Notes under the pieces: generated by a model | What the model saw: the letters and a program-made list of their open reading frames with translations, nothing else | Told to the model about the DNA's origin: nothing | Databases searched by the model: none | From: Bacillales bacterium UBA1709 | GTDB lineage: Bacteria; Bacillota_I; Bacilli_A; RFN20; UBA1709 | Length of the DNA stretch: 48,578 nucleotides | Assembly: GCA_002317215.1 (NCBI GenBank) | Contig: DCJD01000027.1 | Coordinates: 1-48,578 of the forward strand | Reading direction: 5' to 3' | Shown: in pieces, positions 1 through 48,578 of the stretch | Position numbering within the stretch: the first letter of the stretch is position 1 | How the letters are laid out: every line of letters begins with the position of its first letter | Made by a program: the position numbers and the translations under genes

Positions 1-429
1 AATGACAATGGTGCATTAGATGCTGATGATGGAATACTTATGAATGGAGGAACTTTGATTGCTCTTGGAAGTAGTGGAATGGCAGAGATACCTTCTTCTA
101 ATTCCACCCAAGCTTGTGTTGGGTGGAATATTGGAAGTAATATGAGTACAAATACCAGCGTTACATTTCAAGTAAATGGAAATACAGTCTTGCAAGTTGC
201 ATCTCCTAAGTATTTCTCAAGTGTTGTTGTATCTTCATCTTCATTAAAAGTTGGAGATAGTATAGTATTAACTGTTGGTTCACAATCTAAATCTACTACT
301 ATATCTTCTATCATAACTACATACGGAACATTTAGCGGTGGAGGAATGGGTGGACAAAATGGACCAGGAGGTCAATTTGGTCCTGGTGGAGGAGGATATA
401 ATCCTAGTCCATTTGGTCCTAGAAGATAA
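1..429 (+). CDS. C-terminal part of a Cthe_2159-like carbohydrate-binding domain protein (runs in from before the window)
   Basis: Frame +1 is open from base 1: NDNGALDADDGILMNGGTLIALGSSGMAE, then a Ser/Thr-rich beta region and a Gly-rich tail (GGMGGQNGPGG). This matches the Cthe_2159 family as I recall it. The ATG at 40 is internal. Confidence 0.65.
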   Translation, partial: NDNGALDADDGILMNGGTLIALGSSGMAEIPSSNSTQACVGWNIGSNMSTNTSVTFQVNGNTVLQVASPKYFSSVVVSSSSLKVGDSIVLTVGSQSKSTTISSIITTYGTFSGGGMGGQNGPGGQFGPGGGGYNPSPFGPRR

Positions 430-440
430 TAAAATAATAG

Positions 441-468
441 GTCTCTGTTAACAAAGAGACTTTTTATT
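441..468 (+). terminator. Rho-independent terminator
   Basis: GTCTCT-gttaacaa-AGAGAC followed by TTTTTATTT. Confidence 0.75.
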
Positions 469-469
469 T

Positions 470-475
470 TATAAT
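470..475 (+). promoter_or_regulatory. -10 box (TATAAT) 7 nt before the HAD ATG; leaderless-type
   Basis: TATAAT-taagtat-ATG with no Shine-Dalgarno sequence. Confidence 0.55.
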
Positions 476-482
476 TAAGTAT

Positions 483-1100
483 ATGAGTAAATATAATTTA
501 ATCTTTGATTGTGATGGAACTATATTTGATAGTTATGATTCAATTTGTGAATGGATTTTTAGAGTATTTAAAAGTTTAGGCATAGAAACAGATATTAATA
601 ATATAAGACATGATTGTTTATCAGAAGATGTTAATTATGCTATTGAACAGGTATGTTTGAAACATAATTTAGATTTTAAGACGGTTAAAGAAATATCTAA
701 TTCTTTTGAACAAAATCTTGATTTAATAAAACCTTATCCTAACTTAAATAAAGTATTAGATAATAATTTATTTGATTGTTATATTTATACACATAGAGGA
801 GTTACATGCAATGAATTATTAAAAAGAAACAAATTAGAAGATAAGTTTGTTGAAGTGGTAAATAAAACATATGGTTTTAAAAAGAAACCAGATCCTCAAG
901 CAATAGAATACCTTATTAATAAATATAAATTAGATAGAAATAAGACATATTATATCGGGGATAGAATAATTGATATAAAGTGCGGGAAGAATTCTAATAT
1001 CAAAACGATATTTTATAAATCTAATCCATTTAATATAGAATGCAATGATGCCAATTTATGTATTAATGATCTTGATGATATTAATAAAATACTAATTTAA
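483..1100 (+). CDS. HAD-IA family phosphatase
   Basis: Motif I DCDGT, KPDP, and motif IV GDRIIDI. Confidence 0.9.
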   Translation: MSKYNLIFDCDGTIFDSYDSICEWIFRVFKSLGIETDINNIRHDCLSEDVNYAIEQVCLKHNLDFKTVKEISNSFEQNLDLIKPYPNLNKVLDNNLFDCYIYTHRGVTCNELLKRNKLEDKFVEVVNKTYGFKKKPDPQAIEYLINKYKLDRNKTYYIGDRIIDIKCGKNSNIKTIFYKSNPFNIECNDANLCINDLDDINKILI

Positions 1101-1202
1101 TTTATTTCGAATACTTATAAAACTCTACCAAAAATAGAGATTATCACTCTTTATATACTTTAATTTGAGAGTATAATTTATCTCTAAATAGAGGTATTTA
1201 GT

Positions 1203-2087
1203 ATGGGAAGAACTGATAATTTAGTATTATTTGTGGATAGTGATTGTGATATCACATTAAAACAAGCAAATAAGTTAGGTGTTAATTTAATAATTATGCC
1301 ATATACAATAGATGGCAAAGAGATTAAACCATATATTGATTATGAAGATTTTAATTCTAAAGAATATTATGGTTTATTAAGAGATGGTGTTATGCCAAAA
1401 ACTGGTGCATTATCTCCTATTGATTATGTAAAGTATTTTGAACCATTCTTTAAAGAAGGAAAAGATATCTTATATGTCCATTTTAGTAGTGCAATGAGTG
1501 GGACATTTAATTCTATGCATATCGCATATGAACAATTATTAGATTCTTATCCAGATAGAAAATTATATGAGATTGATACAAAAGGAATTACTATTAATTC
1601 ATACGGTTTAGCAATGGAGTTAATTGATAAATATAATAACGGAGATAGCATTGAAGAGCTTCTTGAGTTTGGCAATAAAGAAAATGATAAATGGGCAACA
1701 TATTTTTATGTTGAAAGTTTAGATTTCTTTAGAAGAAGTGGACGTGTTAAGTCTTTATCTGCTTTTATGGGAAATATCATTGGTATTAAACCAATTATCT
1801 ATTTTGATAATGATGGTTTAATGAATCCATATACTAAAGTAAGAGGTATAATGGCAGCTAACAATAAACTTGTTGATTTTATGGAAGAGATTGGAGATAA
1901 TATCAAAGATCATAAGGTTATTATTGGTCATACAGATAGTATTGATAACGTTAATTTATTAAAAGAAAAGATTATAGAAAGATTTGGAGATAGTTTAGAT
2001 ATTGAGATTGTTGATATCAACCCTACTATTGGATGTCATTGTGGTCCTGGAGGAGTTGGTGTTTGTTTCCATGCTAAACATAGATAA
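1203..2087 (+). CDS. degV: DegV/FakB-family fatty-acid-binding protein
   Basis: DSDCD N-terminal motif, SSAMSGTFNS, RSGR, IKPII and GCHCGPG; SD AGAGGT; TATAAT at 1172-1177. Confidence 0.92.
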   Translation: MGRTDNLVLFVDSDCDITLKQANKLGVNLIIMPYTIDGKEIKPYIDYEDFNSKEYYGLLRDGVMPKTGALSPIDYVKYFEPFFKEGKDILYVHFSSAMSGTFNSMHIAYEQLLDSYPDRKLYEIDTKGITINSYGLAMELIDKYNNGDSIEELLEFGNKENDKWATYFYVESLDFFRRSGRVKSLSAFMGNIIGIKPIIYFDNDGLMNPYTKVRGIMAANNKLVDFMEEIGDNIKDHKVIIGHTDSIDNVNLLKEKIIERFGDSLDIEIVDINPTIGCHCGPGGVGVCFHAKHR

Positions 2088-2089
2088 TT

Positions 2090-3205
2090 ATGGTTGAGAT
2101 TAAAGAAGTAGTAAGTAAGAAAGATATAAGGAAGTTTATTAATTTTCCATTAGATTTATATGATGGGAATAAGTTTTTTGTTCCACCTTTATATATTGAT
2201 GAATTAAAGATGTTTAAAAAGAATTATGTTTACAATGATCAATGTGAACATAAATGTTTTTTAGCATATAAAGATAATAAGGTAGTCGGAAGAATTCAAG
2301 TAATTTTACAATATGCATCTAATGAAAAATGGAAACAAAAAAGAGTAAGATTTACTAGATTTGATAGTATAGATGATCAAGAAGTAGCAAATGCTTTATT
2401 TGATAAAGCTAAAGAATATGCTAAATCAAAAGGAATGAATGAAATTGTAGGTCCTTTAGGATTTAGTGATTTAGAAAGAGAAGGATTACTAATTGAAGGT
2501 TTTAATGAATTATCTACTTTTGAAGAACAATATAACTATGAATATTATCCTTTATTAATTGAGAATTATGGATTTGAAAAAGAAGTAGACTATGTTGAAA
2601 GAGAATTAAGAAAGCCATTAGTAAAAGATGAAAGAATGAAAAGATTATCGAATAGAATGCTAGAAAGATTTAATCTTCATTATGGTAAAGCTAATAGTTC
2701 TAGAGATTTCTTGAGAAAATATGGCGATAAAATATGTGAAATAATAGATAAGACATATGTTGATATATATGGTACTGTTCCTTTTACTAATAGAATGAAG
2801 AAATTAATGATTGATAATTTTAAACTAATTATTAATCTAAAATATGTCGCAGTTATATTAGATGAAAATGATAATATGGTTTGTTTTGGTATATGTTTAC
2901 CAAGTATTGCAAAGGCAGTTCAAAAATCAAAAGGCAGACTAACTATTCCTTGTATTATTAGAATCTTAAAAGCAATTAGGAAACCAGAAGTTATTGATTT
3001 ATGTTTAATTGGTGTATTACCAGAATATGCCTTAAGAGGAATTAGTTCATCAATAATTAGTAATGTTATGGATATGTTAGAAAATGGATTAGAACACGCT
3101 GAAACTAATTTAAATCTAGTAACTAATCAAGCAATAATCTCTCAATGGAAAGTATTTGATAATAGAGTTCATAAATATAGAAGAGTCTATGTAAAAAAGA
3201 TATAA
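2090..3205 (+). CDS. YghO-like double-GNAT acyltransferase (family that includes bacterial ceramide-synthase-like proteins)
   Basis: FINFPLDLY...FVPPL, VVGRI, GPLGFSDLEREGLLIEGF and YNYEYY motifs; starts 2 nt after the degV stop. Confidence 0.7.
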   Translation: MVEIKEVVSKKDIRKFINFPLDLYDGNKFFVPPLYIDELKMFKKNYVYNDQCEHKCFLAYKDNKVVGRIQVILQYASNEKWKQKRVRFTRFDSIDDQEVANALFDKAKEYAKSKGMNEIVGPLGFSDLEREGLLIEGFNELSTFEEQYNYEYYPLLIENYGFEKEVDYVERELRKPLVKDERMKRLSNRMLERFNLHYGKANSSRDFLRKYGDKICEIIDKTYVDIYGTVPFTNRMKKLMIDNFKLIINLKYVAVILDENDNMVCFGICLPSIAKAVQKSKGRLTIPCIIRILKAIRKPEVIDLCLIGVLPEYALRGISSSIISNVMDMLENGLEHAETNLNLVTNQAIISQWKVFDNRVHKYRRVYVKKI

Positions 3206-3222
3206 TTTATTTGGTGATTAAA

Positions 3223-3681
3223 ATGAATAAATTTATGGAACTTGCAATTAATGAAGCAAGAGTTGGTATTAGAAACGGGCATGGTGGTCCATTTGGATGT
3301 GTTGTAGTTAAAGATAATCAAGTCATATCTAAAGGACACAATCAAGTATTAAAAAATCATGATTCAACATGTCATGGCGAGATAGATGCTATTAGAAAAG
3401 CAGAACAAATTCTTCAAACTCATGACTTAAAAGGTTGTGTTATCTATACCACTGGTGAACCATGTGCAATGTGTTTAGCAGCATGTAAATGGGCTAATAT
3501 TGAACATGTATATTATGGATGTAGTATTGAAGATAACTCTATTATTGGTTTTAGAGATGAAGAAATGGATAATATGTTTGGTGGCAGAAACAATCTAAAA
3601 GGATATTTAGAACAAATAGATCATAAAGAATGTTTAGAATTGTTTAATGAATATAAATCCATTAAACATATAATTTATTAA
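3223..3681 (+). CDS. guaD: Zn-dependent nucleoside/guanine deaminase (CDA fold)
   Basis: GGPFG, HGE and EPCAMC motifs. The ATG at 3223 follows SD GGTGA, so it is preferred over the TTG at 3211. Confidence 0.75.
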   Translation: MNKFMELAINEARVGIRNGHGGPFGCVVVKDNQVISKGHNQVLKNHDSTCHGEIDAIRKAEQILQTHDLKGCVIYTTGEPCAMCLAACKWANIEHVYYGCSIEDNSIIGFRDEEMDNMFGGRNNLKGYLEQIDHKECLELFNEYKSIKHIIY

Positions 3682-3693
3682 CATATTTAAACT

Positions 3694-3720
3694 AACCCTA
3701 GATTAATCTAGGGTTTTATT
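3694..3720. terminator. Rho-independent terminator (perfect palindrome)
   Basis: AACCCTAGATTAATCTAGGGTT followed by TTATT. Confidence 0.85.
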
Positions 3721-3750
3721 TATAAGCATATAAATTATGTTAATAAATTA

Positions 3751-3759
3751 TGCTATAAT
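3751..3759 (+). promoter_or_regulatory. Extended -10 promoter 7 nt before the dapL ATG; leaderless-type
   Basis: TGcTATAAT-atggcgt-ATG with no SD. Confidence 0.65.
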
Positions 3760-3766
3760 ATGGCGT

Positions 3767-4918
3767 ATGAAAATTAATAAAAATTTATATAGTTTAGAAA
3801 ATCCAAATAGTTTCTATACTGCAACATCAAAGATTAGAGAATATAAAGAAAAACATCCATCTAATAAAGTTTTATCACTTGGTATTGGAGATGTTTCTTT
3901 TCCAATTGCAAAATATGTTAAAAAGAAAATGATAGAAGCAGTTAAAAGAGAAGCTAGTAAAGAATATGTTGGATACGGGAATTATTATGGATTATATGAA
4001 TTAAGAAAAGCTATTAGAGATAATGAATATCAAGATTTTGATATTGAAGAGATATATGTAAGTGATGGAACTAAGACAGATAGCGGATCTATTTTAGAAA
4101 TGTTTGATAAGGATGTTAGTATTGCGATACCAGATCCAACATATCCAATATATATTAATTCTTGTCTTTCTTTATCTAAGAATTATGAATTAATAGATAG
4201 CGATGATAGTTTTGTTCCACTTATTCCAAATAAACATTATGATGTTATTTATTTATGCAGTCCTAATAATCCTAGTGGATTATCTTATACATATGAGCAA
4301 TTAGAAAGATGGGTTAAGTATGCTATTAAGGAGAAAGCAATTATTATCTATGATAATGTTTATAATTGTTTTATTAGTAATGGTATTAAATCAATATATG
4401 AGATTAAAGATGCTAAAAGATGTGCTATTGAGTTAAGAAGTTTTTCTAAAACTGCTAGTTTTACAGGGATTAGATGTTCTTATTATGTAATACCAAATGA
4501 ACTAGAAAAAGATATTAATAAATATTGGAGATATCGTACTATTTCTAGATTTAATGGAGCTAGTTATATTGCACAAGTTGGAGCGCTTGCATCATTTAAT
4601 CATAAAGCTAAAAAAGAGATTAATAAAAATATACAAGTATATAAAGATAATGCTTTATATTTATTAAATGAATTTAAGAAATTAGGATATGAAGTTATTG
4701 GTGGAGTAGACGCACCTTATCTATGGATTAAGATTAAAAATGGTTTAAGTAGTTGGGAACTCTTTGATTTATTTTTAAATAAGTTAGAAGTGGTTATTGT
4801 TCCAGGTATTATATTTGGTAATAAGGGAGATAAGTATTTTAGAGTCAGTAGTTTAGGTAAAACAAAAGATATTAAAGAAGCAATGGGAAGAATTAGAAGA
4901 TATGAAGAAAGTTTATAA
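3767..4918 (+). CDS. dapL: LL-diaminopimelate aminotransferase-like PLP enzyme (class I/II)
   Basis: SLGIGDVSFP, SDGTKTD, CSPNNPSG, and ELRSFSKTASFTGIRC with the PLP lysine; start reassigned from 3737 to the ATG at 3767. Confidence 0.8.
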   Translation: MKINKNLYSLENPNSFYTATSKIREYKEKHPSNKVLSLGIGDVSFPIAKYVKKKMIEAVKREASKEYVGYGNYYGLYELRKAIRDNEYQDFDIEEIYVSDGTKTDSGSILEMFDKDVSIAIPDPTYPIYINSCLSLSKNYELIDSDDSFVPLIPNKHYDVIYLCSPNNPSGLSYTYEQLERWVKYAIKEKAIIIYDNVYNCFISNGIKSIYEIKDAKRCAIELRSFSKTASFTGIRCSYYVIPNELEKDINKYWRYRTISRFNGASYIAQVGALASFNHKAKKEINKNIQVYKDNALYLLNEFKKLGYEVIGGVDAPYLWIKIKNGLSSWELFDLFLNKLEVVIVPGIIFGNKGDKYFRVSSLGKTKDIKEAMGRIRRYEESL

Positions 4919-6071
4919 TTATTTAACTATATTAAGTTTATTTATCGGCCTATTAATTGGTTTTCTTTTACCATCTTTTGCAACAAATATTGCTTTTTTA
5001 GGTAAACATTATATTAATATTTTAAAGATCATTATAGGACCTGTTATATTTGTCTCATTAGCAGTTTCAATTATTAATTCTAAAAGAGGCGAGAGCAAAT
5101 TTGTCCTTAAAACAGTAGGATTATTCATTTTAATGTTTATTGTTACATTCTTATTAACTAGTTTAATTGTTGGTATTATTAAGCCAGGATCTAGCTTTGT
5201 AAGTGATGAAATTAAAGATCCTAGTAGTAGTGCTGACTTTACTATCTTATCTATATTTAAAAATTTACTCCCTAAAACATTAAAAGGTTTCTTAATGGGT
5301 GGAAATATATTCTTTGTAATCTTATTATCGTTATTTATTTCTTTAATTTTTAAGTTTACACCACTAAAAGAAACCTATGGTAATGTGATGGGTTATATTA
5401 AAAAGATCTTAGATATTATTTTAAAAATTATTATCTATTTAACTCCTATTGCTGTTATATCATTAATATCTAATATGGTTGTTATGTTTGGTAACTTATC
5501 TATTAAGATGGGTATTATTTATATCGTAATGGCATATATATGTAGTGTTATCGCATTAATTGTTGTAATGATTATACCAGTTTGGTTAATAGCAAAAATT
5601 AACCCATTAGAATATATTAAGAAAGTATCAAAAGTATGGCTTGTTAGTTTAACTACTTGTAGTAGTGTGGCTACATTACCTCATACTATTAAATGCTGTA
5701 ATGAAGATTTTAATATAAATGAAAAGATAACTAGTGTTGTAGTTCCTCTTGGTTGTACAATTCATATGTGTGGAGGAGCAGTATCGTTTAGTTTACTTGG
5801 TTTATTTGTAAGTCAATTATCTAATATTAGTATTACATTACCTTTATTTATATTAATGATAATATCTGCAACTTTAATTAATATGGCGGCACCTGGAATT
5901 CCAGGAGGTGGAGTAGTAATTGGATTTACTTATTTATCTTTACTTGGTTTACCAATAAATACTTTCTATGGTTTCTATAGTGGGGTATATAAACTACTTG
6001 ATATGCCTTATACTACATTAAATGTTACTGGTGATATAAGTGCTAATATCTTACTAAATCATAATAATTAA
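4902..6071 (+). CDS. Dicarboxylate/amino-acid:cation symporter (DAACS/SDF family)
   Basis: TCSSVATLP, VVPLGCTIHMCG, APGIPGGG and TTLNVTGD; multi-TM; overlaps the dapL end by 17 nt. Confidence 0.88.
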   Translation: MKKVYNYLTILSLFIGLLIGFLLPSFATNIAFLGKHYINILKIIIGPVIFVSLAVSIINSKRGESKFVLKTVGLFILMFIVTFLLTSLIVGIIKPGSSFVSDEIKDPSSSADFTILSIFKNLLPKTLKGFLMGGNIFFVILLSLFISLIFKFTPLKETYGNVMGYIKKILDIILKIIIYLTPIAVISLISNMVVMFGNLSIKMGIIYIVMAYICSVIALIVVMIIPVWLIAKINPLEYIKKVSKVWLVSLTTCSSVATLPHTIKCCNEDFNINEKITSVVVPLGCTIHMCGGAVSFSLLGLFVSQLSNISITLPLFILMIISATLINMAAPGIPGGGVVIGFTYLSLLGLPINTFYGFYSGVYKLLDMPYTTLNVTGDISANILLNHNN

Positions 6072-6078
6072 TAAATAT

Positions 6079-6119
6079 AAGAAGACTTTTCTACCATAAA
6101 TAGACTTGTCTTCTTTTTT
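6079..6119 (+). terminator. Probable terminator with a long loop
   Basis: AAGAAGAC ... GTCTTCTT followed by TTTT. Confidence 0.5.
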
Positions 6120-6148
6120 ATTTGTGTATAATAAGAAAGGTGATAAAT

Positions 6149-7006
6149 ATGAGCATAATAAATATTAAAAACTTAACAAAATATTATGGTAAATCTAAAG
6201 GTGTAGAAAATCTAAATTTAGTTGTTGAAAAAGGTGATTATTTTGGTTTTATTGGGCCAAATGGTGCTGGTAAATCTACTACTTTAAGATTACTTCTTTC
6301 ATTAATTAAAAAAGATAGTGGAGAGATTAGTGTTTTTGATAAAGACATTAAAGATGAGGAGTATCTTAAAGATGTTGGATATTTACCAAGTGAATCATTT
6401 TTCTACAATAATATGAAAGTTATTGATGTCCTTAAATTAAGTAGTGATTTAAGGAATATTAATTGTGATGAAGAAAGAAATATTTTAGTTAATAGACTTA
6501 AACTAGATGTTAACAAGAAGATTAATGAGTTAAGTTTTGGAAATAGAAAGAAAGTTGGTATTGTTTGTGCTTTGCAACATAAACCTAAACTATTCATTTT
6601 AGATGAACCAACTACTGGACTTGATCCATTAATTCAAAAAGAGTTTTATAGCATCTTAAAAGAATATAATGATAGTGGAACTACCATTCTAATGTCGAGT
6701 CATGTATTAAGTGAGGTAGAAAATCATTGTAATAAAGCAGCTATTATTAAAAATGGAACAATTATAGCATCTGACTATGTAGATAAGTTGTCTAAAACGA
6801 CAGCCCATCAAATAAGTGTTAAAGGCAATATTAATATTGATGATTTTAAGGATATTAAAAACTATAAATATGAGAACGAAACACACAGTTTCTTATATAA
6901 TGGTGACATTAATGAACTAATTAAAGCATTATCAAAGTCTAAACTTGTCGACTTAAAGATTGAAGAGCCAAGTTTAGAGGAGATATTCTTGCATTATTAT
7001 AAATAG
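6149..7006 (+). CDS. ABC-2 type exporter, ATP-binding subunit
   Basis: Walker A GPNGAGKST, LSFGN signature, LDEPT and H-loop; SD AAGGTGA supports the ATG at 6149. Confidence 0.92.
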   Translation: MSIINIKNLTKYYGKSKGVENLNLVVEKGDYFGFIGPNGAGKSTTLRLLLSLIKKDSGEISVFDKDIKDEEYLKDVGYLPSESFFYNNMKVIDVLKLSSDLRNINCDEERNILVNRLKLDVNKKINELSFGNRKKVGIVCALQHKPKLFILDEPTTGLDPLIQKEFYSILKEYNDSGTTILMSSHVLSEVENHCNKAAIIKNGTIIASDYVDKLSKTTAHQISVKGNINIDDFKDIKNYKYENETHSFLYNGDINELIKALSKSKLVDLKIEEPSLEEIFLHYYK

Positions 7007-7017
7007 AGGTGATAATT

Positions 7018-7803
7018 ATGGTTTTATTAAAACATGAATTAAAACAAAACTTAAAATCTTTTGTTATTTGGACTATAGCATTATCACTTACAGTCATAAT
7101 GCTAGTTGGATTATATCCATCTATGAAATCACAAATGGATGAATTTACAGAAATGTTTAGTCAAATGGGTAGTTTTAGTAGTGCATTTGGAATGGATAAA
7201 GTTAGTTTTGGCACATTTACTGGATATTATAGTGTTGAAGTGAATAGTAGTCTTGGATTAACTGGTGCAATTTTTGCAGCATTAACTGGAGGAACTATTT
7301 TAAGCAAAGAAGAAAGCAATAAGACAAGTGAGTTTTTATTATCTCACCCTGTTAGTAGAAAAGATGTTGTAACAAGCAAGTTATTATGTGTTTTAATTGA
7401 GATTATCGCAATTAATATAATAATTTGGATAAGTTTAATTGTAAGTGTAATTTTAATAGGAGAGAGTGTAGATTTTAAATTATTATCTTTACTACATTTA
7501 GCAGTCTTATTGAATCAATTAATAATAGGACTAATAGCGTTCTTTATATCATCTTTCCAAGTTAAAGGATCTATTCCATTATCTATTGGTTTAGCAATGT
7601 TTTTCTATTTCTTAAATATAATTAGTAATATTACAGATACATTAGATTTTGTTAAATATCTAACTCCTTATTCTATTAGTGAAGGAGCAGATATTATAAA
7701 TAAAGAAGCAATTAACTATAAGTATTTAATAAGTGGATTCATATATAGTGCTTTATCAATTTATCTATCTTATAAAATATATCTAAATAAAGATATTAAA
7801 TAA
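7018..7803 (+). CDS. ABC-2 type exporter permease
   Basis: About 6 TM segments, KEESNKTSEFLLSHPVSR and KYLTP motifs; SD GAGGTG supports the ATG at 7018. Confidence 0.85.
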   Translation: MVLLKHELKQNLKSFVIWTIALSLTVIMLVGLYPSMKSQMDEFTEMFSQMGSFSSAFGMDKVSFGTFTGYYSVEVNSSLGLTGAIFAALTGGTILSKEESNKTSEFLLSHPVSRKDVVTSKLLCVLIEIIAINIIIWISLIVSVILIGESVDFKLLSLLHLAVLLNQLIIGLIAFFISSFQVKGSIPLSIGLAMFFYFLNIISNITDTLDFVKYLTPYSISEGADIINKEAINYKYLISGFIYSALSIYLSYKIYLNKDIK

Positions 7804-7820
7804 GCCCAAGAGGGCTTTTT
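7802..7820 (+). terminator. Rho-independent terminator
   Basis: AAGCCC-aaga-GGGCTT followed by TTT. Confidence 0.8.
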
Positions 7821-7915
7821 TAATATATTGCTTTATTTTCTATATAAAATATATTTAAGAATTATATATTTTAATTTATAATTAAAACACAATTATATTA
7901 GAAGGTAAGCATAAT

Positions 7916-8803
7916 ATGAATAAAGAAGGATATAAAAGAAGATTTGGAGATAAAAAAGACGCTAGATTAATAAGAGATAAAAGCTATGATACTAATCATT
8001 TTGTTATGGGTATCGTTTGGCCAACTAGAGTTGAAAATGAAGCATATATCTCTGCTAAAATAGATTTAACAGATACAGATAGATATTTAAAAGAGAAAAA
8101 TGAAGGTTTAAAAGATCCTAAGTTTTCTTTATTTATGATTATATGCGCTGCCATGGGTAAAGCATTTATTAATAGACCTAAGATGAATAGATTCTATCGT
8201 AAGAATAGATTATACGAAAGAAATCATGTATCAATTGGTTTCATCGTTAAGAAAGTTATTAGCGATGAAGGTGAAGAAGCAATGGCAAGAGTATATGTTG
8301 AACCAAATGATACATTAGAAACTTTATCTGAAAAACTTAAAAAAGAAGTTGAAGAAAGAAGAAGTGAAAAAATGGATAAGTCTAGTGATGATTTAAGAAT
8401 ATTAATGAAATTCCCATTCTTCATCGGTAAAACATTCTTAAGAATATTAAAATTTATTGGTTCAAGAACTAGTCTTCCAGAATCAATTACCGCAAGTGAT
8501 TTATGGTATTCTAGTATTGCCTTCTCGAATCTTGGCTCAATCGGATTAAATGCAGCTTATCACCATTTATCAAACTGGGGCACTAACTCTTTCTTTGTCA
8601 CAATAGGCGAGAAAAAGATTAGACCATTCTATGATAGAGACGGAAGTATGGAATTAAAAGATAGTATTGATATTGGTATGACTATTGATGAAAGAATTGC
8701 CGATGGTTATTACTATTCTAAAACTATTCGTTTGATGAAAAGATATATCATGCATCCTGAATTATTAGAAAAACCATTTAAAGAAGAGAAAGAATCTGAA
8801 TAG
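7916..8803 (+). CDS. Stand-alone 2-oxoacid-dehydrogenase E2-type acyltransferase catalytic domain (no lipoyl domain)
   Basis: FSNLGSIG and TIDERIADG (compare E2 TFDHRVIDG). Confidence 0.7.
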   Translation: MNKEGYKRRFGDKKDARLIRDKSYDTNHFVMGIVWPTRVENEAYISAKIDLTDTDRYLKEKNEGLKDPKFSLFMIICAAMGKAFINRPKMNRFYRKNRLYERNHVSIGFIVKKVISDEGEEAMARVYVEPNDTLETLSEKLKKEVEERRSEKMDKSSDDLRILMKFPFFIGKTFLRILKFIGSRTSLPESITASDLWYSSIAFSNLGSIGLNAAYHHLSNWGTNSFFVTIGEKKIRPFYDRDGSMELKDSIDIGMTIDERIADGYYYSKTIRLMKRYIMHPELLEKPFKEEKESE

Positions 8804-8813
8804 ATTCTTTTTT
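8789..8813. terminator. Bidirectional terminator between convergent genes
   Basis: AAAGAATCT-gaat-AGATTCTTT followed by TTT. Confidence 0.65.
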
Positions 8814-8835
8814 ATTTAAAAAGGGATTATTATCC

Positions 8836-9273
8836 CTAATTAAATAAATCATTAAATGATGAGTTTTGACTAGTTATTGTAGCATTAGAATAAGAATAGT
8901 CTAAGATAAACCATTTAGTTGTATCATATGTATGTTCAACATCATTTAATACTTCTTTAGAATCATTAACATATAAAATATTATTAGTTGTACTATCCCA
9001 ATAATAATATGTATTAATAGTGGATGGGGTTAAATCATCTAATAAAGAAGAATAGTTTAATGCTTTATATACATCGGATATAGATTCTATTTTAGAGTCT
9101 ACTTGATAATTTCTTAAGGCATTATTCATTTGTATAACAATATAGTTATCATTACTATTTTTAGCTTTATCTGTAAGTTTTGAATATGTAACTACTCCTA
9201 CTAAAGATAAGATACCAAGTATTGCCATTACTACTAATAATTCTACTAATGTGAAGGAATTTTTCTTATTCAT
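8836..9273 (-). CDS. Type IV pilin-like protein with a class III signal (prepilin N-methylation motif)
   Basis: MNKKNS|FTLVELLVVMAILGILSLVGVVTY, with Glu at +5 and Ser at -1; overlaps the upstream gene by 8 nt. Confidence 0.82.
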   Translation of the reverse strand: MNKKNSFTLVELLVVMAILGILSLVGVVTYSKLTDKAKNSNDNYIVIQMNNALRNYQVDSKIESISDVYKALNYSSLLDDLTPSTINTYYYWDSTTNNILYVNDSKEVLNDVEHTYDTTKWFILDYSYSNATITSQNSSFNDLFN

Positions 9274-11143
9274 ATGCTTTTACCATCCTTACATTATTAT
9301 TTTCTATTTCAACGTTATAAGAGTTAGTTTTTCCATATATATAACCAGTATTATTTTTAATATATGATTTAAACTTAATATTAGTTATGGTACGAGGAAC
9401 ATCATTAATAGTATATGAATACATATCATAACAACCATATGAATTACTATTTATAGTAATTGATGTATTACCAAGAGTAGTATTAATAATTGATCCATGT
9501 TTATTTACAGGAATTAATTTATATTTAGTAGTTAATGAATCACTTACTTCAACATAAAAACCATATTCATAATTATCTATAATTGGTGTTGAAGAGATTA
9601 ATGCTACATCATAAGTATCATTATCTAATGTTAGTGAAGATATTATATCTGTTTCTACTTTGTTAACTTCTTTATGATCCATCTTATATGAATCAATATT
9701 CATATCTTGTCTTACTGAATCAAACATGAAGTCTAATATTTGATTTTGTACTGTAATACTTGTTCCTTCGATAGCACTTCTTAAAGTATTTGAGAAATAT
9801 CCACAACTATGTCCACCAGAGAATATAGAATATTGAGCTTTACCATATGTAGTTTCTTTTGATAAACTCCTTGCTTCATTAATCGCATTAACAAAGAATT
9901 TATTATGATATTTAGATACGTTTTTATCACTACTACCACCTATACTCCATATATTCATATTTAATAAATGACTAGCATTTTCTAAACTACAATCACTAGC
10001 GGCTGGGACAAGAGGAATTGCACAAGCAAATCTATTAGGATAATGATTAATAGTATCCATAGTAAATGCTCCACCAAGAGAACCTCCACTTATATATTGT
10101 CTTCTAGGATCAATATTATATTTAGTCATTAAATCATCAATTAATTGAGTTACTAATTGACTATCTCTACTAGGAGCAGTCATTGAAGCAATATAAGTAT
10201 TTCTATAACTACTAGAATATGAACCATCTCCAGTAACTTCACTAGTTAAACTAATTGCACCAGTTTTAGGATAACTACTGAAATTAGTTAAACTTAAACA
10301 AGCCTTTTTATAAGTAGTGTTATAAACTGAACCAGTCCAGTTAGAATCTGGATAAATATGGATTATAAAACAATCATATTTATCTTCATTAGCACTACTT
10401 GATTTAATTGCACTATCAAGACAATTAAATACACTACTACACCACCAAGCATCTCCTGGTTCTAATGTTTTATTAGATTTATATGTCCCATCGCTATTAA
10501 AGTGTGCACTTTGAGTACCTCCACTTCCAGGACACCAAACTAAAATCGGATATGACTTATTTGGATTATAGTTATATGGAATATGTAACCAATATTTTAA
10601 TGTATCAATATATGTTGTTACGACAGTTTTATTAGGATTAACAGCTTCTTTTATCTTAATACCATATTTAGCTGCTAATTTATCATAATCTTGATCAACT
10701 TTATTTTGACATTCTGCTAGAAAATTATCATATTCTTCAAATGCAAGATATGCTTCATCAATAGCATTAGATGCATTTATATATTCTGGTGAAGTTGAGT
10801 CATAAGTTTGTTCTATTTCACTAAAATAATCTTCCGCATCATAACAAGCTTGCTCTAAAGTATCATAAGTGACTTGAGAATAACCATAATTTTCTAATGA
10901 GATTGATGAATATTCTGCTAGACCTGTTAAATCACTACTATCATATAAGAATCTTTGTTCTTTAGAGACTATTCCACTAAATTCTTTATACATATATTCC
11001 TTAATACCATCTCCATCATAATCATATGAGAACATGGTTTCATATATACTAGCCGCACCAACTCTTTCTTTTTTAGAACCTAAAAAAGAGATAGATAATG
11101 TTACTACAAATATACTTGATAATAGGCATAATTTCTTGTTCAT
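9266..11143 (-). CDS. Secreted multidomain alpha/beta-hydrolase (esterase / PHB-depolymerase-like)
   Basis: Signal peptide; YWLHIPYNYNPNKSYPILVW; nucleophile elbow GGSLGG; Asp in GSSDKNV; His in GGHSC; DYDGDG Ca-loop-like motif. Confidence 0.75.
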   Translation of the reverse strand: MNKKLCLLSSIFVVTLSISFLGSKKERVGAASIYETMFSYDYDGDGIKEYMYKEFSGIVSKEQRFLYDSSDLTGLAEYSSISLENYGYSQVTYDTLEQACYDAEDYFSEIEQTYDSTSPEYINASNAIDEAYLAFEEYDNFLAECQNKVDQDYDKLAAKYGIKIKEAVNPNKTVVTTYIDTLKYWLHIPYNYNPNKSYPILVWCPGSGGTQSAHFNSDGTYKSNKTLEPGDAWWCSSVFNCLDSAIKSSSANEDKYDCFIIHIYPDSNWTGSVYNTTYKKACLSLTNFSSYPKTGAISLTSEVTGDGSYSSSYRNTYIASMTAPSRDSQLVTQLIDDLMTKYNIDPRRQYISGGSLGGAFTMDTINHYPNRFACAIPLVPAASDCSLENASHLLNMNIWSIGGSSDKNVSKYHNKFFVNAINEARSLSKETTYGKAQYSIFSGGHSCGYFSNTLRSAIEGTSITVQNQILDFMFDSVRQDMNIDSYKMDHKEVNKVETDIISSLTLDNDTYDVALISSTPIIDNYEYGFYVEVSDSLTTKYKLIPVNKHGSIINTTLGNTSITINSNSYGCYDMYSYTINDVPRTITNIKFKSYIKNNTGYIYGKTNSYNVEIENNNVRMVKAYE

Positions 11144-11149
11144 AATAAA

Positions 11150-11155
11150 ATTATA
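11150..11155 (-). promoter_or_regulatory. -10 box 6 nt before the hydrolase ATG; leaderless-type
   Basis: Minus strand TATAAT-tttatt-ATG with no SD. Confidence 0.55.
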
Positions 11156-11208
11156 CTAATATATCTTTAAAAAAGATATAAAATAGATATGAAAGAAGGA
11201 ATATAAAT

Positions 11209-11631
11209 ATGTTATTTGAACAACTTAAAAAAGATAATATGATTGCTATGAAGGAAAGAGATACTATAAAAAGAAGTATCTTAGGTATTGTTATAGCAAA
11301 ATCTCAATTAGTTATTACTGAGAAAAGAGCAAAAAACGAAGAAATTACTGATGGAGATATTCTTAATATTATTAATAAGACAGTAAAGGAATTAGATGAA
11401 GAGATTGAGGCTTTTAAAAGCGCAGGTAGAGAAGAGAAAGTTGATGAATTATTAAAACAAAGAGAAATTATTAAAGTATATCTTCCTAAGATGTTAAGCG
11501 AAGAAGAAATAAGAAATGAAATTAATAATCTTTCTGATAAATCTATGCCATCCATTATGAAACATTTCAAAGAAAACTTTATGGGTAAAGTTGATATGGG
11601 TTTAGTAAGCAAGATTGCTAGAAATATCTAA
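11209..11631 (+). CDS. yqeY: GatB/YqeY domain protein
   Basis: AMKERD, ELDEEIEAFKSAGR, YLPKMLSEEEI and GKVDMGLVSK motifs. Confidence 0.9.
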   Translation: MLFEQLKKDNMIAMKERDTIKRSILGIVIAKSQLVITEKRAKNEEITDGDILNIINKTVKELDEEIEAFKSAGREEKVDELLKQREIIKVYLPKMLSEEEIRNEINNLSDKSMPSIMKHFKENFMGKVDMGLVSKIARNI

Positions 11632-11644
11632 AGAAAACAATAAT

Positions 11645-11669
11645 AAAAAATGAGCTATTGCTCATTTTT
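11645..11669. terminator. Bidirectional terminator
   Basis: AAAAAATGAGC-tatt-GCTCATTTTT. Confidence 0.85.
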
Positions 11670-13059
11670 ATTTAACTTTATATATTTTATTAAGTAATAG
11701 ACAATATATTTTATGTAAACCAAAGGCAGCTAATGATAATAAGTTTATTAGTAAATACATAAATGGCCAGAAATGATAATAGATGGTTCTTGTTTTATTT
11801 AAGAATTCAAACTGTATAACATAATTTACTCTTAATGGAGTAAAATCATAAATAAACTTAACCATATCAATTGCATCATTATTATTTAAATAGAAATATG
11901 AATTAGTTGGATATGCAAGATTGAAATATAGTAGAACTGCAAAATATATCGCATTAAATTTAAATATACCTTTCATATCTTTAAATGTTACTTTTTGATA
12001 ATATCCAAAAGCATATGCAAGCAAAGGAACAAATAATAACATAGAATGGTTAGATAAAAAATGAATTCCACCTCTTGTAAAAATATAATCATCTAATAAA
12101 GGTGTTGGCATTAACATTGCTGCAGTAGCACCTACAACAGCATTAATTAACATCACATTTCTTAGATTCTTATTATCATATATCATAGCAAATGGCATTA
12201 GCATACAGTTTGCCCAACACCAAGTTAATGGATAAGAAGGAGATCCATCTTGATTACTATATAGATACCAATGCCTAATAACTATACATAATGATAAACA
12301 TATTAAGACATATCTTTTTAGTTCCATATCTTTATCTTTAAAATTATGATATAGAATAGTAAACATTATGATAGGTAAAGATAGAGCGATGAAATAAGAG
12401 ATATTAAAATAGTGACAAATTGGTAATATCTCACCAAATAAGTTACAAATAACACCGTTATTTAAAGTAAGTAAACAAAATGCAATTAGTAAATAAATCA
12501 TCTTTTTAATTATGGATTTATTTAATTTAATTAAGTTCTTATCTGAATATTCTTTTAATTCATAAAAACCAATTAAAATCGCACTTAAACATTCTAAAGC
12601 AAAGAAAGAAGTTTTAAATGCAAACATATGATTATCTAAACCACAAAAACTATGAGATATTTGATTAAAGAAAATTAAATCTAACCCATATACAATAGGC
12701 ACAATATAAGCATTTATTCTATACCCACTATCATATTTAAAATATCTACTAATAAGTAAACTAAATGCACATCCTTGAGTCAGTATTCTAATAATTAATA
12801 TTGTTAGATACATAACTCTACTTTCATATATAATCCCATTATTAGCAATATCTTTATTTAAAATTAGAATGTTTTTAACACCTTCAAAATTATCTATTGT
12901 TAATAAGCGGATAATAAAACAAAACATAAATAATCCATATAGCAAAGATTTATATTTATCTTTTGTTTTATTATCTAGTTTAATGCAATTAAAATAACAG
13001 CATCCACTTATGATACCAACGATAAATATATAAATTCCAATTAGGTTTAACATATTCAT
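11668..13059 (-). CDS. Long YwaF/TP0381-like integral membrane protein
   Basis: About 12 hydrophobic segments; C-terminal half has YPLTWC, HSMLLFVP and TNSYFYLN, resembling YwaF. The ATG at 13059 lies 8 nt after a TATAAT. Confidence 0.55.
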   Translation of the reverse strand: MNMLNLIGIYIFIVGIISGCCYFNCIKLDNKTKDKYKSLLYGLFMFCFIIRLLTIDNFEGVKNILILNKDIANNGIIYESRVMYLTILIIRILTQGCAFSLLISRYFKYDSGYRINAYIVPIVYGLDLIFFNQISHSFCGLDNHMFAFKTSFFALECLSAILIGFYELKEYSDKNLIKLNKSIIKKMIYLLIAFCLLTLNNGVICNLFGEILPICHYFNISYFIALSLPIIMFTILYHNFKDKDMELKRYVLICLSLCIVIRHWYLYSNQDGSPSYPLTWCWANCMLMPFAMIYDNKNLRNVMLINAVVGATAAMLMPTPLLDDYIFTRGGIHFLSNHSMLLFVPLLAYAFGYYQKVTFKDMKGIFKFNAIYFAVLLYFNLAYPTNSYFYLNNNDAIDMVKFIYDFTPLRVNYVIQFEFLNKTRTIYYHFWPFMYLLINLLSLAAFGLHKIYCLLLNKIYKVK

Positions 13060-13177
13060 ATTCAAATATTATATATGAATTAGAAATGAATACCTATCTA
13101 TTTATAAGTTATAAATATTTAGGCAAGTTATCTTATTTATATTTTATTATGTTAAAATATAAATGAGGTAAAAGATT

Positions 13178-13672
13178 ATGGAAAGATATAGCGTTGCAAT
13201 AATTACATTGTCTGATAAAGGATCTAAAGGAGAAAGAGTTGATTTATCAATGCCATCTATTAAAGAAGAATTAGATAATTATCCTTTTGATGTTGTTAAA
13301 TATGAATTAATACCAGATGATTTTGATTTAATTGTTAAGGTATTAAATGATTGTGTTAATGAGAATATTAATTTAGTTTTAACTACTGGAGGAACAGGAT
13401 TTAGTGTTAGAGATGTAACTCCAGAAGCTACTAAAAAAGTAATTGAAAAAGAAGCAAATGGTATTGTTGAAGCAATGAGATTTAATAGTATGAAGTTTAC
13501 CAATAGAGCGATGCTATCAAGAGCGGTATGTGGAATAAAGAATAATACTGTTATATTAAATCTTCCAGGATCTCCTAAAGCCTGTAAAGAAAACTTAGAA
13601 TATGTGATTGAACCATTAATACATGGAATAATGACATTAATTGGAAGCAGTAGTGAATGTGGTAGAAAATAA
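13178..13672 (+). CDS. mogA: Molybdopterin adenylyltransferase (MogA/MoaB family)
   Basis: TLSDKG, TTGGTGFSVRDVTPEA, SRAVCG and NLPGSPKA. Confidence 0.92.
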   Translation: MERYSVAIITLSDKGSKGERVDLSMPSIKEELDNYPFDVVKYELIPDDFDLIVKVLNDCVNENINLVLTTGGTGFSVRDVTPEATKKVIEKEANGIVEAMRFNSMKFTNRAMLSRAVCGIKNNTVILNLPGSPKACKENLEYVIEPLIHGIMTLIGSSSECGRK

Positions 13673-14874
13673 TGATTAACGTTGTTAGTTTAAAAGATGC
13701 TCAAAAGAAGATATTTGATAATTTAATAGCATTAGATTTTGAGATTATTAAGATAGAAGACTCTTTAAATAGAGTTCTTTTTGATGATATTAAAGCAAAT
13801 GAAAACTTACCACAATTTAAAAGATCAATAGTAGATGGGTATGCCATTAAATCAAGTAATAGTGTTGGAGTTAATCAAGGAGTACCTGGAATCTTTAAAT
13901 ATAAAGGTGAGATACTAATGGGTCAAGATAATAGTTTTGAATTAAATGATTATGAAACTATTTATGTTCCAACTGGTGGACTTGTTCCTGAGTGTTTCGA
14001 TGCAGTTGCAATGATTGAAAACTGTAAAAAAGTTAATGATGAAGTTTTACTATACTCCCCATTAAAAGCTAATGAGAATATTATTAATGTTGGTGAAGAT
14101 ATTACTAAAGATAATGTAATCATTACTAAAGGAACTATTTTAAATCCATATAATATTGGCTTATTAGCGGGTCTTGGAATTGATAAAGTTAAAGTATATA
14201 AGAAATTTAAATACAGTATTATCTCTACTGGTGATGAGATAATACCTATTACTAATAAACTAGAAGCATGTAAGATAAGAGATATTAATAGTTATGCTAT
14301 TGATGCTAAACTATCTAGTTTTGGAGTATTAGTTAATAAATATCTTATTAAAGATGATTTCGATTTATTAACTAATACTCTAAATAAAGCTTTAAGTGAA
14401 TCAGATTATGTCTTTTTAAGTGGCGGAAGTAGTGTTGGTAAGAAAGATTTTACAATAGATGTAATTAGTCAAATGTCGAAAACAGTCTTATTCCATGGGG
14501 TTTCTATTAAACCTGGTAAACCAACAATGGCTTCTATATTAGATAATAAGATGATTATTGGTTTACCAGGTCATCCAATGGCTTCTCTTATGAGTTTAGA
14601 TTTAATATTTGTGGAATCTTTAAAAAGAAAGATGGGAATAGAATTAGATAATATTGTATTTGCTAAGACTAGTGTTAATTTCCCTTCTAGTCCAGGTAAG
14701 ACTACTATTATGCCACTTAAATTAACAAGAGATAAAGAATGTTTATATGCTTATCCTTTATTCTATAAATCAGGATTAATTAATATATTAAATAAAGCTG
14801 ATGGATATATGGTTATTGATGAGAAGAGTGAAGGGATATACAAGGATAGTATTGTTGAGGTTAGAAAGATATGA
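13672..14874 (+). CDS. moeA: Molybdopterin/tungstopterin metal insertase MoeA
   Basis: RSIVDGYA, PTGGLVP, STGDE, SGGSSVG, IKPGKP and LPGHP. Confidence 0.92.
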   Translation: MINVVSLKDAQKKIFDNLIALDFEIIKIEDSLNRVLFDDIKANENLPQFKRSIVDGYAIKSSNSVGVNQGVPGIFKYKGEILMGQDNSFELNDYETIYVPTGGLVPECFDAVAMIENCKKVNDEVLLYSPLKANENIINVGEDITKDNVIITKGTILNPYNIGLLAGLGIDKVKVYKKFKYSIISTGDEIIPITNKLEACKIRDINSYAIDAKLSSFGVLVNKYLIKDDFDLLTNTLNKALSESDYVFLSGGSSVGKKDFTIDVISQMSKTVLFHGVSIKPGKPTMASILDNKMIIGLPGHPMASLMSLDLIFVESLKRKMGIELDNIVFAKTSVNFPSSPGKTTIMPLKLTRDKECLYAYPLFYKSGLINILNKADGYMVIDEKSEGIYKDSIVEVRKI

Positions 14875-16748
14875 GAAGAACTTATATAGAAAATAATGAT
14901 ATGAGTGTGTTTGATATTTATCTATCTTCTTTTAAGTCTTTAGAAGTTGAAAAAGAGATTATTAAGACTAGTGAATCATTAGATAATGTTACTAGTAAAG
15001 CTATATATGCTAAAAAATGTGATCCTTTATATAATGCTTCAGCTATGGATGGAATAGCAGTTGATTCAAATTTAACACCTACTGCTAATGAACAAAATCC
15101 TTTAGTATTAAAAGAAGGTATAGACTTTGTATATGTTAATACTGGTAATCCTATTGATAGTAGATTTAATTCAGTTATTATGATTGAGAACGTTTTAGTA
15201 AATAATGATAATACAGTATCAATCATAGAACCTTCTTATCCTTGGCAAAACATTAGAGTAAAAGGTGAAAGTATTGTAGAAGGACAAATGGTAGTGCCTT
15301 CTAATCATAAAATAAGACCACAAGATATAGGGGCTATTATAGCTAGTGCTAATATAGATATTGAAGTATATAAAAAAGTAAGAGTAGGTATTATACCAAC
15401 TGGTAATGAGATGGTTAATGATGTTAATGATCTTAAAGTTGGAAAACTAATGGAATCTAATTCTAAGATGTTTAGTAGTAGTGTAATAAGTTTAAATGGA
15501 ATATCTAAAATCTATGATATTTGTTTAGATGATAAAGAAATGCTTAAAGAAAGATTATTATTAGCAGCTAAAGAAAATGATTTAGTTATTATTAATGCTG
15601 GTAGTAGTGCTGGAACTAAAGATTTTACAGTAGAAGTATTAGAAGAGATTGGTGAAGTATATGCTCATGGTTTTGCTATTAAACCTGGTAAACCTACAAT
15701 ACTTGCTAAGATAAATAATAAACCAGTTATTGGGATACCTGGATATCCAGTATCAGCTTTTCTTGTATTTGATTTATTTGTTAAACCATTAATTCTTAAA
15801 ATGAGTGGCTTAAAAATAAATAGCAGAAATAAACTTAAATGTAGATTAACTAGAAATATAGTTAGTAGTTTAAAAAATGCCGAATATGTGAGAATGAATA
15901 TTGGATATGTTAATAATGAATTTGTTGCAACACCATTAGAAAAAGGGGCTGCTCAAATAATGTCTTTAGTAAAAGCGGATGGTTTATTATATATTGATAA
16001 GAATTCTGAAGGATATAATGAAGGAAGTATTGTTGATATTGAATTATTAAAAGATATTGATGAGATAAAGAATAATTTATTAGTTATTGGAAGCCACGAT
16101 TTAATAATTGATGTTTTAAGTGATAAATTAAATATTTCTAGTGCGCACGTTGGAAGTATGGGAGGAATAATTGCTTTAACTAAAAATGAAACTCATATTG
16201 CTCCAATTCATTTGTTAGCAGATGATGGAACTTATAATATTCCTTATATTAAGAAATATTTTAAAGATAGAAAGATGGTATTAATTAAAGGTGTAGGTAG
16301 AATCCAAGGAATTATGCAAAACAATGATACTAATATTACTAGTATTAAAGAGATAAGCGATAATCATATTAGTTTTGCTAATAGACAATATGGATCAGGC
16401 ACTAGAATGCTTTTTGATCATTTATTAAAAGAAAATAGTATAAGTAGTAGTAATATATATGGATATGAAAAAGAATATTCTACTCATTTGTCGGTAGGTG
16501 TCGCAATTGAGAATAATAGTGCTAAATGTGGAATAGGTATAAAAAGTGTTGCTAATATTCTTGGATTAAAGTTTGTTGAAATAGCCAAAGAAGAATATGA
16601 TTTCTTAACTACATATGAAAACTATCAAGATAAAAGAGTTCAAGAATTTATTGAATTACTAAAATCTAAAGAAATTAAAGATAAGTTTATAGAATTTAAA
16701 GATTATGATGTTAGTAAACTAGGAGAAGTTATAATAATAGAATGCTAG
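14871..16748 (+). CDS. moeA: MoeA paralog fused to a C-terminal periplasmic-binding-protein-like domain
   Basis: SAMDGIAV, PTGNE, AGSSAG, IKPGKP and PGYPVS; C-terminal GSHD...GSMGG...ANRQYGSGTR PBP domain. Confidence 0.9.
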   Translation: MRRTYIENNDMSVFDIYLSSFKSLEVEKEIIKTSESLDNVTSKAIYAKKCDPLYNASAMDGIAVDSNLTPTANEQNPLVLKEGIDFVYVNTGNPIDSRFNSVIMIENVLVNNDNTVSIIEPSYPWQNIRVKGESIVEGQMVVPSNHKIRPQDIGAIIASANIDIEVYKKVRVGIIPTGNEMVNDVNDLKVGKLMESNSKMFSSSVISLNGISKIYDICLDDKEMLKERLLLAAKENDLVIINAGSSAGTKDFTVEVLEEIGEVYAHGFAIKPGKPTILAKINNKPVIGIPGYPVSAFLVFDLFVKPLILKMSGLKINSRNKLKCRLTRNIVSSLKNAEYVRMNIGYVNNEFVATPLEKGAAQIMSLVKADGLLYIDKNSEGYNEGSIVDIELLKDIDEIKNNLLVIGSHDLIIDVLSDKLNISSAHVGSMGGIIALTKNETHIAPIHLLADDGTYNIPYIKKYFKDRKMVLIKGVGRIQGIMQNNDTNITSIKEISDNHISFANRQYGSGTRMLFDHLLKENSISSSNIYGYEKEYSTHLSVGVAIENNSAKCGIGIKSVANILGLKFVEIAKEEYDFLTTYENYQDKRVQEFIELLKSKEIKDKFIEFKDYDVSKLGEVIIIEC

Positions 16749-17668
16749 ATAAATTTAACCGTAATATTTCCTATTTAAGATTATCAGTTACTGATTTATG
16801 CAATCTTAATTGTAAATATTGTTCATCATCTAACGAAGTCAAAGTTAGTCACTTTGACCTTTTAAGCAATGAAGAGATGGTTAAAGTTATTAAGGTTTTC
16901 CATAATCTTGGAATTAAGAAAGTTAGAATTACCGGTGGAGAACCATTGCTTAAAAAAGGTCTATGTGACCTAATTAGACAATTATCTACTTTTATTGATG
17001 ATATTGGGATAACTACTAATGGACAGCTACTTCCTGATATGATTAACGATTTAAAGGATGCTGGTTTAAAAAGCATTAATGTTAGTTTAGATACGTTAGA
17101 TCCTATTAAGTATCAATATCTAACTTTAGGTAAGATTGATAATGTATTAAAAGGATTAGAGATGGCATATAATCTTCATCTATCGATCAAGATTAATGCA
17201 GTATTATTAAAAGGAGTCAATGATGAGGAGATATTTGAATTAGCTAAGTATGCTAAAAGTATTAATGCTAAGTTTAGATTTATTGAATTAATGCCTTTTA
17301 CAACAACATTAGATTATTTTAATAAATATTATATAAGTAGTGATGAGATTATTAAGAAATATAACCTTATATATATTACATCTAATGGAACTTCAGAGTA
17401 TTATAAGAATGCACAAGGATTAGAGATTGGATTTATTCGACCAATTAGTCATAAATTCTGTAAAGAATGTAATAGAATTAGAATGACAAGTTTTGGAAAA
17501 ATAATCCCATGTCTTCATTCTAAAGATACTTATGATATAAAAGAATATATAGATGATGAGAAAAGATTAGAAGAAAGATTAATAGAAATTATTAATTTAA
17601 AACCTAAAGAGCATCATATTAATGAAGGGAATATTCAAAGTTTGGATATGCGAAAGATAGGAGGATAG
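16742..17668 (+). CDS. moaA: GTP 3',8-cyclase (radical SAM)
   Basis: CNLNCKYC, TGGEPLL, C-terminal CxxC-x13-C and terminal IGG. Confidence 0.95.
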   Translation: MLDKFNRNISYLRLSVTDLCNLNCKYCSSSNEVKVSHFDLLSNEEMVKVIKVFHNLGIKKVRITGGEPLLKKGLCDLIRQLSTFIDDIGITTNGQLLPDMINDLKDAGLKSINVSLDTLDPIKYQYLTLGKIDNVLKGLEMAYNLHLSIKINAVLLKGVNDEEIFELAKYAKSINAKFRFIELMPFTTTLDYFNKYYISSDEIIKKYNLIYITSNGTSEYYKNAQGLEIGFIRPISHKFCKECNRIRMTSFGKIIPCLHSKDTYDIKEYIDDEKRLEERLIEIINLKPKEHHINEGNIQSLDMRKIGG

Positions 17669-17671
17669 AAT

Positions 17672-18145
17672 ATGGATAATAAATTAACACATTTTAATGA
17701 AGAAGGACTATCAAAGATGGTTGATGTTAGTGATAAGATAGTCACACATAGAGAAGCAAGAGCTAAGATTGAAGTTCATATGGATAAAGATACTATTGAG
17801 AAGATTAGACAAGGTAGTATTTCTAAAGGCAACGTATTAGCGGTTGCTCAAGTTGCTGGAATATGTGCTGCTAAAAAGAATTATGAATTAATTCCAATGT
17901 GTCATCAAATACCATTAACTGGTGTAGATATTAAATATGAATATAAAGATTATGGAATAGAGATAACTAGTATTGTTAAGACAGATTATAAAACAGGAGT
18001 TGAAATGGAAGCATTAACGGCTTGTAGTATAGCAGCATTAACAATATATGATATGTGTAAAGCTATTGATAAGAAGATGTATTTTACTTCTTGTAGATTA
18101 GTATATAAAGAAGGCGGAAAAAGTGGGGTATTTGAAAATGACTAA
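17672..18145 (+). CDS. moaC: Cyclic pyranopterin monophosphate synthase
   Basis: [34 protein letters not shown] and IYDMCKA. Confidence 0.95.
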
Positions 18146-18593
18146 AATTGGAAGTGTAATTGCTGTTAATATCAGTGAGGTAAAAGGTGTTGTTAAACAT
18201 CCGGTTGATTTTGTAGAAACTATCGTTGATATGGGAATAAAGGGTGATGCTCATGCAGGACCTGGATTAAGACAAGTTAGTTTACTTGCTAAAGAATCAA
18301 TTGATAAGTTTCAAGAAATGAAAGGCAAGATTAGTGGAATTTGTGAAGGCAAATTTGCTGAAAATATTACTACTAGTGGAGTTATATTATATGAACTACC
18401 AGTTGGAACAAGACTTATGATTGGAACTAGTTTAATGGAAGTAAGTCAAATCGGTAAGAAATGTCATGCTGATCAAGGCTGCGAAATATCTAAAATATTT
18501 GGTACTTGTGTAATGCCAAAAGAAGGTATCTTTACAATTGTTATTGAACCTGGAATTATCAAAGCAGGTGACGATATTTTATTAGTTGACTAA
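18138..18593 (+). CDS. MOSC-domain sulfur-carrier protein
   Basis: [29 protein letters not shown] and C-VMPKEGIF; the ATG at 18138 overlaps the moaC stop. Confidence 0.88.
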
Positions 18594-18618
18594 AAAAGAG
18601 ATCAATGATCTCTTTTTT
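18592..18618. terminator. Bidirectional terminator between the MOSC gene and tupC
   Basis: AAAAAAGAGATC-aat-GATCTCTTTTTT. Confidence 0.9.
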
Positions 18619-19265
18619 TATTTAGAATATAAATCTATAAAGTTTTTAATGATAGGATTTGTTGTTTTATCAATAGTTTTTGGTGTTAATGAATCATCAA
18701 TTACTTTTCCTTTATCTAAAAAGATTATATGATCTGCTAATCTTTTAGCTTGGGATATTGAATGAGTAATTAGTATAATGGTTGTTTTATTTTCTATATT
18801 AGTTTTCTTAATTAGTTCTTCGGCTTTTATCATAGCATCAATATCCATTGATGCTGTTGGTTCATCTAATATAATAGTTTTTGAATTACTTAATAAAGTT
18901 CTTATTAAAGATACCTTAGATAATTCTCCTCCACTTAATCCTTTAGCGTTTTGTTTAGCTATCTTATTTAGACCAAATATTGTCATATATTCTTCTACTT
19001 TTTCTTTATCAGATATATTAAGCGAAGCGTTTTTATAAACCGACATATTAAATGCAAATGATTTTTGAGGCATATATATAACATTATTATCTAGTTCTAT
19101 ATGTTTATCGTTTTTAATAACTTTACTAATAATCTTACCAAGTGTTGATTTACCAGATCCATTTGGTCCAATGATGGCATAAACTTTACCATCATCAAAA
19201 GAAATATTATCAATATCTAATACAACCCTATCTTTATATTTCTTATAAATATTATTTAGAATCAT
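18618..19265 (-). CDS. tupC: Tungstate ABC transporter ATPase
   Basis: GPNGSGKST, LSGGE and LDEPTASMD; last gene of the tup operon. Confidence 0.85.
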   Translation of the reverse strand: MILNNIYKKYKDRVVLDIDNISFDDGKVYAIIGPNGSGKSTLGKIISKVIKNDKHIELDNNVIYMPQKSFAFNMSVYKNASLNISDKEKVEEYMTIFGLNKIAKQNAKGLSGGELSKVSLIRTLLSNSKTIILDEPTASMDIDAMIKAEELIKKTNIENKTTIILITHSISQAKRLADHIIFLDKGKVIDDSLTPKTIDKTTNPIIKNFIDLYSK

Positions 19266-19953
19266 ATTTAAACCTCATTTGAATAATATAAACAATAATA
19301 TTAAAAATTAATGAAAGGAAAATAAGAATAATACCTAGTGCTATTCCATAACTAAACATACCCATATTGGTATATCGCATAATAGCAGTTGTCATTACAT
19401 CACTTTTCCAAACAATAGCTCCACCGATCATCGATACTGCTCCTACTTCCGCAATTGATCTAGAGAAGCCAAGTAAATATGTAGTAATTAATTGAAACTT
19501 CGTTTCATTAATTGTTAATAGCATTGTTTTAACAAATCCTAATTTAAGTCCTTTAGTTGTTTCTTGGATAGAAGTAGCAATTGAACTTACAAATGTGGAT
19601 ATTGTTGCAATTAAAACTGGGGTAATTAAAATTATTTGAGCAACAACCATTCCCTTTATATTATGAAAAAACTTTAATCCACCCAACGCTCCAACTGGTA
19701 CAAATAACATATAGCATATTAAACCACAAACAACAGGAGGCACTCCTGTTAATGTATTGTTTATTACGGTAATTATATGTTTGCCTTTAAAATTAAAGTA
19801 TCCAAGTAATATACCTAAAGGTATTGCTAATAGTAAAGAAATTAAAGAGCTATATAGACATAGCTTTGCTGTTCGCAAAACTATGTCTATTAACTCCTCA
19901 TTTCCTCCGGATAATATTAATTCAATGGCTTGTTTGAAGCCTCTTTCAATCAT
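19252..19953 (-). CDS. tupB: Tungstate ABC transporter permease
   Basis: TGVPPVVCGL, GMVVAQ, FSRSIAEVGAVSMIGG and VMTTAI. Confidence 0.9.
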   Translation of the reverse strand: MIERGFKQAIELILSGGNEELIDIVLRTAKLCLYSSLISLLLAIPLGILLGYFNFKGKHIITVINNTLTGVPPVVCGLICYMLFVPVGALGGLKFFHNIKGMVVAQIILITPVLIATISTFVSSIATSIQETTKGLKLGFVKTMLLTINETKFQLITTYLLGFSRSIAEVGAVSMIGGAIVWKSDVMTTAIMRYTNMGMFSYGIALGIILIFLSLIFNIIVYIIQMRFKYDSK

Positions 19954-19956
19954 TTA

Positions 19957-20922
19957 TTATTTTCCAAAGTTTTTGTAGTAAGTTAAGAATGTTGCTTTAT
20001 CTGATAAGATATAAGCATTTGTATTTTCAGCATCTAATAGTGCAGCACCCATTCCTTTTCCAGTACTATTGTACCATGAAGCATAAGCTTGGAAGCTAGA
20101 TGCTTCTGCTGTAATACCTAATGCTGTTGGCCATAATGAAATTTCTTTTGTATGAGTTCCTGAATTATCCCCTCTTGAAACGAAAGCATATTGTTCAGTT
20201 GAGATTTTTTCAAAAGCTTGTTTAACAGTCATTTCAGTAGTGATGTTTAAAGGATTAGATTTAGGTCCAACTAATACGAAATAGTTGTACATGAAATTTA
20301 ATCTTGCAGCACTTTGACCAGTGATAATTCTAGCATATCCATCATTTACAAATGCTTCTTCTTGAGTTTTTGAGTGAACAAGAATTAAGTCTGCTGCGCC
20401 ATCTTTAGCAGCTTGAATAGCTTTTCCTGTACCTGCTGAATAGATTTCGATATCATAACCATATTTTGTTTCAAAAATAGGTAAAACATATCCAAGTAAT
20501 CCTGAATCGTTAACTGATGTAGTTGTAGATAATCTAATATCTTTAGTTTCACTAGTAGCACTTGGAATAGTTGCAGTGCTAGTTGGATGGCCATCTTTTA
20601 AGTAGAATAAGTATTCACCATATTCCGCATAACCATAACCTGCGCAAGCATTTAAACCTTCTTCAGATAAGAACCAGTTAATTAATGCATCAGCACCAAC
20701 AGTATTGATTGAAACTTCTGGTTTAGATGCAAAAGCGGCTGCATTTGGATCTACAGCTAGTAATGAATAATTATTAATCATATCACTATCTGATTCTAAA
20801 ATAATTTTTAAATTACTTACTGGTGTTTCTTCTTTATCTTTGTTTTTACCACAGCTACTTAAAGCAGCTACTGCTCCAAAAACAACAAAAAGAGCACTTA
20901 AAAATTTGAACTTTCTTTGCAT
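19957..20922 (-). CDS. tupA: Tungstate-binding lipoprotein, circularly permuted
   Basis: Lipobox LSSC24; TTTSVNDSG, GTGKA, VHSK and SRGDNSGTHTKE TupA signatures; the segment that is normally C-terminal sits at aa 38-108. Confidence 0.88.
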   Translation of the reverse strand: MQRKFKFLSALFVVFGAVAALSSCGKNKDKEETPVSNLKIILESDSDMINNYSLLAVDPNAAAFASKPEVSINTVGADALINWFLSEEGLNACAGYGYAEYGEYLFYLKDGHPTSTATIPSATSETKDIRLSTTTSVNDSGLLGYVLPIFETKYGYDIEIYSAGTGKAIQAAKDGAADLILVHSKTQEEAFVNDGYARIITGQSAARLNFMYNYFVLVGPKSNPLNITTEMTVKQAFEKISTEQYAFVSRGDNSGTHTKEISLWPTALGITAEASSFQAYASWYNSTGKGMGAALLDAENTNAYILSDKATFLTYYKNFGK

Positions 20923-20925
20923 ATA

Positions 20926-21030
20926 TTTCTCCTTTTCGCAATGGAAGGCTTATTCATTTCTAAATAAACCCCGGCTTACATCCATGGACTATGTAATTCT
21001 TTAGGATATTTAAGCTCGGATATAAGAGAT
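20926..21030 (-). ncRNA. Moco/tungsten-cofactor riboswitch (Rfam MOCO_RNA_motif-like) in the tupA leader
   Basis: Minus strand UCCGAGC...CCUAAAG...GCCGGG...UUAUUUA-GAAA-UGAAUAA-GCCUUCCAU...GAAAAGGAGA. It has a GNRA-capped stem, and the 3' strand contains the SD 5 nt before the ATG. Confidence 0.85.
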
Positions 21031-21180
21031 GTTCTTTCTCTTACATATTAACTATACCAAAAAAATACGGTTTGTTTAACAAATTAAACAAAATATATAA
21101 GCCATATATTTTGTATTGGTTTATTGTTTTAATCTTTATAATTTGATAAATTATAATTACTTATAAGGAGATTTTTTGAC

Positions 21181-21555
21181 ATGTATAGAATAGATACGAA
21201 AAAATGTGCCGATTGTGGATATTGTGCATATGTATGTCCATTTGGTGCTATTACTCATAATGTTGAGGAAAAATATTATGAGATTGATCAAGAAAAATGT
21301 AAGAAATGTGGATTATGTTTTAAAGCTTGTATAAGCGGATTTGTCTTAAAAGATGAAGAGGATAAACCAGTTGAAAACATTCACATTAGTGATGATTGTA
21401 TTGGTTGTACTTTATGTTCTAAAGTATGTCCAGTTAGTGCAATTAAAGGTCAAGTTAAAATGAAACATGAAATTGATCCTGCTAAATGTATTAAATGTGG
21501 GGTTTGTGCAACAAAATGTGCTAAGAAAGCAATTGTTGTGGAAAGAGGAAAGTAG
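21181..21555 (+). CDS. Polyferredoxin with four CxxCxxCxxxC motifs
   Basis: CADCGYCAYVC, CKKCGLCFKAC, CIGCTLCSKVC and CIKCGVCATKC; SD AAGGAG. Confidence 0.92.
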   Translation: MYRIDTKKCADCGYCAYVCPFGAITHNVEEKYYEIDQEKCKKCGLCFKACISGFVLKDEEDKPVENIHISDDCIGCTLCSKVCPVSAIKGQVKMKHEIDPAKCIKCGVCATKCAKKAIVVERGK

Positions 21556-21563
21556 GTGTAATT

Positions 21564-23462
21564 ATGGCAACAAAATATAAATCATATTGGGGTAAAGTTG
21601 TTAAAGTTAATTTAACAACAAAAGAAGTTACAGACTACGAAATTAGTGACAAAGATAGATTATTATATCTTGGTGGAAAGTGTATTGCTGCTAAGATTAT
21701 TTACGATAATATTAAATCTAAAATTGATCCATTAAGTGAAGAGAACATGATTGTTATTTCAACATCACCATTAAATGCTGTTGGAGCACCTTGTTCTTCT
21801 AGATTTAATACATCAACTATTTCACCATTAACTGGTTATTATACTTCCAGTAACTGTGGTGGTAACTTTGGTTTATCTTTAAAAAGAGCTGGTATTGATG
21901 CTTTAATTATTACTGGAAAAGCAAAAGATAAGACATATTTAGTTATTACTAATAATGGTATTGAATTTAAAGATGCTACTCCATATTGGGGTATGAAGAC
22001 TCAAGAAGTTCAAGAAGCTATACCAGATAAAGGTGCTAAATTTGTTATTGGACCTGCTGGTGAAAACTTAGTTAGATATGCTTGTGTTATCTCTGGTGAA
22101 AGAGCTAGTGGTAGAGGTGGAGTTGGTGCAGTATTTGGTTCTAAAAACTTAAAAGGTTTAGTTGCTTTTGGTATGAAATCTCCAGAAGTATATAATCCTA
22201 AAAAATTCCATAAGAATAATATATTATGGACTAAGAGATTAAGAACTCACCCAACTACTGGTAAGATTTTACCAGAACTTGGTACCGCATCATTAGTAAC
22301 GCCAATGCATGCTAAGAACTTACTTGCAACAAATAACTATAGAACTGGAAAGTTTGAACACTTTGATGATGTAAGTGGAGAAACTTTAAGAGATGAATAT
22401 CTAGTTAGAAACGATGGTTGTACAACTTGTCCTATTAGATGTGCTAGAGTTGTTACTGTAGATGGAAAGAGTGTTAAAGGACCAGAAGTTGAAACTATCG
22501 GTTTATTTGGACCTAATATTAGAAACAATAATATGCAAGCTATCCTAGACTGGAACTATTATATGGATGATCTCGGACTTGATACTATTAGCTGTGGTAA
22601 TACTATTTCATGGGCTATGGAAGCAAATGAAAAAGGATTCTGGAAGAATGGATTAGAATTTGGAAAGATTGATAATATTACTCAAACTCTTGATGATATT
22701 GCTCATAGAAAAGGTATCGGTAATGAACTTGCTGAAGGATCTAAGAGATTAAGTGAAAAATATGGTGGCAAAGAATTTGCTATGAACGTTAAAGGTATGG
22801 AACTTGCCGCTTATGAACCTCGTGGTGCTGTTGGACAAGGCTTAGGTTATGCTGTTGCTAACCGTGGTGGATGCCATCTTAATGGTGGATATTTAGTTGT
22901 TCTTGAAGGCTTAGGATTATCTGTAAATCCTTACACTCCAAAAGGAAAAGCCGCATTCTGTGTTATGTTCCAAGACTTAATGGAAGCATGTAGTGCTGGT
23001 GGTAACTGTTTATTTACAACTTATGCTTTCTTCCCATCTATTTTAATTGCTAAACCTAATAGTTGGATTACTAGAACTGTTAATAAAGTATTTACTAGTT
23101 TTGGTGGTATTGTTACTGTTTTATTAAAGAATCCACGTATTGCTGCAATTCATTTACCACATATGCTACCTCACACTAAGGCATTAAAATATGCTACTGG
23201 TATGTATATGGATTTAGGTAAATTCTTACAAATAGGTGAAAGAGGATACAACTTAGAAAGATTAATTGATGTAAATCTTGGTGTAAGTAAGAAAGATGAT
23301 GAATTGCCATTAAGATTAACAACTGAATTACAAATTGCAACTAATAAAGATTCTAAAGTTCCTTTAGATGTATTAAGAGCTAAATATTATAAAGTTAGAG
23401 GTTGGGATGAAAATGGTATTCCAACAGATAAATTATTAAAGAAATTAAAGATTGAAAAATAA
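21564..23462 (+). CDS. aor: Tungsten-dependent aldehyde:ferredoxin oxidoreductase (AOR/WOR family)
   Basis: GRGGVGAVFGSKNLK, CTTCPIRC plus GNCLF (4Fe-4S ligands), GPEVET, DDLGLD (DxxGxD), RGGCH and RGWDENGIP. Confidence 0.93.
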   Translation: MATKYKSYWGKVVKVNLTTKEVTDYEISDKDRLLYLGGKCIAAKIIYDNIKSKIDPLSEENMIVISTSPLNAVGAPCSSRFNTSTISPLTGYYTSSNCGGNFGLSLKRAGIDALIITGKAKDKTYLVITNNGIEFKDATPYWGMKTQEVQEAIPDKGAKFVIGPAGENLVRYACVISGERASGRGGVGAVFGSKNLKGLVAFGMKSPEVYNPKKFHKNNILWTKRLRTHPTTGKILPELGTASLVTPMHAKNLLATNNYRTGKFEHFDDVSGETLRDEYLVRNDGCTTCPIRCARVVTVDGKSVKGPEVETIGLFGPNIRNNNMQAILDWNYYMDDLGLDTISCGNTISWAMEANEKGFWKNGLEFGKIDNITQTLDDIAHRKGIGNELAEGSKRLSEKYGGKEFAMNVKGMELAAYEPRGAVGQGLGYAVANRGGCHLNGGYLVVLEGLGLSVNPYTPKGKAAFCVMFQDLMEACSAGGNCLFTTYAFFPSILIAKPNSWITRTVNKVFTSFGGIVTVLLKNPRIAAIHLPHMLPHTKALKYATGMYMDLGKFLQIGERGYNLERLIDVNLGVSKKDDELPLRLTTELQIATNKDSKVPLDVLRAKYYKVRGWDENGIPTDKLLKKLKIEK

Positions 23463-23464
23463 AT

Positions 23465-23710
23465 ATGATTAAAGTTTTATTATATGGTGAAGCACGCCTT
23501 ATATTTAATGTTAAAGAGATAGAAGAAAAAGGCAGTACTGTAAAGGAATTGTTAAGTAATCTAGCTCTTAGATATGATAAAAAATATAAGGATCTTAAGA
23601 AATTCTTGATATATGTTAATGACGTTAACATTACTGCTTTACGTATGTTTAGAACTAAATTAAATGATGGTGATGTTATTATGATGCTTTCTCCATCCTC
23701 AGGAGGTTAG
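23465..23710 (+). CDS. moaD: MoaD/ThiS sulfur carrier
   Basis: Ubiquitin-like size and C-terminal SSGG. Confidence 0.88.
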   Translation: MIKVLLYGEARLIFNVKEIEEKGSTVKELLSNLALRYDKKYKDLKKFLIYVNDVNITALRMFRTKLNDGDVIMMLSPSSGG

Positions 23711-23711
23711 T

Positions 23712-24317
23712 ATGATTAATAAAACAATAGCCATCGTTGGTCTTGGGGGATTGGGCGGATTTGTTTGTGAATATATTGGTAGACTTGGATTTGAGAAAAT
23801 TATTCTTATCGATAAAGATAAATTTTCTAAATCTAATATTAATCGTCAGCTCCTATGCACTACAAATACATTAGATACTTATAAGACAGATAATTACGAA
23901 GAAAAACTGAAACTAATTAGTGATTCTAAAGTAATAAATCATAAAGAATTTATCACTTTAGATAATCTATATTTATTAGATGGTGCAGACATTATTATTG
24001 ATTGCTTAGACAACATTTCAACTCGTTTAATTATTGAGAAATATGCTTCTAATAATAACAAAGTTATTATTCATGGTGCAATTGGAGAAAAAACTGGACA
24101 AGTATGTTTATGTTTACCTTCTTATAAGATGTTATCAAAATTATATAAAAATACTTCTGAAATTAAAAAACAAACATACGGTTATGCAGTATCCTTAATT
24201 GCTAGTTTAGAAGTTGAAGTATTAATGAAATATATCAACAATGATTATGCTGATCTAGTAGATAAAGTCATCTATGTTGATCTAAATGATTTAGAAATTA
24301 AAAAGCTTAAATTATAA
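23712..24317 (+). CDS. moeB: MoeB/ThiF-family adenylyltransferase
   Basis: VGLGGLGG, DKDKFSKSNINRQ and DCLDNISTR; no Zn-binding CxxC pairs. Confidence 0.82.
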   Translation: MINKTIAIVGLGGLGGFVCEYIGRLGFEKIILIDKDKFSKSNINRQLLCTTNTLDTYKTDNYEEKLKLISDSKVINHKEFITLDNLYLLDGADIIIDCLDNISTRLIIEKYASNNNKVIIHGAIGEKTGQVCLCLPSYKMLSKLYKNTSEIKKQTYGYAVSLIASLEVEVLMKYINNDYADLVDKVIYVDLNDLEIKKLKL

Positions 24318-24324
24318 ATCTAAT

Positions 24325-24352
24325 AAAGTAAGGTTATATAGCCTTACTTTTT
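24325..24352 (+). terminator. Terminator of the aor operon
   Basis: AAAGTAAGGT-tatata-GCCTTACTTT followed by TT. Confidence 0.8.
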
Positions 24353-24368
24353 ATATGCTTATGCATAT

Positions 24369-24397
24369 TTGACCTAAATCAAATATAGATTTATAAT
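24369..24397 (+). promoter_or_regulatory. Near-consensus sigma-A promoter
   Basis: TTGACC-17 bp-TATAAT. Confidence 0.8.
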
Positions 24398-24415
24398 TTA
24401 AGTGGAGGATTAAAT

Positions 24416-24856
24416 ATGGAATTTCTAGTTGTTGTTAAAGGATTATTCGATAGCGTTAAGGAACAATTCTTTGGAATGTATAAGAGAATGAAATTAGTTT
24501 TTGCTATTTTTATTACAATTCCTCTTGCTCCATTTATAGTTGCTTTTGCAGCTGTTATGTTAGTTTTATATTTAGTAAACGTATTCTTCCATGGTGCTAA
24601 AATGCCATGTGATTATGTTAAATCTAACTTAACTGAAGATGGAAATAAGGTTAAACCAGTTACTCAAGCTATTATCTATTTTGTTGGATATGGCGTAATT
24701 ATGTTTAATTATGTTTTACTTGGTTTCTTTGCTTTAAGTATCTTTACATTATATTTCTTAGCATCATGCTTTGGATTCGTAGTTGCTCTTGGAAAAATTA
24801 AATTCCAACCAATTATCAATGCTAAAGAAGAAAAAGAAGTAAAAGTAGTTGAATAA
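24416..24856 (+). CDS. Hypothetical membrane protein, monocistronic
   Basis: Two long hydrophobic stretches; own promoter, SD GGAGGA and terminator. Confidence 0.7.
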   Translation: MEFLVVVKGLFDSVKEQFFGMYKRMKLVFAIFITIPLAPFIVAFAAVMLVLYLVNVFFHGAKMPCDYVKSNLTEDGNKVKPVTQAIIYFVGYGVIMFNYVLLGFFALSIFTLYFLASCFGFVVALGKIKFQPIINAKEEKEVKVVE

Positions 24857-24861
24857 TTGAT

Positions 24862-24888
24862 AAAGGCTCAAATGAGCCTTTTATTTTT
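24862..24888 (+). terminator. Rho-independent terminator
   Basis: AAAGGCTCA-aa-TGAGCCTTT followed by a T-rich tail. Confidence 0.8.
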
Positions 24889-24910
24889 ATTATTTTTCTT
24901 AAAATATTAC

Positions 24911-24938
24911 TTGTCTAAGTTGATTTGATTCCTATAAT
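24911..24938 (+). promoter_or_regulatory. Sigma-A promoter 7 nt before the yybS ATG; leaderless-type
   Basis: TTGTCT-16 bp-TATAAT-tatagtg-ATG. Confidence 0.6.
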
Positions 24939-24945
24939 TATAGTG

Positions 24946-25887
24946 ATGACAAATAAAACTAGTATTTTAGTTATGGGTGGCTTATTTTCTGCCATCTATG
25001 CAGTATTTTTTATAGTATCTATTGAGTTTGGCGGGATGTTAGAATCTAGCTTGTTTTTCTTACTTCCATTACCTTTAGCTATATTTAGTTTTAAGTATGG
25101 ATTAAGAAACACCTTAATTACATTAATAGCTACTATTTTACTTGGACTTCTTATTAATCCTATTTCAACAATTTTCTATGTTCTAGGGGCTACTATTCTA
25201 GGGGTAGTTTATGGAGAATTATTAAGGAAAAAGATTAGTGAAAAAACAAGAATATTTATGTGTGTTTTAACTACTTTTATTGTGGATTTATTTTCGATGA
25301 TTTTATTTGCTAAATTTTTGAACTATAGTCTTGATTTAGAGATAAAAATGTTGTTTGATTTATTACTATCTATATTCAAAATCCCTATACATAATCAGGT
25401 AATTTATGAGAGAATGGTGATGGGATCAATTCCGCTATTTTTAGGGATATTTAGTTTTGTTGAAGGAATATTAATTCATTTATTAATCTCTTTTGTAATG
25501 AATAGATTAAAGTTGATAAAATATAACATTCTTACAATATACACATATAGTATTGATAAGAAATTTGGATATGGTTATTTGATTGCATTTTTAGCTCATT
25601 TATTTACTTTAAAATATTTCTATTTTTCTGATGGATTTTTGTATGTTTTAGGGATGATATTTTTTGTGATATTTTATCTATTTGTATTTGCGTTTTCAAT
25701 CGAAGGATATATGTGTTTAAATCTATATTTTGGAGCATCTAGAATAAAGATTATATACTTTATTCTATTAATATTATCTTTATTGTTTATTCCATTAATA
25801 TTAATAGCCATTTTCTCAGTACTAGGAATAATCTTTGTTTTTAGTGAATATCGTAAGCGTTTATTATATAATAATAAAAGCTTATGA
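24946..25887 (+). CDS. yybS: YybS/DUF2232 membrane protein
   Basis: FLLPLPLAIFSFKYG motif, multi-TM, conserved position before gdpP; the ATG at 24946 is preferred over the TTG at 24925. Confidence 0.75.
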   Translation: MTNKTSILVMGGLFSAIYAVFFIVSIEFGGMLESSLFFLLPLPLAIFSFKYGLRNTLITLIATILLGLLINPISTIFYVLGATILGVVYGELLRKKISEKTRIFMCVLTTFIVDLFSMILFAKFLNYSLDLEIKMLFDLLLSIFKIPIHNQVIYERMVMGSIPLFLGIFSFVEGILIHLLISFVMNRLKLIKYNILTIYTYSIDKKFGYGYLIAFLAHLFTLKYFYFSDGFLYVLGMIFFVIFYLFVFAFSIEGYMCLNLYFGASRIKIIYFILLILSLLFIPLILIAIFSVLGIIFVFSEYRKRLLYNNKSL

Positions 25888-25897
25888 GGTGATTTAA

Positions 25898-27874
25898 ATG
25901 TTTAAGACTATTAAAAAGAATAAAATAATCTCAATTATTGTTTATTCAATAGATATTTTAGTGATTGGATTGTTTATAGCTTTTATGTACCCAATATTAA
26001 AGGATAGTATTTATGCTATTACTATTTTTGGCATTGTTGTTTTAATGATTCCTTTATGTCTAAACATTACTCAAGTTGCCTCTTTTGATAAAGCTTTAAG
26101 AAAATATTATTTAACAATTGGAAACACTATTGGTGCTGATATTGCTGAAGCATATAAGTTTGGTGAGATTGGACTAGCAGCCTTTAATGAAGATAAGATC
26201 TTTATATGGACTAGTGGATTATTCTCCGAAAGAAAAATTAATATTTTAGGAGAGAGTATTATTGGAAAATTCCCACAACTTGGTGGGTTAATGAGTGAAG
26301 ATAATCCTGAGAATAAATTAACTACTCATGTTTATATTAATAAAAGAAATTATGAAGTTGTATTAGTCAGCGAACTTGATCTATTTATCTTTAAAGATGT
26401 TACAAATTATGATTCTCTTGCTAAAAAGAGCACCGATGAACAACCAATTTTATGTTCAATATTAATTGATGATTTTGATAGTATCGAAGATATTATTAAT
26501 GATGCAGATTACAGTAATGTAGTAAAAGAGATTGATGATGTTGTTAATGGTTTTGCTAAAGATCACAATTTCTTCATTTATAAACCAAAAGATGATGTTT
26601 ATCAATTAATTGGATTAGAGAAAGATTATAACGAGATTAAAGAACAAAACTTTGATATATTAGAAAAGATTTCTAAAATTCATAATAAAGAAACCACAAT
26701 CACTGCTTCAATTGGCATTGGTAGGGGAATATGTGATTATAATAAACTACTTGAATTATCTAAAGAAGCCTTAAACGTTGCTGAATCAAGAGGTGGTAAC
26801 CAAGTTGTTACTAATACTTATGAGAAAAATATGTTTTTCTTTGGTGGCCAAGGTGTTGAAAAGGTTCAAAAGACTAATACTGTTAAGTTAAGAATCATGG
26901 GAAGATCATTTATATCCCATGTTCAATCTGCTTCTGAACTATTCTTAATACCACATGTTGAAGCAGATTTTGATGCTATCGGTTCTTGCATTGGTTTATA
27001 TCAATTTGCTAAAAGATTAGGTAAAAAAGCTTATATTATTTGTGATGAAAAACAAATAGAATTAAAAACTAGATTAATGCTAAATGATTTATTTGATGAT
27101 GAAATATTATTATCTCAACAAAAGGCATTAAATCAATTAAACGAACAAACTTTAGTTATAGTTTGTGATGTTTCTAATCCAAAGATAGTTACAGCACCAA
27201 AGATTGTTGAGCAAGCAAAGAAGATAGCTGTTATTGATCATCATAGAGAATCAGAATATAACATTGATAATCCTTTGTTTGTCTTAAGGGATATTAATGC
27301 AAGTAGCACTTGTGAAATTGTTTCGTTATTGATGTTTGAAATTGGTGGAAATACTGTTGTTCCAAAAGAAGTTTCAACTTTTGTTCTTGCTGGTATTATT
27401 CTTGATACACATAATTTAACTGTTAAAACTACATCAGCTACTTTTAAAGCTTGTATGTTCTTAGAGGAAAATCATGCTGACGTTGCCTTAGCCAATTCAT
27501 ATATGAAAGATGAATATGAAGAATATGAATTAAAAGCAAAAGTATTATCTAATATTGAATCTCCAATGTATGGTATTGTAGTTTCATCAGCACCTGAAGA
27601 TGAAATATTAGAACGCGCAAGTCTTGCTAAGATTGCAATGGAAGCTATTAATATTAAAGGAATTAAAGCTGCTTTTATTTTAGGTTATATTGATAAAAAG
27701 GTTGTTGGTATTAGTGCTAGAAGTGATGGCAATATTAATACCCAATTGATAATGGAAAAACTAGGTGGTGGAGGACATCATTCAAGTAGTGCTTGTCAAA
27801 TAGAAAACACAACTATTGAAGATGCTAAAAAAGAATTAATCGGAGTTATTAAACTCTATAATAATGAGTTTTAG
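25898..27874 (+). CDS. gdpP: c-di-AMP phosphodiesterase (2 TM, degenerate GGDEF, DHH, DHHA1)
   Basis: AESRGGNQVV, HVEADFDAIGS, VIDHHR, GIILDT, SARS and GGGGH. Confidence 0.9.
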   Translation: MFKTIKKNKIISIIVYSIDILVIGLFIAFMYPILKDSIYAITIFGIVVLMIPLCLNITQVASFDKALRKYYLTIGNTIGADIAEAYKFGEIGLAAFNEDKIFIWTSGLFSERKINILGESIIGKFPQLGGLMSEDNPENKLTTHVYINKRNYEVVLVSELDLFIFKDVTNYDSLAKKSTDEQPILCSILIDDFDSIEDIINDADYSNVVKEIDDVVNGFAKDHNFFIYKPKDDVYQLIGLEKDYNEIKEQNFDILEKISKIHNKETTITASIGIGRGICDYNKLLELSKEALNVAESRGGNQVVTNTYEKNMFFFGGQGVEKVQKTNTVKLRIMGRSFISHVQSASELFLIPHVEADFDAIGSCIGLYQFAKRLGKKAYIICDEKQIELKTRLMLNDLFDDEILLSQQKALNQLNEQTLVIVCDVSNPKIVTAPKIVEQAKKIAVIDHHRESEYNIDNPLFVLRDINASSTCEIVSLLMFEIGGNTVVPKEVSTFVLAGIILDTHNLTVKTTSATFKACMFLEENHADVALANSYMKDEYEEYELKAKVLSNIESPMYGIVVSSAPEDEILERASLAKIAMEAINIKGIKAAFILGYIDKKVVGISARSDGNINTQLIMEKLGGGGHHSSSACQIENTTIEDAKKELIGVIKLYNNEF

Positions 27875-27885
27875 AGGTGTAGATC

Positions 27886-28332
27886 ATGGAAGTTATTTTA
27901 TTAAGTGATGTTAAAAACGTTGGTAAGAAGGGTCAAATTGTAGATGTTTCAGATGGATATGCAATGAACTTCTTATATCCTAGAAAATTAGCAGTTGCTG
28001 CAACTACTAAAGGAAAAGAAATCAAAGAACAACAAGATAAAGAAGCTAAAGAACTTTATGAAGCAAACAAAGCTAAAGCCATTGAACTAAAGGCTCAAAT
28101 TGAATCTATTAGATTAGAATTTAAGGCTAAGTGTGGTAATGACGGTAGAATGTTTGGAGCAATTTCGTCAAAAGAAATTGTTGAGCAATTAAAAACAAAA
28201 TATAGTATTGTTGTTGATAAGAAAAAGATTGTTGGTGAATCTAGTTGTAAGACTTTTGGAACCAGTAAAATTAAAATTGAATTATTTAAAGATGTTATTG
28301 CAACAATTAATGTTGATGTAAAAGAAATGTAG
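27886..28332 (+). CDS. rplI: 50S ribosomal protein L9
   Basis: [16 protein letters not shown]...[13 protein letters not shown] and [10 protein letters not shown]. Confidence 0.97.
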
Positions 28333-28341
28333 GTGAATTTT

Positions 28342-29727
28342 ATGGCGTTAAATAGAGCTAATAGTTTGCAAGCCGAGAAAGCAATACTTGGAACAATGCT
28401 TGGTGATCCTAATAAGGTAAGCCATTGTGTTGCTATTTTAGTTGAAGAAGATTTTTATAATGAATCATATCGCAAGATATTTGCCATTATGCGCGATCTA
28501 TTCAATGCTAGACAAGCAGTAGATATTACCAGTGTCACAGATAAACTAAATGATTTAGGCATATTAGATGATGTTGGTGGAGTTGGTGGACTAGTTGAAC
28601 TAACAGAAACCGTTACAGTTGAAAATGTTTCTTATTATATTGATATTTTAAAAGACAAAACTAATCTTAGAAAATTAGCCGATTTTTTAGAAGAAACATA
28701 TACTAATTTTGATGGTAAATCCACTGATGACATTCATTCATATTTAAGTAGACTAGAAGAAGATATGCTAAAAATCACTAGATTTAGAAGTGTATCAGAT
28801 TTCCAAAAGACTAGTGATTTAGTTCAAACTTACGATGATATTTTAAGAAATAAAGATAAAGTTTTACCTGTTATAGATACTGGATATGCTTACCTTAACA
28901 AATTATTAAATGGTGGTTGGGGAGATGGAACATTAAATGTTTTAGCTGCTAGAACTGGTATTGGTAAAACTGCTTTAGCTTTAAACTTTGCTATTAATGC
29001 CGCAAGTAAGAAATGTCCTGTAGCTTTTTTCTCAAGTGAAATGAGTTCACATGAATTAATGTGTCGTATGATCTCTATTTGCAGCTCGATTGATTCAAGT
29101 AAAGTTCAAACCTATAATTTCAAAACAAATGAAGATTTAATGCGTTTACAACACGCTTTAACTAAGATTAAAGATTTACCTATTTATATTGATGATACAG
29201 CCAATATTAGACTTGTTGATTTAGTATCTAAAGCTAGAAAACTAAAAAGTGAAAATCCAGCCCTATCATTAATCATTGTTGACTACTTACAAATAGTTAT
29301 TCCTGATTCAGATAAAAACGATTCACAAGCTTTAAAGATTGGTAAGATTGCTACCGCCTTAAAAGGATTAGCAAGAGATTTAAACATCCCAATAATTGCT
29401 TTAGCTCAATTAAATCGTGCTGCCGACAAGAATGCCGAGGGAGTTAAAGGTAAACCAAGTAAAGTTCAAAAGAGACCACAATTATCAGACTTAAAGGATT
29501 CTAGCCAAATTGAACAAGATGCTGACTTAGTATTATTCCTATATAAAGAAGACTATTATAGTGGACAAGATGGAAGTAGTATTCCAGATAATGAAGAAGT
29601 TGAATTAATAATTGGAAAAAATAGACACGGTCAAAAGACCACTGTTCATTTTGTATCCACACCAAAATTCTATCAATACAAAGAAAGATTAAATCAAGAA
29701 CAAGATAAACCAGATATAGGAGACTAA
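28342..29727 (+). CDS. dnaB: Replicative DNA helicase
   Basis: AARTGIGKT, FSSEM, IIVDYLQ, ALAQLNR and DLKDSSQIEQDAD; SD AGGTGA supports the ATG at 28342. Confidence 0.95.
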   Translation: MALNRANSLQAEKAILGTMLGDPNKVSHCVAILVEEDFYNESYRKIFAIMRDLFNARQAVDITSVTDKLNDLGILDDVGGVGGLVELTETVTVENVSYYIDILKDKTNLRKLADFLEETYTNFDGKSTDDIHSYLSRLEEDMLKITRFRSVSDFQKTSDLVQTYDDILRNKDKVLPVIDTGYAYLNKLLNGGWGDGTLNVLAARTGIGKTALALNFAINAASKKCPVAFFSSEMSSHELMCRMISICSSIDSSKVQTYNFKTNEDLMRLQHALTKIKDLPIYIDDTANIRLVDLVSKARKLKSENPALSLIIVDYLQIVIPDSDKNDSQALKIGKIATALKGLARDLNIPIIALAQLNRAADKNAEGVKGKPSKVQKRPQLSDLKDSSQIEQDADLVLFLYKEDYYSGQDGSSIPDNEEVELIIGKNRHGQKTTVHFVSTPKFYQYKERLNQEQDKPDIGD

Positions 29728-29728
29728 G

Positions 29729-30478
29729 ATGAAGTATTATTTTTTGCAATCTGGTAGTGCTGGAAATAGTTGCCTTATAGTAACGAAAGATTCAAAAATC
29801 CTTATTGATGTTGGTTTAACATATTCTTGCTTAAAAGATAAATTGAAAATATTAGGTTATTCAATAACGGATATTGATGCTTTTTTGATTACTCATGAAC
29901 ATGGAGATCATATTAAAGGGATTCAATATATTCCTTATTCAAAAGTTTATGCTACAAAAGAAACACTTTCTGGTAATGAGTTTCATGATATAGAACCATA
30001 TAAGATGTTTGAAATAAATAATACTCATATTGTTCCTTTAACCATTAGTCACGATATTAGAAATGGGGTAGGTTATGTTATTGATGATGAAAATCAAAGA
30101 TTAGTTTATATGACTGATACAGGCAAAGTATTAGTTAAGAATAGAGCATTTATGAAAGATGCTGATCATTATTGCATCGAATCAAATCACAATTTAGAGA
30201 TGTTAATGAATTGTCCTTATCCTGATTTTCTTAAAATTAGAATATCAAGTGATAAAGGACATTTATCTAATGAACAATCTGGTAAACTAATGGGTAAATT
30301 AATTGGTAAAAACACCAAAACAATAACATTAGCCCATATATCTGAGAAAACTAATACACCTGATTTAGCCTTAAAAGATTTTAAAGAACAATTGGATTTA
30401 GCAAATATAGATTATTCAAATATACGAATTAAAGCCGCTGATAGATATGAAATAACAATAGGAGAAGATAATGATTAA
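29729..30478 (+). CDS. yycJ: YycJ/WalJ metallo-beta-lactamase-fold hydrolase
   Basis: SGSAGNS, THEHGDH, ESNH, GHLSN and LAHIS. Confidence 0.88.
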   Translation: MKYYFLQSGSAGNSCLIVTKDSKILIDVGLTYSCLKDKLKILGYSITDIDAFLITHEHGDHIKGIQYIPYSKVYATKETLSGNEFHDIEPYKMFEINNTHIVPLTISHDIRNGVGYVIDDENQRLVYMTDTGKVLVKNRAFMKDADHYCIESNHNLEMLMNCPYPDFLKIRISSDKGHLSNEQSGKLMGKLIGKNTKTITLAHISEKTNTPDLALKDFKEQLDLANIDYSNIRIKAADRYEITIGEDND

Positions 30479-31652
30479 AGGATTTAAAGTCTTATCATTA
30501 GTTTTTATGGTTTTCTCATTAACCTCAATATCTCAAAAGAAAGATGTTGCAATTAATTGCAACACTATTTCTGATGAAGAAATAACTCTAACTAATCAAG
30601 TAAACTTAACTAGTTCAATGAATGATTTTTATAATGAAGCTATTAAAGGTGTTGTTAAAGTATCAAATTATGCAAAGACTACTACTCAAGGTGTTTCTAG
30701 TTATGTAAAACAATCAATTGGGTCTGGTTTTTTCTATGATGAAGATAGCTCATATTATTATCTATTAACAAATCATCATGTTATTGAATCATATAATATG
30801 GTTTCAATAACTATCCATTCAAATCAAGAGATAAAAAACGTTAAAGTTATTGGATATGATGATAAACAAGATGTTGGAGTTTTAAGAGTAAATAAGTCAG
30901 AGTTAAACTCAGCAATTAAAGTATTAGAATTATTAAAAGATAATAATTTTATTAATCCAACAATCGGAGATGATGTCGTAGCACTTGGTTGTCCTGGAGG
31001 CCAAGGATTTAGTGGTACTTTAAGTAAAGGTATTGTAAGTGGAGTTAATCGTATTGTTAGTGAATCAAATAATAATATTTATAATCAAGATCATGCGATT
31101 CAAACGGATTGCGCAATTAATCCTGGGAATAGTGGTGGACCACTTTTAAATATGAATATGGAAGTTATTGGTGTTAATACAATGAAGATTTCTTCAGATA
31201 GCAGTATTAGAGAAGAAGCTCTTAATTTTGCTTTGCCTATTCATGATATGTATAAAACATCAATGCTTATTAGAAAACAATTTAATGATTTTGGTCAAAA
31301 CAGTGTTATTCAATTTAATAATAGATTATCTATTTCTTCTTCTAAGCAATTTAAATCTATTCGAGATATGAGTATTAAAGAAAGAGATGTCTATGGAGTT
31401 ATAAATAAAAACCAAGGTGTAGTATGTTTAAATGATGATTCTACACTTAATGTTAAAAGAGGAAGTTTAATTGTTAGTATTAATGGTGTTGCTATTAATA
31501 ACGTATGTGAACTAAGAAGAGAACTACTAGATATTTATTATCAAGGAAACTTAACTAATAAGATTGTTGTACAAGTTTATAAAAACGTTAATGGAAATCT
31601 TAATGATTCTATATCTAATATTTCTATTAGTCCTAAGATTATTAATGTGTAG
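30471..31652 (+). CDS. htrA: HtrA-like S1C serine protease with an intact triad and a PDZ-like C terminus
   Basis: TNHHV (His), QDVGV (Asp) and NPGNSGGP (Ser); N-terminal signal/anchor. Confidence 0.88.
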   Translation: MIKGFKVLSLVFMVFSLTSISQKKDVAINCNTISDEEITLTNQVNLTSSMNDFYNEAIKGVVKVSNYAKTTTQGVSSYVKQSIGSGFFYDEDSSYYYLLTNHHVIESYNMVSITIHSNQEIKNVKVIGYDDKQDVGVLRVNKSELNSAIKVLELLKDNNFINPTIGDDVVALGCPGGQGFSGTLSKGIVSGVNRIVSESNNNIYNQDHAIQTDCAINPGNSGGPLLNMNMEVIGVNTMKISSDSSIREEALNFALPIHDMYKTSMLIRKQFNDFGQNSVIQFNNRLSISSSKQFKSIRDMSIKERDVYGVINKNQGVVCLNDDSTLNVKRGSLIVSINGVAINNVCELRRELLDIYYQGNLTNKIVVQVYKNVNGNLNDSISNISISPKIINV

Positions 31653-31664
31653 GAAGGAGAATGT

Positions 31665-32918
31665 ATGAGAAAGATTTTAAAAGCAGTTTTTGTATCAATA
31701 TTCTGTTTGATATTTATGAGTGGTTGTACTTCTTTACTTCCTGTTTTTACCACGGTCAATGAAACTAACAATAACAAGAGTGTTTGTCAATATGTTACAA
31801 AACAAACCACTTCAAATACTAATGAATCTAATACCACATTACTTTCCTCTTCAATTTCTAGTTTTCTAGATGCTAAAAATTCTAGTGTTCGTGTAATGGC
31901 TTGTTATAGTGTTAATGATAACGAATACGAAATGAGTAGTAGTGGATTTATTGTAGATGGTGAATATAATTCATCAACCCATAAATATGTCTACTATATT
32001 GTAACTAGTGCAAGTGGCATATTTTATAGATATGTAACTAATCCAAGCGATTCAATTGATATTGAAAATGATGTTAATATTGTTAGAAGTGGAACTTTTG
32101 AAATGTATATGGAAGATGGTAATGCATATACTGGAGAGATGGTTGGTTATTTTGATGCTTATGATGTTGCTATTTTCAAATTTCAGTCTGATAAAGAATA
32201 TGATGTATTAGAGTTGTCTAATGATGAAGTAAGTATTGGAGATACAGTTTATGCTTATGGAACTCCAGTAGATGGATACAATTTATTAAATACTTTAATA
32301 AAAGGAACAGTATCTGGTACCAATCGTTTATCAGATTTATATTTTAGTGAAACTATTAATAGCAAAACATATAGCGCTGTTATTTCTTCTTATCCAACCT
32401 TCCAATTTGATGGATCTATTAATCTTGGAATGGAAGGCGGGCCAATTATTAATGCAAACGGACAAGTAGTTGGAATGATTGGATATAGATATGGTACAAA
32501 TGCTGGTACTTATATGTATGAATCGTTGTCTTTCGGATTATCAAGTGCCAATCTAAAACCTATCATTGAATCAATTATCTCAACTGGTAGTTTTACGAAA
32601 CCATTACTTGGTATTACTATTACTGATATTTATAATGTTTCAGAGAAAGAAAACTATGAATGGATTGAAGATAATCAAATTTATAGTGGAGTTGTTATTT
32701 TAAAAGATGGAATTAGCGATAACTCCCCAGCTTATAACGCTTCAATTAGTGATAATAGTGTTTTAATTAAGTTAGTTAGTGATGGTAAAGAATATAATAT
32801 TTCTAATTTATCTTGTTTATATAGTGCTTTAGTTCAAATTAATCCTTCTAATCCTTTATCAGTAACTTATATTGATAGCAATAATCAAACACATACAAAG
32901 GTGGTTAATTTACAATGA
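31665..32918 (+). CDS. HtrA-like lipoprotein pseudoprotease (His and Ser missing)
   Basis: Lipobox-like MSGC; SSGFIV, YDVAI, YAYGTP, KGTVSG and FQFDGSINLG fit the trypsin-like fold; VTSASGI replaces TNxHV and GMEGGP replaces GNSGGP. Confidence 0.8.
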   Translation: MRKILKAVFVSIFCLIFMSGCTSLLPVFTTVNETNNNKSVCQYVTKQTTSNTNESNTTLLSSSISSFLDAKNSSVRVMACYSVNDNEYEMSSSGFIVDGEYNSSTHKYVYYIVTSASGIFYRYVTNPSDSIDIENDVNIVRSGTFEMYMEDGNAYTGEMVGYFDAYDVAIFKFQSDKEYDVLELSNDEVSIGDTVYAYGTPVDGYNLLNTLIKGTVSGTNRLSDLYFSETINSKTYSAVISSYPTFQFDGSINLGMEGGPIINANGQVVGMIGYRYGTNAGTYMYESLSFGLSSANLKPIIESIISTGSFTKPLLGITITDIYNVSEKENYEWIEDNQIYSGVVILKDGISDNSPAYNASISDNSVLIKLVSDGKEYNISNLSCLYSALVQINPSNPLSVTYIDSNNQTHTKVVNLQ

Positions 32919-33382
32919 AACTTATCTGTGTTGGAAAATTAAAAGAAGCATTTAATAGAGACGCTTTTAATGAATATGCTAAAAGACTATCTAAATATAC
33001 TAAATTAGAAGTTATCGAACTTAATGACGAAAGCATTAATGACGATTCAGTAGCATCTATTAATAAAGCAGTTGCAATAGAAAGTGAAAGAATTTTATCT
33101 AAAATAAATGATAAAGATTATGTTATTTTACTTGCGATAAAAGGAAATATGCTTGATAGTGAAGGATTATCTAATAAAATTAATGAGGTAATGAATCAAA
33201 GCAAACCTATTGCTTTTGTAATAGGTGGTTCTTATGGTGTTGATGATAGTGTTATAAAAAGAGCTAATTATCAATTATCCTTTTCAAAATTAACATTTCC
33301 TCATCAATTATTTAGAGTTATGCTATTGGAACAAATTTATCGTAGTTTCAAGATTATTAAGAAGGAGAAATATCATAAATGA
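32915..33382 (+). CDS. rlmH: 23S rRNA pseudouridine-1915 N3-methyltransferase
   Basis: MKLICVGKLKE, FVIGGSYG, SKLTFPHQLFRVMLLEQIYRSF and YHK. Confidence 0.96.
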   Translation: MKLICVGKLKEAFNRDAFNEYAKRLSKYTKLEVIELNDESINDDSVASINKAVAIESERILSKINDKDYVILLAIKGNMLDSEGLSNKINEVMNQSKPIAFVIGGSYGVDDSVIKRANYQLSFSKLTFPHQLFRVMLLEQIYRSFKIIKKEKYHK

Positions 33383-34605
33383 TTAAAGTTTATCATAAGG
33401 ATGTTTGCTGTGGTGGATGTTGTTTTGAAAAACACCATGAAGAAGAACGATCCAGATTATTTAAAATTATTCAAATCATAGTTGGAGCAATTCTAATTGT
33501 TTTTTCTTTGATTTCTGAAGAGAAAGATTTTCTTCCTTTTTCTAGCCTATATTTATTTATAATTGCATATATTCTTGTTGGTTATGAAGTTATTATTAAT
33601 TCATTTAAAAATATTCTAAAGAGAAAGTTTTTTGATGAATCAACATTAATGGTAATAGCTACAATATGTGCTTTTTTTGCAAAAGAATATGAAGAAGCCG
33701 TTATTGTAATGGAACTATTCCAAATAGGAGAATTATTAGAAGATATTGCTGTTGATAAAACACATGAATCAGTAGAACATTTACTAATTATGGATGATGT
33801 AATTGTTCATAAACTAGATCGTTCAAATATTATAGATTTAGACATAACACATGTTAGTGTTGGAGATGTTATTTTAGTTAAGAAAGGTGAAAGAATTCCT
33901 TTAGATGGAACTATTGTTAAAGGTAAATCAAGATTAGATTTAATTAATTTGGTTGGTCATAACGAAGTAATTAATGGAAATATTGATACTGATGTATTAT
34001 CTGGGTCTATCAATTTAGAAAATGATTTATATATTAAAGTTAATAAAAATTATGATCATTCTACGGTTCATAGAATATTAGATTTAATTGAAGAAAAAAC
34101 TATATCTAAGACTAAATCAAAGAAATTTGTATCTAAATTTGCATCTATATATACACCAGTAGTTGTTTGTTGTGCAATTTTAGTAGTATTAATTCCTACG
34201 TTATTATTTAAACAAAATATAGATATTTGGTTATATAAAGCGTGCTTATTTTTAGTTGTATCATGTCCATGCGCAATTGTCATTTCAGTACCTCTTGCAT
34301 ATTTTATTGGAATTGCGATAACTTGTAAAAACGGGGTATTAATGAGCGGGACTAATTATCTTGAATTATTAGAAAATAATAACGTTAATAAAATCGATTC
34401 TTCAAGTTTGGTTAAGAAAAGAATCATCTATATTGTTTATGAAAACATCATTGCAGTTGTACTTATTAAAACAATCGCGATGATATGGGGCTTATTTGGT
34501 GATTTACCAATTTGGGTTGCTATATTAAGTGATACAGGAATATGTTTACTTTGTATTATTAATTGTTTAAGACTATTTTTATTAAAAATTAAGAAGGGAG
34601 AATAG
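33379..34605 (+). CDS. CadA/ZntA-type (P1B-2) heavy-metal ATPase derivative lacking the P and N domains
   Basis: FFDESTLMVIAT, GERIPLDG, FASIYTP, SCPC, ENI..K and SDTG are present; DKTGT, TGE, HP, TGD and GDGxND are absent; 408 aa. Confidence 0.85.
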   Translation: MIKVYHKDVCCGGCCFEKHHEEERSRLFKIIQIIVGAILIVFSLISEEKDFLPFSSLYLFIIAYILVGYEVIINSFKNILKRKFFDESTLMVIATICAFFAKEYEEAVIVMELFQIGELLEDIAVDKTHESVEHLLIMDDVIVHKLDRSNIIDLDITHVSVGDVILVKKGERIPLDGTIVKGKSRLDLINLVGHNEVINGNIDTDVLSGSINLENDLYIKVNKNYDHSTVHRILDLIEEKTISKTKSKKFVSKFASIYTPVVVCCAILVVLIPTLLFKQNIDIWLYKACLFLVVSCPCAIVISVPLAYFIGIAITCKNGVLMSGTNYLELLENNNVNKIDSSSLVKKRIIYIVYENIIAVVLIKTIAMIWGLFGDLPIWVAILSDTGICLLCIINCLRLFLLKIKKGE

Positions 34606-34606
34606 T

Positions 34607-36058
34607 ATGATTATTGATTTTAAAGAAAAGAAAAACTTATTTAAGGTAATTGAACTAGGTTTAGGCATTGTATTTCTATTATGTTTCTTATTACCATTTA
34701 TTAATGTTGCGATAGATTCAGAAAGTTCCTTAAAAATCAGTGGTTTTCAGTTGATTAAAGGAATGAACAATGATTTATATTTACTTGATGTAAATGAATT
34801 TAGTTCTAACGTATATTTGTATTTTCCTCTATTTTTAACGTTGGTAGTTGCCGTCTTAGCGATATTTGATTTTAAGAATTTCGAGATTATTAAAAAAATC
34901 GTATGTGTTTTAGTAAGTTGTTTTAATGCTGTTGTAATTTCAAATATTAAAAATAGATTTTATATTGTTAATAAGGTTTCATATACTGATCAATCAAGTA
35001 TATCTTATGGATATGGATACTCAATATGTTTATGTATTGTGTTAGGAATATTTTTAATGAGTGTTTATGACTTATTAGTTAATGGTAAAAAGCTTTCAGA
35101 AGAGAAACGAATTATTGGATGTTTAGAAAACAATAAGTTATTAAAAATATCATTTGAGAGTTTATGTTATCTCATAATTACATTTGGATTATTCTTCGCT
35201 ATTGTTAGAATCGGCAATAATTTAGGATACATTGATATGAGTTTAATTAGATTATTATCAAAATATGATGTACCTAAAAATGCTTTAGGCTTTATTAAAA
35301 CAAAAGTATACAAACCAACAATTATATTCTTTGTTTCAGTAATCGTTTCAATTGCATTACGTGCTCTTACTTATTTATATAATAAAAAGATATTTAAAAT
35401 CTCTAATGTTATTATCTTAGCCATAGCATTTTCATTTATTGTTTCTCTTGAGGACAATGTATCAATAATTTGCATTCAAACAGGTGAAAATATATATTCA
35501 GCAGGCTTCAATGGCTCACTAACGATTTATGGATCATTAGTATTTACTAGCTGTTTATTATTACTTCTTTTTAATATTCTTGAATATTATAAAGAGTATG
35601 GCTTAAGAGATGCATCAATTCTTGGATTAACTTGTATTGGAGCTTTAGTTCTAACAAATATGTATCAATTAAGCGTTTATACATATAATGTTTATACTTC
35701 AGACGATAAATATAATGAAGTGGCCTATTCTTTATGGAAAATATTAAAATCTAAAGATATTTTAGGAAGTGGAGTTAAACTACAATACTTCTATATCTTA
35801 ATATTCTTAGAATTAGCTGGGTTAGTTTGTTCATTTGTCCCTTTTAAAGAGATTAAGATTAAATATTTAGTTTTATTCTTGATCTATGTTGTTTCTTTTG
35901 TTCTATTTGTAATGACATACTTAAAAGGATATAACTGTTTAACTGGTGATAATGCTCAATATTGTAGAATAGAATGTTATGAATATGGATATATTCATGG
36001 GTTATTTCTACTAATTTGTGCTTCTTCATACCTATATCTTGGATACGTTGAAGATTAA
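34607..36058 (+). CDS. Hypothetical polytopic membrane protein with three roughly 4-TM repeats
   Basis: About 12 hydrophobic segments in three similarly spaced modules; starts 1 nt after the previous stop. Confidence 0.65.
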   Translation: MIIDFKEKKNLFKVIELGLGIVFLLCFLLPFINVAIDSESSLKISGFQLIKGMNNDLYLLDVNEFSSNVYLYFPLFLTLVVAVLAIFDFKNFEIIKKIVCVLVSCFNAVVISNIKNRFYIVNKVSYTDQSSISYGYGYSICLCIVLGIFLMSVYDLLVNGKKLSEEKRIIGCLENNKLLKISFESLCYLIITFGLFFAIVRIGNNLGYIDMSLIRLLSKYDVPKNALGFIKTKVYKPTIIFFVSVIVSIALRALTYLYNKKIFKISNVIILAIAFSFIVSLEDNVSIICIQTGENIYSAGFNGSLTIYGSLVFTSCLLLLLFNILEYYKEYGLRDASILGLTCIGALVLTNMYQLSVYTYNVYTSDDKYNEVAYSLWKILKSKDILGSGVKLQYFYILIFLELAGLVCSFVPFKEIKIKYLVLFLIYVVSFVLFVMTYLKGYNCLTGDNAQYCRIECYEYGYIHGLFLLICASSYLYLGYVED

Positions 36059-36066
36059 TTATATAT

Positions 36067-36093
36067 AAAAAGATAGTTTATCTATCTTTTTTT
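36067..36093 (+). terminator. Rho-independent terminator
   Basis: AAAAAGATAG-tttat-CTATCTTTTT followed by TT. Confidence 0.8.
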
Positions 36094-36122
36094 AATAATA
36101 TTTGTAGTAAAATTAATACGAT

Positions 36123-38945
36123 ATGGATGTAAATAAAATTGTTATAAAAGGTGCAAGAGAAAATAACCTAAAAGATATTAATCTTGAATTACCTAAAAAT
36201 AAATTAATAGTTATGACAGGTCTTTCTGGATCAGGAAAAACAACTTTAGCATTTGATACTATTTATGCTGAAGGTCAAAGAAGATACGTTGAATCTTTAT
36301 CTAGTTATGCTAGACAATTTTTAGGTGGAATGAGTAAACCTGATGTTGATAGTATAACTGGTCTTTCTCCAGCGATTGCAATAAACCAAAAATCAGTAAA
36401 CAATAATCCAAGATCTACTGTTGGTACTGTTACTGAAATATATGATTATTTAAGACTATTGTATGCAAGAATTGGTATTCCATATTGCCCAACTCATAAT
36501 AAACCAATTAATGGTTTTACTACTAAAGAAATTATAGATAAGGTCCTTTCATATCCATTAGATACTAAACTAATCATATTAGCTCCATTAGTAAAAGGTA
36601 AAAAAGGAACTTTCAAAGATATATTTGATAAGCTTTCAAAATCTGGTTTTGTTAGAGTTAGATTAGATGGTCAAATTTGTAATATTGATGAATTAAATTT
36701 AGAAGATAAAAATAAAAAACATGATATTGATGTTGTTATTGATAGATTAAAAATAAGTAGTGATTGTAAAGCAAGATTAACAGATTCAATTACTCAAGGT
36801 TTAGAAGTTGGAGAAGGATTAATTACTTGTTTATTAGATGATGTTGAATTATCTTTCTCTACCAATTATTCTTGTCCTGAATGTGGATTTACTGTTGGTA
36901 AATTAGAACCTCGTTTGTTCTCTTTTAATGCCCCAAGTGGAGCGTGTCCAGAATGTATGGGAATTGGTGTTAAAAAAGAAGTAATGGATGATTTATTAAT
37001 CCCAGATAAATCTTTATCAATAAATGAAGGTGGAATAGTATTTCTTAAAAATATGGTAGGTTCTTGTTTGATTGAATGGCAAGAACAAGTTGCTTTATGC
37101 AAACACTACAATATTGATATGGATAAACCAATCCAAGATTTAAGCAAAGAAGAACAATATATTATCTTAAATGGAGCTGATGAAGCTTTTGAATTTGATA
37201 TTAAAACAGGTTCAGGCAATATTTTGCATAGAACAAAACAGATTGAAGGTATTAAGCAAAGACTAAAACGTTTATATTTAGAAACCAATAGTGAAATGAC
37301 TAGACAATGGTATGGCAATTATATTCGAGATTGTGAATGTGATGCATGTCATGGTAAACGTTTAAATAAGGAAGCTTTAAGCGTTAGAGTTGGTAAATAT
37401 AATATTATTGAACTTTGTACATTACCAATAAATGAAATATACGATTATTTAAATAATATTAAGTTAACAACGCAACAAGAAGATATTGCTAGATTAATTT
37501 TAAAAGAGATTAAGAGTCGACTTGGATTTTTAATTAATGTTGGATTAGATTATTTAACTCTTGCAAGAAACGCCTCAACATTAAGTGGTGGCGAATCACA
37601 AAGAATTAGATTAGCAACTCAAATAGGATCAAATTTAACAGGTGTTTTATATGTATTAGATGAACCAAGTATTGGTTTACATCAAAGAGATAACTCTAAA
37701 TTAATTAATGCTTTAAAGCAAATGAGAGATATCGGTAATACATTACTTGTTGTTGAACATGATGAAGAAACAATGATGAGTGCCGATTATCTTGTTGATA
37801 TTGGACCAGGAAGTGGAGTTCATGGTGGAGAAGTTGTTGCAAGTGGTACTGTAGAAGAAGTCATGAACAACCCTAAGTCTTTAACTGGTAAATATTTATC
37901 GGGTAAATTAAAGATTGATACACCATCTGCTAGAAGAAAAGGAAATGGTTTTAACATTGAGATTAAAGGAGCAAAAGGAAATAACCTCAAGAATGTTGAT
38001 GTTAAAATTCCTCTTGGAACATTAACCGTAATAACTGGAGTTAGTGGATCTGGCAAATCTAGTTTAATTAATGAAACAATGTGCCAAGGAATATTAAGTA
38101 AATGGGGCAATAAAGATGCTTCTCCTTTACCTTTTAATGAAATTAATGGTTTGGAAAATATTGATAAAATGATTGATATCAACCAAGAACCTATTGGAAG
38201 AACGTCAAGATCTAACCCAGCGACTTATACTGGAGTATTTGATTTAATTAGAGAATTATTCTCATTAACTAAAGATGCTCGTATTAAAGGATTTGGTAAA
38301 AACGTTTTCTCGTTCAATAATAAAGGTGGAAGATGTGAGAAATGTCAAGGGGATGGAGTGATTAGAGTTCCAATGCATTTCCTACCAGATGTTTATGTTG
38401 TATGTGAAGATTGTGGTGGCAAACGTTATTCAGAAGAAGTTCTATCTGTTAGATATAAAGATAAGAATATATTTGAAGTATTAGAAATGACAATTGATGA
38501 AGCTTTAGTATTCTTTGAAAATATGCCAAAGATAAAAAATATCTTGCAGACACTAGTTGATGTTGGTCTTGGATATATTAAACTTGGCCAAATGGCTACT
38601 ACATTATCGGGTGGAGAAGCGCAAAGATTAAAACTTGCTAGTGAACTTCAAAGAAGATCAACTGGAAAAACAATGTATATATTAGATGAACCAACTACTG
38701 GTTTGCATAATCATGATGTTAAAAAACTTCTTGATGTATTACATAGACTTGTTGATTTAGGTAATAGTGTAATAGTTATTGAACATAACTTAGAAGTTAT
38801 TAAAAATGCAGATTATATTATAGATTTAGGACCTGAAGGTGGAAATAAAGGTGGTTATATTATCGCTAAAGGTACACCAGAAGAAATATGCAAAGTTAAA
38901 GAATCATATACTGGTCAATATTTAAAGAAAATTTTAAACTCATAA
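36123..38945 (+). CDS. uvrA: Excinuclease ABC subunit A
   Basis: Two ABC modules (GLSGSGKT and GVSGSGKS, both with LSGGE), zinc fingers, FSFNAPSGAC. Confidence 0.98.
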   Translation: MDVNKIVIKGARENNLKDINLELPKNKLIVMTGLSGSGKTTLAFDTIYAEGQRRYVESLSSYARQFLGGMSKPDVDSITGLSPAIAINQKSVNNNPRSTVGTVTEIYDYLRLLYARIGIPYCPTHNKPINGFTTKEIIDKVLSYPLDTKLIILAPLVKGKKGTFKDIFDKLSKSGFVRVRLDGQICNIDELNLEDKNKKHDIDVVIDRLKISSDCKARLTDSITQGLEVGEGLITCLLDDVELSFSTNYSCPECGFTVGKLEPRLFSFNAPSGACPECMGIGVKKEVMDDLLIPDKSLSINEGGIVFLKNMVGSCLIEWQEQVALCKHYNIDMDKPIQDLSKEEQYIILNGADEAFEFDIKTGSGNILHRTKQIEGIKQRLKRLYLETNSEMTRQWYGNYIRDCECDACHGKRLNKEALSVRVGKYNIIELCTLPINEIYDYLNNIKLTTQQEDIARLILKEIKSRLGFLINVGLDYLTLARNASTLSGGESQRIRLATQIGSNLTGVLYVLDEPSIGLHQRDNSKLINALKQMRDIGNTLLVVEHDEETMMSADYLVDIGPGSGVHGGEVVASGTVEEVMNNPKSLTGKYLSGKLKIDTPSARRKGNGFNIEIKGAKGNNLKNVDVKIPLGTLTVITGVSGSGKSSLINETMCQGILSKWGNKDASPLPFNEINGLENIDKMIDINQEPIGRTSRSNPATYTGVFDLIRELFSLTKDARIKGFGKNVFSFNNKGGRCEKCQGDGVIRVPMHFLPDVYVVCEDCGGKRYSEEVLSVRYKDKNIFEVLEMTIDEALVFFENMPKIKNILQTLVDVGLGYIKLGQMATTLSGGEAQRLKLASELQRRSTGKTMYILDEPTTGLHNHDVKKLLDVLHRLVDLGNSVIVIEHNLEVIKNADYIIDLGPEGGNKGGYIIAKGTPEEICKVKESYTGQYLKKILNS

Positions 38946-38955
38946 GGAGGCAAAA

Positions 38956-39858
38956 ATGTTTTATATTTTATCAAAACTTAACCCAATTGCTTTAAAACTT
39001 GGCGATTTGGAAATTAGATGGTATGCAATATGTATATTAACTGGAGCATTATGCACTTATCTTTTAGCTAGATATTATTTTAAAAAGGGTGGATATGATC
39101 CAAATATTGCTGATGATATTATTGTAATTGCTTTGCCTGCTGGAATTATTGGGGCTAGAATTTGGTGGTGCATATGTGATTCAGGAAGTCCTTGGAGAAA
39201 CGGAGATTTCTGGGGCTTTATTACTGAATTTGCAAATGGTGGTCTTGCTATTCAAGGTGGGGTTATTTTAGGAGCAGCAGCTGGTATTGGAGTTGTTTTA
39301 ACTAAATATAAAAATGTTAATATTTTCTATGCCATGGATGCGGTTATTCCAAATATTCTTATTGCACAAGCAATTGGTAGATGGGGTAATTTTTTCAATC
39401 AAGAAGTATACGGTGCCTGTGTTGATTATGAAGCATTAAATTTCTTGCCTAATTTTGTTCAAGAACAAATGCGTGGAGATATATTAAATGGAGTTAATAT
39501 TGGGGAGTGGAATATTTATTCAGCTTCAATTGAATGTTTAACTACTCAAGCTGCTCAACCATTATTCTTATATGAATCATTATTAAATATCTTAGGATTA
39601 GTTATTGTATCTATTGTTATTAGAAAATTCTGGACTAAGGGCAGAAAAAATGGTGATTTATCAGCTTTATATTTAGTATGGTATGGTGTTGTTAGATTTT
39701 TATTAGAACCTTTAAGAAATCAAGAATTCATTATGAATGCTTGGGGACATATGCCAGTTAGTCAAATCACATCCATCTTATTTATTATTGGTGGAATATT
39801 ATTTATGGTTGCCTTAAGAGCAATCCCTATTATAAAAAATAAAACTAAACATGATTAA
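38956..39858 (+). CDS. lgt: Prolipoprotein diacylglyceryl transferase
   Basis: EIRWYA, GAR, GGLAIQGG, QAIGRWGNFFNQE, PLFLYES and RFLLEPLR. Confidence 0.95.
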   Translation: MFYILSKLNPIALKLGDLEIRWYAICILTGALCTYLLARYYFKKGGYDPNIADDIIVIALPAGIIGARIWWCICDSGSPWRNGDFWGFITEFANGGLAIQGGVILGAAAGIGVVLTKYKNVNIFYAMDAVIPNILIAQAIGRWGNFFNQEVYGACVDYEALNFLPNFVQEQMRGDILNGVNIGEWNIYSASIECLTTQAAQPLFLYESLLNILGLVIVSIVIRKFWTKGRKNGDLSALYLVWYGVVRFLLEPLRNQEFIMNAWGHMPVSQITSILFIIGGILFMVALRAIPIIKNKTKHD

Positions 39859-40495
39859 AGGAGTATTATTTGATTTTGATGGAACCCTTTTAAATACTAA
39901 TCAATCAGTATGTGAGGGATATCGAAAACTATTTAAAACATTTCGTCCTGATTTTCCTATCAGTGATGATTTTTTGCGTAGTTTACTAGGTCCATCACTT
40001 GTTCAAATATTCCCAAAATATTTTAAAGAAGATAACGATACTTTAATTAGTATTTATCGAGAAGGTGCTAATAGCATTAAAGACAAAGAACATATTAAAC
40101 CTTTTAATAATGCTATTGAAACTTTAAAAACATTGAAAGAAAAAGGATATATAGTTGCTATTGTATCTAGTAGAAAAGTATCCTCATTAATTGATATGGC
40201 TAATCTATATGATATGAATAAATATTTTGATTTAATCATTGGAAGTGATTCAGTATCTAAACATAAGCCAGATCCTGAACCAATCTTATTAGCATTATCT
40301 AAACTAAATCTAAAAAATGATGAAGTTATTATGGTTGGAGACCATGGAGGAGATATTAAAGCTGGAGTTAGTGCTAATGTAAAAGCATATGGAGTTTCTT
40401 ATTCTTGTTATGGAAAAGATAACTTATTAAAAGATGGTGCTACTAAAGTTATTGATGATTTAAGTGAAGTTATTGATATAGTGGAGAAATATTAG
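39851..40495 (+). CDS. ppaX: HAD phosphatase, PpaX-like
   Basis: FDFDGTLLNT, KPDPEP and VGDHGGD; position after lgt. Confidence 0.7.
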   Translation: MIKGVLFDFDGTLLNTNQSVCEGYRKLFKTFRPDFPISDDFLRSLLGPSLVQIFPKYFKEDNDTLISIYREGANSIKDKEHIKPFNNAIETLKTLKEKGYIVAIVSSRKVSSLIDMANLYDMNKYFDLIIGSDSVSKHKPDPEPILLALSKLNLKNDEVIMVGDHGGDIKAGVSANVKAYGVSYSCYGKDNLLKDGATKVIDDLSEVIDIVEKY

Positions 40496-40497
40496 AT

Positions 40498-41313
40498 ATG
40501 GAAAAGATATATGATTGTATTATATTAGGTAGCGGTCCTGCATCTTTAAGTTGTGCATTATATTTATTACGTGCAAATAAGGAAATATTAATATTTGAAA
40601 AGAATAATGTTATGAATAAAGTATCTAGTATTGATTTAATAGATAATTATTTAGGCTTTAAAAATATAAGTGGAAAAGAATTAGCAAATAAAATGCTAGA
40701 TCATGTTTTAAGTTATAACAAAGATTTAATAATTAATTATAATGTTCAACAAATATATCTAGAAAATAATCTATTTGTATTAACTGACTATAATTCTACT
40801 TATAAAACTAAAAATCTCGTATTAGCAATAGGCCTACAAACAAAAGAGATTATACCTAATGTTGATAATTATATTGGTAAAGGAGTTTCTTATTGTATAT
40901 CTTGTGATGGCTTTTTATACAAAAATAAAAAAGTCGTTTTAATTGGCCAAAAAGATAAACTAAAAGAAATGAATAATGAATTCAAGAATCTAACAAATGA
41001 TATTGTTAGTATTGAAACCGGCCAATTAAAACAACCTGAAATTTTAGGAGATTTTAAAGTTGAAGGAATTAGAAATAATAATGAGATAATTGAATGTGAT
41101 GGTATATTTATTGATCCATTATATAGCAATATTAATATTCCTTTTGATATCAAAAAAAGTGGTAATTATATTGTTGTTGATAAAAATAATATGACTAATA
41201 TCGATAAATTATATGCTATTGGAGACATTGTTGATAAACCTTTAAGACAAATATGCACGGCGATTAGCGATGGAGCAATTGCTGCAACTTCTATTATTAG
41301 ATCTCAAAATTAA
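40498..41313 (+). CDS. trxB: Thioredoxin-reductase-like flavoprotein with a degenerate NADPH site
   Basis: GSGPA, GKGVSYCISCDG and GDIVDKPLRQ..TAISDG; IGQKDK replaces GGGxxA. Confidence 0.75.
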   Translation: MEKIYDCIILGSGPASLSCALYLLRANKEILIFEKNNVMNKVSSIDLIDNYLGFKNISGKELANKMLDHVLSYNKDLIINYNVQQIYLENNLFVLTDYNSTYKTKNLVLAIGLQTKEIIPNVDNYIGKGVSYCISCDGFLYKNKKVVLIGQKDKLKEMNNEFKNLTNDIVSIETGQLKQPEILGDFKVEGIRNNNEIIECDGIFIDPLYSNINIPFDIKKSGNYIVVDKNNMTNIDKLYAIGDIVDKPLRQICTAISDGAIAATSIIRSQN

Positions 41314-41893
41314 TAATAGTATCTTTAATTTGTTTTATAGTTATTTTGCCTAAACAGATATTAACTAATTCATTAATATCTTTATTAGTTGCAATAACTC
41401 TATTTATTTGTTCGTTATATTGAATAGACATTGTTTGGATGTCTATTTTTTTAATATATGATTCAACTATATTATTTAATGAATAATCATATGTTAATTC
41501 ATATTGTTTAGTTATTACTTGTTCAATTATTTTAGCGTTATTGATAGTTTCGCTTGCACATTTATTATAAGCTCTAGTAAGTCCACCCGCTCCTAATTTA
41601 ATACCACCAAAATATCTAATAACAACTAATCCAATATCATTAAGTTCATTTCTTAATATATTTTCCATAATTGGATTTCCAGCTGTTCCACTAGGTTCTC
41701 CATCATCATTATTTTTATTTTGTTTATTAATACTATAAGCATAACAATAATGGGTCGCTTTTGGGTAATCCTTTTTAATTTGTTCTAATTTATCTTTGAA
41801 TTCTTCTTTTGTAGAAGCATGAAAAAGAACACCTATAAACTTAGATTTTTCTATTTCATATTGATAAATTTGATCACAAAAAACCGTTTTCAT
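41297..41893 (-). CDS. yigZ: YigZ/IMPACT family protein
   Basis: IEKSKFIG, ATHYCYAY, DDGEPSGTAG and RYFGGIKLGAGGL; the ATG at 41893 is preferred because it follows TGTTATAAT by 6 nt. Confidence 0.92.
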   Translation of the reverse strand: MKTVFCDQIYQYEIEKSKFIGVLFHASTKEEFKDKLEQIKKDYPKATHYCYAYSINKQNKNNDDGEPSGTAGNPIMENILRNELNDIGLVVIRYFGGIKLGAGGLTRAYNKCASETINNAKIIEQVITKQYELTYDYSLNNIVESYIKKIDIQTMSIQYNEQINRVIATNKDINELVNICLGKITIKQIKDTIINFEI

Positions 41894-41899
41894 GCTTAA

Positions 41900-41908
41900 A
41901 TTATAACA
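41900..41908 (-). promoter_or_regulatory. Extended -10 promoter of yigZ; leaderless-type
   Basis: Minus strand TGtTATAAT-ttaagc-ATG. Confidence 0.65.
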
Positions 41909-41974
41909 TTTTTTCATTTTATTTAGGAATTTTGGGGTCATTTTCTATTTATAGAAGATGAAGGAGGTGAGCTT

Positions 41975-43079
41975 ATATATTGTAGTAAGTGTGGTAATTC
42001 TGATCCTAGATTATTTGGTTATAAAGATGGGAAATATTATTGTCGAGCATGTATTAAATATAATGGGAAAAAAGCAAATATACCAAAACAAATTAAACCA
42101 AAACATGTTGTAGCAAAATTAAACTATGAATTAAGCAATAGACAAGAAAAGGTTTCTTTATCTGCATTAGCATCAAAACATGATATCTACATTGATGCAG
42201 TATGCGGAGCTGGGAAAACCTGAAATCATATTTAGATCTATTGAAGAAGCTATATCTAAAGGGCAAAGAGTTGGATATGTAGCACCAAGAAGAGAAGTTG
42301 TAAAAGAAATATATAATAGATTTGTTGAAGTCTATCCTTCTTTAAATATTGCCTTAGTTTTTGGGGGACATAATGAATATTTAAATGGCGATATAGTGTG
42401 TTTAACTTGTCATCAATGCTATAGATATAAAGATAAATTTGGTTTAGTTATATTAGATGAATATGATGCTTTTCCATTAAAAGGTGATAATACTCTTTTG
42501 AATCTAGTTAAGAAAACATGTTATGGAAAGATAATTTATTTAAGTGCAACGTTTGCGAAAGAAGAACTATTAGGAAAGACTAGTGCATCATTAAATAGAA
42601 GGTATCATGAATACGACATTCCGATACCAGAAATTATATGCACCCATTTTCAAATACCTATATTACTCAAAACTCTCCACAGAAATAGAAAGTCTCCTAA
42701 TTTAATCTTTGCTCCAACAATCAAGCGCGCCAAATATGTTAATCGAATACTAAATTTATTAGGGTTAAAAAGCTATTTATTTACAAGCAAAACAATTAAT
42801 AAAGATGAATTATTTGCATATATTAAAACTAATGGTCCAAAAGTAATAGTATGCACAACAATATTAGAAAGAGGGATCACAATTAAAAATGTTAATGTTA
42901 TTGTGTATAAAGCAAACCATAAGATATTTGATAAGGCAACATTAATACAAATTACCGGAAGAGTAGGCAGAAAAATAGGATCAGAAACAGGAAAAGTTTA
43001 TTATTTATGCAATAAAGTTAGTTTAGCAATGGAAGATTCTATAGAAACATTAATGAGGAAAAATAATGGATACCAATAA
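41975..43079 (+). pseudogene. comFA: ComFA DEAD-like helicase split by a single extra base in Walker A
   Basis: After SD AAGGAGG the frame at 41975 reads IYCSKC...CRAC...AVCGAGKT-TGA(42221). The +1 frame continues EIIF...DEYDAFP, SAT, CTTILERG and QITGRVGR. The upstream frame has no ATG/GTG/TTG start. Confidence 0.85.
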
Positions 43080-43704
43080 ATGTTTGATTTGTCATCACAA
43101 TGTGCCAGCCTCATATTTCCTAGAACAATATGAGATATGTCGAAATTGCTTCAAGAAAATGCCTTTAATTTATAAAAATGAAAAGATTTTAGGATATCCT
43201 TGTTTAATCCTTTATCAATACAATGATTTTATAGAAGAAATTATTTTGAGAATTAAGGGTTATGGAGATAAAAAACTATGTAATGTGTTTTTGAATCCAA
43301 TAAAAGATTATTTAAAATTAAAATATTTTAGCTATGTTTGTTTACCGATTCCTTCATCTAAATCTTCAGATAATAAAAGAGGTTTTAATCACGTTAAAGA
43401 AATGATTAAACCTTTAGGTTTAGAAGTATTAGATTGTTTTAGCAAAAAGGAAAATCATAAACAAGCATATCAAAGTAAATTTGGTCGAACAAAAATAGAT
43501 CAAATAATAGGCTTAAATCCTTCAAAATTATCCAGGCATAAAAACTATTTAATTGTTGATGATATTACAACCACACATCAAAGTATTAAAACTTGTATTA
43601 AGCTATTAGAACAAGCATCAATTAAAAGAATTAAAATACTGGTTTTCGCATCTTCTTGTCGCACCAAGTCAATTGAGAAAACCCAGTATTTAAGCGCAAA
43701 ATAA
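43066..43704 (+). CDS. comFC: ComFC/ComF phosphoribosyltransferase-like competence protein
   Basis: CLIC..CRNC zinc finger, RGFNH, and LIVDDITTT (canonical TTG reads TTH here). Confidence 0.85.
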
Positions 43705-43724
43705 CAATAAATAAGGAGATAAAA

Positions 43725-43937
43725 ATGAAAGGTAAAGTTAAATGGTTTAATGCCGAAAAAGGTTATGGTTTTATAAATACAGAAAAAGAAGAAGATGGAG
43801 ATATCTTTGTCCATTATTCTCAAATAATCCAAGAAGGTTATAAGTCCTTAAAAGAAGGAGAAGAAGTAGAGTTTAATTTAGAAGAGTCTGAAAAAGGAAA
43901 TCAGGCTCATGAAGTAAAAAGAATATTTATTGAATAA
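43725..43937 (+). CDS. csp: Cold-shock protein
   Basis: [22 protein letters not shown] and GYKSL. Confidence 0.96.
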
Positions 43938-43943
43938 AAAAGT

Positions 43944-43975
43944 AAAAGGGGTTAGAGTTCTAATCCCTTTTATTT
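43944..43975 (+). terminator. Terminator after csp
   Basis: AAAAGGGGTTAG-agtt-CTAATCCCTTTT followed by ATTT. Confidence 0.75.
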
Positions 43976-43996
43976 GTATAATAAACAAATAAAACA

Positions 43997-44005
43997 TGCT
44001 ATAAT
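43997..44005 (+). promoter_or_regulatory. Extended -10 promoter for secA
   Basis: TGcTATAAT; SD AGGAGG downstream. Confidence 0.6.
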
Positions 44006-44036
44006 TAAAAATGAATCATTTTAGGAGGACTAAAAA

Positions 44037-46454
44037 ATGGGAAAATTTTTAGATAAATTATTTAAAGTTGATGAAAAATTAACTAAGGCCCTTTCATTAA
44101 AAGCTGATTTAGTTGAAGCATTTGCCGATAAAATTGCTGTATTATCAGATGATGAATTAAAAGCTAAAACTCAATACTTCAAAGAGTTTATTAAAAATAA
44201 AGTCGATAGTGTAAAAGAAGAATTAAAAGGTGAAGAAGAACAAAACGCTCTAGAAGAAATACTTCCAGAAGCATTTGCAGTTGCAAGAGAAGCCGCTAAA
44301 AGAGTTTTAAAAGAATATCCATATCATGTTCAAATTATGGGTTCAGTAGCCTTACACCAAGGTGATGTTGCTGAAATGAGAACTGGTGAAGGTAAGACTT
44401 TAACTGCTACAATGTGTATCTACTTAAATGCCTTAACAGGTAGAGGAGTTCATGTTGTTACTGTTAACGAATATCTAGCTAAACGTGACGCCGAATGGAT
44501 GGGTGCTATTTATAGATTCTTAGGTTTAACAGTTGGTTGTAATTTAAGAGAACTTAATTCTATCGAAAAGAAAGAAGCATATGCTTGTGATATTACCTAT
44601 ACCACTAACTCTGAATTAGGTTTTGACTATCTAAGAGATAATATGGCAGTTAATGCACAAGGTAGAGTTCAAAGAGGATTGTATATGGCAATCATCGATG
44701 AAGCAGACTCTATCTTAATTGATGAATCAAGAACACCATTAATTATCAGTGGTGGTAAAAAACAAACTGCTAACTTATATCAAGCAGCAGATAGATTCGC
44801 TAAATCTTTAAATAAAGATGAACATTTTACTGTTGATATCGAAACAAAAACTTGTAACTTAACTGATTTAGGTGTTGATCTTGCTGAAAGAATGTTTAGA
44901 GTTCCTAATTTATACGGAATTGAAAATACTGCTTTAGTCCATTGCATTCACCAAGCTTTAAAAGCGAACTATACAATGACTAGAGACGTAGAATATATGG
45001 TAGATGATGGTGCTATCGTTATTGTTGATAGTTTCACTGGTAGAAAATTAGCCGGAAGAACTTATAGTGATGGTTTACATCAAGCAATTGAAGCCAAAGA
45101 AAATGTAAAGATCAATGAAGAAACAAGCGTTTTAGCTACTATCACATATCAAAACTATTTCAGACTATATCAAAAAATTGGTGGTATGACTGGTACTGCA
45201 AAAACTGAAGAAGAAGAATTCTTAGAAACATATAACATGCGTGTTATTGTTATTCCAACTAATAAACCAATTCAAAGAATTGATGCTAAAGATTTAGTAT
45301 ATTCTACAAAAGAATACAAATATAAAGCCATGATTGAAGAAATCAAGGAAAGACATGAAAAAGGTCAACCAGTTCTTGTTGGTACAGTAGCAGTTGAAAC
45401 TAGTGAATATATTTCTAAACTATTAAAGAAGGCCGGAATTCCTCATGAAGTTTTAAATGCTAAGAACCACGAAAGAGAAGCTGATATAATTAAAAACGCT
45501 GGTCAAAAAGGTGCTGTCACTTTAGCAACTAACATGGCTGGTCGTGGTACTGATATTAAACTTGGTGAAGGTGTCAAAGAATTAGGCGGTCTTGCTGTTA
45601 TTGGTAGTGAAAGACACGAATCAAGACGTATTGATAACCAATTAAGAGGTAGAGCTGGTCGTCAAGGTGATCCTGGATATTCAAGATTCTATGTCTCTTT
45701 TGAAGATGACTTATTAGTAAGATTTGGTGCTAATACTAAAACTATATTCAATGTTTTGGGTGACCAAGCTTTAGAATCTAGTTTAGTAAACAATATTATT
45801 ACTAGTGCTCAAACAAGAGTTGAAGGTAATAACTATGATATGAGAAAGAATCTTCTTGGATATGATGATGTTTTAAGAAAACAAAGAGAAATCATGTATA
45901 AACAAAGAGATTCTGTAATCTATAAAGATGATGTTAATGACTTATTAGAAGAATTATTCCATAGAGTTGGTGATGGAATCATAACTGATTGTGTAGTAGT
46001 AAAAGATAAAGAAAACGTTGTTGATAAAGAAAAATTAAAAGATAAAATTATCAAACTATATATGCCTTTAGATCATATTAGAGATGTTGTTATTAAGAAA
46101 AACGATATCTATGATATTCAAGATGAAGTATATGATATCTTAATGGGCTTATGGCAATCACGTAAGAAAGAATGGGGAGAAGACGTCTTTAATAGTATCG
46201 GTAAACAAATTGTTTTAAGAACAATCGATAAAAACTGGACTGAACATATTGATAGAATGTCTAAGTTAAGAGATGGTATTGGATTAAGAGCCTATGCTAA
46301 CACTAACCCATTACAAAGCTATGTAAAAGAAGGCTTCCAAATGTTCCAAGAAATGACAGATCAAATTGCATCTCAAACAGTCGCAATCTGTCTAAGATGC
46401 GAAGTTAAGATAACTAAAGAAGACGAAGAAAATAAAGATAGTAAGAAGAAATAA
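44037..46454 (+). CDS. secA: Preprotein translocase ATPase (no C-terminal zinc finger)
   Basis: MRTGEGKT, IIDEADS, ATNMAGRGTDI and QLRGRAGRQGDPG. Confidence 0.98.
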   Translation: MGKFLDKLFKVDEKLTKALSLKADLVEAFADKIAVLSDDELKAKTQYFKEFIKNKVDSVKEELKGEEEQNALEEILPEAFAVAREAAKRVLKEYPYHVQIMGSVALHQGDVAEMRTGEGKTLTATMCIYLNALTGRGVHVVTVNEYLAKRDAEWMGAIYRFLGLTVGCNLRELNSIEKKEAYACDITYTTNSELGFDYLRDNMAVNAQGRVQRGLYMAIIDEADSILIDESRTPLIISGGKKQTANLYQAADRFAKSLNKDEHFTVDIETKTCNLTDLGVDLAERMFRVPNLYGIENTALVHCIHQALKANYTMTRDVEYMVDDGAIVIVDSFTGRKLAGRTYSDGLHQAIEAKENVKINEETSVLATITYQNYFRLYQKIGGMTGTAKTEEEEFLETYNMRVIVIPTNKPIQRIDAKDLVYSTKEYKYKAMIEEIKERHEKGQPVLVGTVAVETSEYISKLLKKAGIPHEVLNAKNHEREADIIKNAGQKGAVTLATNMAGRGTDIKLGEGVKELGGLAVIGSERHESRRIDNQLRGRAGRQGDPGYSRFYVSFEDDLLVRFGANTKTIFNVLGDQALESSLVNNIITSAQTRVEGNNYDMRKNLLGYDDVLRKQREIMYKQRDSVIYKDDVNDLLEELFHRVGDGIITDCVVVKDKENVVDKEKLKDKIIKLYMPLDHIRDVVIKKNDIYDIQDEVYDILMGLWQSRKKEWGEDVFNSIGKQIVLRTIDKNWTEHIDRMSKLRDGIGLRAYANTNPLQSYVKEGFQMFQEMTDQIASQTVAICLRCEVKITKEDEENKDSKKK

Positions 46455-47557
46455 TGACTGAGCTTTATGAGATGATACAAGTAAGTGAATCATCTCTAAA
46501 GAAACTTAATGATTTAAAAGATTCACTTAACTTAACAAAATTAGAATTAGAAAACCAAAATATATCTGAATTAATGCTTTCAGATACTTTTTGGGATGAT
46601 GTTAAAAAAGCTGAATCTTTAGTTGCTAAACAAAACGAAAATAAATATAAGATTGAAACATATAACAAACTTGCCTCCTCAATCTCTTCTTTTAGACAAG
46701 GTCTAATAGATCTTAAATCAAATTATGATGAAGAGATGCATCTTTTATATGAGGAAGAGTATCATAATTTGATTAAGCAAATCGATAGATTTGAGATTGA
46801 GTGCTTACTAAATGATGAATATGATTCTTTAGATGCTATTATTGATATTCACCCAGGAGCTGGGGGAACTGAGAGTCAAGATTGGGCTAATATGCTATAT
46901 GGAATGTATGTTAGATTTGCCGAGAATAATAAATTTAAAATAGAAACATTAGATTTAGAACAAGCTTTAGATGCTGGTATTAAAAGTGTTTCTTTTGTAA
47001 TTAGAGGTAAGAATGCTTTTGGTTTATTAAAAGGAGAAAGAGGAGTTCATAGACTTGTAAGAATTTCACCTTTTGATGCTAATGCTAGAAGACATACAAG
47101 TTTTGCTAGTGTTGATGTGGTACCAGAGTTTAATAATGATGAATCTATAATTATTAATGAATCTGATTTAAAGATTGATACATATCGTGCTAGTGGAGCG
47201 GGTGGACAACATATTAATAAGACTGATAGTGCCGTTAGAATTACACATTTGCCAACTGGAATTGTGGTAAGTTGTCAAAATCAAAGAAGTCAAATTCAAA
47301 ATAAAGAAAAATGTTTAATGACTTTAAAAGCAAAACTATATCAAAAAGCTTTAATAGAGCAACAAAATAAACTAAACGATATTAGAGGAGAATTAAAGTC
47401 TATTGAATGGGGAAGCCAAATAAGATCTTATGTATTTTGTCCTTATACTCTTGTTAAAGATAATCGCTCTAATTATGAGACAAGTAATGTAGAAGGGATT
47501 ATGAATGGGAATATTAATGAGATGATTTTTGCATATCTTAAAAGTATTAAAAAGTAA
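46454..47557 (+). CDS. prfB: Peptide chain release factor 2, uninterrupted ORF
   Basis: GGTESQDW, SPF, GGQ and IRSYVFCPY; reads CTT AAC where the CTT TGA C frameshift site normally lies. Confidence 0.96.
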   Translation: MTELYEMIQVSESSLKKLNDLKDSLNLTKLELENQNISELMLSDTFWDDVKKAESLVAKQNENKYKIETYNKLASSISSFRQGLIDLKSNYDEEMHLLYEEEYHNLIKQIDRFEIECLLNDEYDSLDAIIDIHPGAGGTESQDWANMLYGMYVRFAENNKFKIETLDLEQALDAGIKSVSFVIRGKNAFGLLKGERGVHRLVRISPFDANARRHTSFASVDVVPEFNNDESIIINESDLKIDTYRASGAGGQHINKTDSAVRITHLPTGIVVSCQNQRSQIQNKEKCLMTLKAKLYQKALIEQQNKLNDIRGELKSIEWGSQIRSYVFCPYTLVKDNRSNYETSNVEGIMNGNINEMIFAYLKSIKK

Positions 47558-47559
47558 TT

Positions 47560-48578
47560 ATGTTATATGATTTAGTTAGTGACTTTAAACCATCTAAAGA
47601 TCAAAGACAAGCGATTGATAAATTGGTTAGTGGGGTTAAAGAAAATAAGAAATGTCAAGTATTACTAGGAGCAACTGGTACTGGTAAGACTTTTACTATG
47701 GCTAATGTTATTAATGAATTAGAAAGACCTGTTTTAATACTTACTCATAATAAAACTTTAGCCTCACAATTATATACTGAGTTTAAACAATTCTTCCCTC
47801 ATAATAGAGTAGAATACTTTATATCTAACTTTGATTTTTATCAACCAGAGGCATATATGCCTAAAACTGATACATATATTGAGAAAACAGCTGATACTAA
47901 TATGGAAATTGATTTAATGAGAAGTAGTGCTGTTAATTCTTGTTTAAGTAGAAGAGATACTATTGTTATTGCTAGTGTTGCTGCAATATATGCTTTAAAT
48001 GATCCAGAAGAATATTCTTCTTTACTATTCACTTTAAGAGTTGGTGAAAAGATTGAAAGAAATGAAATACTATCTAAATTAGTAGAAGCACAATTTAAGA
48101 GAACTAATTTAGATATTGAGCCTAAAACTTTTAGAGTTAGAGGAGATGTTATTGATATTGGTATTGCTATTTCTGGCAATCATTTTATAAGAATAGAATT
48201 ATTTGATGATGTAGTGGAAAGAATTGTAGAAATGGATGCCACCACTAATGAATTAATTCAAACATATACATATATTCCAATCTATCCTGCTGAAACTCAT
48301 GCATCAGGAAAAGAAGCTATTGATGAAGCAGTTAAGAATATATTAGAAGAGATGAATAAAAGAGTCTTATATTATAAGAATGAAAATAAACCATTAGAAG
48401 CAGAAAGAATTGAACAAAGAACCAGAAGAGATATGGAAGCTCTTAATGAGTTTGGTTTTTGTAGTGGAATAGAAAATTATTCAAAATGGATTGATGGAAG
48501 AGAAGAAGGAGAACCTCCTTATACTATCTTTGATTATTTTAAAGATAAAGATTATTTAGTTATTGTTGATGAATCACA
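47560..48578 (+). CDS. uvrB: Excinuclease ABC subunit B, runs off the window end (missing from the ORF track)
   Basis: MLYDLVSDFKPSKDQ, GATGTGKTFTMANV, HNKTLASQLY, SNFDFYQPEAY, CSGIENYS and VDES. Confidence 0.97.
   Translation, partial: MLYDLVSDFKPSKDQRQAIDKLVSGVKENKKCQVLLGATGTGKTFTMANVINELERPVLILTHNKTLASQLYTEFKQFFPHNRVEYFISNFDFYQPEAYMPKTDTYIEKTADTNMEIDLMRSSAVNSCLSRRDTIVIASVAAIYALNDPEEYSSLLFTLRVGEKIERNEILSKLVEAQFKRTNLDIEPKTFRVRGDVIDIGIAISGNHFIRIELFDDVVERIVEMDATTNELIQTYTYIPIYPAETHASGKEAIDEAVKNILEEMNKRVLYYKNENKPLEAERIEQRTRRDMEALNEFGFCSGIENYSKWIDGREEGEPPYTIFDYFKDKDYLVIVDES

Follow-up and report, generated by a model that had tools for sequence, protein, structure and literature searches.

A compact gene island predicted to support a tungsten oxidoreductase without MoaE in the reduced genome of Bacillales bacterium UBA1709

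Gene clusters that join an aldehyde:ferredoxin oxidoreductase (AOR) to a MoaD-like sulfur carrier and a MoeB-like E1 enzyme are already in the literature, as are anaerobes that lack MoaE, the partner of MoaD in canonical MPT synthase. The AOR-MoaD-MoeB(-ferredoxin) neighbourhood turns up here and there in distant lineages and may be mobile (PMC1779556). The MoaE-less organisms include cultured acetogens, Dehalobacter and Geobacter metallireducens, which nevertheless have working Mo/W enzymes (PMC5039349, PMC4751268, PMC2700814), and Tang et al. (2016) raised the speculative idea that MPT synthase is replaced there by MOSC proteins. For the enzymes, Putumbaka et al. (2026; PMC13328260) defined Class II WORs, of which PfASOR and CbGOR are characterised examples, listed the key residues of AOR/WOR proteins, and described the ThiS-like protein WorX. 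Riboswitch aptamers without the P3 stem correlate with tungsten use (PMC2408646).

Here we analyse a locus in UBA1709 (GCA_002317215.1) in which these elements come together, within a window of 48,578 nucleotides (contig DCJD01000027.1, positions 1 to 48,578). Comparative sequence evidence leads us to assign a probability of about 0.8 to the reading that the locus encodes a working tungsten module of the "one enzyme, one cofactor" kind that has been exchanged horizontally, with a small MOSC protein as the leading candidate to replace MoaE.

Gene content and regulation of the island

UBA1709 is a tiny gut/rumen-type bacterium with a genome of about 0.9 Mb, and its assembly (836,904 bp in 27 contigs, 93% complete, ~28% GC) agrees with the AT-rich, reduced genome anticipated in the original prediction. 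An 11-kb tungsten island had been placed at positions 13178-24317, and Pfam and NCBIfam searches recovered all 13 of its genes at the coordinates then given (Table 1). All 13 ORFs are intact, the genes are single-copy in the genome, and they form three units, mogA-moeA-moeA-PBP-moaA-moaC-MOSC on the forward strand, tupCBA on the reverse strand, and ferredoxin-AOR-moaD-moeB again on the forward strand. The clean terminators said to bound these units are indeed present as two hairpins, the first of which, with a 10-bp stem, occupies exactly the gap between the stop codons of MOSC and tupC. No public sequencing run containing the stretch was found.

Table 1. Features of the island, in window coordinates
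Feature	Position	Strand	Evidence
mogA/moaB-type MPT adenylyltransferase, 164 aa	13178..13672	+	PF00994 E=3e-31; TIGR00177 119 bits, above cut-off
moeA paralogue 1, metal insertion, 400 aa	13672..14874	+	MoeA_N, MoCF_biosynth, MoeA_C
moeA paralogue 2 with PBP_like oxyanion-binding-type domain, 625 aa	14871..16748	+	MoeA domains; PF12727 E=2.8e-59
moaA, GTP 3',8-cyclase, radical SAM	16742..17668	+	TIGR02666 316 bits, cut-off 284
moaC, cPMP synthase	17672..18145	+	PF01967 E=2e-53; NF006870 213 bits, above cut-off
Small YuaD/YiiM-like MOSC protein	18123..18593	+	PF03473
Bidirectional intrinsic terminator	18594..18616	between convergent MOSC/tupC	AAAAGAGATC-AAT-GATCTCTTTT, A- and T-run flanks, read from sequence
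tupC, ABC ATPase	18618..19265	-	PF00005; TupC model NF041774 E=1.8e-23, below cut-off
tupB, permease	19252..19953	-	NF038017 147 bits, above cut-off; TupB model E=3.9e-37
tupA, predicted tungstate-binding lipoprotein	19957..20922	-	TupA model NF041772 E=4.6e-45
Moco/Wco riboswitch, P3-less "Tuco" type	20914..21033	-	RF01055 52.8 bits, E=1.7e-10
worS, small subunit, four [4Fe-4S] clusters, 124 aa	21181..21555	+	four Fer4 matches
aor/worL, predicted tungstopterin aldehyde:ferredoxin oxidoreductase, 632 aa	21564..23462	+	AFOR_N (PF02730 E=1e-66) + AFOR_C (PF01314 E=2e-113)
moaD-like sulfur carrier ("WorX")	23465..23710	+	PF02597; translation ends ...SSGG
Short ThiF/MoeB-like E1, 201 aa	23712..24317	+	PF00899 E=8.5e-33
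Terminator hairpin just 3' of moeB	24325..24352	+	AAAGTAAGG-8 nt-CCTTACTTT, then T-run

The best solved relative of the large oxidoreductase subunit is the Pyrococcus furiosus AOR (PfAOR; 1aor, E=1e-119), and the closest solved relatives, PfAOR and A. aromaticum AorB, are tungsten enzymes. Alignment to 1aor shows that the pterin/active-site residues T243, E313, Y427 and H448 and the [4Fe-4S] ligands C288, C291, C295 and C494 (PfAOR numbering) are all conserved, and that some 40 residues are inserted after position 488. The worS gene, whose product carries 16 cysteines in four CxxCxxCxxxC motifs, ends 8 nt upstream of the large-subunit gene, and no WorN-type gene lies within the island. These features place the enzyme among the Class II WORs (WorL + WorS), with all catalytic residues retained; the all-Class-II gut clade 81 is a candidate for its phylogenetic home. 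The genome has one Fe-ADH gene, and a gene of this kind lies within or adjoins the operon in two related genomes (G003 and G005) and in two metagenome contigs.

Among the cofactor genes, the two MoeA paralogues share 32% identity, and the second scores 662 bits against NF011068 (cut-off 534 bits). The E1 translation has the GLGGLGG motif and lacks the CxxC zinc motifs. In the transporter operon the TupA, TupB and TupC models all match, each below its NCBIfam equivalog cut-off, and TupA is the sole NCBIfam family matched by the binding protein. The TupA score is lowered because the protein is circularly permuted relative to its counterpart in the genome UBA1737 (by BLASTP, residues 129-318 correspond to 51-242 and residues 36-119 to 246-336); an STTTS motif is found at residues 132-136. 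The riboswitch (RF01055 gathering score, 36) overlaps the ribosome-binding site and start codon of tupA, the P3 stem columns are deleted in its alignment, and the same element precedes tupA in UBA1737 and in genome G008. The original prediction made no mention of a riboswitch on tupA.

The missing MoaE and the MOSC protein

The canonical pathway members MoaA, MoaC, MogA/MoaB and MoeA were all found by Pfam and NCBIfam, and of the two subunits of canonical MPT synthase the MoaD-like gene alone is present. A six-frame search of the UBA1709 genome gave no match to PF02391 (MoaE); the same search was positive in 11 of 14 control genomes. MoaE is also absent from all 12 genomes of the family and from 21 of the 22 AOR-bearing genomes, which span seven families. 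Because MoaE is missing, the island does not provide canonical cofactor synthesis in full. The initial description of it as self-contained and as covering cofactor synthesis calls for qualification on this point, MoaE being nowhere in the assembly.

In the absence of MoaE, the conversion of cPMP to MPT must fall to another protein, for which the MOSC protein is the leading candidate. It is the sole island gene without an assigned pathway step, and small, highly conserved MOSC proteins occur in 21 of the 22 AOR-bearing genomes. Translation probably starts at the ATG at 18138. The protein aligns with the C-terminal half of NF011069, a model of the MoaC/MOSC fusion (E=9e-52), and residues C114, H115, C120 and C129 are invariant. 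Its AF2 model (pLDDT 85) adopts the MOSC β-barrel, and a Foldseek search with this model retrieved 1oru, 1o65 and 5yhi with probability 1.0 and TM-scores of 0.62-0.67; the predicted fold and the conserved cysteine together mark it as a MOSC domain. Furthermore, the domain is fused to the ThiF/MoeB-like E1 in G005 and in metagenome contigs.

Assembled into a working scheme, TupABC would, by homology, import tungstate, and the P3-less, Wco-sensing riboswitch would shut off translation of the transporter when cofactor is plentiful. MoaA and MoaC would make cPMP, which a non-MoaE protein, possibly MOSC, would convert to MPT, with the dithiolene sulfurs coming from the GG-ended MoaD-like carrier after its presumed activation by the short ThiF-like E1. 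MPT would then be adenylated by MogA and tungsten inserted by the two MoeA paralogues, one with its oxyanion-binding-type domain. The single client of the cofactor would be the Class II WOR, WorL (AOR) plus the four-cluster WorS, predicted to interconvert aldehydes and acids with ferredoxin. Run as aldehyde detoxification, the reaction would yield reduced ferredoxin, which could feed the putative Rnf complex of the genome; in the reverse direction, together with the Fe-ADH, the enzyme may convert acids to alcohols.

Distribution, horizontal exchange and alternative readings

The same 13 genes, differently arranged, are found again in UBA1737, RGIG8124, G003, G005 and G008. Within the family of UBA1709 its AOR and cofactor cassette are present in 5 of 12 genomes, AOR was found in none of 49 genomes from other families of the order, and the module occurs in 18 of 401 genomes of the class. 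The island had been called unexpected for its lineage, and the survey agrees; it is rare, and neither routine nor vertically inherited. With UvrA (a single gene) plus the family grouping as species proxy, the UvrA tree sets the family apart from UBA1737 and RGIG8124 (support 100/100), whereas the AOR tree makes the UBA1709 enzyme sister to that of UBA1737 (100/100). Since the AOR and cofactor-gene trees conflict with the UvrA proxy, the 13-gene module is, on phylogenetic grounds, horizontally exchanged, in keeping with the portability originally suggested. The composition of the island is fully native, and any transfer must therefore be an old one or have come from a donor whose composition was much the same. 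The annotated neighbours include no integrase, transposase or flanking repeat, and no empty site could be demonstrated, so that the locus does not have the appearance of an integrative element and the evidence of mobility is phylogenetic.

It could be argued instead that the island was present in the family ancestor and was inherited vertically with repeated loss, the tree conflicts reflecting hidden paralogy or rate differences. The presence in 5 of the 12 family genomes, the lack of mobility genes among the annotated neighbours, the native composition and the pairing of G003 with G006 as sisters in both the UvrA and AOR trees would fit such a history. We nonetheless regard it as unlikely, as AU tests reject family monophyly with p=2.9e-9 in the case of AOR and with p=1.2e-4 in that of the cofactor genes MoeA-PBP plus MoaA, the G005 AOR falls in a different clade, next to sequences labelled Gottschalkiaceae, the same cassette is paired in G008 with a 36%-identical AOR, and the 49 genomes from the rest of the order lack the enzyme. 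That the island is another organism's DNA on a mis-binned or chimeric contig, a concern raised with the original prediction, is scarcely credible, even though the assembly is a MAG in 27 contigs and some close homologues of the AOR bear the label "Clostridia bacterium". The same contig carries YqeY upstream and YybS-GdpP-DnaB, UvrA and SecA downstream, downstream of the island the genes follow the order seen in a closed genome of the family, the tetranucleotide distance of the island to the genome ranks at the 17th percentile among all windows, and its GC (0.289 versus 0.286 for the genome) and GC3 (10-21%) resemble those of the genome and its housekeeping genes. With core genes and native composition on one contig, we conclude that the contig is not chimeric.

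As for the metal, the AOR-family protein YdhV of E. coli is able to carry Mo, and a molybdate transporter serving an enzyme with Mo-MPT of this kind would be compatible with the sub-cut-off scores of TupA, TupB and TupC and with the ability of Tup/Mod-type binding proteins to bind both oxyanions. Such a system is improbable given that TupA is the only family recognised in the binding protein, with its STTTS motif, that the riboswitch lacks P3, a feature correlated with W use, and that the nearest solved relatives of the enzyme use W. The tungsten-type module first proposed is further supported by the two MoeA paralogues and by a search of eight island-bearing genomes for the DMSO-reductase family (PF00384), in which no such enzyme was found. 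Less probable still is a pathway broken at the MPT-synthase step, in a decaying island or in a cell that takes MPT or cofactor from its neighbours. The absence of MoaE and a tiny, probably host- or community-dependent genome suit this view, but all ORFs are intact, MoaA, MoaC, MoaD and MoeB are conserved although they would be useless under salvage, the MoaE-less set recurs across the seven families, and the cultured MoaE-less anaerobes have working enzymes. An operative, horizontally exchanged tungsten module thus remains the preferred reading.

Comparison with described systems

Like the Class II WORs of Putumbaka et al. (2026), the UBA1709 enzyme has a large AFOR subunit beside a small four-[4Fe-4S] subunit, ferredoxin as presumed partner and an adjacent ThiS-like "WorX" gene; its large subunit, however, is nearest to the clade-87 AORs (PfAOR, AaAOR) and not to PfASOR or CbGOR. 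PfAOR itself belongs to Class I and is a homodimer that has no WorS, and the UBA1709 protein differs from it further in having S for D489, the extra loop and a mesophilic host. The riboswitch resembles that of Regulski et al. (2008; PMC2408646) in being a P3-less aptamer that precedes the gene of a predicted tungstate transporter and holds the ribosome-binding site within the 3' strand of P1, and is a regular member with no notable difference, from a lineage outside the original survey.

As in the neighbourhoods described by Iyer, Burroughs and Aravind (2006; PMC1779556), the genes for a MoaD-like carrier and a MoeB-like E1 come directly after AOR, and MoeA and a 4Fe-4S ferredoxin are close by. 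UBA1709 adds a full set of uptake, synthesis and enzyme genes in a ~0.9-Mb genome, and MoaE, an occasional member of those neighbourhoods, is absent from the whole genome. With the MoaE-less acetogens, Dehalobacter and G. metallireducens it shares the presence of moaA, moaC, moeA and mogA (and of moaD and moeB where reported), the lack of moaE, and at least one MOSC ("mosC") gene in the cluster. The genomes of those anaerobes, however, are large, with numerous Mo/W enzymes and candidate genes. UBA1709 offers a 0.84-Mb genome, one predicted client enzyme and a cluster of 13 genes with MOSC as its only unassigned member, and in a sister genome MOSC is fused to the E1. It is an unusually clean case in which to test an old puzzle of anaerobe cofactor synthesis, and a well-suited minimal system for work on the function that MoaE would otherwise supply.

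Anatomy and genomic setting of the island

The island at 13178-24317 comprises 13 genes, all intact and arranged as three units (see table). A perfect 10-bp hairpin lying between an A-run and a T-run takes up exactly the 24 nt that separate the stop codons of MOSC and tupC, and a second hairpin followed by T's lies directly 3' of moeB, so the anatomy originally read from the sequence, three units bounded by terminators, was right. An element absent from that prediction is a Moco/Wco riboswitch that spans the ribosome-binding site and start codon of tupA. Its alignment to the RF01055 model shows a deletion of the P3 stem, and P3-less Moco riboswitches accompany tungsten-cofactor metabolism almost exclusively (Regulski et al. 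2008, PMC2408646). The tupA genes of two relatives are also preceded by a Moco/Wco riboswitch; units 1 and 3 yielded none at E ≤ 1. TupA is circularly permuted with respect to that of the island-bearing relative UBA1737, residues 129-318 corresponding to 51-242 and residues 36-119 to the C-terminal 246-336, and this rearrangement may be the cause of its sub-threshold score against the TupA model.

YqeY is encoded upstream of the island, and YybS-GdpP-DnaB, UvrA and SecA downstream, where the genes keep the order seen in a closed family genome. Core genes on both sides and the downstream synteny argue that the contig is not chimeric, a possibility named beforehand as undermining the original prediction.

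Features of the island, its neighbours and the compared loci (positions refer to the window unless a locus is given)
Feature	Position	Strand	Remarks
S9-peptidase/esterase-like protein	9266-11143	-	upstream of island; distant paralogue elsewhere in genome
465-aa membrane protein	11668-13065	-	upstream of island; TMEM164-family domain; distant paralogue elsewhere in genome
Unit 1		+	MogA-type, MoeA, MoeA-PBP_like, MoaA, MoaC, MOSC
Second MoeA of unit 1		+	fused to PBP_like domain; NF011068, 662 bits, exceeds cut-off
MoaA of unit 1		+	TIGR02666, exceeds cut-off
MOSC protein of unit 1, 156 aa	18138-18593	+	alignment with homologues suggests ATG at 18138 as the real start
Unit 2		-	tupC, tupB, tupA; convergent with unit 1
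TupA	19957-20922	-	circularly permuted
Moco/Wco riboswitch	20914-21033	-	RF01055, 52.8 bits (gathering score 36), E = 1.7e-10
Unit 3 ferredoxin, 124 aa		+	16 cysteines in four CxxCxxCxxxC motifs
Unit 3 AOR, 632 aa	21564-23462	+
Unit 3 MoaD-like carrier, 81 aa		+	C-terminal Gly-Gly
Unit 3 ThiF/MoeB-like E1, 201 aa		+	GLGGLGG loop present; CxxC zinc motifs absent
Promoter of 146-aa ORF	24369-24397		near-consensus, TTGACC-17-TATAAT
146-aa ORF	24416-24856	+	between island and yybS-gdpP
Terminator of 146-aa ORF	24862-24881
MOSC-ThiF fusion, family genome G005	L012:11329-12372	-
MOSC-ThiF fusion, metagenome contig	L016:7791-8891
MOSC-ThiF fusion, metagenome contig	L018:8919-10019
AOR-family enzyme of family genome G008, 666 aa	L013:8944-10944	+	36% identical; no adjoining WorS gene
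uvrA, family genome G007	G007:C35:5737-8547		single in-frame TAA
uvrA, family genome G010 (same genus as G007)	G010:C20:1244-4054		single in-frame TAA

The oxidoreductase and its physiological context

Among solved structures, the best relative of the island's aldehyde:ferredoxin oxidoreductase (AOR) is the P. furiosus enzyme (1aor, E = 1e-119), followed by 9mqx chain D and 9g7j, both AOR, and by AorB of Aromatoleum aromaticum (8c0z). In the alignment with 1aor, the AOR keeps all four cluster cysteines as well as T243, E313, Y427 and H448, which are listed as cofactor-coordinating in aldehyde-oxidising WORs (PMC13328260); a serine stands in place of D489 in the second pterin motif. Relative to the P. 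furiosus protein, some 40 mostly hydrophobic residues (about 489-542) are inserted after residue 488; this insert is common to the whole clade and might be the docking surface for the four-cluster small subunit WorS. The AOR and the four-cluster subunit adjoining it fit the Class II WORs, which are ferredoxin-linked and composed of WorL and WorS, and the MoaD-like neighbour of AOR is the counterpart of what the authors describing that class call WorX (PMC13328260). Neither this genome nor the seven further island-bearing genomes searched contain an enzyme of the DMSO-reductase family, and every island gene is single-copy in the genome; on a search that covered the DMSO-reductase but not the xanthine-oxidase or sulfite-oxidase families, the cofactor pathway thus serves one enzyme, AOR.

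We infer that this enzyme oxidizes an aldehyde to the acid with reduction of ferredoxin, or catalyzes the reverse. The one Fe-ADH of the genome shares 43% identity with the ADH encoded in the AOR operon of G005, and Fe-ADH genes lie beside or within the operon in family genome G003 and on two metagenome contigs, which favours a coupled acid/aldehyde/alcohol module that could run in either direction. No public sequencing run that contains the AOR operon was found. A role in the detoxification of dietary aldehydes, and an influence on the output of short-chain fatty acids and alcohols, have been ascribed to tungsten enzymes of gut and rumen microbes.

Distribution and history of the module

AOR homologues are encoded in 5 of the 12 family genomes, in none of 49 genomes from the other families of the order, and in 18 of 401 genomes of the class (15 of 219 genera), a distribution that bears out the view that the island is unexpected for its lineage; molybdenum use has been reported as wholly absent from Tenericutes/Mollicutes (Peng et al. 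2018, PMC6147048). Four of the family AORs are orthologues (100, 74, 70 and 56% identity); that of G008, the fifth, is a paralogue (36% identity) encoded next to the same cofactor cassette. G008 is the closest family genome by UvrA identity (70%); it retains the transporter and the cofactor cassette, and its MOSC protein is 71% identical. The order and orientation of the three units differ among UBA1737, RGIG8124 (another island-bearing relative), G003, G005 and G008.

Among species representatives, 'Bacillales bacterium UBA1737' has the AOR nearest to the window's (86% identity). This genome is no member of the 12-genome family set. Its UvrA shares 58% identity with that of the window, versus 63-72% within the family, and five housekeeping proteins encoded beside its island are 36-41% identical to those of the window's genome. 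In the UvrA tree, taken as a single-gene proxy for the species tree, eight family rows are split from UBA1737, RGIG8124 and a third MAG at 100/100, whereas in the AOR tree UBA1737 is the sister of the window's sequence (100/100) and G005 is placed elsewhere; the family split is rejected for AOR by the AU test with seven placed genomes (p = 2.9e-9) and with 40 sequences (p = 1.9e-6). A tree of concatenated MoeA-PBP and MoaA likewise joins the window to UBA1737 (89/92), and a monophyletic family is rejected at p = 1.2e-4. Taken against the UvrA tree, these phylogenies argue that the enzyme and cofactor genes have a common history that is unlike that of the species proxy. The portability proposed for the module is upheld by this conflict, which indicates movement between lineages. 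The in-frame stop codons in the uvrA genes of G007 and G010 may stem from sequencing errors, pseudogenization or recoding.

For the cofactor genes, a path length of 0.64 changes per site separates the window from UBA1737, and no compositional sign of recent transfer was seen in tetranucleotide usage (17th percentile of distance to the genome among all windows), GC (0.289 versus a genome mean of 0.286) or GC3 (10-21%, like UvrA, SecA and DnaB). These values point to a transfer that is old or to a donor of similar composition. Among the annotated neighbours, no integrase, transposase or flanking repeat was seen at the island edges. In G002, a closed, AOR-negative family genome, synteny covers HtrA-like genes, DnaB and RplI up to GdpP, beyond which lie ssb and unrelated genes, and no clean empty insertion site was found there.

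Molybdopterin synthesis and the MOSC protein

A six-frame Pfam search of the assembly for MoaE (PF02391) returned nothing, even at first-look level, and the same search detected the domain in 11 of 14 control genomes. None of the 12 family genomes, 5 of them AOR-bearing, has MoaE. Of 17 additional AOR carriers drawn from six other families of the class, one gives a weak match, and this same genome is the sole MoaE-positive in a 401-genome class sample and in a 401-genome phylum sample. The 146-aa ORF downstream of the island was considered as a divergent MoaE and rejected, being a hydrophobic membrane protein with no family match.

The MOSC protein shows the opposite pattern: an orthologue (42-71% identical, about 150 aa, usually on the same contig as AOR) occurs in 21 of the 22 AOR carriers surveyed, whereas MoaE is missing from 21 of these 22. 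The control group of MoaE-bearing genomes for such a comparison numbers one in either 401-genome sample. The family is large and strongly conserved, with at least 7,981 homologues at E ≤ 1e-10; the top matches, one of them from Acetobacterium wieringae, are about 60% identical. Invariant positions include C114, H115, C120 and C129 and the motifs GDAH, RQxSLL, FAENxTT and MPxEGIF. Structure prediction (pLDDT 85) gives the MOSC beta-barrel known from YuaD, YiiM and mARC, not a fold like that of MoaE. A single polypeptide of 347-366 aa combines the MOSC domain with a ThiF-like E1 in G005 and on two metagenome contigs, within operons that encode on one strand, in this order, TupABC, MoeA, MoeA-PBP, MoaA, MoaC, MogA, the fusion protein, AOR, MoaD, a two-cluster ferredoxin and Fe-ADH, and that contain no MoaE. 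Other fusions of the same subfamily are with MogA/MoaB, by far the commonest, with MoaC (five clusters) and with XdhC (one); a LysR HTH domain is also found. Leaving the LysR domain aside, three of the four partners bracket the molybdopterin (MPT)-synthase step, since MoaC makes the precursor cPMP, the E1 charges MoaD and MogA takes MPT.

We tentatively propose, at a probability of about 0.4, that the YuaD-like MOSC protein is the catalytic partner of MoaD, a non-homologous replacement of MoaE that would convert cPMP to molybdopterin in MoaE-less anaerobes such as acetogens, Dehalobacter, G. metallireducens and reduced gut Bacilli. The proposal draws on this being the sole unassigned gene among 13 that must suffice for one tungsten enzyme, on its occurrence in all but one of the AOR-bearing genomes, nearly all of them MoaE-less, and on natural fusion partners that flank the synthase step. 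Alternatively, by analogy with the rhodanese domain of MOCS3/MoeZ, the protein could relay sulfur onto MoaD, or it could be a cofactor chaperone or carry out a terminal-sulfido step. If MOSC does replace MoaE, the island would be the minimal natural gene set for tungsten-cofactor synthesis.

These bacteria, whose genomes are about 0.9 Mb and whose group has been reported to do without Mo/W, devote about 1.3% of their genome to one tungsten enzyme. The interpretation placed on the island originally stands in part: tungsten use and the horizontal exchange of an entire kit are documented here for genome-reduced, Mollicutes-like gut Bacilli, but the kind of cluster is not novel, as AOR-MoaD-MoeB tungsten clusters, Class II WORs and MoaE-less anaerobic cofactor pathways have all been described. 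MoaE-less molybdopterin synthesis in anaerobes has been a gap on record since at least 2008-2009, and the literature that we found on a substitute consists of statements of the gap and one speculation, with no resolution. In G. metallireducens moaE is missing and moaD, moeB and mosC are present, the authors stating that "how... is unknown" (PMC2700814), and in Dehalobacter two MOSC proteins were proposed as ones that might fulfil the molybdopterin synthase function (PMC4751268). Because the gap was already published for these organisms, the MoaE-less design is not new; what is new is the smallness of the present case, a minimal system of 13 genes with one client enzyme in which to ask what stands in for MoaE.

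Follow-up and report, generated by a model that had tools for sequence, protein, structure and literature searches.

A tupA gene in the stretch of DNA analysed here, a contig of 48,578 nucleotides from Bacillales bacterium UBA1709 that we call the window, encodes a circularly permuted form of the tungstate-binding protein TupA, and the case for this at the level of sequence is strong. The segment that ends a canonical TupA stands at the start of the mature protein, an 18-residue linker follows, and the remainder of TupA comes last. We consider it very probable that the product serves a TupABC tungstate importer as its lipid-anchored substrate-binding protein, that it has retained this function in its permuted form, and that it arose by duplication, fusion and trimming.

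The features of the locus are collected in Table 1. The reading frame is intact and lies on the minus strand. The gene coordinates given by the sequence-only reading of this DNA are correct, and so is its residue numbering: Cys24 lies in an LSSC lipobox, LKIIL begins at aa 38, YLFY occupies aa 104-107, a Ser/Thr-rich segment spans aa 112-128, IRLSTTTS begins at aa 129, and SDKATFL (aa 307-313) ends eight residues ahead of the stop. The N terminus is a typical lipoprotein signal (MQRKFKFLSALFVVFGAVAALSSC) leading to Cys24, a start of the form MKK...(L/A)xxC is common to all aligned members of the permuted family, and a gene for prolipoprotein diacylglyceryl transferase (lgt) is present within the window (38956-39858). 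In the moved block, the strand LKIIL, which is the last of lobe B, is followed by the crossing and by a strand and helices belonging to lobe A. Behind it, the 18-residue linker is kept across the permuted family, with P113, I119, P120, A122 and T126 invariant.

Table 1. Features of the permuted tupA locus in the window (positions are those of the window)
Feature	Position	Strand	Basis or remark
tupA, circularly permuted form, 321-aa lipoprotein	19957..20922	minus	ATG 20922-20920, stop 19957-19959
Signal peptide aa 1-23 and lipobox Cys24 (LSSC)	20851..20922	minus	sequence reading
Moved block, aa 37-110	20593..20814	minus	homologous to C-terminal ~70 residues of canonical TupA
Linker, aa 111-128 (GHPTSTATIPSATSETKD)	20539..20592	minus	joins old C terminus to old N terminus
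Unmoved block, aa 129-321	19960..20538	minus	homologous to canonical TupA residues ~5-180
tupB-like ABC permease	19252..19953	minus	ABC_perm1 147.5 bits (cutoff 100), BPD_transp_1
tupC-like ABC ATPase, 215 aa, without C-terminal TOBE domain	18618..19265	minus	ABC_tran
Moco/Tuco riboswitch aptamer (RF01055), P3-less	20914..21033	minus	52.8 bits, E 6.5e-10
Ribosome-binding site AAAGGAG	20929..20935	minus	6 nt before ATG, in aptamer closing stem
Promoter-like site (TAAACA, 16 nt, TG-TATAGT)	21051..21078	minus	~18 nt upstream of riboswitch
4Fe-4S ferredoxin	21181-21555	plus	Fer4 match; divergent from tupA
Aldehyde:ferredoxin oxidoreductase	21564-23462	plus	AFOR_N 225 bits, AFOR_C 380 bits
mog/moaB-like, moeA, moeA-PBP_like fusion, moaA, moaC, MOSC-domain gene	13178..18593	plus	Pfam
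moaD-like (ThiS family) and moeB/thiF-like genes	23465..24317	plus	Pfam

Curated models recognize the protein in part. The Pfam match to PBP_like_2 (PF12849) pairs aa 124-315 with profile positions 6-207 of 267, and the NCBIfam TupA model NF041772, whose cutoff is 400 bits, matches in two stretches with a score of 154 bits; the better stretch takes in only profile positions 8-192 of 266. A colinear full-length match to NF041772 above its cutoff was not obtained, which we attribute at least in part to the permuted order. Two motifs also differ from those of characterised TupAs (TTTSVND vs TTTSTxD and DKAT vs DRGT), and the protein has a weak Pfam match to SBP_bac_11 as well as weak Foldseek matches to proteins of the ModA/WtpA type.

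Compared with all PDB sequences, the window TupA matched only TupA-type chains, namely 3muq, 3lr1, 5my5 and 3kn3 (E 5e-38 to 2e-31), with 3cvg as an additional weaker match. In each case aa 127-317 align with chain residues ~5-180. A second stretch is weaker and pairs aa 37-95 with chain residues 183-251, the C-terminal end. In this single-sequence search the second stretch is weak when taken alone (independent E 63-2100). We also built a profile of the N-terminal block from 11 family members (81 columns) and searched it against 177,635 PDB sequences; exactly four matches had E ≤ 10, the best at 2.6e-4, and each of these was a TupA structure, with the match at its C-terminal end. An HMM of the same block matched the C-terminal end in 73/73 full-length relatives of canonical order, stopping a median of 8 residues short of their C terminus. 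When the sequence was artificially de-permuted (aa 126-321 followed by aa 34-111), it aligned with 3muq in a single stretch (3-258 vs 6-234) and the score rose from 134 to 143 bits; 3lr1, 5my5 and 3kn3 behaved likewise. The sequence-only reading had proposed a natural circular permutant of TupA, and the split and de-permuted alignments, together with the specificity of the N-block profile, bear this out: the Desulfovibrio TupA 5my5, one of the proteins it had named for a split alignment, aligns in two blocks of swapped order, and aa 37-95 fall on the canonical C-terminal segment rather than on an unrelated domain.

The AlphaFold model of the window TupA (mean pLDDT 88.3, pTM 0.78) is compatible with this arrangement. 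Its moved block has pLDDT values of 87-98 over aa 41-90 and runs strand-strand-helix-helix-helix, and the linker region (aa 111-130) is modelled at 97-98. The top Foldseek matches were 3kn3, 3muq, 3lr1 and 5my5 (probability 1.0, 34-38% identity); the sequential alignment made by Foldseek took in only ~195 columns. Model and matches both give a two-lobe fold of the type II periplasmic-binding-protein class.

To place the cut we used the lobe limits described for Desulfovibrio alaskensis TupA (5MY5), in which lobe A comprises residues 2-76 and 201-251, the central strand residues 77-89, and lobe B residues 91-200 (PMC5517513). Y52 of the window TupA corresponds to Y201, where lobe A resumes, and D308 to D170. 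The strand LKIIL (aa 38-42) at the new N terminus is the last strand of lobe B, and the helix DKATFLTYY at the new C terminus is the last helix of lobe B. By this mapping the cut does not coincide with a domain boundary; it opens a surface loop that connects the last helix of lobe B to the last strand of that lobe. Because it falls within lobe B, both inter-lobe crossings and the two-crossover type II topology should be kept; a single inter-lobe connection after the cut was considered and rejected, since the 5MY5 lobe limits put the cut inside lobe B. The old termini are both on lobe A and are bridged by aa 111-128. The ligand residues named for D. alaskensis TupA are T9-11, S12, H59, R118, T124 and D170 (PMC5517513). 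Their equivalents in the window TupA are T133-135, S136, H183, R250, T256 and D308, all in the unmoved block, with TTTS at aa 133-136 and R250 and T256 belonging to an SRGDNSGT motif. These proposed ligand residues are invariant or nearly so across the permuted family, and the binding motifs that had been read from the sequence as retained (TTTS, His, SRGDxSGT) are all present.

In the arrangement we propose, the mature chain would start in lobe B at the strand after the last lobe-B helix and cross to lobe A, from where the ordered 18-residue linker would lead to the normal N-terminal TTTS strand. Onward the chain would be canonical, passing through lobe A, the central hinge strand and lobe B, and would stop after the last lobe-B helix. 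Since the fold and both crossings should be preserved and every proposed oxyanion ligand is present, binding of WO4(2-) is expected; the ion would be held in the inter-lobe cleft, which would close on it, and the protein would dock on TupB2C2 like a canonical TupA.

The gene neighbourhood fits a tungstate importer. The tupA gene heads an operon with the tupB-like and tupC-like genes, which share its orientation and directly adjoin or overlap. Against the TupB model NF041773 the permease scores 128 bits, under the cutoff of 320, and the ATPase matches positions 1-209 of 319 of the TupC model NF041774, under its equivalog cutoff; TupB and TupC are the best specific models for the two proteins, and the tupA gene adjoins this pair, as is expected of a TupA. 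Upstream, the riboswitch aptamer exceeds the RF01055 gathering score of 36 and matches the full model (1-135), with the P3 columns deleted in the alignment. Its 3′ P1 strand holds the ribosome-binding site and reaches the tupA start codon. P3-less representatives of the Moco RNA correlate with tungsten-cofactor metabolism (Regulski et al., PMC2408646). From the motif, we infer that tungsten cofactor bound to this P3-less RNA would sequester the ribosome-binding site and probably turn translation initiation off. The promoter-like site farther upstream is a plausible candidate promoter picked out by a consensus scan, in which such sites were no commoner in this region than in shuffled sequence. 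The aldehyde:ferredoxin oxidoreductase, a member of a tungstoenzyme family (PMC11980592), is the likely tungsten-using enzyme of the locus, and imported tungsten would probably serve this enzyme and the adjacent cofactor genes. Judged by its gene content, the locus reads as a self-contained island that takes up tungsten, makes the cofactor and supplies a tungsten enzyme.

The permuted order is widespread. The best 120 homologs, drawn from NCBI, ENA, JGI and Logan on contigs of up to 350 kb, all have the same permuted order at 55-65% identity and full coverage; those with names come from metagenome genomes of Oscillospiraceae, Faecousia, Candidatus Limivicinus or 'Clostridia bacterium', and the database label of the homologs is merely 'substrate-binding domain-containing protein'. 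Topology was typed with separate HMMs for the two blocks, scored on every match. The window's order was found in 255 of 411 collected proteins, representing at least 255 clusters at 90% identity, and a profile search of 1.84 billion representatives gave at least about 19 full-length 50%-identity clusters with this order; a scan of a genome collection with the window TupA alone returned 5 loci, and a search for sequencing runs listed none. A deep branch of the permuted family is without TTTS and has LFAASP, LLASTT, LAVEETL and similar sequences. No permuted member occurs among all PDB sequences, and we found no paper in the literature on a permuted TupA or a permuted tungstate binder. On these sequence counts the permuted TupA family of gut-type Clostridia is large and previously unrecognised, and the window gene is no one-off.

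Other cut points occur among the relatives. Canonical-order close relatives (P0125, P0135, P0137 and P0141) share TTTSVNDSGLL, FMYNYFV and DKATFL with the sub-clade of the window TupA. At least four cut points besides that of the window TupA were found. In P0131, P0143 and P0154 the cut lies ~16 residues earlier, and these proteins start with GAYIxxDKATFL; in the P0148 cluster (at least 10 members) and in P0240 it lies ~40-50 residues earlier, near WYVSAGxGMG; in P0122 (at least 5 members, 7 contigs) it coincides with the beginning of the central hinge strand; and in P0149 it is inside the moved block. For P0149 and P0240 a single short contig apiece is known, and P0122, P0143 and P0148 are encoded in tupA-tupB-tupC operons adjoining cofactor or oxidoreductase genes. 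Relatives cut elsewhere retain the native junction between the two blocks, and one linker is common to several of the cut points.

To compare topologies, the sequences were first rotated into a common frame. P0122 then shares 79.9% identity with members of the window's family and no more than 60% with any canonical protein; by these identities it is a second-round re-permutation. The closest match of P0148 is the canonical P0141 (64.9%), and that of P0240 is a canonical Symbiobacterium protein (P0236; 64.3%, vs 42.6% to the window's family), which indicates independent permutation events. Linker anatomy is informative here as well. The P0240 linker (LFFADAGKK-IATPTTPAPQTTETLKPANPALILATTTS) equals the C-tail of P0236 (LFFPDAGKS…) plus its lipoprotein tether (…TPAEPEKPATPENPELILATTTS), and in P0148 the linker ends in a sequence (EEPENNVIRLSTTTS) similar to the tether end of canonical P0135 (ETPENPVIRLATTTS). 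Deep nodes were poorly supported in bootstrapped neighbour-joining trees, so the independence of the events was judged by pairwise identities and linker anatomy.

Doubled forms of the protein were sought with the mature window TupA concatenated to itself as the query. Directly behind the window TupA ranked P0412 (580 aa) and P0413 (572 aa), which are full in-frame TupA-TupA tandems from different samples with the layout signal peptide, tether, [N-C], 11-residue linker, [N-C]. Each of their genes precedes tupB and tupC. Every form whose contig reveals its neighbouring genes (P0122, P0143, P0148, P0412 and P0413) is encoded in an intact tupABC operon. The internal repeats share 96% (P0412) and 91% (P0413) identity. 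Between P0412 and P0413 the identity is 84-88%, and to permuted and canonical members it is 55-58%; both proteins fall in the same sub-clade as the window TupA. No tandem with the window family's own linker (…LFYLKDGRPVSTAEIPAATEETK…) was found in the doubled-TupA search, and the differing linker means that neither P0412 nor P0413 is the presumed ancestor; both are cousins of it. Several other candidates were set aside. P0145 (466 aa) is unreliable as a tandem, lying at an error-ridden contig end with three tupA copies and frameshifts; P0144 (827 aa) joins a WtpA/ModA-like and two TupA-like domains cleanly, but as an intermediate it is too distant and is without TTTS; and P0004 (430 aa) and P0089 (393 aa) reflect mis-called upstream start codons. 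Ten long TupA-containing matches (434-603 aa) were also scanned, and a second TupA copy was seen in none; their further domains were SLH, fn3, Oxidored_molyb with or without cytochrome c, the TupB permease, a second ModA-like domain, or nothing recognisable.

An origin by duplication, fusion and trimming is strongly supported by these sequence comparisons. The sequence-only reading had suggested duplication and trimming and a search for tandem TupA homologs; that search yielded the two full in-frame tandems, and the origin it proposed gains further support from the at least four other cut points and the anatomy of the linkers. By this route, tupA would have been duplicated in tandem and the copies fused in frame; the second signal peptide would have been lost, and the old C-tail and tether would have stayed behind as the linker. 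The two ends would then have been trimmed, the front by an in-frame deletion just behind the signal peptide and the rear by a newly gained stop codon. As we read their sequences, living relatives document each step of this route. We lean, with some reserve, toward the broader view that Clostridia-type TupA is a permutation hot spot, with canonical proteins, tandems, at least five positions of the termini, at least three independent fusions and one re-permutation (P0122).

Different explanations of the permuted order itself have little to recommend them. That the N-terminal block is an unrelated or separately acquired extension which happens to resemble the TupA C terminus might be argued from the poor E-values of the second stretch taken alone, but we regard it as very unlikely: across the whole PDB the block profile matches only TupA C termini, every canonical relative is matched at that end, the de-permuted sequence aligns continuously with a higher score, and relatives with other cut points carry the native block junction. 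It is even harder to believe that the order is an assembly or gene-calling artefact or a decaying, rearranged remnant. Errors of this kind do occur, as the apparent tandem P0145 on its frameshifted contig end illustrates, and the cut-point variants P0149 and P0240 are rare, with one short contig each. Against this stand an intact reading frame equipped with signal peptide, lipobox, ribosome-binding site and riboswitch, hundreds of independent NCBI, ENA, JGI and Logan sequences in the same order, and strong conservation that includes the linker.

The ligand and the route leave somewhat more room. A permuted protein of the TupA fold might take molybdate or another oxyanion as its physiological ligand; the motif variants relative to characterised TupAs would suit this, the loss of TTTS in the deep permuted branch means that ligand change occurs in the family, and variants of R118 show that TupA selectivity is easily tuned (PMC5517513). 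The window TupA, however, retains TTTS, H183, R250, T256 and D308, its operon lies behind a riboswitch of the class linked to the tungsten cofactor, and the aldehyde:ferredoxin oxidoreductase that the operon faces belongs to a tungstoenzyme family, so that we hold a ligand other than tungstate to be improbable. As to the route, other protein families are known to have become permuted through fission of the gene and re-fusion of its parts the other way round, and the tandem with the window family's own linker was not found. Yet split pairs of N-only and C-only genes were absent among the profile-search matches (the 'Cseg only' matches P0213 and P0239, of 192-194 aa, are too short for full-length proteins and may end at contig ends), the sub-clade of the window TupA includes full tandem fusions, the linkers of two lineages recognisably consist of old C-tail and old tether, and several cut points share one linker, as expected from a doubled gene trimmed in different ways. 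A fission route is for these reasons doubtful, and duplication, fusion and trimming is the origin we prefer.

Canonical TupAs, as known from Eubacterium acidaminophilum, D. alaskensis G20 (5MY5), Geobacter sulfurreducens (3LR1), 3MUQ and 3KN3, share with the window TupA the type II two-lobe fold, TTTS, the His, the Arg and Thr of SRGDxSGT, and the Asp, at 34-38% identity over ~195 residues, and are likewise encoded with tupB and tupC in a tungsten-enzyme context. The window TupA differs from them in having the C-terminal ~70 residues first, a conserved 18-residue linker, and termini in a lobe-B loop, which would place the lipid anchor on lobe B, whereas it is on lobe A in canonical TupA. ModA and WtpA belong to the same superfamily and also deliver oxyanions to an ABC importer, but have other binding motifs and 12-16% Foldseek identity and are not the closest family to the window TupA.

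Permuted binding proteins are already known as a kind, and permuted TupA is a new case. TpMglB-2 (Tp0684) of Treponema pallidum is a permuted glucose-binding lipoprotein of 'Type Ic / Cluster Bc' with a solved structure, its homologs come mostly from organisms with tethered binding proteins, and in sequence its permuted part hardly resembles the canonical protein, which left its origin unclear; its authors raised a separately acquired extension, which was not their favoured view (PMC4990184). Both TpMglB-2, which retains ligand binding, and the window TupA are naturally permuted, tethered binding proteins of ABC transporters. TpMglB-2, however, has a type I fold with an extra fourth crossover, and the window TupA is a type II protein rather than a type I/cluster B MglB homolog, analogous to that subclass and outside it; unlike TpMglB-2, it has a moved block that is demonstrably homologous, and intermediates exist. 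CPSARST found a permutation relationship among OpuAC, ProX (glycine-betaine-binding), ModA and CysB (PMC2395249), so type II folds tolerate natural permutation too. That relationship is remote, visible in structure only (<24% identity) and between different families, whereas the TupA permutation lies inside one orthologous family with clear identity, several cut points and extant tandems.

Surveys of gut tungsten use that rely on TupA-specific models may under-count importers in Oscillospiraceae-type bacteria. If the hot-spot reading is true, a large share of gut tungstate transporters would be invisible to curated TupA models, and living TupAs would illustrate the duplication-fusion-trimming model with rare completeness. 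Forms that are canonical, doubled or trimmed in various ways, in the same operon context, make a rare natural test set for the origin of circular permutations and for the cut sites that a hinged protein of two lobes will accept. A use of TupA as a sensor element for tungsten has been proposed (PMC5517513), and binding-protein biosensors need permissive new termini, of which natural TupAs offer at least five. The shift of the anchor from lobe A to lobe B may also affect how tethered binding proteins dock on the transporter. We note that the window has a GC content of 27.8% and includes a gdpP-rplI-dnaB neighbourhood, the picture of a low-GC, Bacillota-like chromosome.

The permuted tupA of the window is preceded by a Moco-type RNA that lacks the P3 hairpin, overlaps the ribosome-binding site and start codon of the gene, and by this architecture belongs to a putative tungsten-cofactor class. 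A Moco RNA was also found upstream of a permuted tupA at one of the six related loci scanned (L004). The window further carries a plain moeA gene adjoining one for a fusion protein, in which a full MoeA (MoeA_N, MoCF_biosynth, MoeA_C) is followed by a C-terminal PBP_like domain (PF12727) of the oxyanion-binding type; the same pair again neighbours permuted tupA genes at L006, L009, and L010. Because the TupC model was matched only at positions 1-209 of 319, the TupC-like ATPase lacks the C-terminal TOBE-type domain.

Within the permuted family, a deep branch (P0139, P0129, P0126, P0146, P0136, P0151, P0132, P0160, P0157, P0159, P0215, P0269, and P0244) keeps the block order and the linker motif and has lost the binding-site motif TTTS, the position of which reads LFAASP, LLASTT, LAVEETL, and similar. 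This pattern suggests a changed ligand.

P0412 and P0413, relatives of the permuted family with a different linker, are full in-frame tandems whose two repeats are 96% and 91% identical, respectively, while the same repeat compared between the two proteins is 84-88% identical. The greater similarity within than between proteins suggests gene conversion or repeated duplication. At the L011 contig end, where a gene for a 651-aa multi-binding-domain protein lies upstream of the successive tupA copies, these copies either form a genuine tupA array or arise from an error of long-read assembly. TupA-like domains were also found fused to many partners (P0144, P0190, P0202, P0203, P0205, P0219, P0225, P0266, P0155, and P0161), with one type combining a WtpA/ModA-like domain with two TupA-like domains and others containing SLH domains, fn3, a second ModA-like domain, the TupB permease, or Oxidored_molyb with or without cytochrome c.

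Features in the window and at related loci
Feature	Location	Strand	Remark
Moco-type riboswitch without P3	window 20914-21033	-	directly upstream of tupA
MoeA-PBP_like fusion, 625 aa	window 14871-16748	+	
TupC-like ATPase, 215 aa	window 18618-19265	-	
P0144	L012 3001-5484		TupA-like fusion protein
P0412, TupA-TupA lipoprotein	L014 332-2074		within tupABC operon
P0413, TupA-TupA lipoprotein	L015 5001-6719		within tupABC operon
Three tupA copies	L011 3001-5593		frameshifts; contig end
408-aa and 483-aa ORFs	window 33379-36058	+	
Trypsin-like (HtrA-type) serine proteases, 393 and 417 aa	window 30471-32918	+	adjacent genes
Protein with pilin-like N-terminal motif, 145 aa, and S9-peptidase/esterase-like protein, 625 aa	window 8836-11143	-	

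Elsewhere in the window, E1-E2_ATPase is the sole domain of the 408-aa ORF, and one base past its stop codon begins the separate 483-aa ORF, which is preceded by a ribosome-binding site of its own and matches nothing in Pfam; together they may represent a P-type ATPase-like pair that is split or truncated. The S9-peptidase/esterase-like gene is followed directly downstream by the gene for the 145-aa protein, which bears at its N terminus a methylation motif like that of type IV pilins.

What the first reader, a model, noticed from the sequence alone, without database searches (positions are those of the whole stretch)
30471..32918. Tandem HtrA pair: one active protease and one catalytically dead lipoprotein
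Seen: copy 1 has TNHHV (30768-) and GNSGG (31125-). Copy 2 keeps the fold motifs and the Asp but has VTSASGI (32001-) in place of the His motif and GMEGGP (32427-) in place of the Ser motif, so both His and Ser are lost. It has also gained a lipobox. The ORF is full length and coupled to rlmH. Known: Bacilli carry a single htrA between walJ and rlmH; HtrAs are oligomers with a separable chaperone activity. Inference: the dead copy may be a membrane-tethered chaperone, substrate adaptor or regulatory subunit in hetero-oligomers.
Basis: partly seen in the sequence, partly recalled or inferred. Interest (0 to 1): 0.65.

Follow-up and report, generated by a model that had tools for sequence, protein, structure and literature searches.

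The report
Conserved live/dead HtrA protease pair
A tiny uncultured Bacilli genome keeps two adjacent HtrA genes, one working protease and one lipid-anchored copy that lost its catalytic residues long ago yet is strongly conserved, most likely as a non-catalytic partner subunit; a sister family keeps the same pair with the live and dead roles swapped.

Summary
Copy 1 (30471-31652) has His-Asp-Ser. Copy 2 (31665-32918) has Ser-Asp-Glu at the same aligned positions, a lipobox, and a 4-nt ATGA overlap with rlmH.

This is not strain-specific decay.
- The dead copy forms one clade (99/98 support). It always sits as walJ - live HtrA - dead lipoprotein - rlmH: 10 of 12 genomes of the family, two further families and metagenome contigs.
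- The core group keeps Ser/Asp invariant and Glu nearly so (Gln twice). Deeper members carry G-D-F, I-R-R, I-H-R or L-H-Q, so no shared alternative triad exists.
- dN/dS is 0.067, against 0.074 for the live partner.
- The AF2 model (pLDDT 78.5) matches DegP protease+PDZ1.
- Divergence is complementary. The live copy keeps the ancestral protease domain. The dead copy keeps the canonical PDZ loop and the lipid anchor.

New here: sister family f2 has the reverse pair at the same locus (dead secreted copy upstream, live lipoprotein downstream). Three genomes from two other families have walJ abutting rlmH with no HtrA.

Best reading (about 0.55): an obligate mixed HtrA oligomer with a non-catalytic anchoring and sensing subunit. 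This is a new variant of the known HtrA pseudoprotease theme (MamO/MamE, DEG7). No interaction evidence was obtainable.

The parts
29729..30478 (+). walJ/yycJ-like metallo-beta-lactamase-fold gene. It is the upstream anchor of the conserved locus and overlaps the copy 1 start by 8 nt.
   Evidence: Pfam Lactamase_B_2/Lactamase_B; overlap read; synteny
30471..31652 (+). HtrA copy 1: active-type S1C protease (393 aa) with an N-terminal hydrophobic signal or anchor and no lipobox. Triad: His103 (30777-30779), Asp134 (30870-30872), Ser221 (31131-31133). Its PDZ carboxylate-binding loop is diverged.
   Evidence: Pfam Trypsin_2 93.9 bits; H-D-S in the catalytic columns; clade A 99/100; PDZ loop comparison
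31653..31664 (+). 12-nt spacer with the ribosome-binding site GGAAGGAG ahead of the copy 2 ATG. The two genes are in the same frame, separated by TAG plus four codons.
   Evidence: Sequence read. Spacers of -1 to 16 nt in 16 of 17 pairs
31665..32918 (+). HtrA copy 2: catalytically dead HtrA-fold lipoprotein (417 aa). After the signal peptide comes a disordered Ser/Thr/Asn linker (about residues 22-63), then a trypsin-fold domain and a PDZ-like domain.
   Evidence: Pfam Trypsin_2 65.9 bits; AF2 pLDDT 78.5, pTM 0.77; Foldseek to DegP E 2e-22, TMt 0.85; clade D 99/98; dN/dS 0.067
31716..31727 (+). Lipobox M18-S19-G20-C21. Cys21 is invariant in the family.
   Evidence: Lipobox pattern in 16 of 17 dead copies, the 17th near-canonical; C21 invariant; Lgt and LspA in the genome
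32001..32021 (+). VTSASGI in place of the TNxHV His motif. S117 (32013-32015) occupies the catalytic His column.
   Evidence: S117 invariant in 15 family members
32163..32165 (+). D167, the retained catalytic-Asp equivalent.
   Evidence: invariant in alignment A2. It is replaced by R or H in the deeper members L015, L016, P0042 and P0046.
32427..32444 (+). GMEGGP in place of GNSGGP. E257 (32433-32435) occupies the nucleophile Ser column.
   Evidence: It is Gln in P0002 and P0031, and F, R or Q in deeper members.
32586..32915 (+). PDZ-like C-terminal domain. It carries the canonical carboxylate-binding loop K-P-L-L-G-I-T (about 32598-32618).
   Evidence: AF2 secondary structure and Foldseek alignment over about 360 columns to DegP protease+PDZ1. 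The loop is shared with the group S active HtrAs and altered in the live tandem partners. Pfam PDZ models do not reach significance on this copy.
32915..33382 (+). rlmH (SPOUT methyltransferase), translationally coupled to copy 2 by an ATGA overlap. It is the downstream anchor of the locus.
   Evidence: Pfam SPOUT_MTase 184 bits
38983..39810 (+). lgt (prolipoprotein diacylglyceryl transferase), needed to lipidate copy 2. Context only, not part of the operon.
   Evidence: PF01790 190.5 bits

Best explanation
Copy 2 is a long-established, selectively maintained pseudoprotease of the HtrA family. It has the trypsin fold plus a PDZ domain and is lipid-anchored on the outer face of the membrane. 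It has no catalytic His or Ser.

It is the fixed operon partner of the adjacent live HtrA (copy 1). The most likely mechanism is that the two assemble into mixed HtrA trimers or higher oligomers.
- The dead subunit would supply the membrane anchor, a canonical PDZ peptide-binding loop and the conserved L3-loop arginine (R221).
- The live subunit would supply the active site, switched on in trans as in the L3-to-LD activation relay known for DegS and DegP.

Shown: loss of the triad, conservation, purifying selection, fold, lipobox, strict pairing, complementary divergence, and a role-swapped pair in a sister family.

Inferred: physical association, anchoring and trans-activation.
For: (1) The dead clade is monophyletic (99/98) and so are its live partners (99/100). 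The arrangement walJ-live-dead-rlmH is seen in every locus with enough flank. One search's upstream gene is cut at the contig end and has no Pfam record.

(2) dN/dS is 0.067 for the dead copy, 0.074 for the live partner and 0.029 for rlmH. Branch lengths of dead copies are no longer than those of live ones.

(3) The family is tiny and sharply bounded. About 16 representatives score above 220 bits among 1.84 billion; below that, scores from 189 bits down are mostly generic HtrAs, with a few dead-clade members (P0042, P0043, P0046) among them.

(4) The AF2 model matches DegP/DegQ protease+PDZ1.

(5) Divergence is complementary. Protease-domain identity to the group S active HtrAs (unpaired paralogs of the sister family) is 36.5% for live copies and 26.8% for dead ones. 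PDZ identity is 26.3% for dead copies and 18.9% for live ones. The PDZ loop [KR]PxxG[IV][ST] is kept in the dead copies and altered in the live ones.

(6) Lipoboxes go by position: downstream copies 21 of 22, upstream copies 2 of 17.

(7) In sister family f2, 7 of 7 genomes checked carry walJ - dead secreted copy - live lipoprotein - rlmH.

(8) Three genomes from families f4 and f7 have walJ abutting rlmH with no HtrA. The locus is therefore a pair or nothing.

(9) Spacers of -1 to 16 nt in 16 of 17 pairs fit co-translated subunits.

(10) Precedents: the pseudoprotease MamO activates MamE-dependent proteolysis (PMC4794232), and DEG7 trimerises through a degenerated duplicated protease domain (PMC3194040).
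Against: - No direct evidence of association exists. The tools give no multimer prediction or model coordinates, and no sequencing run holding the locus was found.
- Adjacent, co-inherited genes can work independently.
- The near-invariance of S117, D167, M256 and E257 in the core group is more than a passive scaffold needs. It hints at a specific ligand or chemistry at the old active site.
- Pfam PDZ models do not detect the PDZ of either copy in this genome, so 'canonical PDZ' rests on the loop motif and the AF2 fold.
- Phylogeny cannot tell whether the f1 and f2 pairs share one duplication (AU tests p 0.15-0.38).
Confidence: 0.55

Rival explanations
1. Copy 2 is an independent non-catalytic lipoprotein: a surface holdase or chaperone, or a peptide or protein binder. 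It reuses the HtrA cleft and PDZ and does not form mixed oligomers with copy 1. Adjacency would reflect only the tandem duplication and shared regulation.
For: Protease-dead HtrA variants keep chaperone function (review PMC12826053; established for DegP S210A). There is strong purifying selection on the whole protein. The old active-site residues S117, D167 and E257 and the PDZ loop are conserved, as expected for a binding site.
Against: It does not explain why the locus always holds exactly one live and one dead copy in either order. It does not explain why both are missing together in other families, nor the complementary loss of PDZ features in the live partner.
Confidence: 0.28
2. Copy 2 is still an enzyme. 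It would use a rearranged Ser117-Glu257-Asp167 constellation (Ser nucleophile, Glu base, reminiscent of the sedolisin Ser-Glu-Asp triad), or it would bind a metal through the carboxylates.
For: S117 and D167 are invariant and E257 nearly so across core members that are only 29-48% identical to the window copy. By simple side-chain reach (my inference, not computed) a Ser at the His position and a Glu at the Ser position could hydrogen-bond. MamO shows that a dead HtrA-type fold can gain metal binding.
Against: Two natural core members have Gln for Glu (P0002, P0031). Deeper members of the same clade, in the same synteny, carry G-D-F, I-R-R, I-H-R and L-H-Q. No His is invariant. The oxyanion hole is built for a nucleophile at the Ser position. 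Sedolisins have a subtilisin fold, not this one.
Confidence: 0.07
3. Copy 2 is a decaying duplicate: a strain-specific pseudogene in the making.
For: Loss of two catalytic residues. Scores on the NCBIfam HtrA models lie far below their cut-offs.
Against: The frame is open and full length in every genome. dN/dS is 0.067. The clade spans at least three GTDB families with conserved substitutions. The gene is retained in genomes of 0.8-1.4 Mb.
Confidence: 0.02

Closest known systems
MamO / MamE of magnetotactic bacteria (HtrA-family pseudoprotease plus active HtrA protease; PMC4794232)
   Same: A trypsin-fold HtrA-family protein with a degenerate triad is retained under selection alongside an active HtrA paralog. 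MamO promotes MamE-dependent proteolysis without catalysis. That paper also reports pseudoproteases arising more than once.
   Different: MamO is an integral membrane protein fused to a TauE-like transporter domain. It binds metal through a surface di-His motif. Copy 2 is a lipoprotein with a PDZ domain and no invariant His. It lies at the housekeeping walJ-rlmH locus of reduced Bacilli, and sequence similarity is weak (NCBIfam MamO E 0.0067).
Plant DEG7 (two HtrA units in one chain, the second protease domain degenerated; PMC3194040)
   Same: Tandem duplication of an HtrA unit followed by loss of catalysis in one copy. The degenerated domain specialises in oligomerisation.
   Different: DEG7 is one polypeptide of eukaryotes. 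Here there are two genes, separated by a stop codon and 12 nt, and the dead unit carries its own signal peptide and lipid anchor.
Lipoprotein partners of envelope PDZ-proteases: mycobacterial HtrA-LppZ (PMC6538288) and CtpA-LbcA (PMC8764530)
   Same: An extracytoplasmic protease works with a lipoprotein partner that is needed for its function.
   Different: LppZ and LbcA are not homologs of their proteases. Here the presumed partner is a dead paralog.
B. subtilis HtrC/YycK and other gram-positive HtrAs next to rlmH (PMC12826053)
   Same: Same locus (walJ/yycJ - htrA - rlmH) and the same protease+PDZ architecture. Copy 1 is the functional equivalent.
   Different: Those organisms have one active gene at the locus with an N-terminal transmembrane anchor. 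There is no dead paralog and no lipobox.

Membership tests
HtrA/DegP family (MEROPS S1C) as an active serine endopeptidase | Catalytic triad His-Asp-Ser in the TNxHV, D and GNSGG motifs | tested here: not met
   Copy 2 has S117, D167 and E257 in these columns. Copy 1 has H-D-S.
HtrA/DegP family (MEROPS S1C) as an active serine endopeptidase | Score above the curated NCBIfam HtrA/Do cut-offs | tested here: not met
   Copy 2 scores 92-103 bits against cut-offs of 416-650. Copy 1 scores 143 bits against 416. Both are divergent.
HtrA fold family (homology, regardless of activity) | Chymotrypsin/trypsin-fold protease domain | tested here: met
   Pfam Trypsin_2 65.9 bits against a cut-off of 27.6; Foldseek to DegP, DegQ and M. 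tuberculosis HtrA at E about 1e-22.
HtrA fold family (homology, regardless of activity) | At least one C-terminal PDZ domain | tested here: inconclusive
   The AF2 model aligns over protease+PDZ1 of DegP (TMt 0.85) and the loop KPLLGIT is present. Pfam PDZ models give no hit on this copy. Relatives P0040 and P0041 do have Pfam PDZ hits on record.
Bacterial lipoprotein | N-terminal signal peptide with a lipobox Cys, and Lgt/LspA in the genome | tested here: met
   Lipobox pattern ending at C21; C21 invariant; Lgt 190.5 bits and LspA 124.8 bits. Lipidation itself was not tested.
HtrA-type pseudoprotease partner (MamO-like in function) | Degenerate active site conserved across orthologs, plus a co-occurring active HtrA paralog | tested here: met
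   17 of 17 dead-clade members lack His and Ser. An active HtrA (H-D-S) lies next to all 12 genome-derived members, and a Trypsin-family gene lies upstream on the contigs of P0038 and P0040; P0041's upstream gene is cut, and P0042 and P0046 were not looked up.
HtrA-type pseudoprotease partner (MamO-like in function) | Stimulates proteolysis by the active partner without catalysis of its own | not testable with these tools
   Needs biochemistry or genetics.
HtrA-type pseudoprotease partner (MamO-like in function) | Surface di-histidine metal site (MamO-specific) | tested here: not met
   No His is among the invariant or near-invariant columns of alignment A2.
Sedolisin-like Ser-Glu-Asp peptidase (S53) | Subtilisin-like fold with a Ser-Glu-Asp triad | tested here: not met
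   The fold is trypsin-like. Glu is Gln in two members and F, R or Q in deeper ones.

The most novel reading that the evidence does not exclude
One ancient tandem duplication at the walJ-rlmH locus created an obligate two-subunit HtrA machine: a secreted upstream subunit and a lipoprotein downstream subunit. Only one subunit type needs an active site. Catalysis was then lost reciprocally: from the lipoprotein subunit in families f1, f5 and f6, and from the secreted subunit in family f2. This would be a natural swap experiment showing that the position of the catalytic centre in a mixed HtrA oligomer is interchangeable.
Probability: 0.35. Interest if true: 0.7.

Novelty: new variant of a known kind. 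Interest (0 to 1): 0.55.

Why it matters
HtrA proteases are treated as homo-oligomers, and gram-positive bacteria as mostly having one copy. Here a lineage with genomes of about 1 Mb, under heavy gene loss, keeps a live/dead HtrA pair as a unit. A sister family keeps the mirror-image pair.

If the two proteins form mixed oligomers, this would be a compact bacterial system for three questions. How does a pseudoenzyme subunit anchor, gate or target its active paralog? How is allosteric activation passed between non-identical HtrA protomers? How does subfunctionalisation split anchor, PDZ sensing and catalysis between duplicates?

It also flags an annotation problem. These proteins match only the generic Trypsin_2 model, so automated annotation is likely to label them serine proteases, although they cannot be conventional ones.

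Tried and rejected
- MAFFT-auto alignment put SASGIF opposite the GSGF strand motif instead of TNxHV. I rejected it in favour of the L-INS-i alignments and the AF2 secondary structure.
- Oscillospiraceae, Lentisphaerales and Planctomycetota loci returned by the pattern scan are ordinary active HtrAs or unrelated large trypsin-like proteins. They are not members of this family.
- Phylogeny could not decide between one duplication with reciprocal loss and two independent duplications. All four constrained topologies pass the AU test, p 0.15-0.38.
- Pfam PDZ models on the C-terminal pieces gave nothing significant for either copy of this genome.
- No public sequencing run holding the locus was listed, so expression could not be checked.
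- Earlier scan notes had nothing on this protein.
- I considered an AF2 run on a read-through fusion of the two in-frame genes as a stand-in for a heterodimer. I dropped it because the tool returns no coordinates, contacts or PAE. Any two HtrA protomers would probably dock, so neither outcome would discriminate.
Full report
**1. What is in the window**

The window comes from an 837-kb, 27% GC genome in 27 contigs, 93% complete. Public records label its relatives only as 'MAG: Bacilli bacterium' or 'uncultured Eubacteriales'.

Around the finding the + strand carries, in order: a gdpP-like DHH gene, rplI, dnaB, a walJ/yycJ-like MBL-fold gene (29729-30478), HtrA copy 1 (30471-31652), HtrA copy 2 (31665-32918), rlmH (32915-33382), and then a P-type-ATPase-like ORF.

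The genes are tightly packed:
- walJ overlaps copy 1 by 8 nt.
- Copy 1 and copy 2 are 12 nt apart, with GGAAGGAG before the second ATG.
- Copy 2 and rlmH overlap in ATGA.

**2.

Both proteins exceed the Pfam Trypsin_2 cut-off, at 93.9 and 65.9 bits. They align to each other at 32% identity, with GNSGGP opposite GMEGGP. Solved HtrA structures give the same pairing.

In two L-INS-i alignments of 33 and 54 relatives, the catalytic columns read H-D-S for copy 1 and S117-D167-E257 for copy 2. A MAFFT-auto alignment misplaced the His region. The AF2 model has strand 107-114 followed by a short helix at 116-119, which is the geometry expected around the catalytic His.

Copy 2 has a lipobox ending at Cys21. 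The genome encodes Lgt, inside this window at 38983-39810, and LspA.

**3. It is not decay**

*Occurrence.* A search of 61 related genomes found the dead copy in 10 of 12 genomes of the same GTDB family. The two misses are 72% and 84% complete. It was also found in two other families of the order. In every case it lies immediately downstream of a triad-intact HtrA and upstream of rlmH. Metagenome contigs carrying more distant members show the same order: walJ - live - dead - rlmH on L048, L049 and L050, and on the short contig L047 a cut upstream gene, then dead, then rlmH.

*Family size.* A profile search of 1.84 billion representative proteins gives about 16 representatives above 220 bits. 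Below that, scores from 189 bits down are mostly generic HtrAs, with a few dead-clade members (P0042, P0043, P0046) among them. The family is small and sharply bounded.

*Phylogeny.* On a 54-protein ML tree the dead copies are one clade (99/98) and their live partners another (99/100).

*Triad columns.*
- All 13 core members read S-D-E.
- Across 15 members (10 genome-derived, 5 metagenome proteins), S117, D167 and M256 are invariant, E257 is nearly so, and the lipobox Cys is invariant.
- Two metagenome members have Gln for Glu.
- Deeper members read G-D-F, I-R-R, I-H-R and L-H-Q.

So there is no shared alternative triad. The ancestor of the clade was most likely already non-catalytic.

*Selection.* For a pair of orthologous loci at 86% protein identity, Nei-Gojobori dN/dS values are:

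| Gene | dN/dS |
|---|---|
| Dead copy | 0.067 |
| C-terminal half of the live partner | 0.074 |
| rlmH | 0.029 |

dS is near 1, so the ratios are approximate. Terminal branches of dead copies are no longer than those of live copies.

**4. Fold**

AF2 run with the 15-sequence family alignment gives mean pLDDT 78.5 and pTM 0.77. Confidence is low only for the signal peptide, the Ser/Thr/Asn-rich linker (about residues 15-63) and two loops.

Foldseek against the PDB returns DegP, DegQ, DegS and mycobacterial HtrA. The best E-value is 2e-22, with about 360 aligned columns and a TM-score of 0.85 on the target length for a DegP protease+PDZ1 chain. The HtrA architecture is therefore intact.

Relative to active HtrAs there is a conserved insertion of about 20 residues between the His and Asp positions (F[YH]RY...). 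The L3 region after the invariant R221 is also longer.

**5. Complementary divergence**

I compared both members of the pair with active HtrA paralogs of the sister family that lie outside the walJ-rlmH locus (group S). Mean identities are:

| Domain | Live copies vs group S | Dead copies vs group S |
|---|---|---|
| Protease | 36.5% | 26.8% |
| PDZ | 18.9% | 26.3% |

- The PDZ carboxylate-binding loop [KR]-P-x-x-G-[IV]-[ST] is shared by the dead copies and group S. In the live partners it is altered, for example to S-S-L-G-x-A-Y with an extra residue.
- Lipoboxes follow gene position: 21 of 22 downstream copies have one, against 2 of 17 upstream copies.

Each duplicate has therefore kept a different part of the ancestral equipment. 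One kept catalysis. The other kept the anchor and the canonical PDZ loop. This is the pattern expected of subfunctionalised subunits that work together.

**6. The mirror-image pair (outside the original finding)**

Family f2 of the same order also has two HtrA genes between walJ and rlmH, but with the roles reversed.
- The upstream gene (323-345 aa) has a signal peptide and no lipobox. Its catalytic columns read -/D/Q, D/Q/R, F/G/I or N/G/I.
- The downstream gene (352-388 aa) has a lipobox and reads H-D-S.

This held in all 7 f2 genomes examined.

In three genomes of two further families (f4 and f7) the block gdpP-rplI-dnaB-walJ-rlmH is intact, walJ abuts rlmH, and no trypsin-like gene is detected in those genomes. 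In the genomes examined, the locus therefore holds a live/dead pair in one of two orientations, or nothing. I did not see a single HtrA there.

The tree leaves the five lineages (D, A, U and two W/S groups) as a polytomy inside a well-supported clade (95/96). AU tests reject neither positional orthology (U+A p 0.38; D+W+S p 0.15) nor lineage-specific duplication (A+D p 0.30; U+W+S p 0.28). The position-specific lipobox and PDZ-loop patterns favour one old duplication with reciprocal loss. That remains an inference.

**7. Mechanism**

The best-supported reading is an obligate mixed HtrA oligomer. HtrA trimers form through their protease domains. In DegS and DegP, activation passes from the PDZ and L3 loop of one protomer to the LD, L1 and L2 loops of its neighbour. 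This is established knowledge of the family, and structures such as 3MH6 and 3OTP are among the fold hits.

A dead protomer that keeps its lipid anchor, PDZ loop and L3 arginine could therefore tether a live protomer and switch it on in trans.

- Shown: everything in sections 2-6.
- Inferred: association, tethering and trans-activation.

I put this at about 0.55. An independently acting holdase or binding lipoprotein is about 0.28. Residual or new chemistry or metal binding at the conserved S-D-E site is about 0.07. Decay is about 0.02.

The strict conservation of S117, M256 and E257 in the core group is not explained by a purely structural role. It is the main loose end.

**8. Comparison with known systems**

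- The closest functional precedent is MamO/MamE. MamO is an HtrA-family pseudoprotease that activates MamE-dependent proteolysis and binds metal (PMC4794232).
- DEG7 of plants carries a duplicated, degenerated protease domain that mediates trimerisation (PMC3194040).
- Lipoprotein partners of envelope proteases are known (HtrA-LppZ, PMC6538288; CtpA-LbcA, PMC8764530), but they are not paralogs of the protease.
- A December 2025 review of gram-positive HtrAs describes mostly single genes, often next to rlmH. A term search of its text found no 'lipoprotein' or 'pseudo-', and its hits for 'inactive' concern engineered mutants or the DegS resting state, not natural paralogs (PMC12826053).

Copy 2 fails membership as an active S1C peptidase, because the triad and the NCBIfam cut-offs are not met. 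It is a clear homolog by fold. I class it as a new variant of a known kind: a new, narrowly distributed clade of HtrA pseudoproteases, lipid-anchored and fixed in a two-gene unit at a housekeeping locus.

**9. Verdict**

Interest is moderate (0.55). The concept has precedents. The conservation in minimal genomes, the complementary domain divergence and the role-swapped sister pair make this a good experimental system.

Noticed in passing
L053-L057, L067, L068 (genomes G045, G035, G050, G030, G019, G025, G012 of sister family f2): The same walJ-rlmH locus holds a reversed pair. The upstream secreted HtrA-like protein has lost all triad motifs. The downstream HtrA lipoprotein keeps an intact triad.
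   Followed up: yes
L069, L071, L072 (genomes G017, G014, G057; families f7 and f4): The block gdpP-rplI-dnaB-walJ-rlmH is intact and walJ directly abuts rlmH, with no HtrA gene. Most genomes of families f3, f4, f7 and f8 have no Trypsin_2 gene at all.
   Followed up: partly
window 33379-34605 (+): A 408-aa P-type-ATPase-like ORF with an N-terminal Cys-rich stretch and a CPC motif. It hits only the Pfam E1-E2_ATPase domain. The phosphorylation and nucleotide-binding (hydrolase) part seems to be missing, and the sequence runs straight into the C-terminal membrane helices. A 483-aa membrane protein with no Pfam hit follows (34607-36058).
   Followed up: no
G000:C6:5249-5665 (-) and G000:C14:49890-50366 (+) (loci L001, L003): This 837-kb genome encodes two more trypsin-fold proteins with intact TNxHV and GNSGG motifs and lipoboxes (380 and 472 aa). 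That makes four HtrA-like genes in a very small genome.
   Followed up: partly
window 31785-31787 and 31902-31904 (copy 2 residues C41 and C80): C80 is invariant and C41 nearly invariant in the dead family; the live partners have no Cys at the C80 position. They may form a disulfide pinning the N-terminal linker to the first strand. Distances could not be measured because no model coordinates were available.
   Followed up: no
window 30471-32918: Copy 1 and copy 2 are in the same reading frame, separated only by a TAG stop and four codons (GAA GGA GAA TGT). Other loci have different phases, so this is probably coincidence. It echoes the single-chain DEG7 arrangement.
   Followed up: partly
L041 (Lentisphaerales MAG) 1701-3833 and L043 (Planctomycetota MAG) 399-2342: Large trypsin-like proteins (647-710 aa) carry GQDGGP in place of GNSGGP (Ser to Asp). 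They are an unrelated set of probable pseudoproteases picked up by the pattern scan.
   Followed up: no
window 25898-30478: walJ is kept directly after gdpP-rplI-dnaB with no walRK, walH or walI genes at the locus. The cell-wall two-component system that normally precedes walJ in Bacilli is absent here.
   Followed up: no

Follow-up and report, generated by a model that had tools for sequence, protein, structure and literature searches.

P1B-2 ATPases, with ZntA of Shigella and E. coli (4UMV/4UMW) and CadA (7QBZ) among them, are the closest described systems to the protein considered here. The roles of the CPC residues in ZntA-type pumps have been described (PMC6305203), as have the P1B-2 signatures N(x)7K and DxG(x)7N (PMC6305203). 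ZntA K693 acts as a built-in counter-ion (PMC6305203, PMC8880997), and D714 is a metal ligand (PMC6305203).

Uses of the P-type fold other than pumping also exist. In the P4-ATPase-like module of alveolate guanylate cyclases (P4GC), the scaffold is retained and needed, and the phosphorylated Asp and the A-domain Glu have been lost in some lineages (PMC13466520). These modules are a precedent for a non-pumping use of the fold such as that proposed below, yet none of the four domains is missing from them, and they are joined to a cyclase and conserved in many species, whereas the protein studied here has half of its length deleted and is known from one lineage. [quoted passage not shown] This offers a physical basis for the idea of a passive facilitator. 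Among ABC transporters, CFTR represents a pump-to-channel conversion. Both conversions are either toxin-induced or belong to another superfamily, whereas the present case would be a natural loss of the head within the P-type superfamily. We know of no natural P-type pump-to-channel example without the head, and no report of a natural P-type ATPase without P and N domains was found in the literature searched.

The 408-residue protein (hereafter the remnant) is encoded in a window of 48.6 kb, the whole stretch of DNA that was analysed. The P1B-2 ATPases give its best matches in sequence and structure, and it has in common with them the MA-MB and M1-M6 helices, the fold of the A domain, the exit-path Glu and the motifs CPC (M4), N(x)7K (M5) and DxG(x)7N (M6). 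Unlike them, it has no P or N domain and no DKTGT, TGD, GDGxND or TGES motif, and it carries G82R and E248K at the cytoplasmic entry; it is predicted to be incapable of ATP-driven export.

Domain composition and predicted structure

The reading frame encodes, in this order, MA, MB, M1-M2, the A domain, M3-M4, a short linker and M5-M6, with the P and N domains absent (Table 1). The translation, Pfam, phmmer and the alignment thus bear out the preliminary description, which had reported an unbroken 408-residue frame deprived of its ATPase engine.

Table 1. Features of the locus, with positions in the window.
Feature	Position	Strand	Details and basis
rlmH (SPOUT methyltransferase), upstream, overlaps ORF start	32915..33382	+	Pfam; control for relative-rate tests
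AAGGAG Shine-Dalgarno and ATGA start/stop overlap	33362..33382	+	Shine-Dalgarno 33362-33367 inside rlmH end; ATGA 33379-33382
408-aa P1B-2-type (Cd/Zn) pump homolog ORF	33379..34605	+	Translation, Pfam, phmmer, alignment
N-terminal Cys/His-rich tail	33394..33438	+	H6 KDV CC GG CC FEK HH20; Pfam and alignment
A (actuator) domain body	33799..34098	+	About residues 141-240; high-confidence predicted fold (AlphaFold2)
Destroyed dephosphorylation motif, TGES to VGHN	33952..33963	+	V192-G-H-N195; alignment
SCPC metal-binding motif of M4, intact	34261..34272	+	C296-P297-C298 = ZntA C392/C394
Junction zone, about 217-240 aa of P/N domain missing	34363..34428	+	About residues 329-350; phmmer, alignment, AlphaFold2
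M5 signature N356(x)7K364, intact	34444..34470	+	K364 = ZntA K693
M6 signature D385-x-G(x)7-N395, intact	34531..34563	+	D385-T-G387; D385 = ZntA D714
483-aa multi-pass membrane protein	34607..36058	+	Starts 1 nt past ORF stop

The sole Pfam match is E1-E2_ATPase (PF00122), over residues 143-314, and its score of 122 bits (E = 2.3e-35; the cut-off is 28.1) indicates homology to the superfamily; no Hydrolase/HAD domain (PF00702) was found by Pfam. Given that half of the protein is missing, the scores against the family models fall below threshold, with 215.8 bits against a cut-off of 313.5 for TIGR01512 (cadmium family) and 176.5 bits against 1240 for NF033775 (ZntA). When phmmer was applied to the PDB, residues 21-333 matched residues 119-429 of ZntA (4umv) and residues 352-400 matched 681-729, leaving ZntA residues 430-680 (about 250, comprising the P and N domains) unmatched. 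The AlphaFold2 model (pLDDT 81, pTM 0.72) is confident apart from the linker, where residues 331-340 have a pLDDT below 50, and the best Foldseek matches of this model are ZntA (4umw/4umv) and CopA (7r0g).

With respect to the closest full-length relatives, the gap extends from just past GTNYLELLE to just ahead of KKRIIYIVYENI, an in-frame loss of approximately 217-240 residues (about 650-720 bp). A jump into the last two transmembrane (TM) helices had been placed at about 34369-34395: the jump itself stands, but the breakpoint can be resolved no finer than residues 333-348, approximately. Given that NKID340SSSLVKK is spaced from LELLE exactly as VLFDKTGTLTKG is in the relatives, D340 could descend from the phosphorylated Asp of the destroyed DKTGT motif.

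The N-terminal metal motif of cysteines and histidines noted previously is present as a tail (H6..C10C11GGC14C15..H19H20), the counterpart of the His/Cys-rich tails of the relatives. Judging by Pfam and the alignment, it is not an HMA domain (PF00403).

Catalytic and metal-site residues

As previously claimed, the translation has neither the N domain nor any of the motifs DKTGT, TGD or GDGxND, the alignment gap spanning DKTGT, and TGES is altered. The changes in the TGES loop (T192V, E194H and P197V) all occur at columns that are 94-100% conserved, and the block of residues 187-199 differs from the sister sequence at 25 of 39 nucleotides, that is, to saturation, compared with 27-36% at the CPC, M5 and M6 blocks. 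Since the P/N head is deleted and the TGES loop is randomised, the protein is predicted to be unable to hydrolyse ATP, to pump or to cycle as a P-type ATPase, which agrees with the preliminary description. Regarding the origin of VGHN, a compensated frameshift was rejected, given that the other two frames hold stops and no TGES-like reading; a 6-nt insertion (GGT-[CATAAC]-GAA) is possible and would likewise destroy the motif.

The metal-binding residues present a different picture. All three P1B-2 sequence signatures are found in the ORF, C296/C298, K364 and D385 align with their ZntA counterparts as the claim of retained CPC, TM Lys and DxG ligands had it, and the exit-path Glu is kept (E106 = ZntA E202). 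The metal site had accordingly been called intact, which holds for these ligands but not for all transport-related residues. Two family-invariant positions have been replaced, namely G82 at the MB kink, now Arg, and E248 where M3 begins on the cytoplasmic side, close to the entry funnel, now Lys. The combination of G82R and E248K at the cytoplasmic metal entry looks like erosion of the transport function. Overall, 13 family-wide conserved residues are lost in the remnant, versus 3-7 in intact relatives.

Relatives

Full-length orthologs were found in an uncultured Bacilli clade (P0002/L086, P0003/L087, P0004/L088, P0005/L005 and P0006/L003). They have 625-648 residues with every catalytic motif, are located after rlmH and before a 480-aa membrane protein and/or uvrA, and present 46-57% identity to the remnant over the retained parts. 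They also share its Cys/His-rich N-terminal tail, and L086 has the same ATGA overlap; L005 and L087 differ in having an ArsR/CadC-type regulator upstream, which the window does not have. Position and sequence identify the remnant as the positional ortholog of the full-length pumps in these related contigs. The nearest relative is only 55-57% identical and the nearest protein 51-57%, with synonymous sites saturated, and none closer was found in a scan of metagenome contigs.

Searches of 5.8 and 1.8 billion proteins gave no second headless protein in the top-scoring matches listed, and none was seen in the GTDB loci inspected; the sole short form among the best 120 and best 150 matches listed is the window's own protein. 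Hence, among the matches listed, beyond which distant independent truncations could lie, the headless architecture appears as a singleton in one lineage and not as a conserved new family. The preliminary description had proposed a search for homologs with the same junction and had itself named uniformly full-length relatives as evidence against its reading; every relative found carries the full-length pump. Several candidates for truncated homologs were discarded: P0201 (434 aa) is a contig-end fragment in which DKTGT is still present, P0237 is a chimeric or frameshifted protein, and six GTDB loci with a tblastn segment seemingly running through the junction (L011, L032, L034, L059, L067 and L068) are all full length. 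Neither rlmH, htrA, uvrA nor the 480-aa protein lies beside the pump in any of 80 GTDB loci.

Evolutionary rates and survival of the reading frame

Given the saturated synonymous sites, relative-rate, site-class and simulation analyses were used as proxies in place of dN/dS. Changes have accumulated in the remnant 1.7-3.1 times faster than in its sister, a two- to threefold acceleration overall, and the neighbouring genes are not accelerated. Tajima counts for the remnant are 60-88 window-unique versus 24-33 sister-unique changes (chi2 7.8-32), compared with 14-17 versus 11-17 for RlmH and 53-62 versus 42-54 for the 480-aa neighbour, neither of which presents a difference.

The acceleration is unevenly distributed. 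Window-unique changes per informative site amount to 14/25 (0.56) in the catalysis-only segments (sister 1/12), 30/127 (0.24) in the TM helices (sister 13/110) and 11/50 (0.22) in the A-domain body (sister 10/49, or 0.20). The contrast between the catalysis-only segments and the rest of the remnant (Fisher test, p = 0.004), like the estimates of frame survival below, is to be read as coming from small segments, a partition picked after seeing the data and one sister sequence. Since the catalysis-only segments are near saturation and the TM helices and A-domain body are far less changed, these comparisons suggest that the pattern of loss is not that of free decay. Among changes at non-polar TM residues, 1 of 29 gained a polar or charged residue, against 21% expected under random AT-biased mutation (p = 0.01, or p = 0.07 if one third of the changes predate the loss); nearly all TM replacements are hydrophobic for hydrophobic. 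The substitution rate is still graded by family-wide site conservation (0.15, 0.29, 0.40 and 0.46). A model in which normal constraint gave way to a brief neutral period describes the site-class data roughly as well; the main arguments against it are frame survival and rate heterogeneity.

All 408 codons are open, with no stop and no frameshift, so the frame disruption expected of a pseudogene is not seen. Random mutations in this ORF would create a stop in 7.5% of cases. The excess amino acid divergence of 0.07-0.15 corresponds to approximately 37-80 neutral mutations and to a probability of no stop from about 0.06 down to 0.003, an estimate that leaves out frameshifts at the four homopolymer runs of 6 or more, all of which are in frame. 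The absence of stops is thus unlikely under neutrality. Taken with the rate heterogeneity and the conservative TM replacements, the survival of the frame suggests continuing relaxed purifying selection on the remnant.

Interpretation

The reading we favour, with a probability of roughly 0.55, is a dead pump that relaxed purifying selection has preserved, probably because the metal-binding membrane domain plays an ATP-independent role. In one lineage of an uncultured Bacilli clade, the chromosomal export pump linked to rlmH, of the Cd/Zn type (P1B-2-like), would have undergone an in-frame deletion that took out the whole phosphorylation and nucleotide-binding head, after which the actuator TGES loop would have been randomised. 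What remains are eight TM helices, the CPC / N(x)7K / DxG(x)7N site, E106, the Cys/His tail and a folded A domain. Most likely, the protein would still be made and inserted into the membrane, acting without ATP through its metal-binding membrane domain; it could, for instance, bind, buffer or sense metal, or slowly facilitate the passage of divalent metals down the electrochemical gradient, possibly acting jointly with the conserved 483-aa neighbour. The more specific proposal, that the remnant has been kept because it works without ATP as a facilitator selective for Zn/Cd/Co (a uniporter or gated channel) or as a membrane metal sensor, perhaps with that neighbour, seems to us rather unlikely. 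As for the selection for a new role put forward earlier, a loss pattern apparently unlike free decay speaks in its favour, but the protein is a singleton among the matches listed and two of its entry residues are now positively charged.

An in-frame pseudogene in early decay, in which the pump was killed by the deletion or by the loss of TGES and the rest drifts, perhaps translated but useless, is a serious but less probable rival. It would account for the singleton status among the matches listed, with all relatives full length, for the gene-specific 1.7-3.1-fold acceleration and for the 13 unique losses at family-wide conserved sites, some of them radical (G82R, E194H, E248K and K323S). Replacements in the A domain have a mean BLOSUM62 score of -0.22, near the random expectation of -0.39, and when changes are counted per column, the surplus relative to the sister is about equal in all conservation classes. 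Measured with the most distant outgroup, the surplus is small enough for the probability of no stop to be still about 0.06. Moreover, hprK is likewise missing at this locus in the window lineage, which suggests gene loss is ongoing there. However, uniform drift would not yield the contrast of 0.56 versus 0.22-0.24, TM replacements avoid polar residues, and if the TGES loop is taken as a neutral clock, more than 200 mutations would have accumulated in the ORF, which could not have stayed open. Four slippery homopolymers without a single frameshift, and the keeping of a 1.2-kb relic in a very compact operon with its coupling signals intact, also argue against this reading.

Two further explanations were considered. 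An assembly or sequencing artefact, i.e., a collapsed or chimeric contig that dropped about 650-720 bp of a normal pump gene, would fit the metagenome source, and both available assemblies may stem from the same reads. Yet across the junction the window agrees base for base with both the JGI contig (L001) and an independent Logan assembly of SRR1221442 (L002), the P/N domains contain no repeat prone to collapse, the join is in frame, and lesions outside the junction (TGES to VGHN, K323S and E248K) independently mark the gene as catalytically dead, which makes an artefact very improbable. Even less probable is a split pump, whose P/N head would be a separate polypeptide encoded elsewhere and would reassemble with the remnant into an active ATPase. 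The visible genome is limited to 48.6 kb, so a free-standing head could lie outside it, but the active form would need TGES and the conserved residues of the P stub, both of which are destroyed. Within the window, neither a separate P/N-domain homolog (best tblastn E-values 1-6, to an unrelated HAD phosphatase) nor a second P-type ATPase was found.

If selection maintains the remnant, as favoured above, it would be a natural experiment on what a P1B membrane domain can do when the actuator and the high-affinity site are in place but ATP is not hydrolysed. It would bear on how tightly gating is coupled to catalysis and on the evolution of pumps into passive carriers, sensors or scaffolds, and a minimal construct would be at hand for studies of structure and metal binding. 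The facilitator or sensor reading, if true, would make the remnant a naturally occurring case of a P-type ATPase converted from pump to channel or receptor. A gene that is only decaying would instead be a case of ordinary gene loss in a streamlined gut bacterium, and a caution that the automated annotation "heavy metal translocating P-type ATPase" would be wrong for the remnant.

Genomic context

The preliminary description was right about the ATGA overlap with rlmH and about the single nucleotide that separates the ORF from the next one. It had also suggested the downstream membrane protein as a partner; a partner gained with the truncation does not fit, given that this protein already adjoins full-length pumps in sister lineages. 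The sister contig L086 presents the identical order of rlmH, ATGA, full-length pump and 480-aa membrane protein, and the 483-aa protein, for which no Pfam or NCBIfam match was found, was thus already beside the pump in this clade when the pump was full length. A promoter and terminator scan gave fewer promoter-like sites than shuffled sequences. The codon-position GC of the 408-aa ORF (0.384/0.264/0.132) agrees with that of rlmH.

Domain composition and motifs of the remnant

As described beforehand, the remnant is an unbroken frame without the P and N domains of P-type ATPases, which is borne out by Pfam and by alignment with Shigella ZntA (4umv). Pfam matches the E1-E2_ATPase module alone (residues 143-314, E = 2.3e-35), with no match to the HAD/Hydrolase domain. 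The nearest NCBIfam models are P1B heavy-metal TIGR01525 and cadmium-family TIGR01512, against which the remnant obtains 216 bits, far under the cut-offs of 346 and 313.5, respectively. The ZntA alignment consists of two blocks (residues 21-333 with ZntA 119-429, and 352-400 with ZntA 681-729), and the approximately 250 ZntA residues between them, which make up the P and N domains, lack an equivalent. Against the closest relatives, the gap opens past GTNYLELLE and closes ahead of KKRIIYIVYENI, the breakpoint being placeable no finer than residues ~333-348. Given that DSSSLVK is spaced from LELLE like DKTGTLT, the deletion may begin just past a degraded phosphorylation motif rather than ahead of it, and D340 may be what is left of the DKTGT aspartate; alignments with the deletion before or after DSSSLVK score roughly equal.

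Alignment with the relatives also agrees with the preliminary description in that LTGES reads LVGHN, while the CPC, Lys and DxG ligands are kept, N356(x)7K364 and D385xG(x)7N395 being intact. Residues E106, M91, F114 and E118 are likewise kept; they correspond to ZntA E202, M187, F210 and E214, whose roles are discussed in PMC6305203 and PMC8880997. Close to the cytoplasmic metal entry, two residues invariant across the family have turned basic (G82R and E248K). The reported ATGA overlap with rlmH and 1-nt gap to the next ORF were likewise found, and AAGGAG lies 11 nt 5' of the start.

The remnant is homologous to P1B-2 pumps and has the same transmembrane signatures, yet it falls outside them on every catalytic criterion, and hence should not be annotated as a heavy-metal-translocating ATPase.

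An AlphaFold2 model (62 homologs) presents a pLDDT of 81 and a pTM of 0.72, with eight TM helices and the A-domain confident, and only linker 331-340 and the termini below 50. Foldseek matches include ZntA, CadA and CopA, the top TM-score being 0.65 (E1-state CopA, 7r0g). On steric grounds, a short loop linking the extensions of M4 and M5 is plausible.

Coordinates of the features in the window and in related contigs
Feature	Location	Remarks
Remnant ORF	window 33379-34605 (+)	408 codons
SCPC	window 34261-34272	intact in remnant
DSSSLVK	window 34396-34416	residues 340-346
ArsR/SmtB regulator (CadC-like, HTH_5)	L005 3988-4335; L087 240-608	directly upstream of full-length pump
~480-500-aa multi-pass membrane protein	window 34607-36058; L086 2632-4131; L088 2350-3786; L005 8492-9928	
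Tandem HtrA-like Trypsin_2 serine-protease genes	window 30471-32918	ahead of rlmH
hprK	L003 12882-13799	between uvrA and lgt
uvrA-lgt junction	window 38945-38956	hprK missing
Moco/tungsten riboswitch RF01055	window 20914-21033 (-)	52.8 bits; upstream of ABC-type periplasmic-binding-protein gene
Moco/tungsten region, further coordinates	window 19957-20922 (-); 13672-17668 (+); 21564-23462 (+)	

Ancestry and neighbourhood

Among the matches listed, the nearest proteins are 46-57% identical across the retained parts, and every one is a full-length pump of 625-648 aa that includes PF00702. In L003, a contig from the same metagenome, the order DUF2232-GdpP-L9-DnaB-MBL-HtrA-HtrA-RlmH-pump-UvrA-HprK-Lgt-HAD agrees with the window's. 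The sister contig L086 has rlmH-(ATGA)-pump(625 aa)-499-aa membrane protein, in L088 the pump is followed by a 478-aa membrane protein, and in L005 and L087 an ArsR/CadC-type regulator is added 5' of the pump. With full-length pumps at the same locus, the remnant is by position the ortholog of an ordinary Cd/Zn-type pump. The window, L086 and L003 lack this regulator and have the pump as part of the rlmH operon; metal-responsive control seems lost in part of the clade.

The 483-aa protein downstream has no Pfam or NCBIfam match, approximately 10-11 hydrophobic segments, and 22% identity to the L005 protein (E = 3e-8). It adjoined the pump already before the deletion. Such proteins evolve fast (18-24% identity across lineages) and are kept beside the Cd/Zn-type pump in this uncultured Bacilli clade, directly 3' in three lineages and two genes off in a fourth; they may be pump accessories.

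The HtrA-HtrA-rlmH arrangement also occurs in L003, L004 and L005. The direct succession of uvrA and lgt suggests hprK was lost or relocated in the window's lineage. By its UvrA the organism falls among uncultured 'Bacilli bacterium' MAGs (66-73% identity to these and to other relatives; 62% to Erysipelotrichaceae), with no genus-level relative found in this comparison.

Search for further headless pumps

Among the matches listed, neither a word-indexed search of 5.8 billion proteins nor an exhaustive HMMER search of 1.84 billion representatives gave a short form other than the window's own. Two shorter HMMER matches were rejected as truncated homologs, one a contig-end fragment and one a chimera. 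The metagenome-contig scan gave nothing nearer than the known relatives, every GTDB locus checked has a full-length pump and none a headless form, and the window holds neither a P/N-head homolog nor a second P-type ATPase. Thus there appears to be no family of headless pumps among the best 120-150 matches listed per protein search and the GTDB loci checked, though independent cases may exist in distant lineages; the homologs sharing the junction that the preliminary description hoped to find reduce to the window's own protein, its relatives being full length.

In the literature searched, a naturally occurring P-type ATPase without P and N domains is not described. Non-catalytic use of the fold is described for the P4-ATPase-like modules of alveolate guanylate cyclases (PMC13466520), and in palytoxin-bound Na,K-ATPase the membrane domain conducts passively (PMC12478176).

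Rates of change and interpretation

Given dN/dS is not computable at such divergence, proxies were used. Tajima tests that set the remnant against sister L086, each time with one of four outgroups, gave 60-88 changes unique to the remnant versus 24-33 in the sister (chi2 7.8-32). RlmH (14-17 versus 11-17) and the 480-aa neighbour (53-62 versus 42-54) show no asymmetry, hence the 1.7-3.1 fold acceleration is specific to the remnant. Unique losses at columns with at least 90% family-wide conservation number 13 in the remnant and 3-7 in intact relatives. Its rate follows the site conservation classes (0.15, 0.29, 0.40, 0.46; sister 0.03, 0.13, 0.15, 0.42), and its codon-position GC equals that of rlmH.

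Window-unique changes per informative site (catalysis-only: TGES loop 189-197 and P-domain stub 319-335)
Segment	Window	Sister
Catalysis-only segments	14/25 = 0.56	1/12
TM helices	30/127 = 0.24	13/110
A-domain body	11/50 = 0.22	10/49
Other loops and linkers	15/38 = 0.39	2/25

The alignments show that, specifically in this lineage, an orthologous Cd/Zn-type pump has lost its catalytic head in frame and had its TGES loop randomised afterwards, which leaves a protein incapable of pumping. That an assembly artefact accounts for the missing domains is highly improbable: a JGI contig and an independent Logan assembly of SRR1221442 are base-identical to the window over the whole gene, and the TGES, K323S and E248K lesions, away from the junction, indicate a pump dead independently of it, which makes a simple collapse unlikely. 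A split pump with its head supplied in trans is scarcely credible, since both the TGES loop and the P-stub are dead.

The reading we favour, with a probability of roughly 0.55, is that the inactivation is old against a neutral clock and the membrane domain and A-domain fold are under relaxed purifying selection, so that the cell probably goes on making the product and using it without ATP. After the head was deleted in frame and the TGES loop randomised, the protein would act through its intact metal site; it may bind, sense or passively conduct metal, or support the neighbouring membrane protein. The acceleration is uneven, catalysis-only segments differing from the rest with p = 0.004 (Fisher test). 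In the TGES block, 25 of 39 nt differ from the sister, near random expectation, versus 27-36% in the CPC, M5 and M6 blocks. Non-polar TM residues have changed 29 times, only once to a polar or charged residue (L112E), versus 21% expected under random AT-biased mutation (p = 0.01, or 0.07 if one third of changes predate the loss). In simulation, 7.5% of random mutations in the ORF introduce a stop codon. An excess divergence of 0.07-0.15 amounts to ~37-80 neutral mutations, for which P(no stop) falls from ~0.06 to 0.003, counting stops only, with frameshifts at four homopolymer runs outside it.

A pseudogene in decay whose frame is still open is a less likely but serious alternative. It is favoured by A-domain replacements nearly as radical as random ones (mean BLOSUM62 -0.22 versus -0.39), and by a mixture of normal constraint plus a short neutral phase, which fits the site classes about equally well. 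The case for selection is also limited by small segments, by a partition drawn in part post hoc, and by its dependence on one sister. The architecture is striking and the sign of selection suggestive, in a single metagenomic lineage.

Tungsten/molybdenum region

Near the RF01055 riboswitch are genes for MoaA, an aldehyde:ferredoxin oxidoreductase and two MoeA proteins, one of which (625 aa) is a fusion with a PBP-like domain; with the riboswitch and the binding-protein gene, they look like a tungsten/molybdenum cofactor island.
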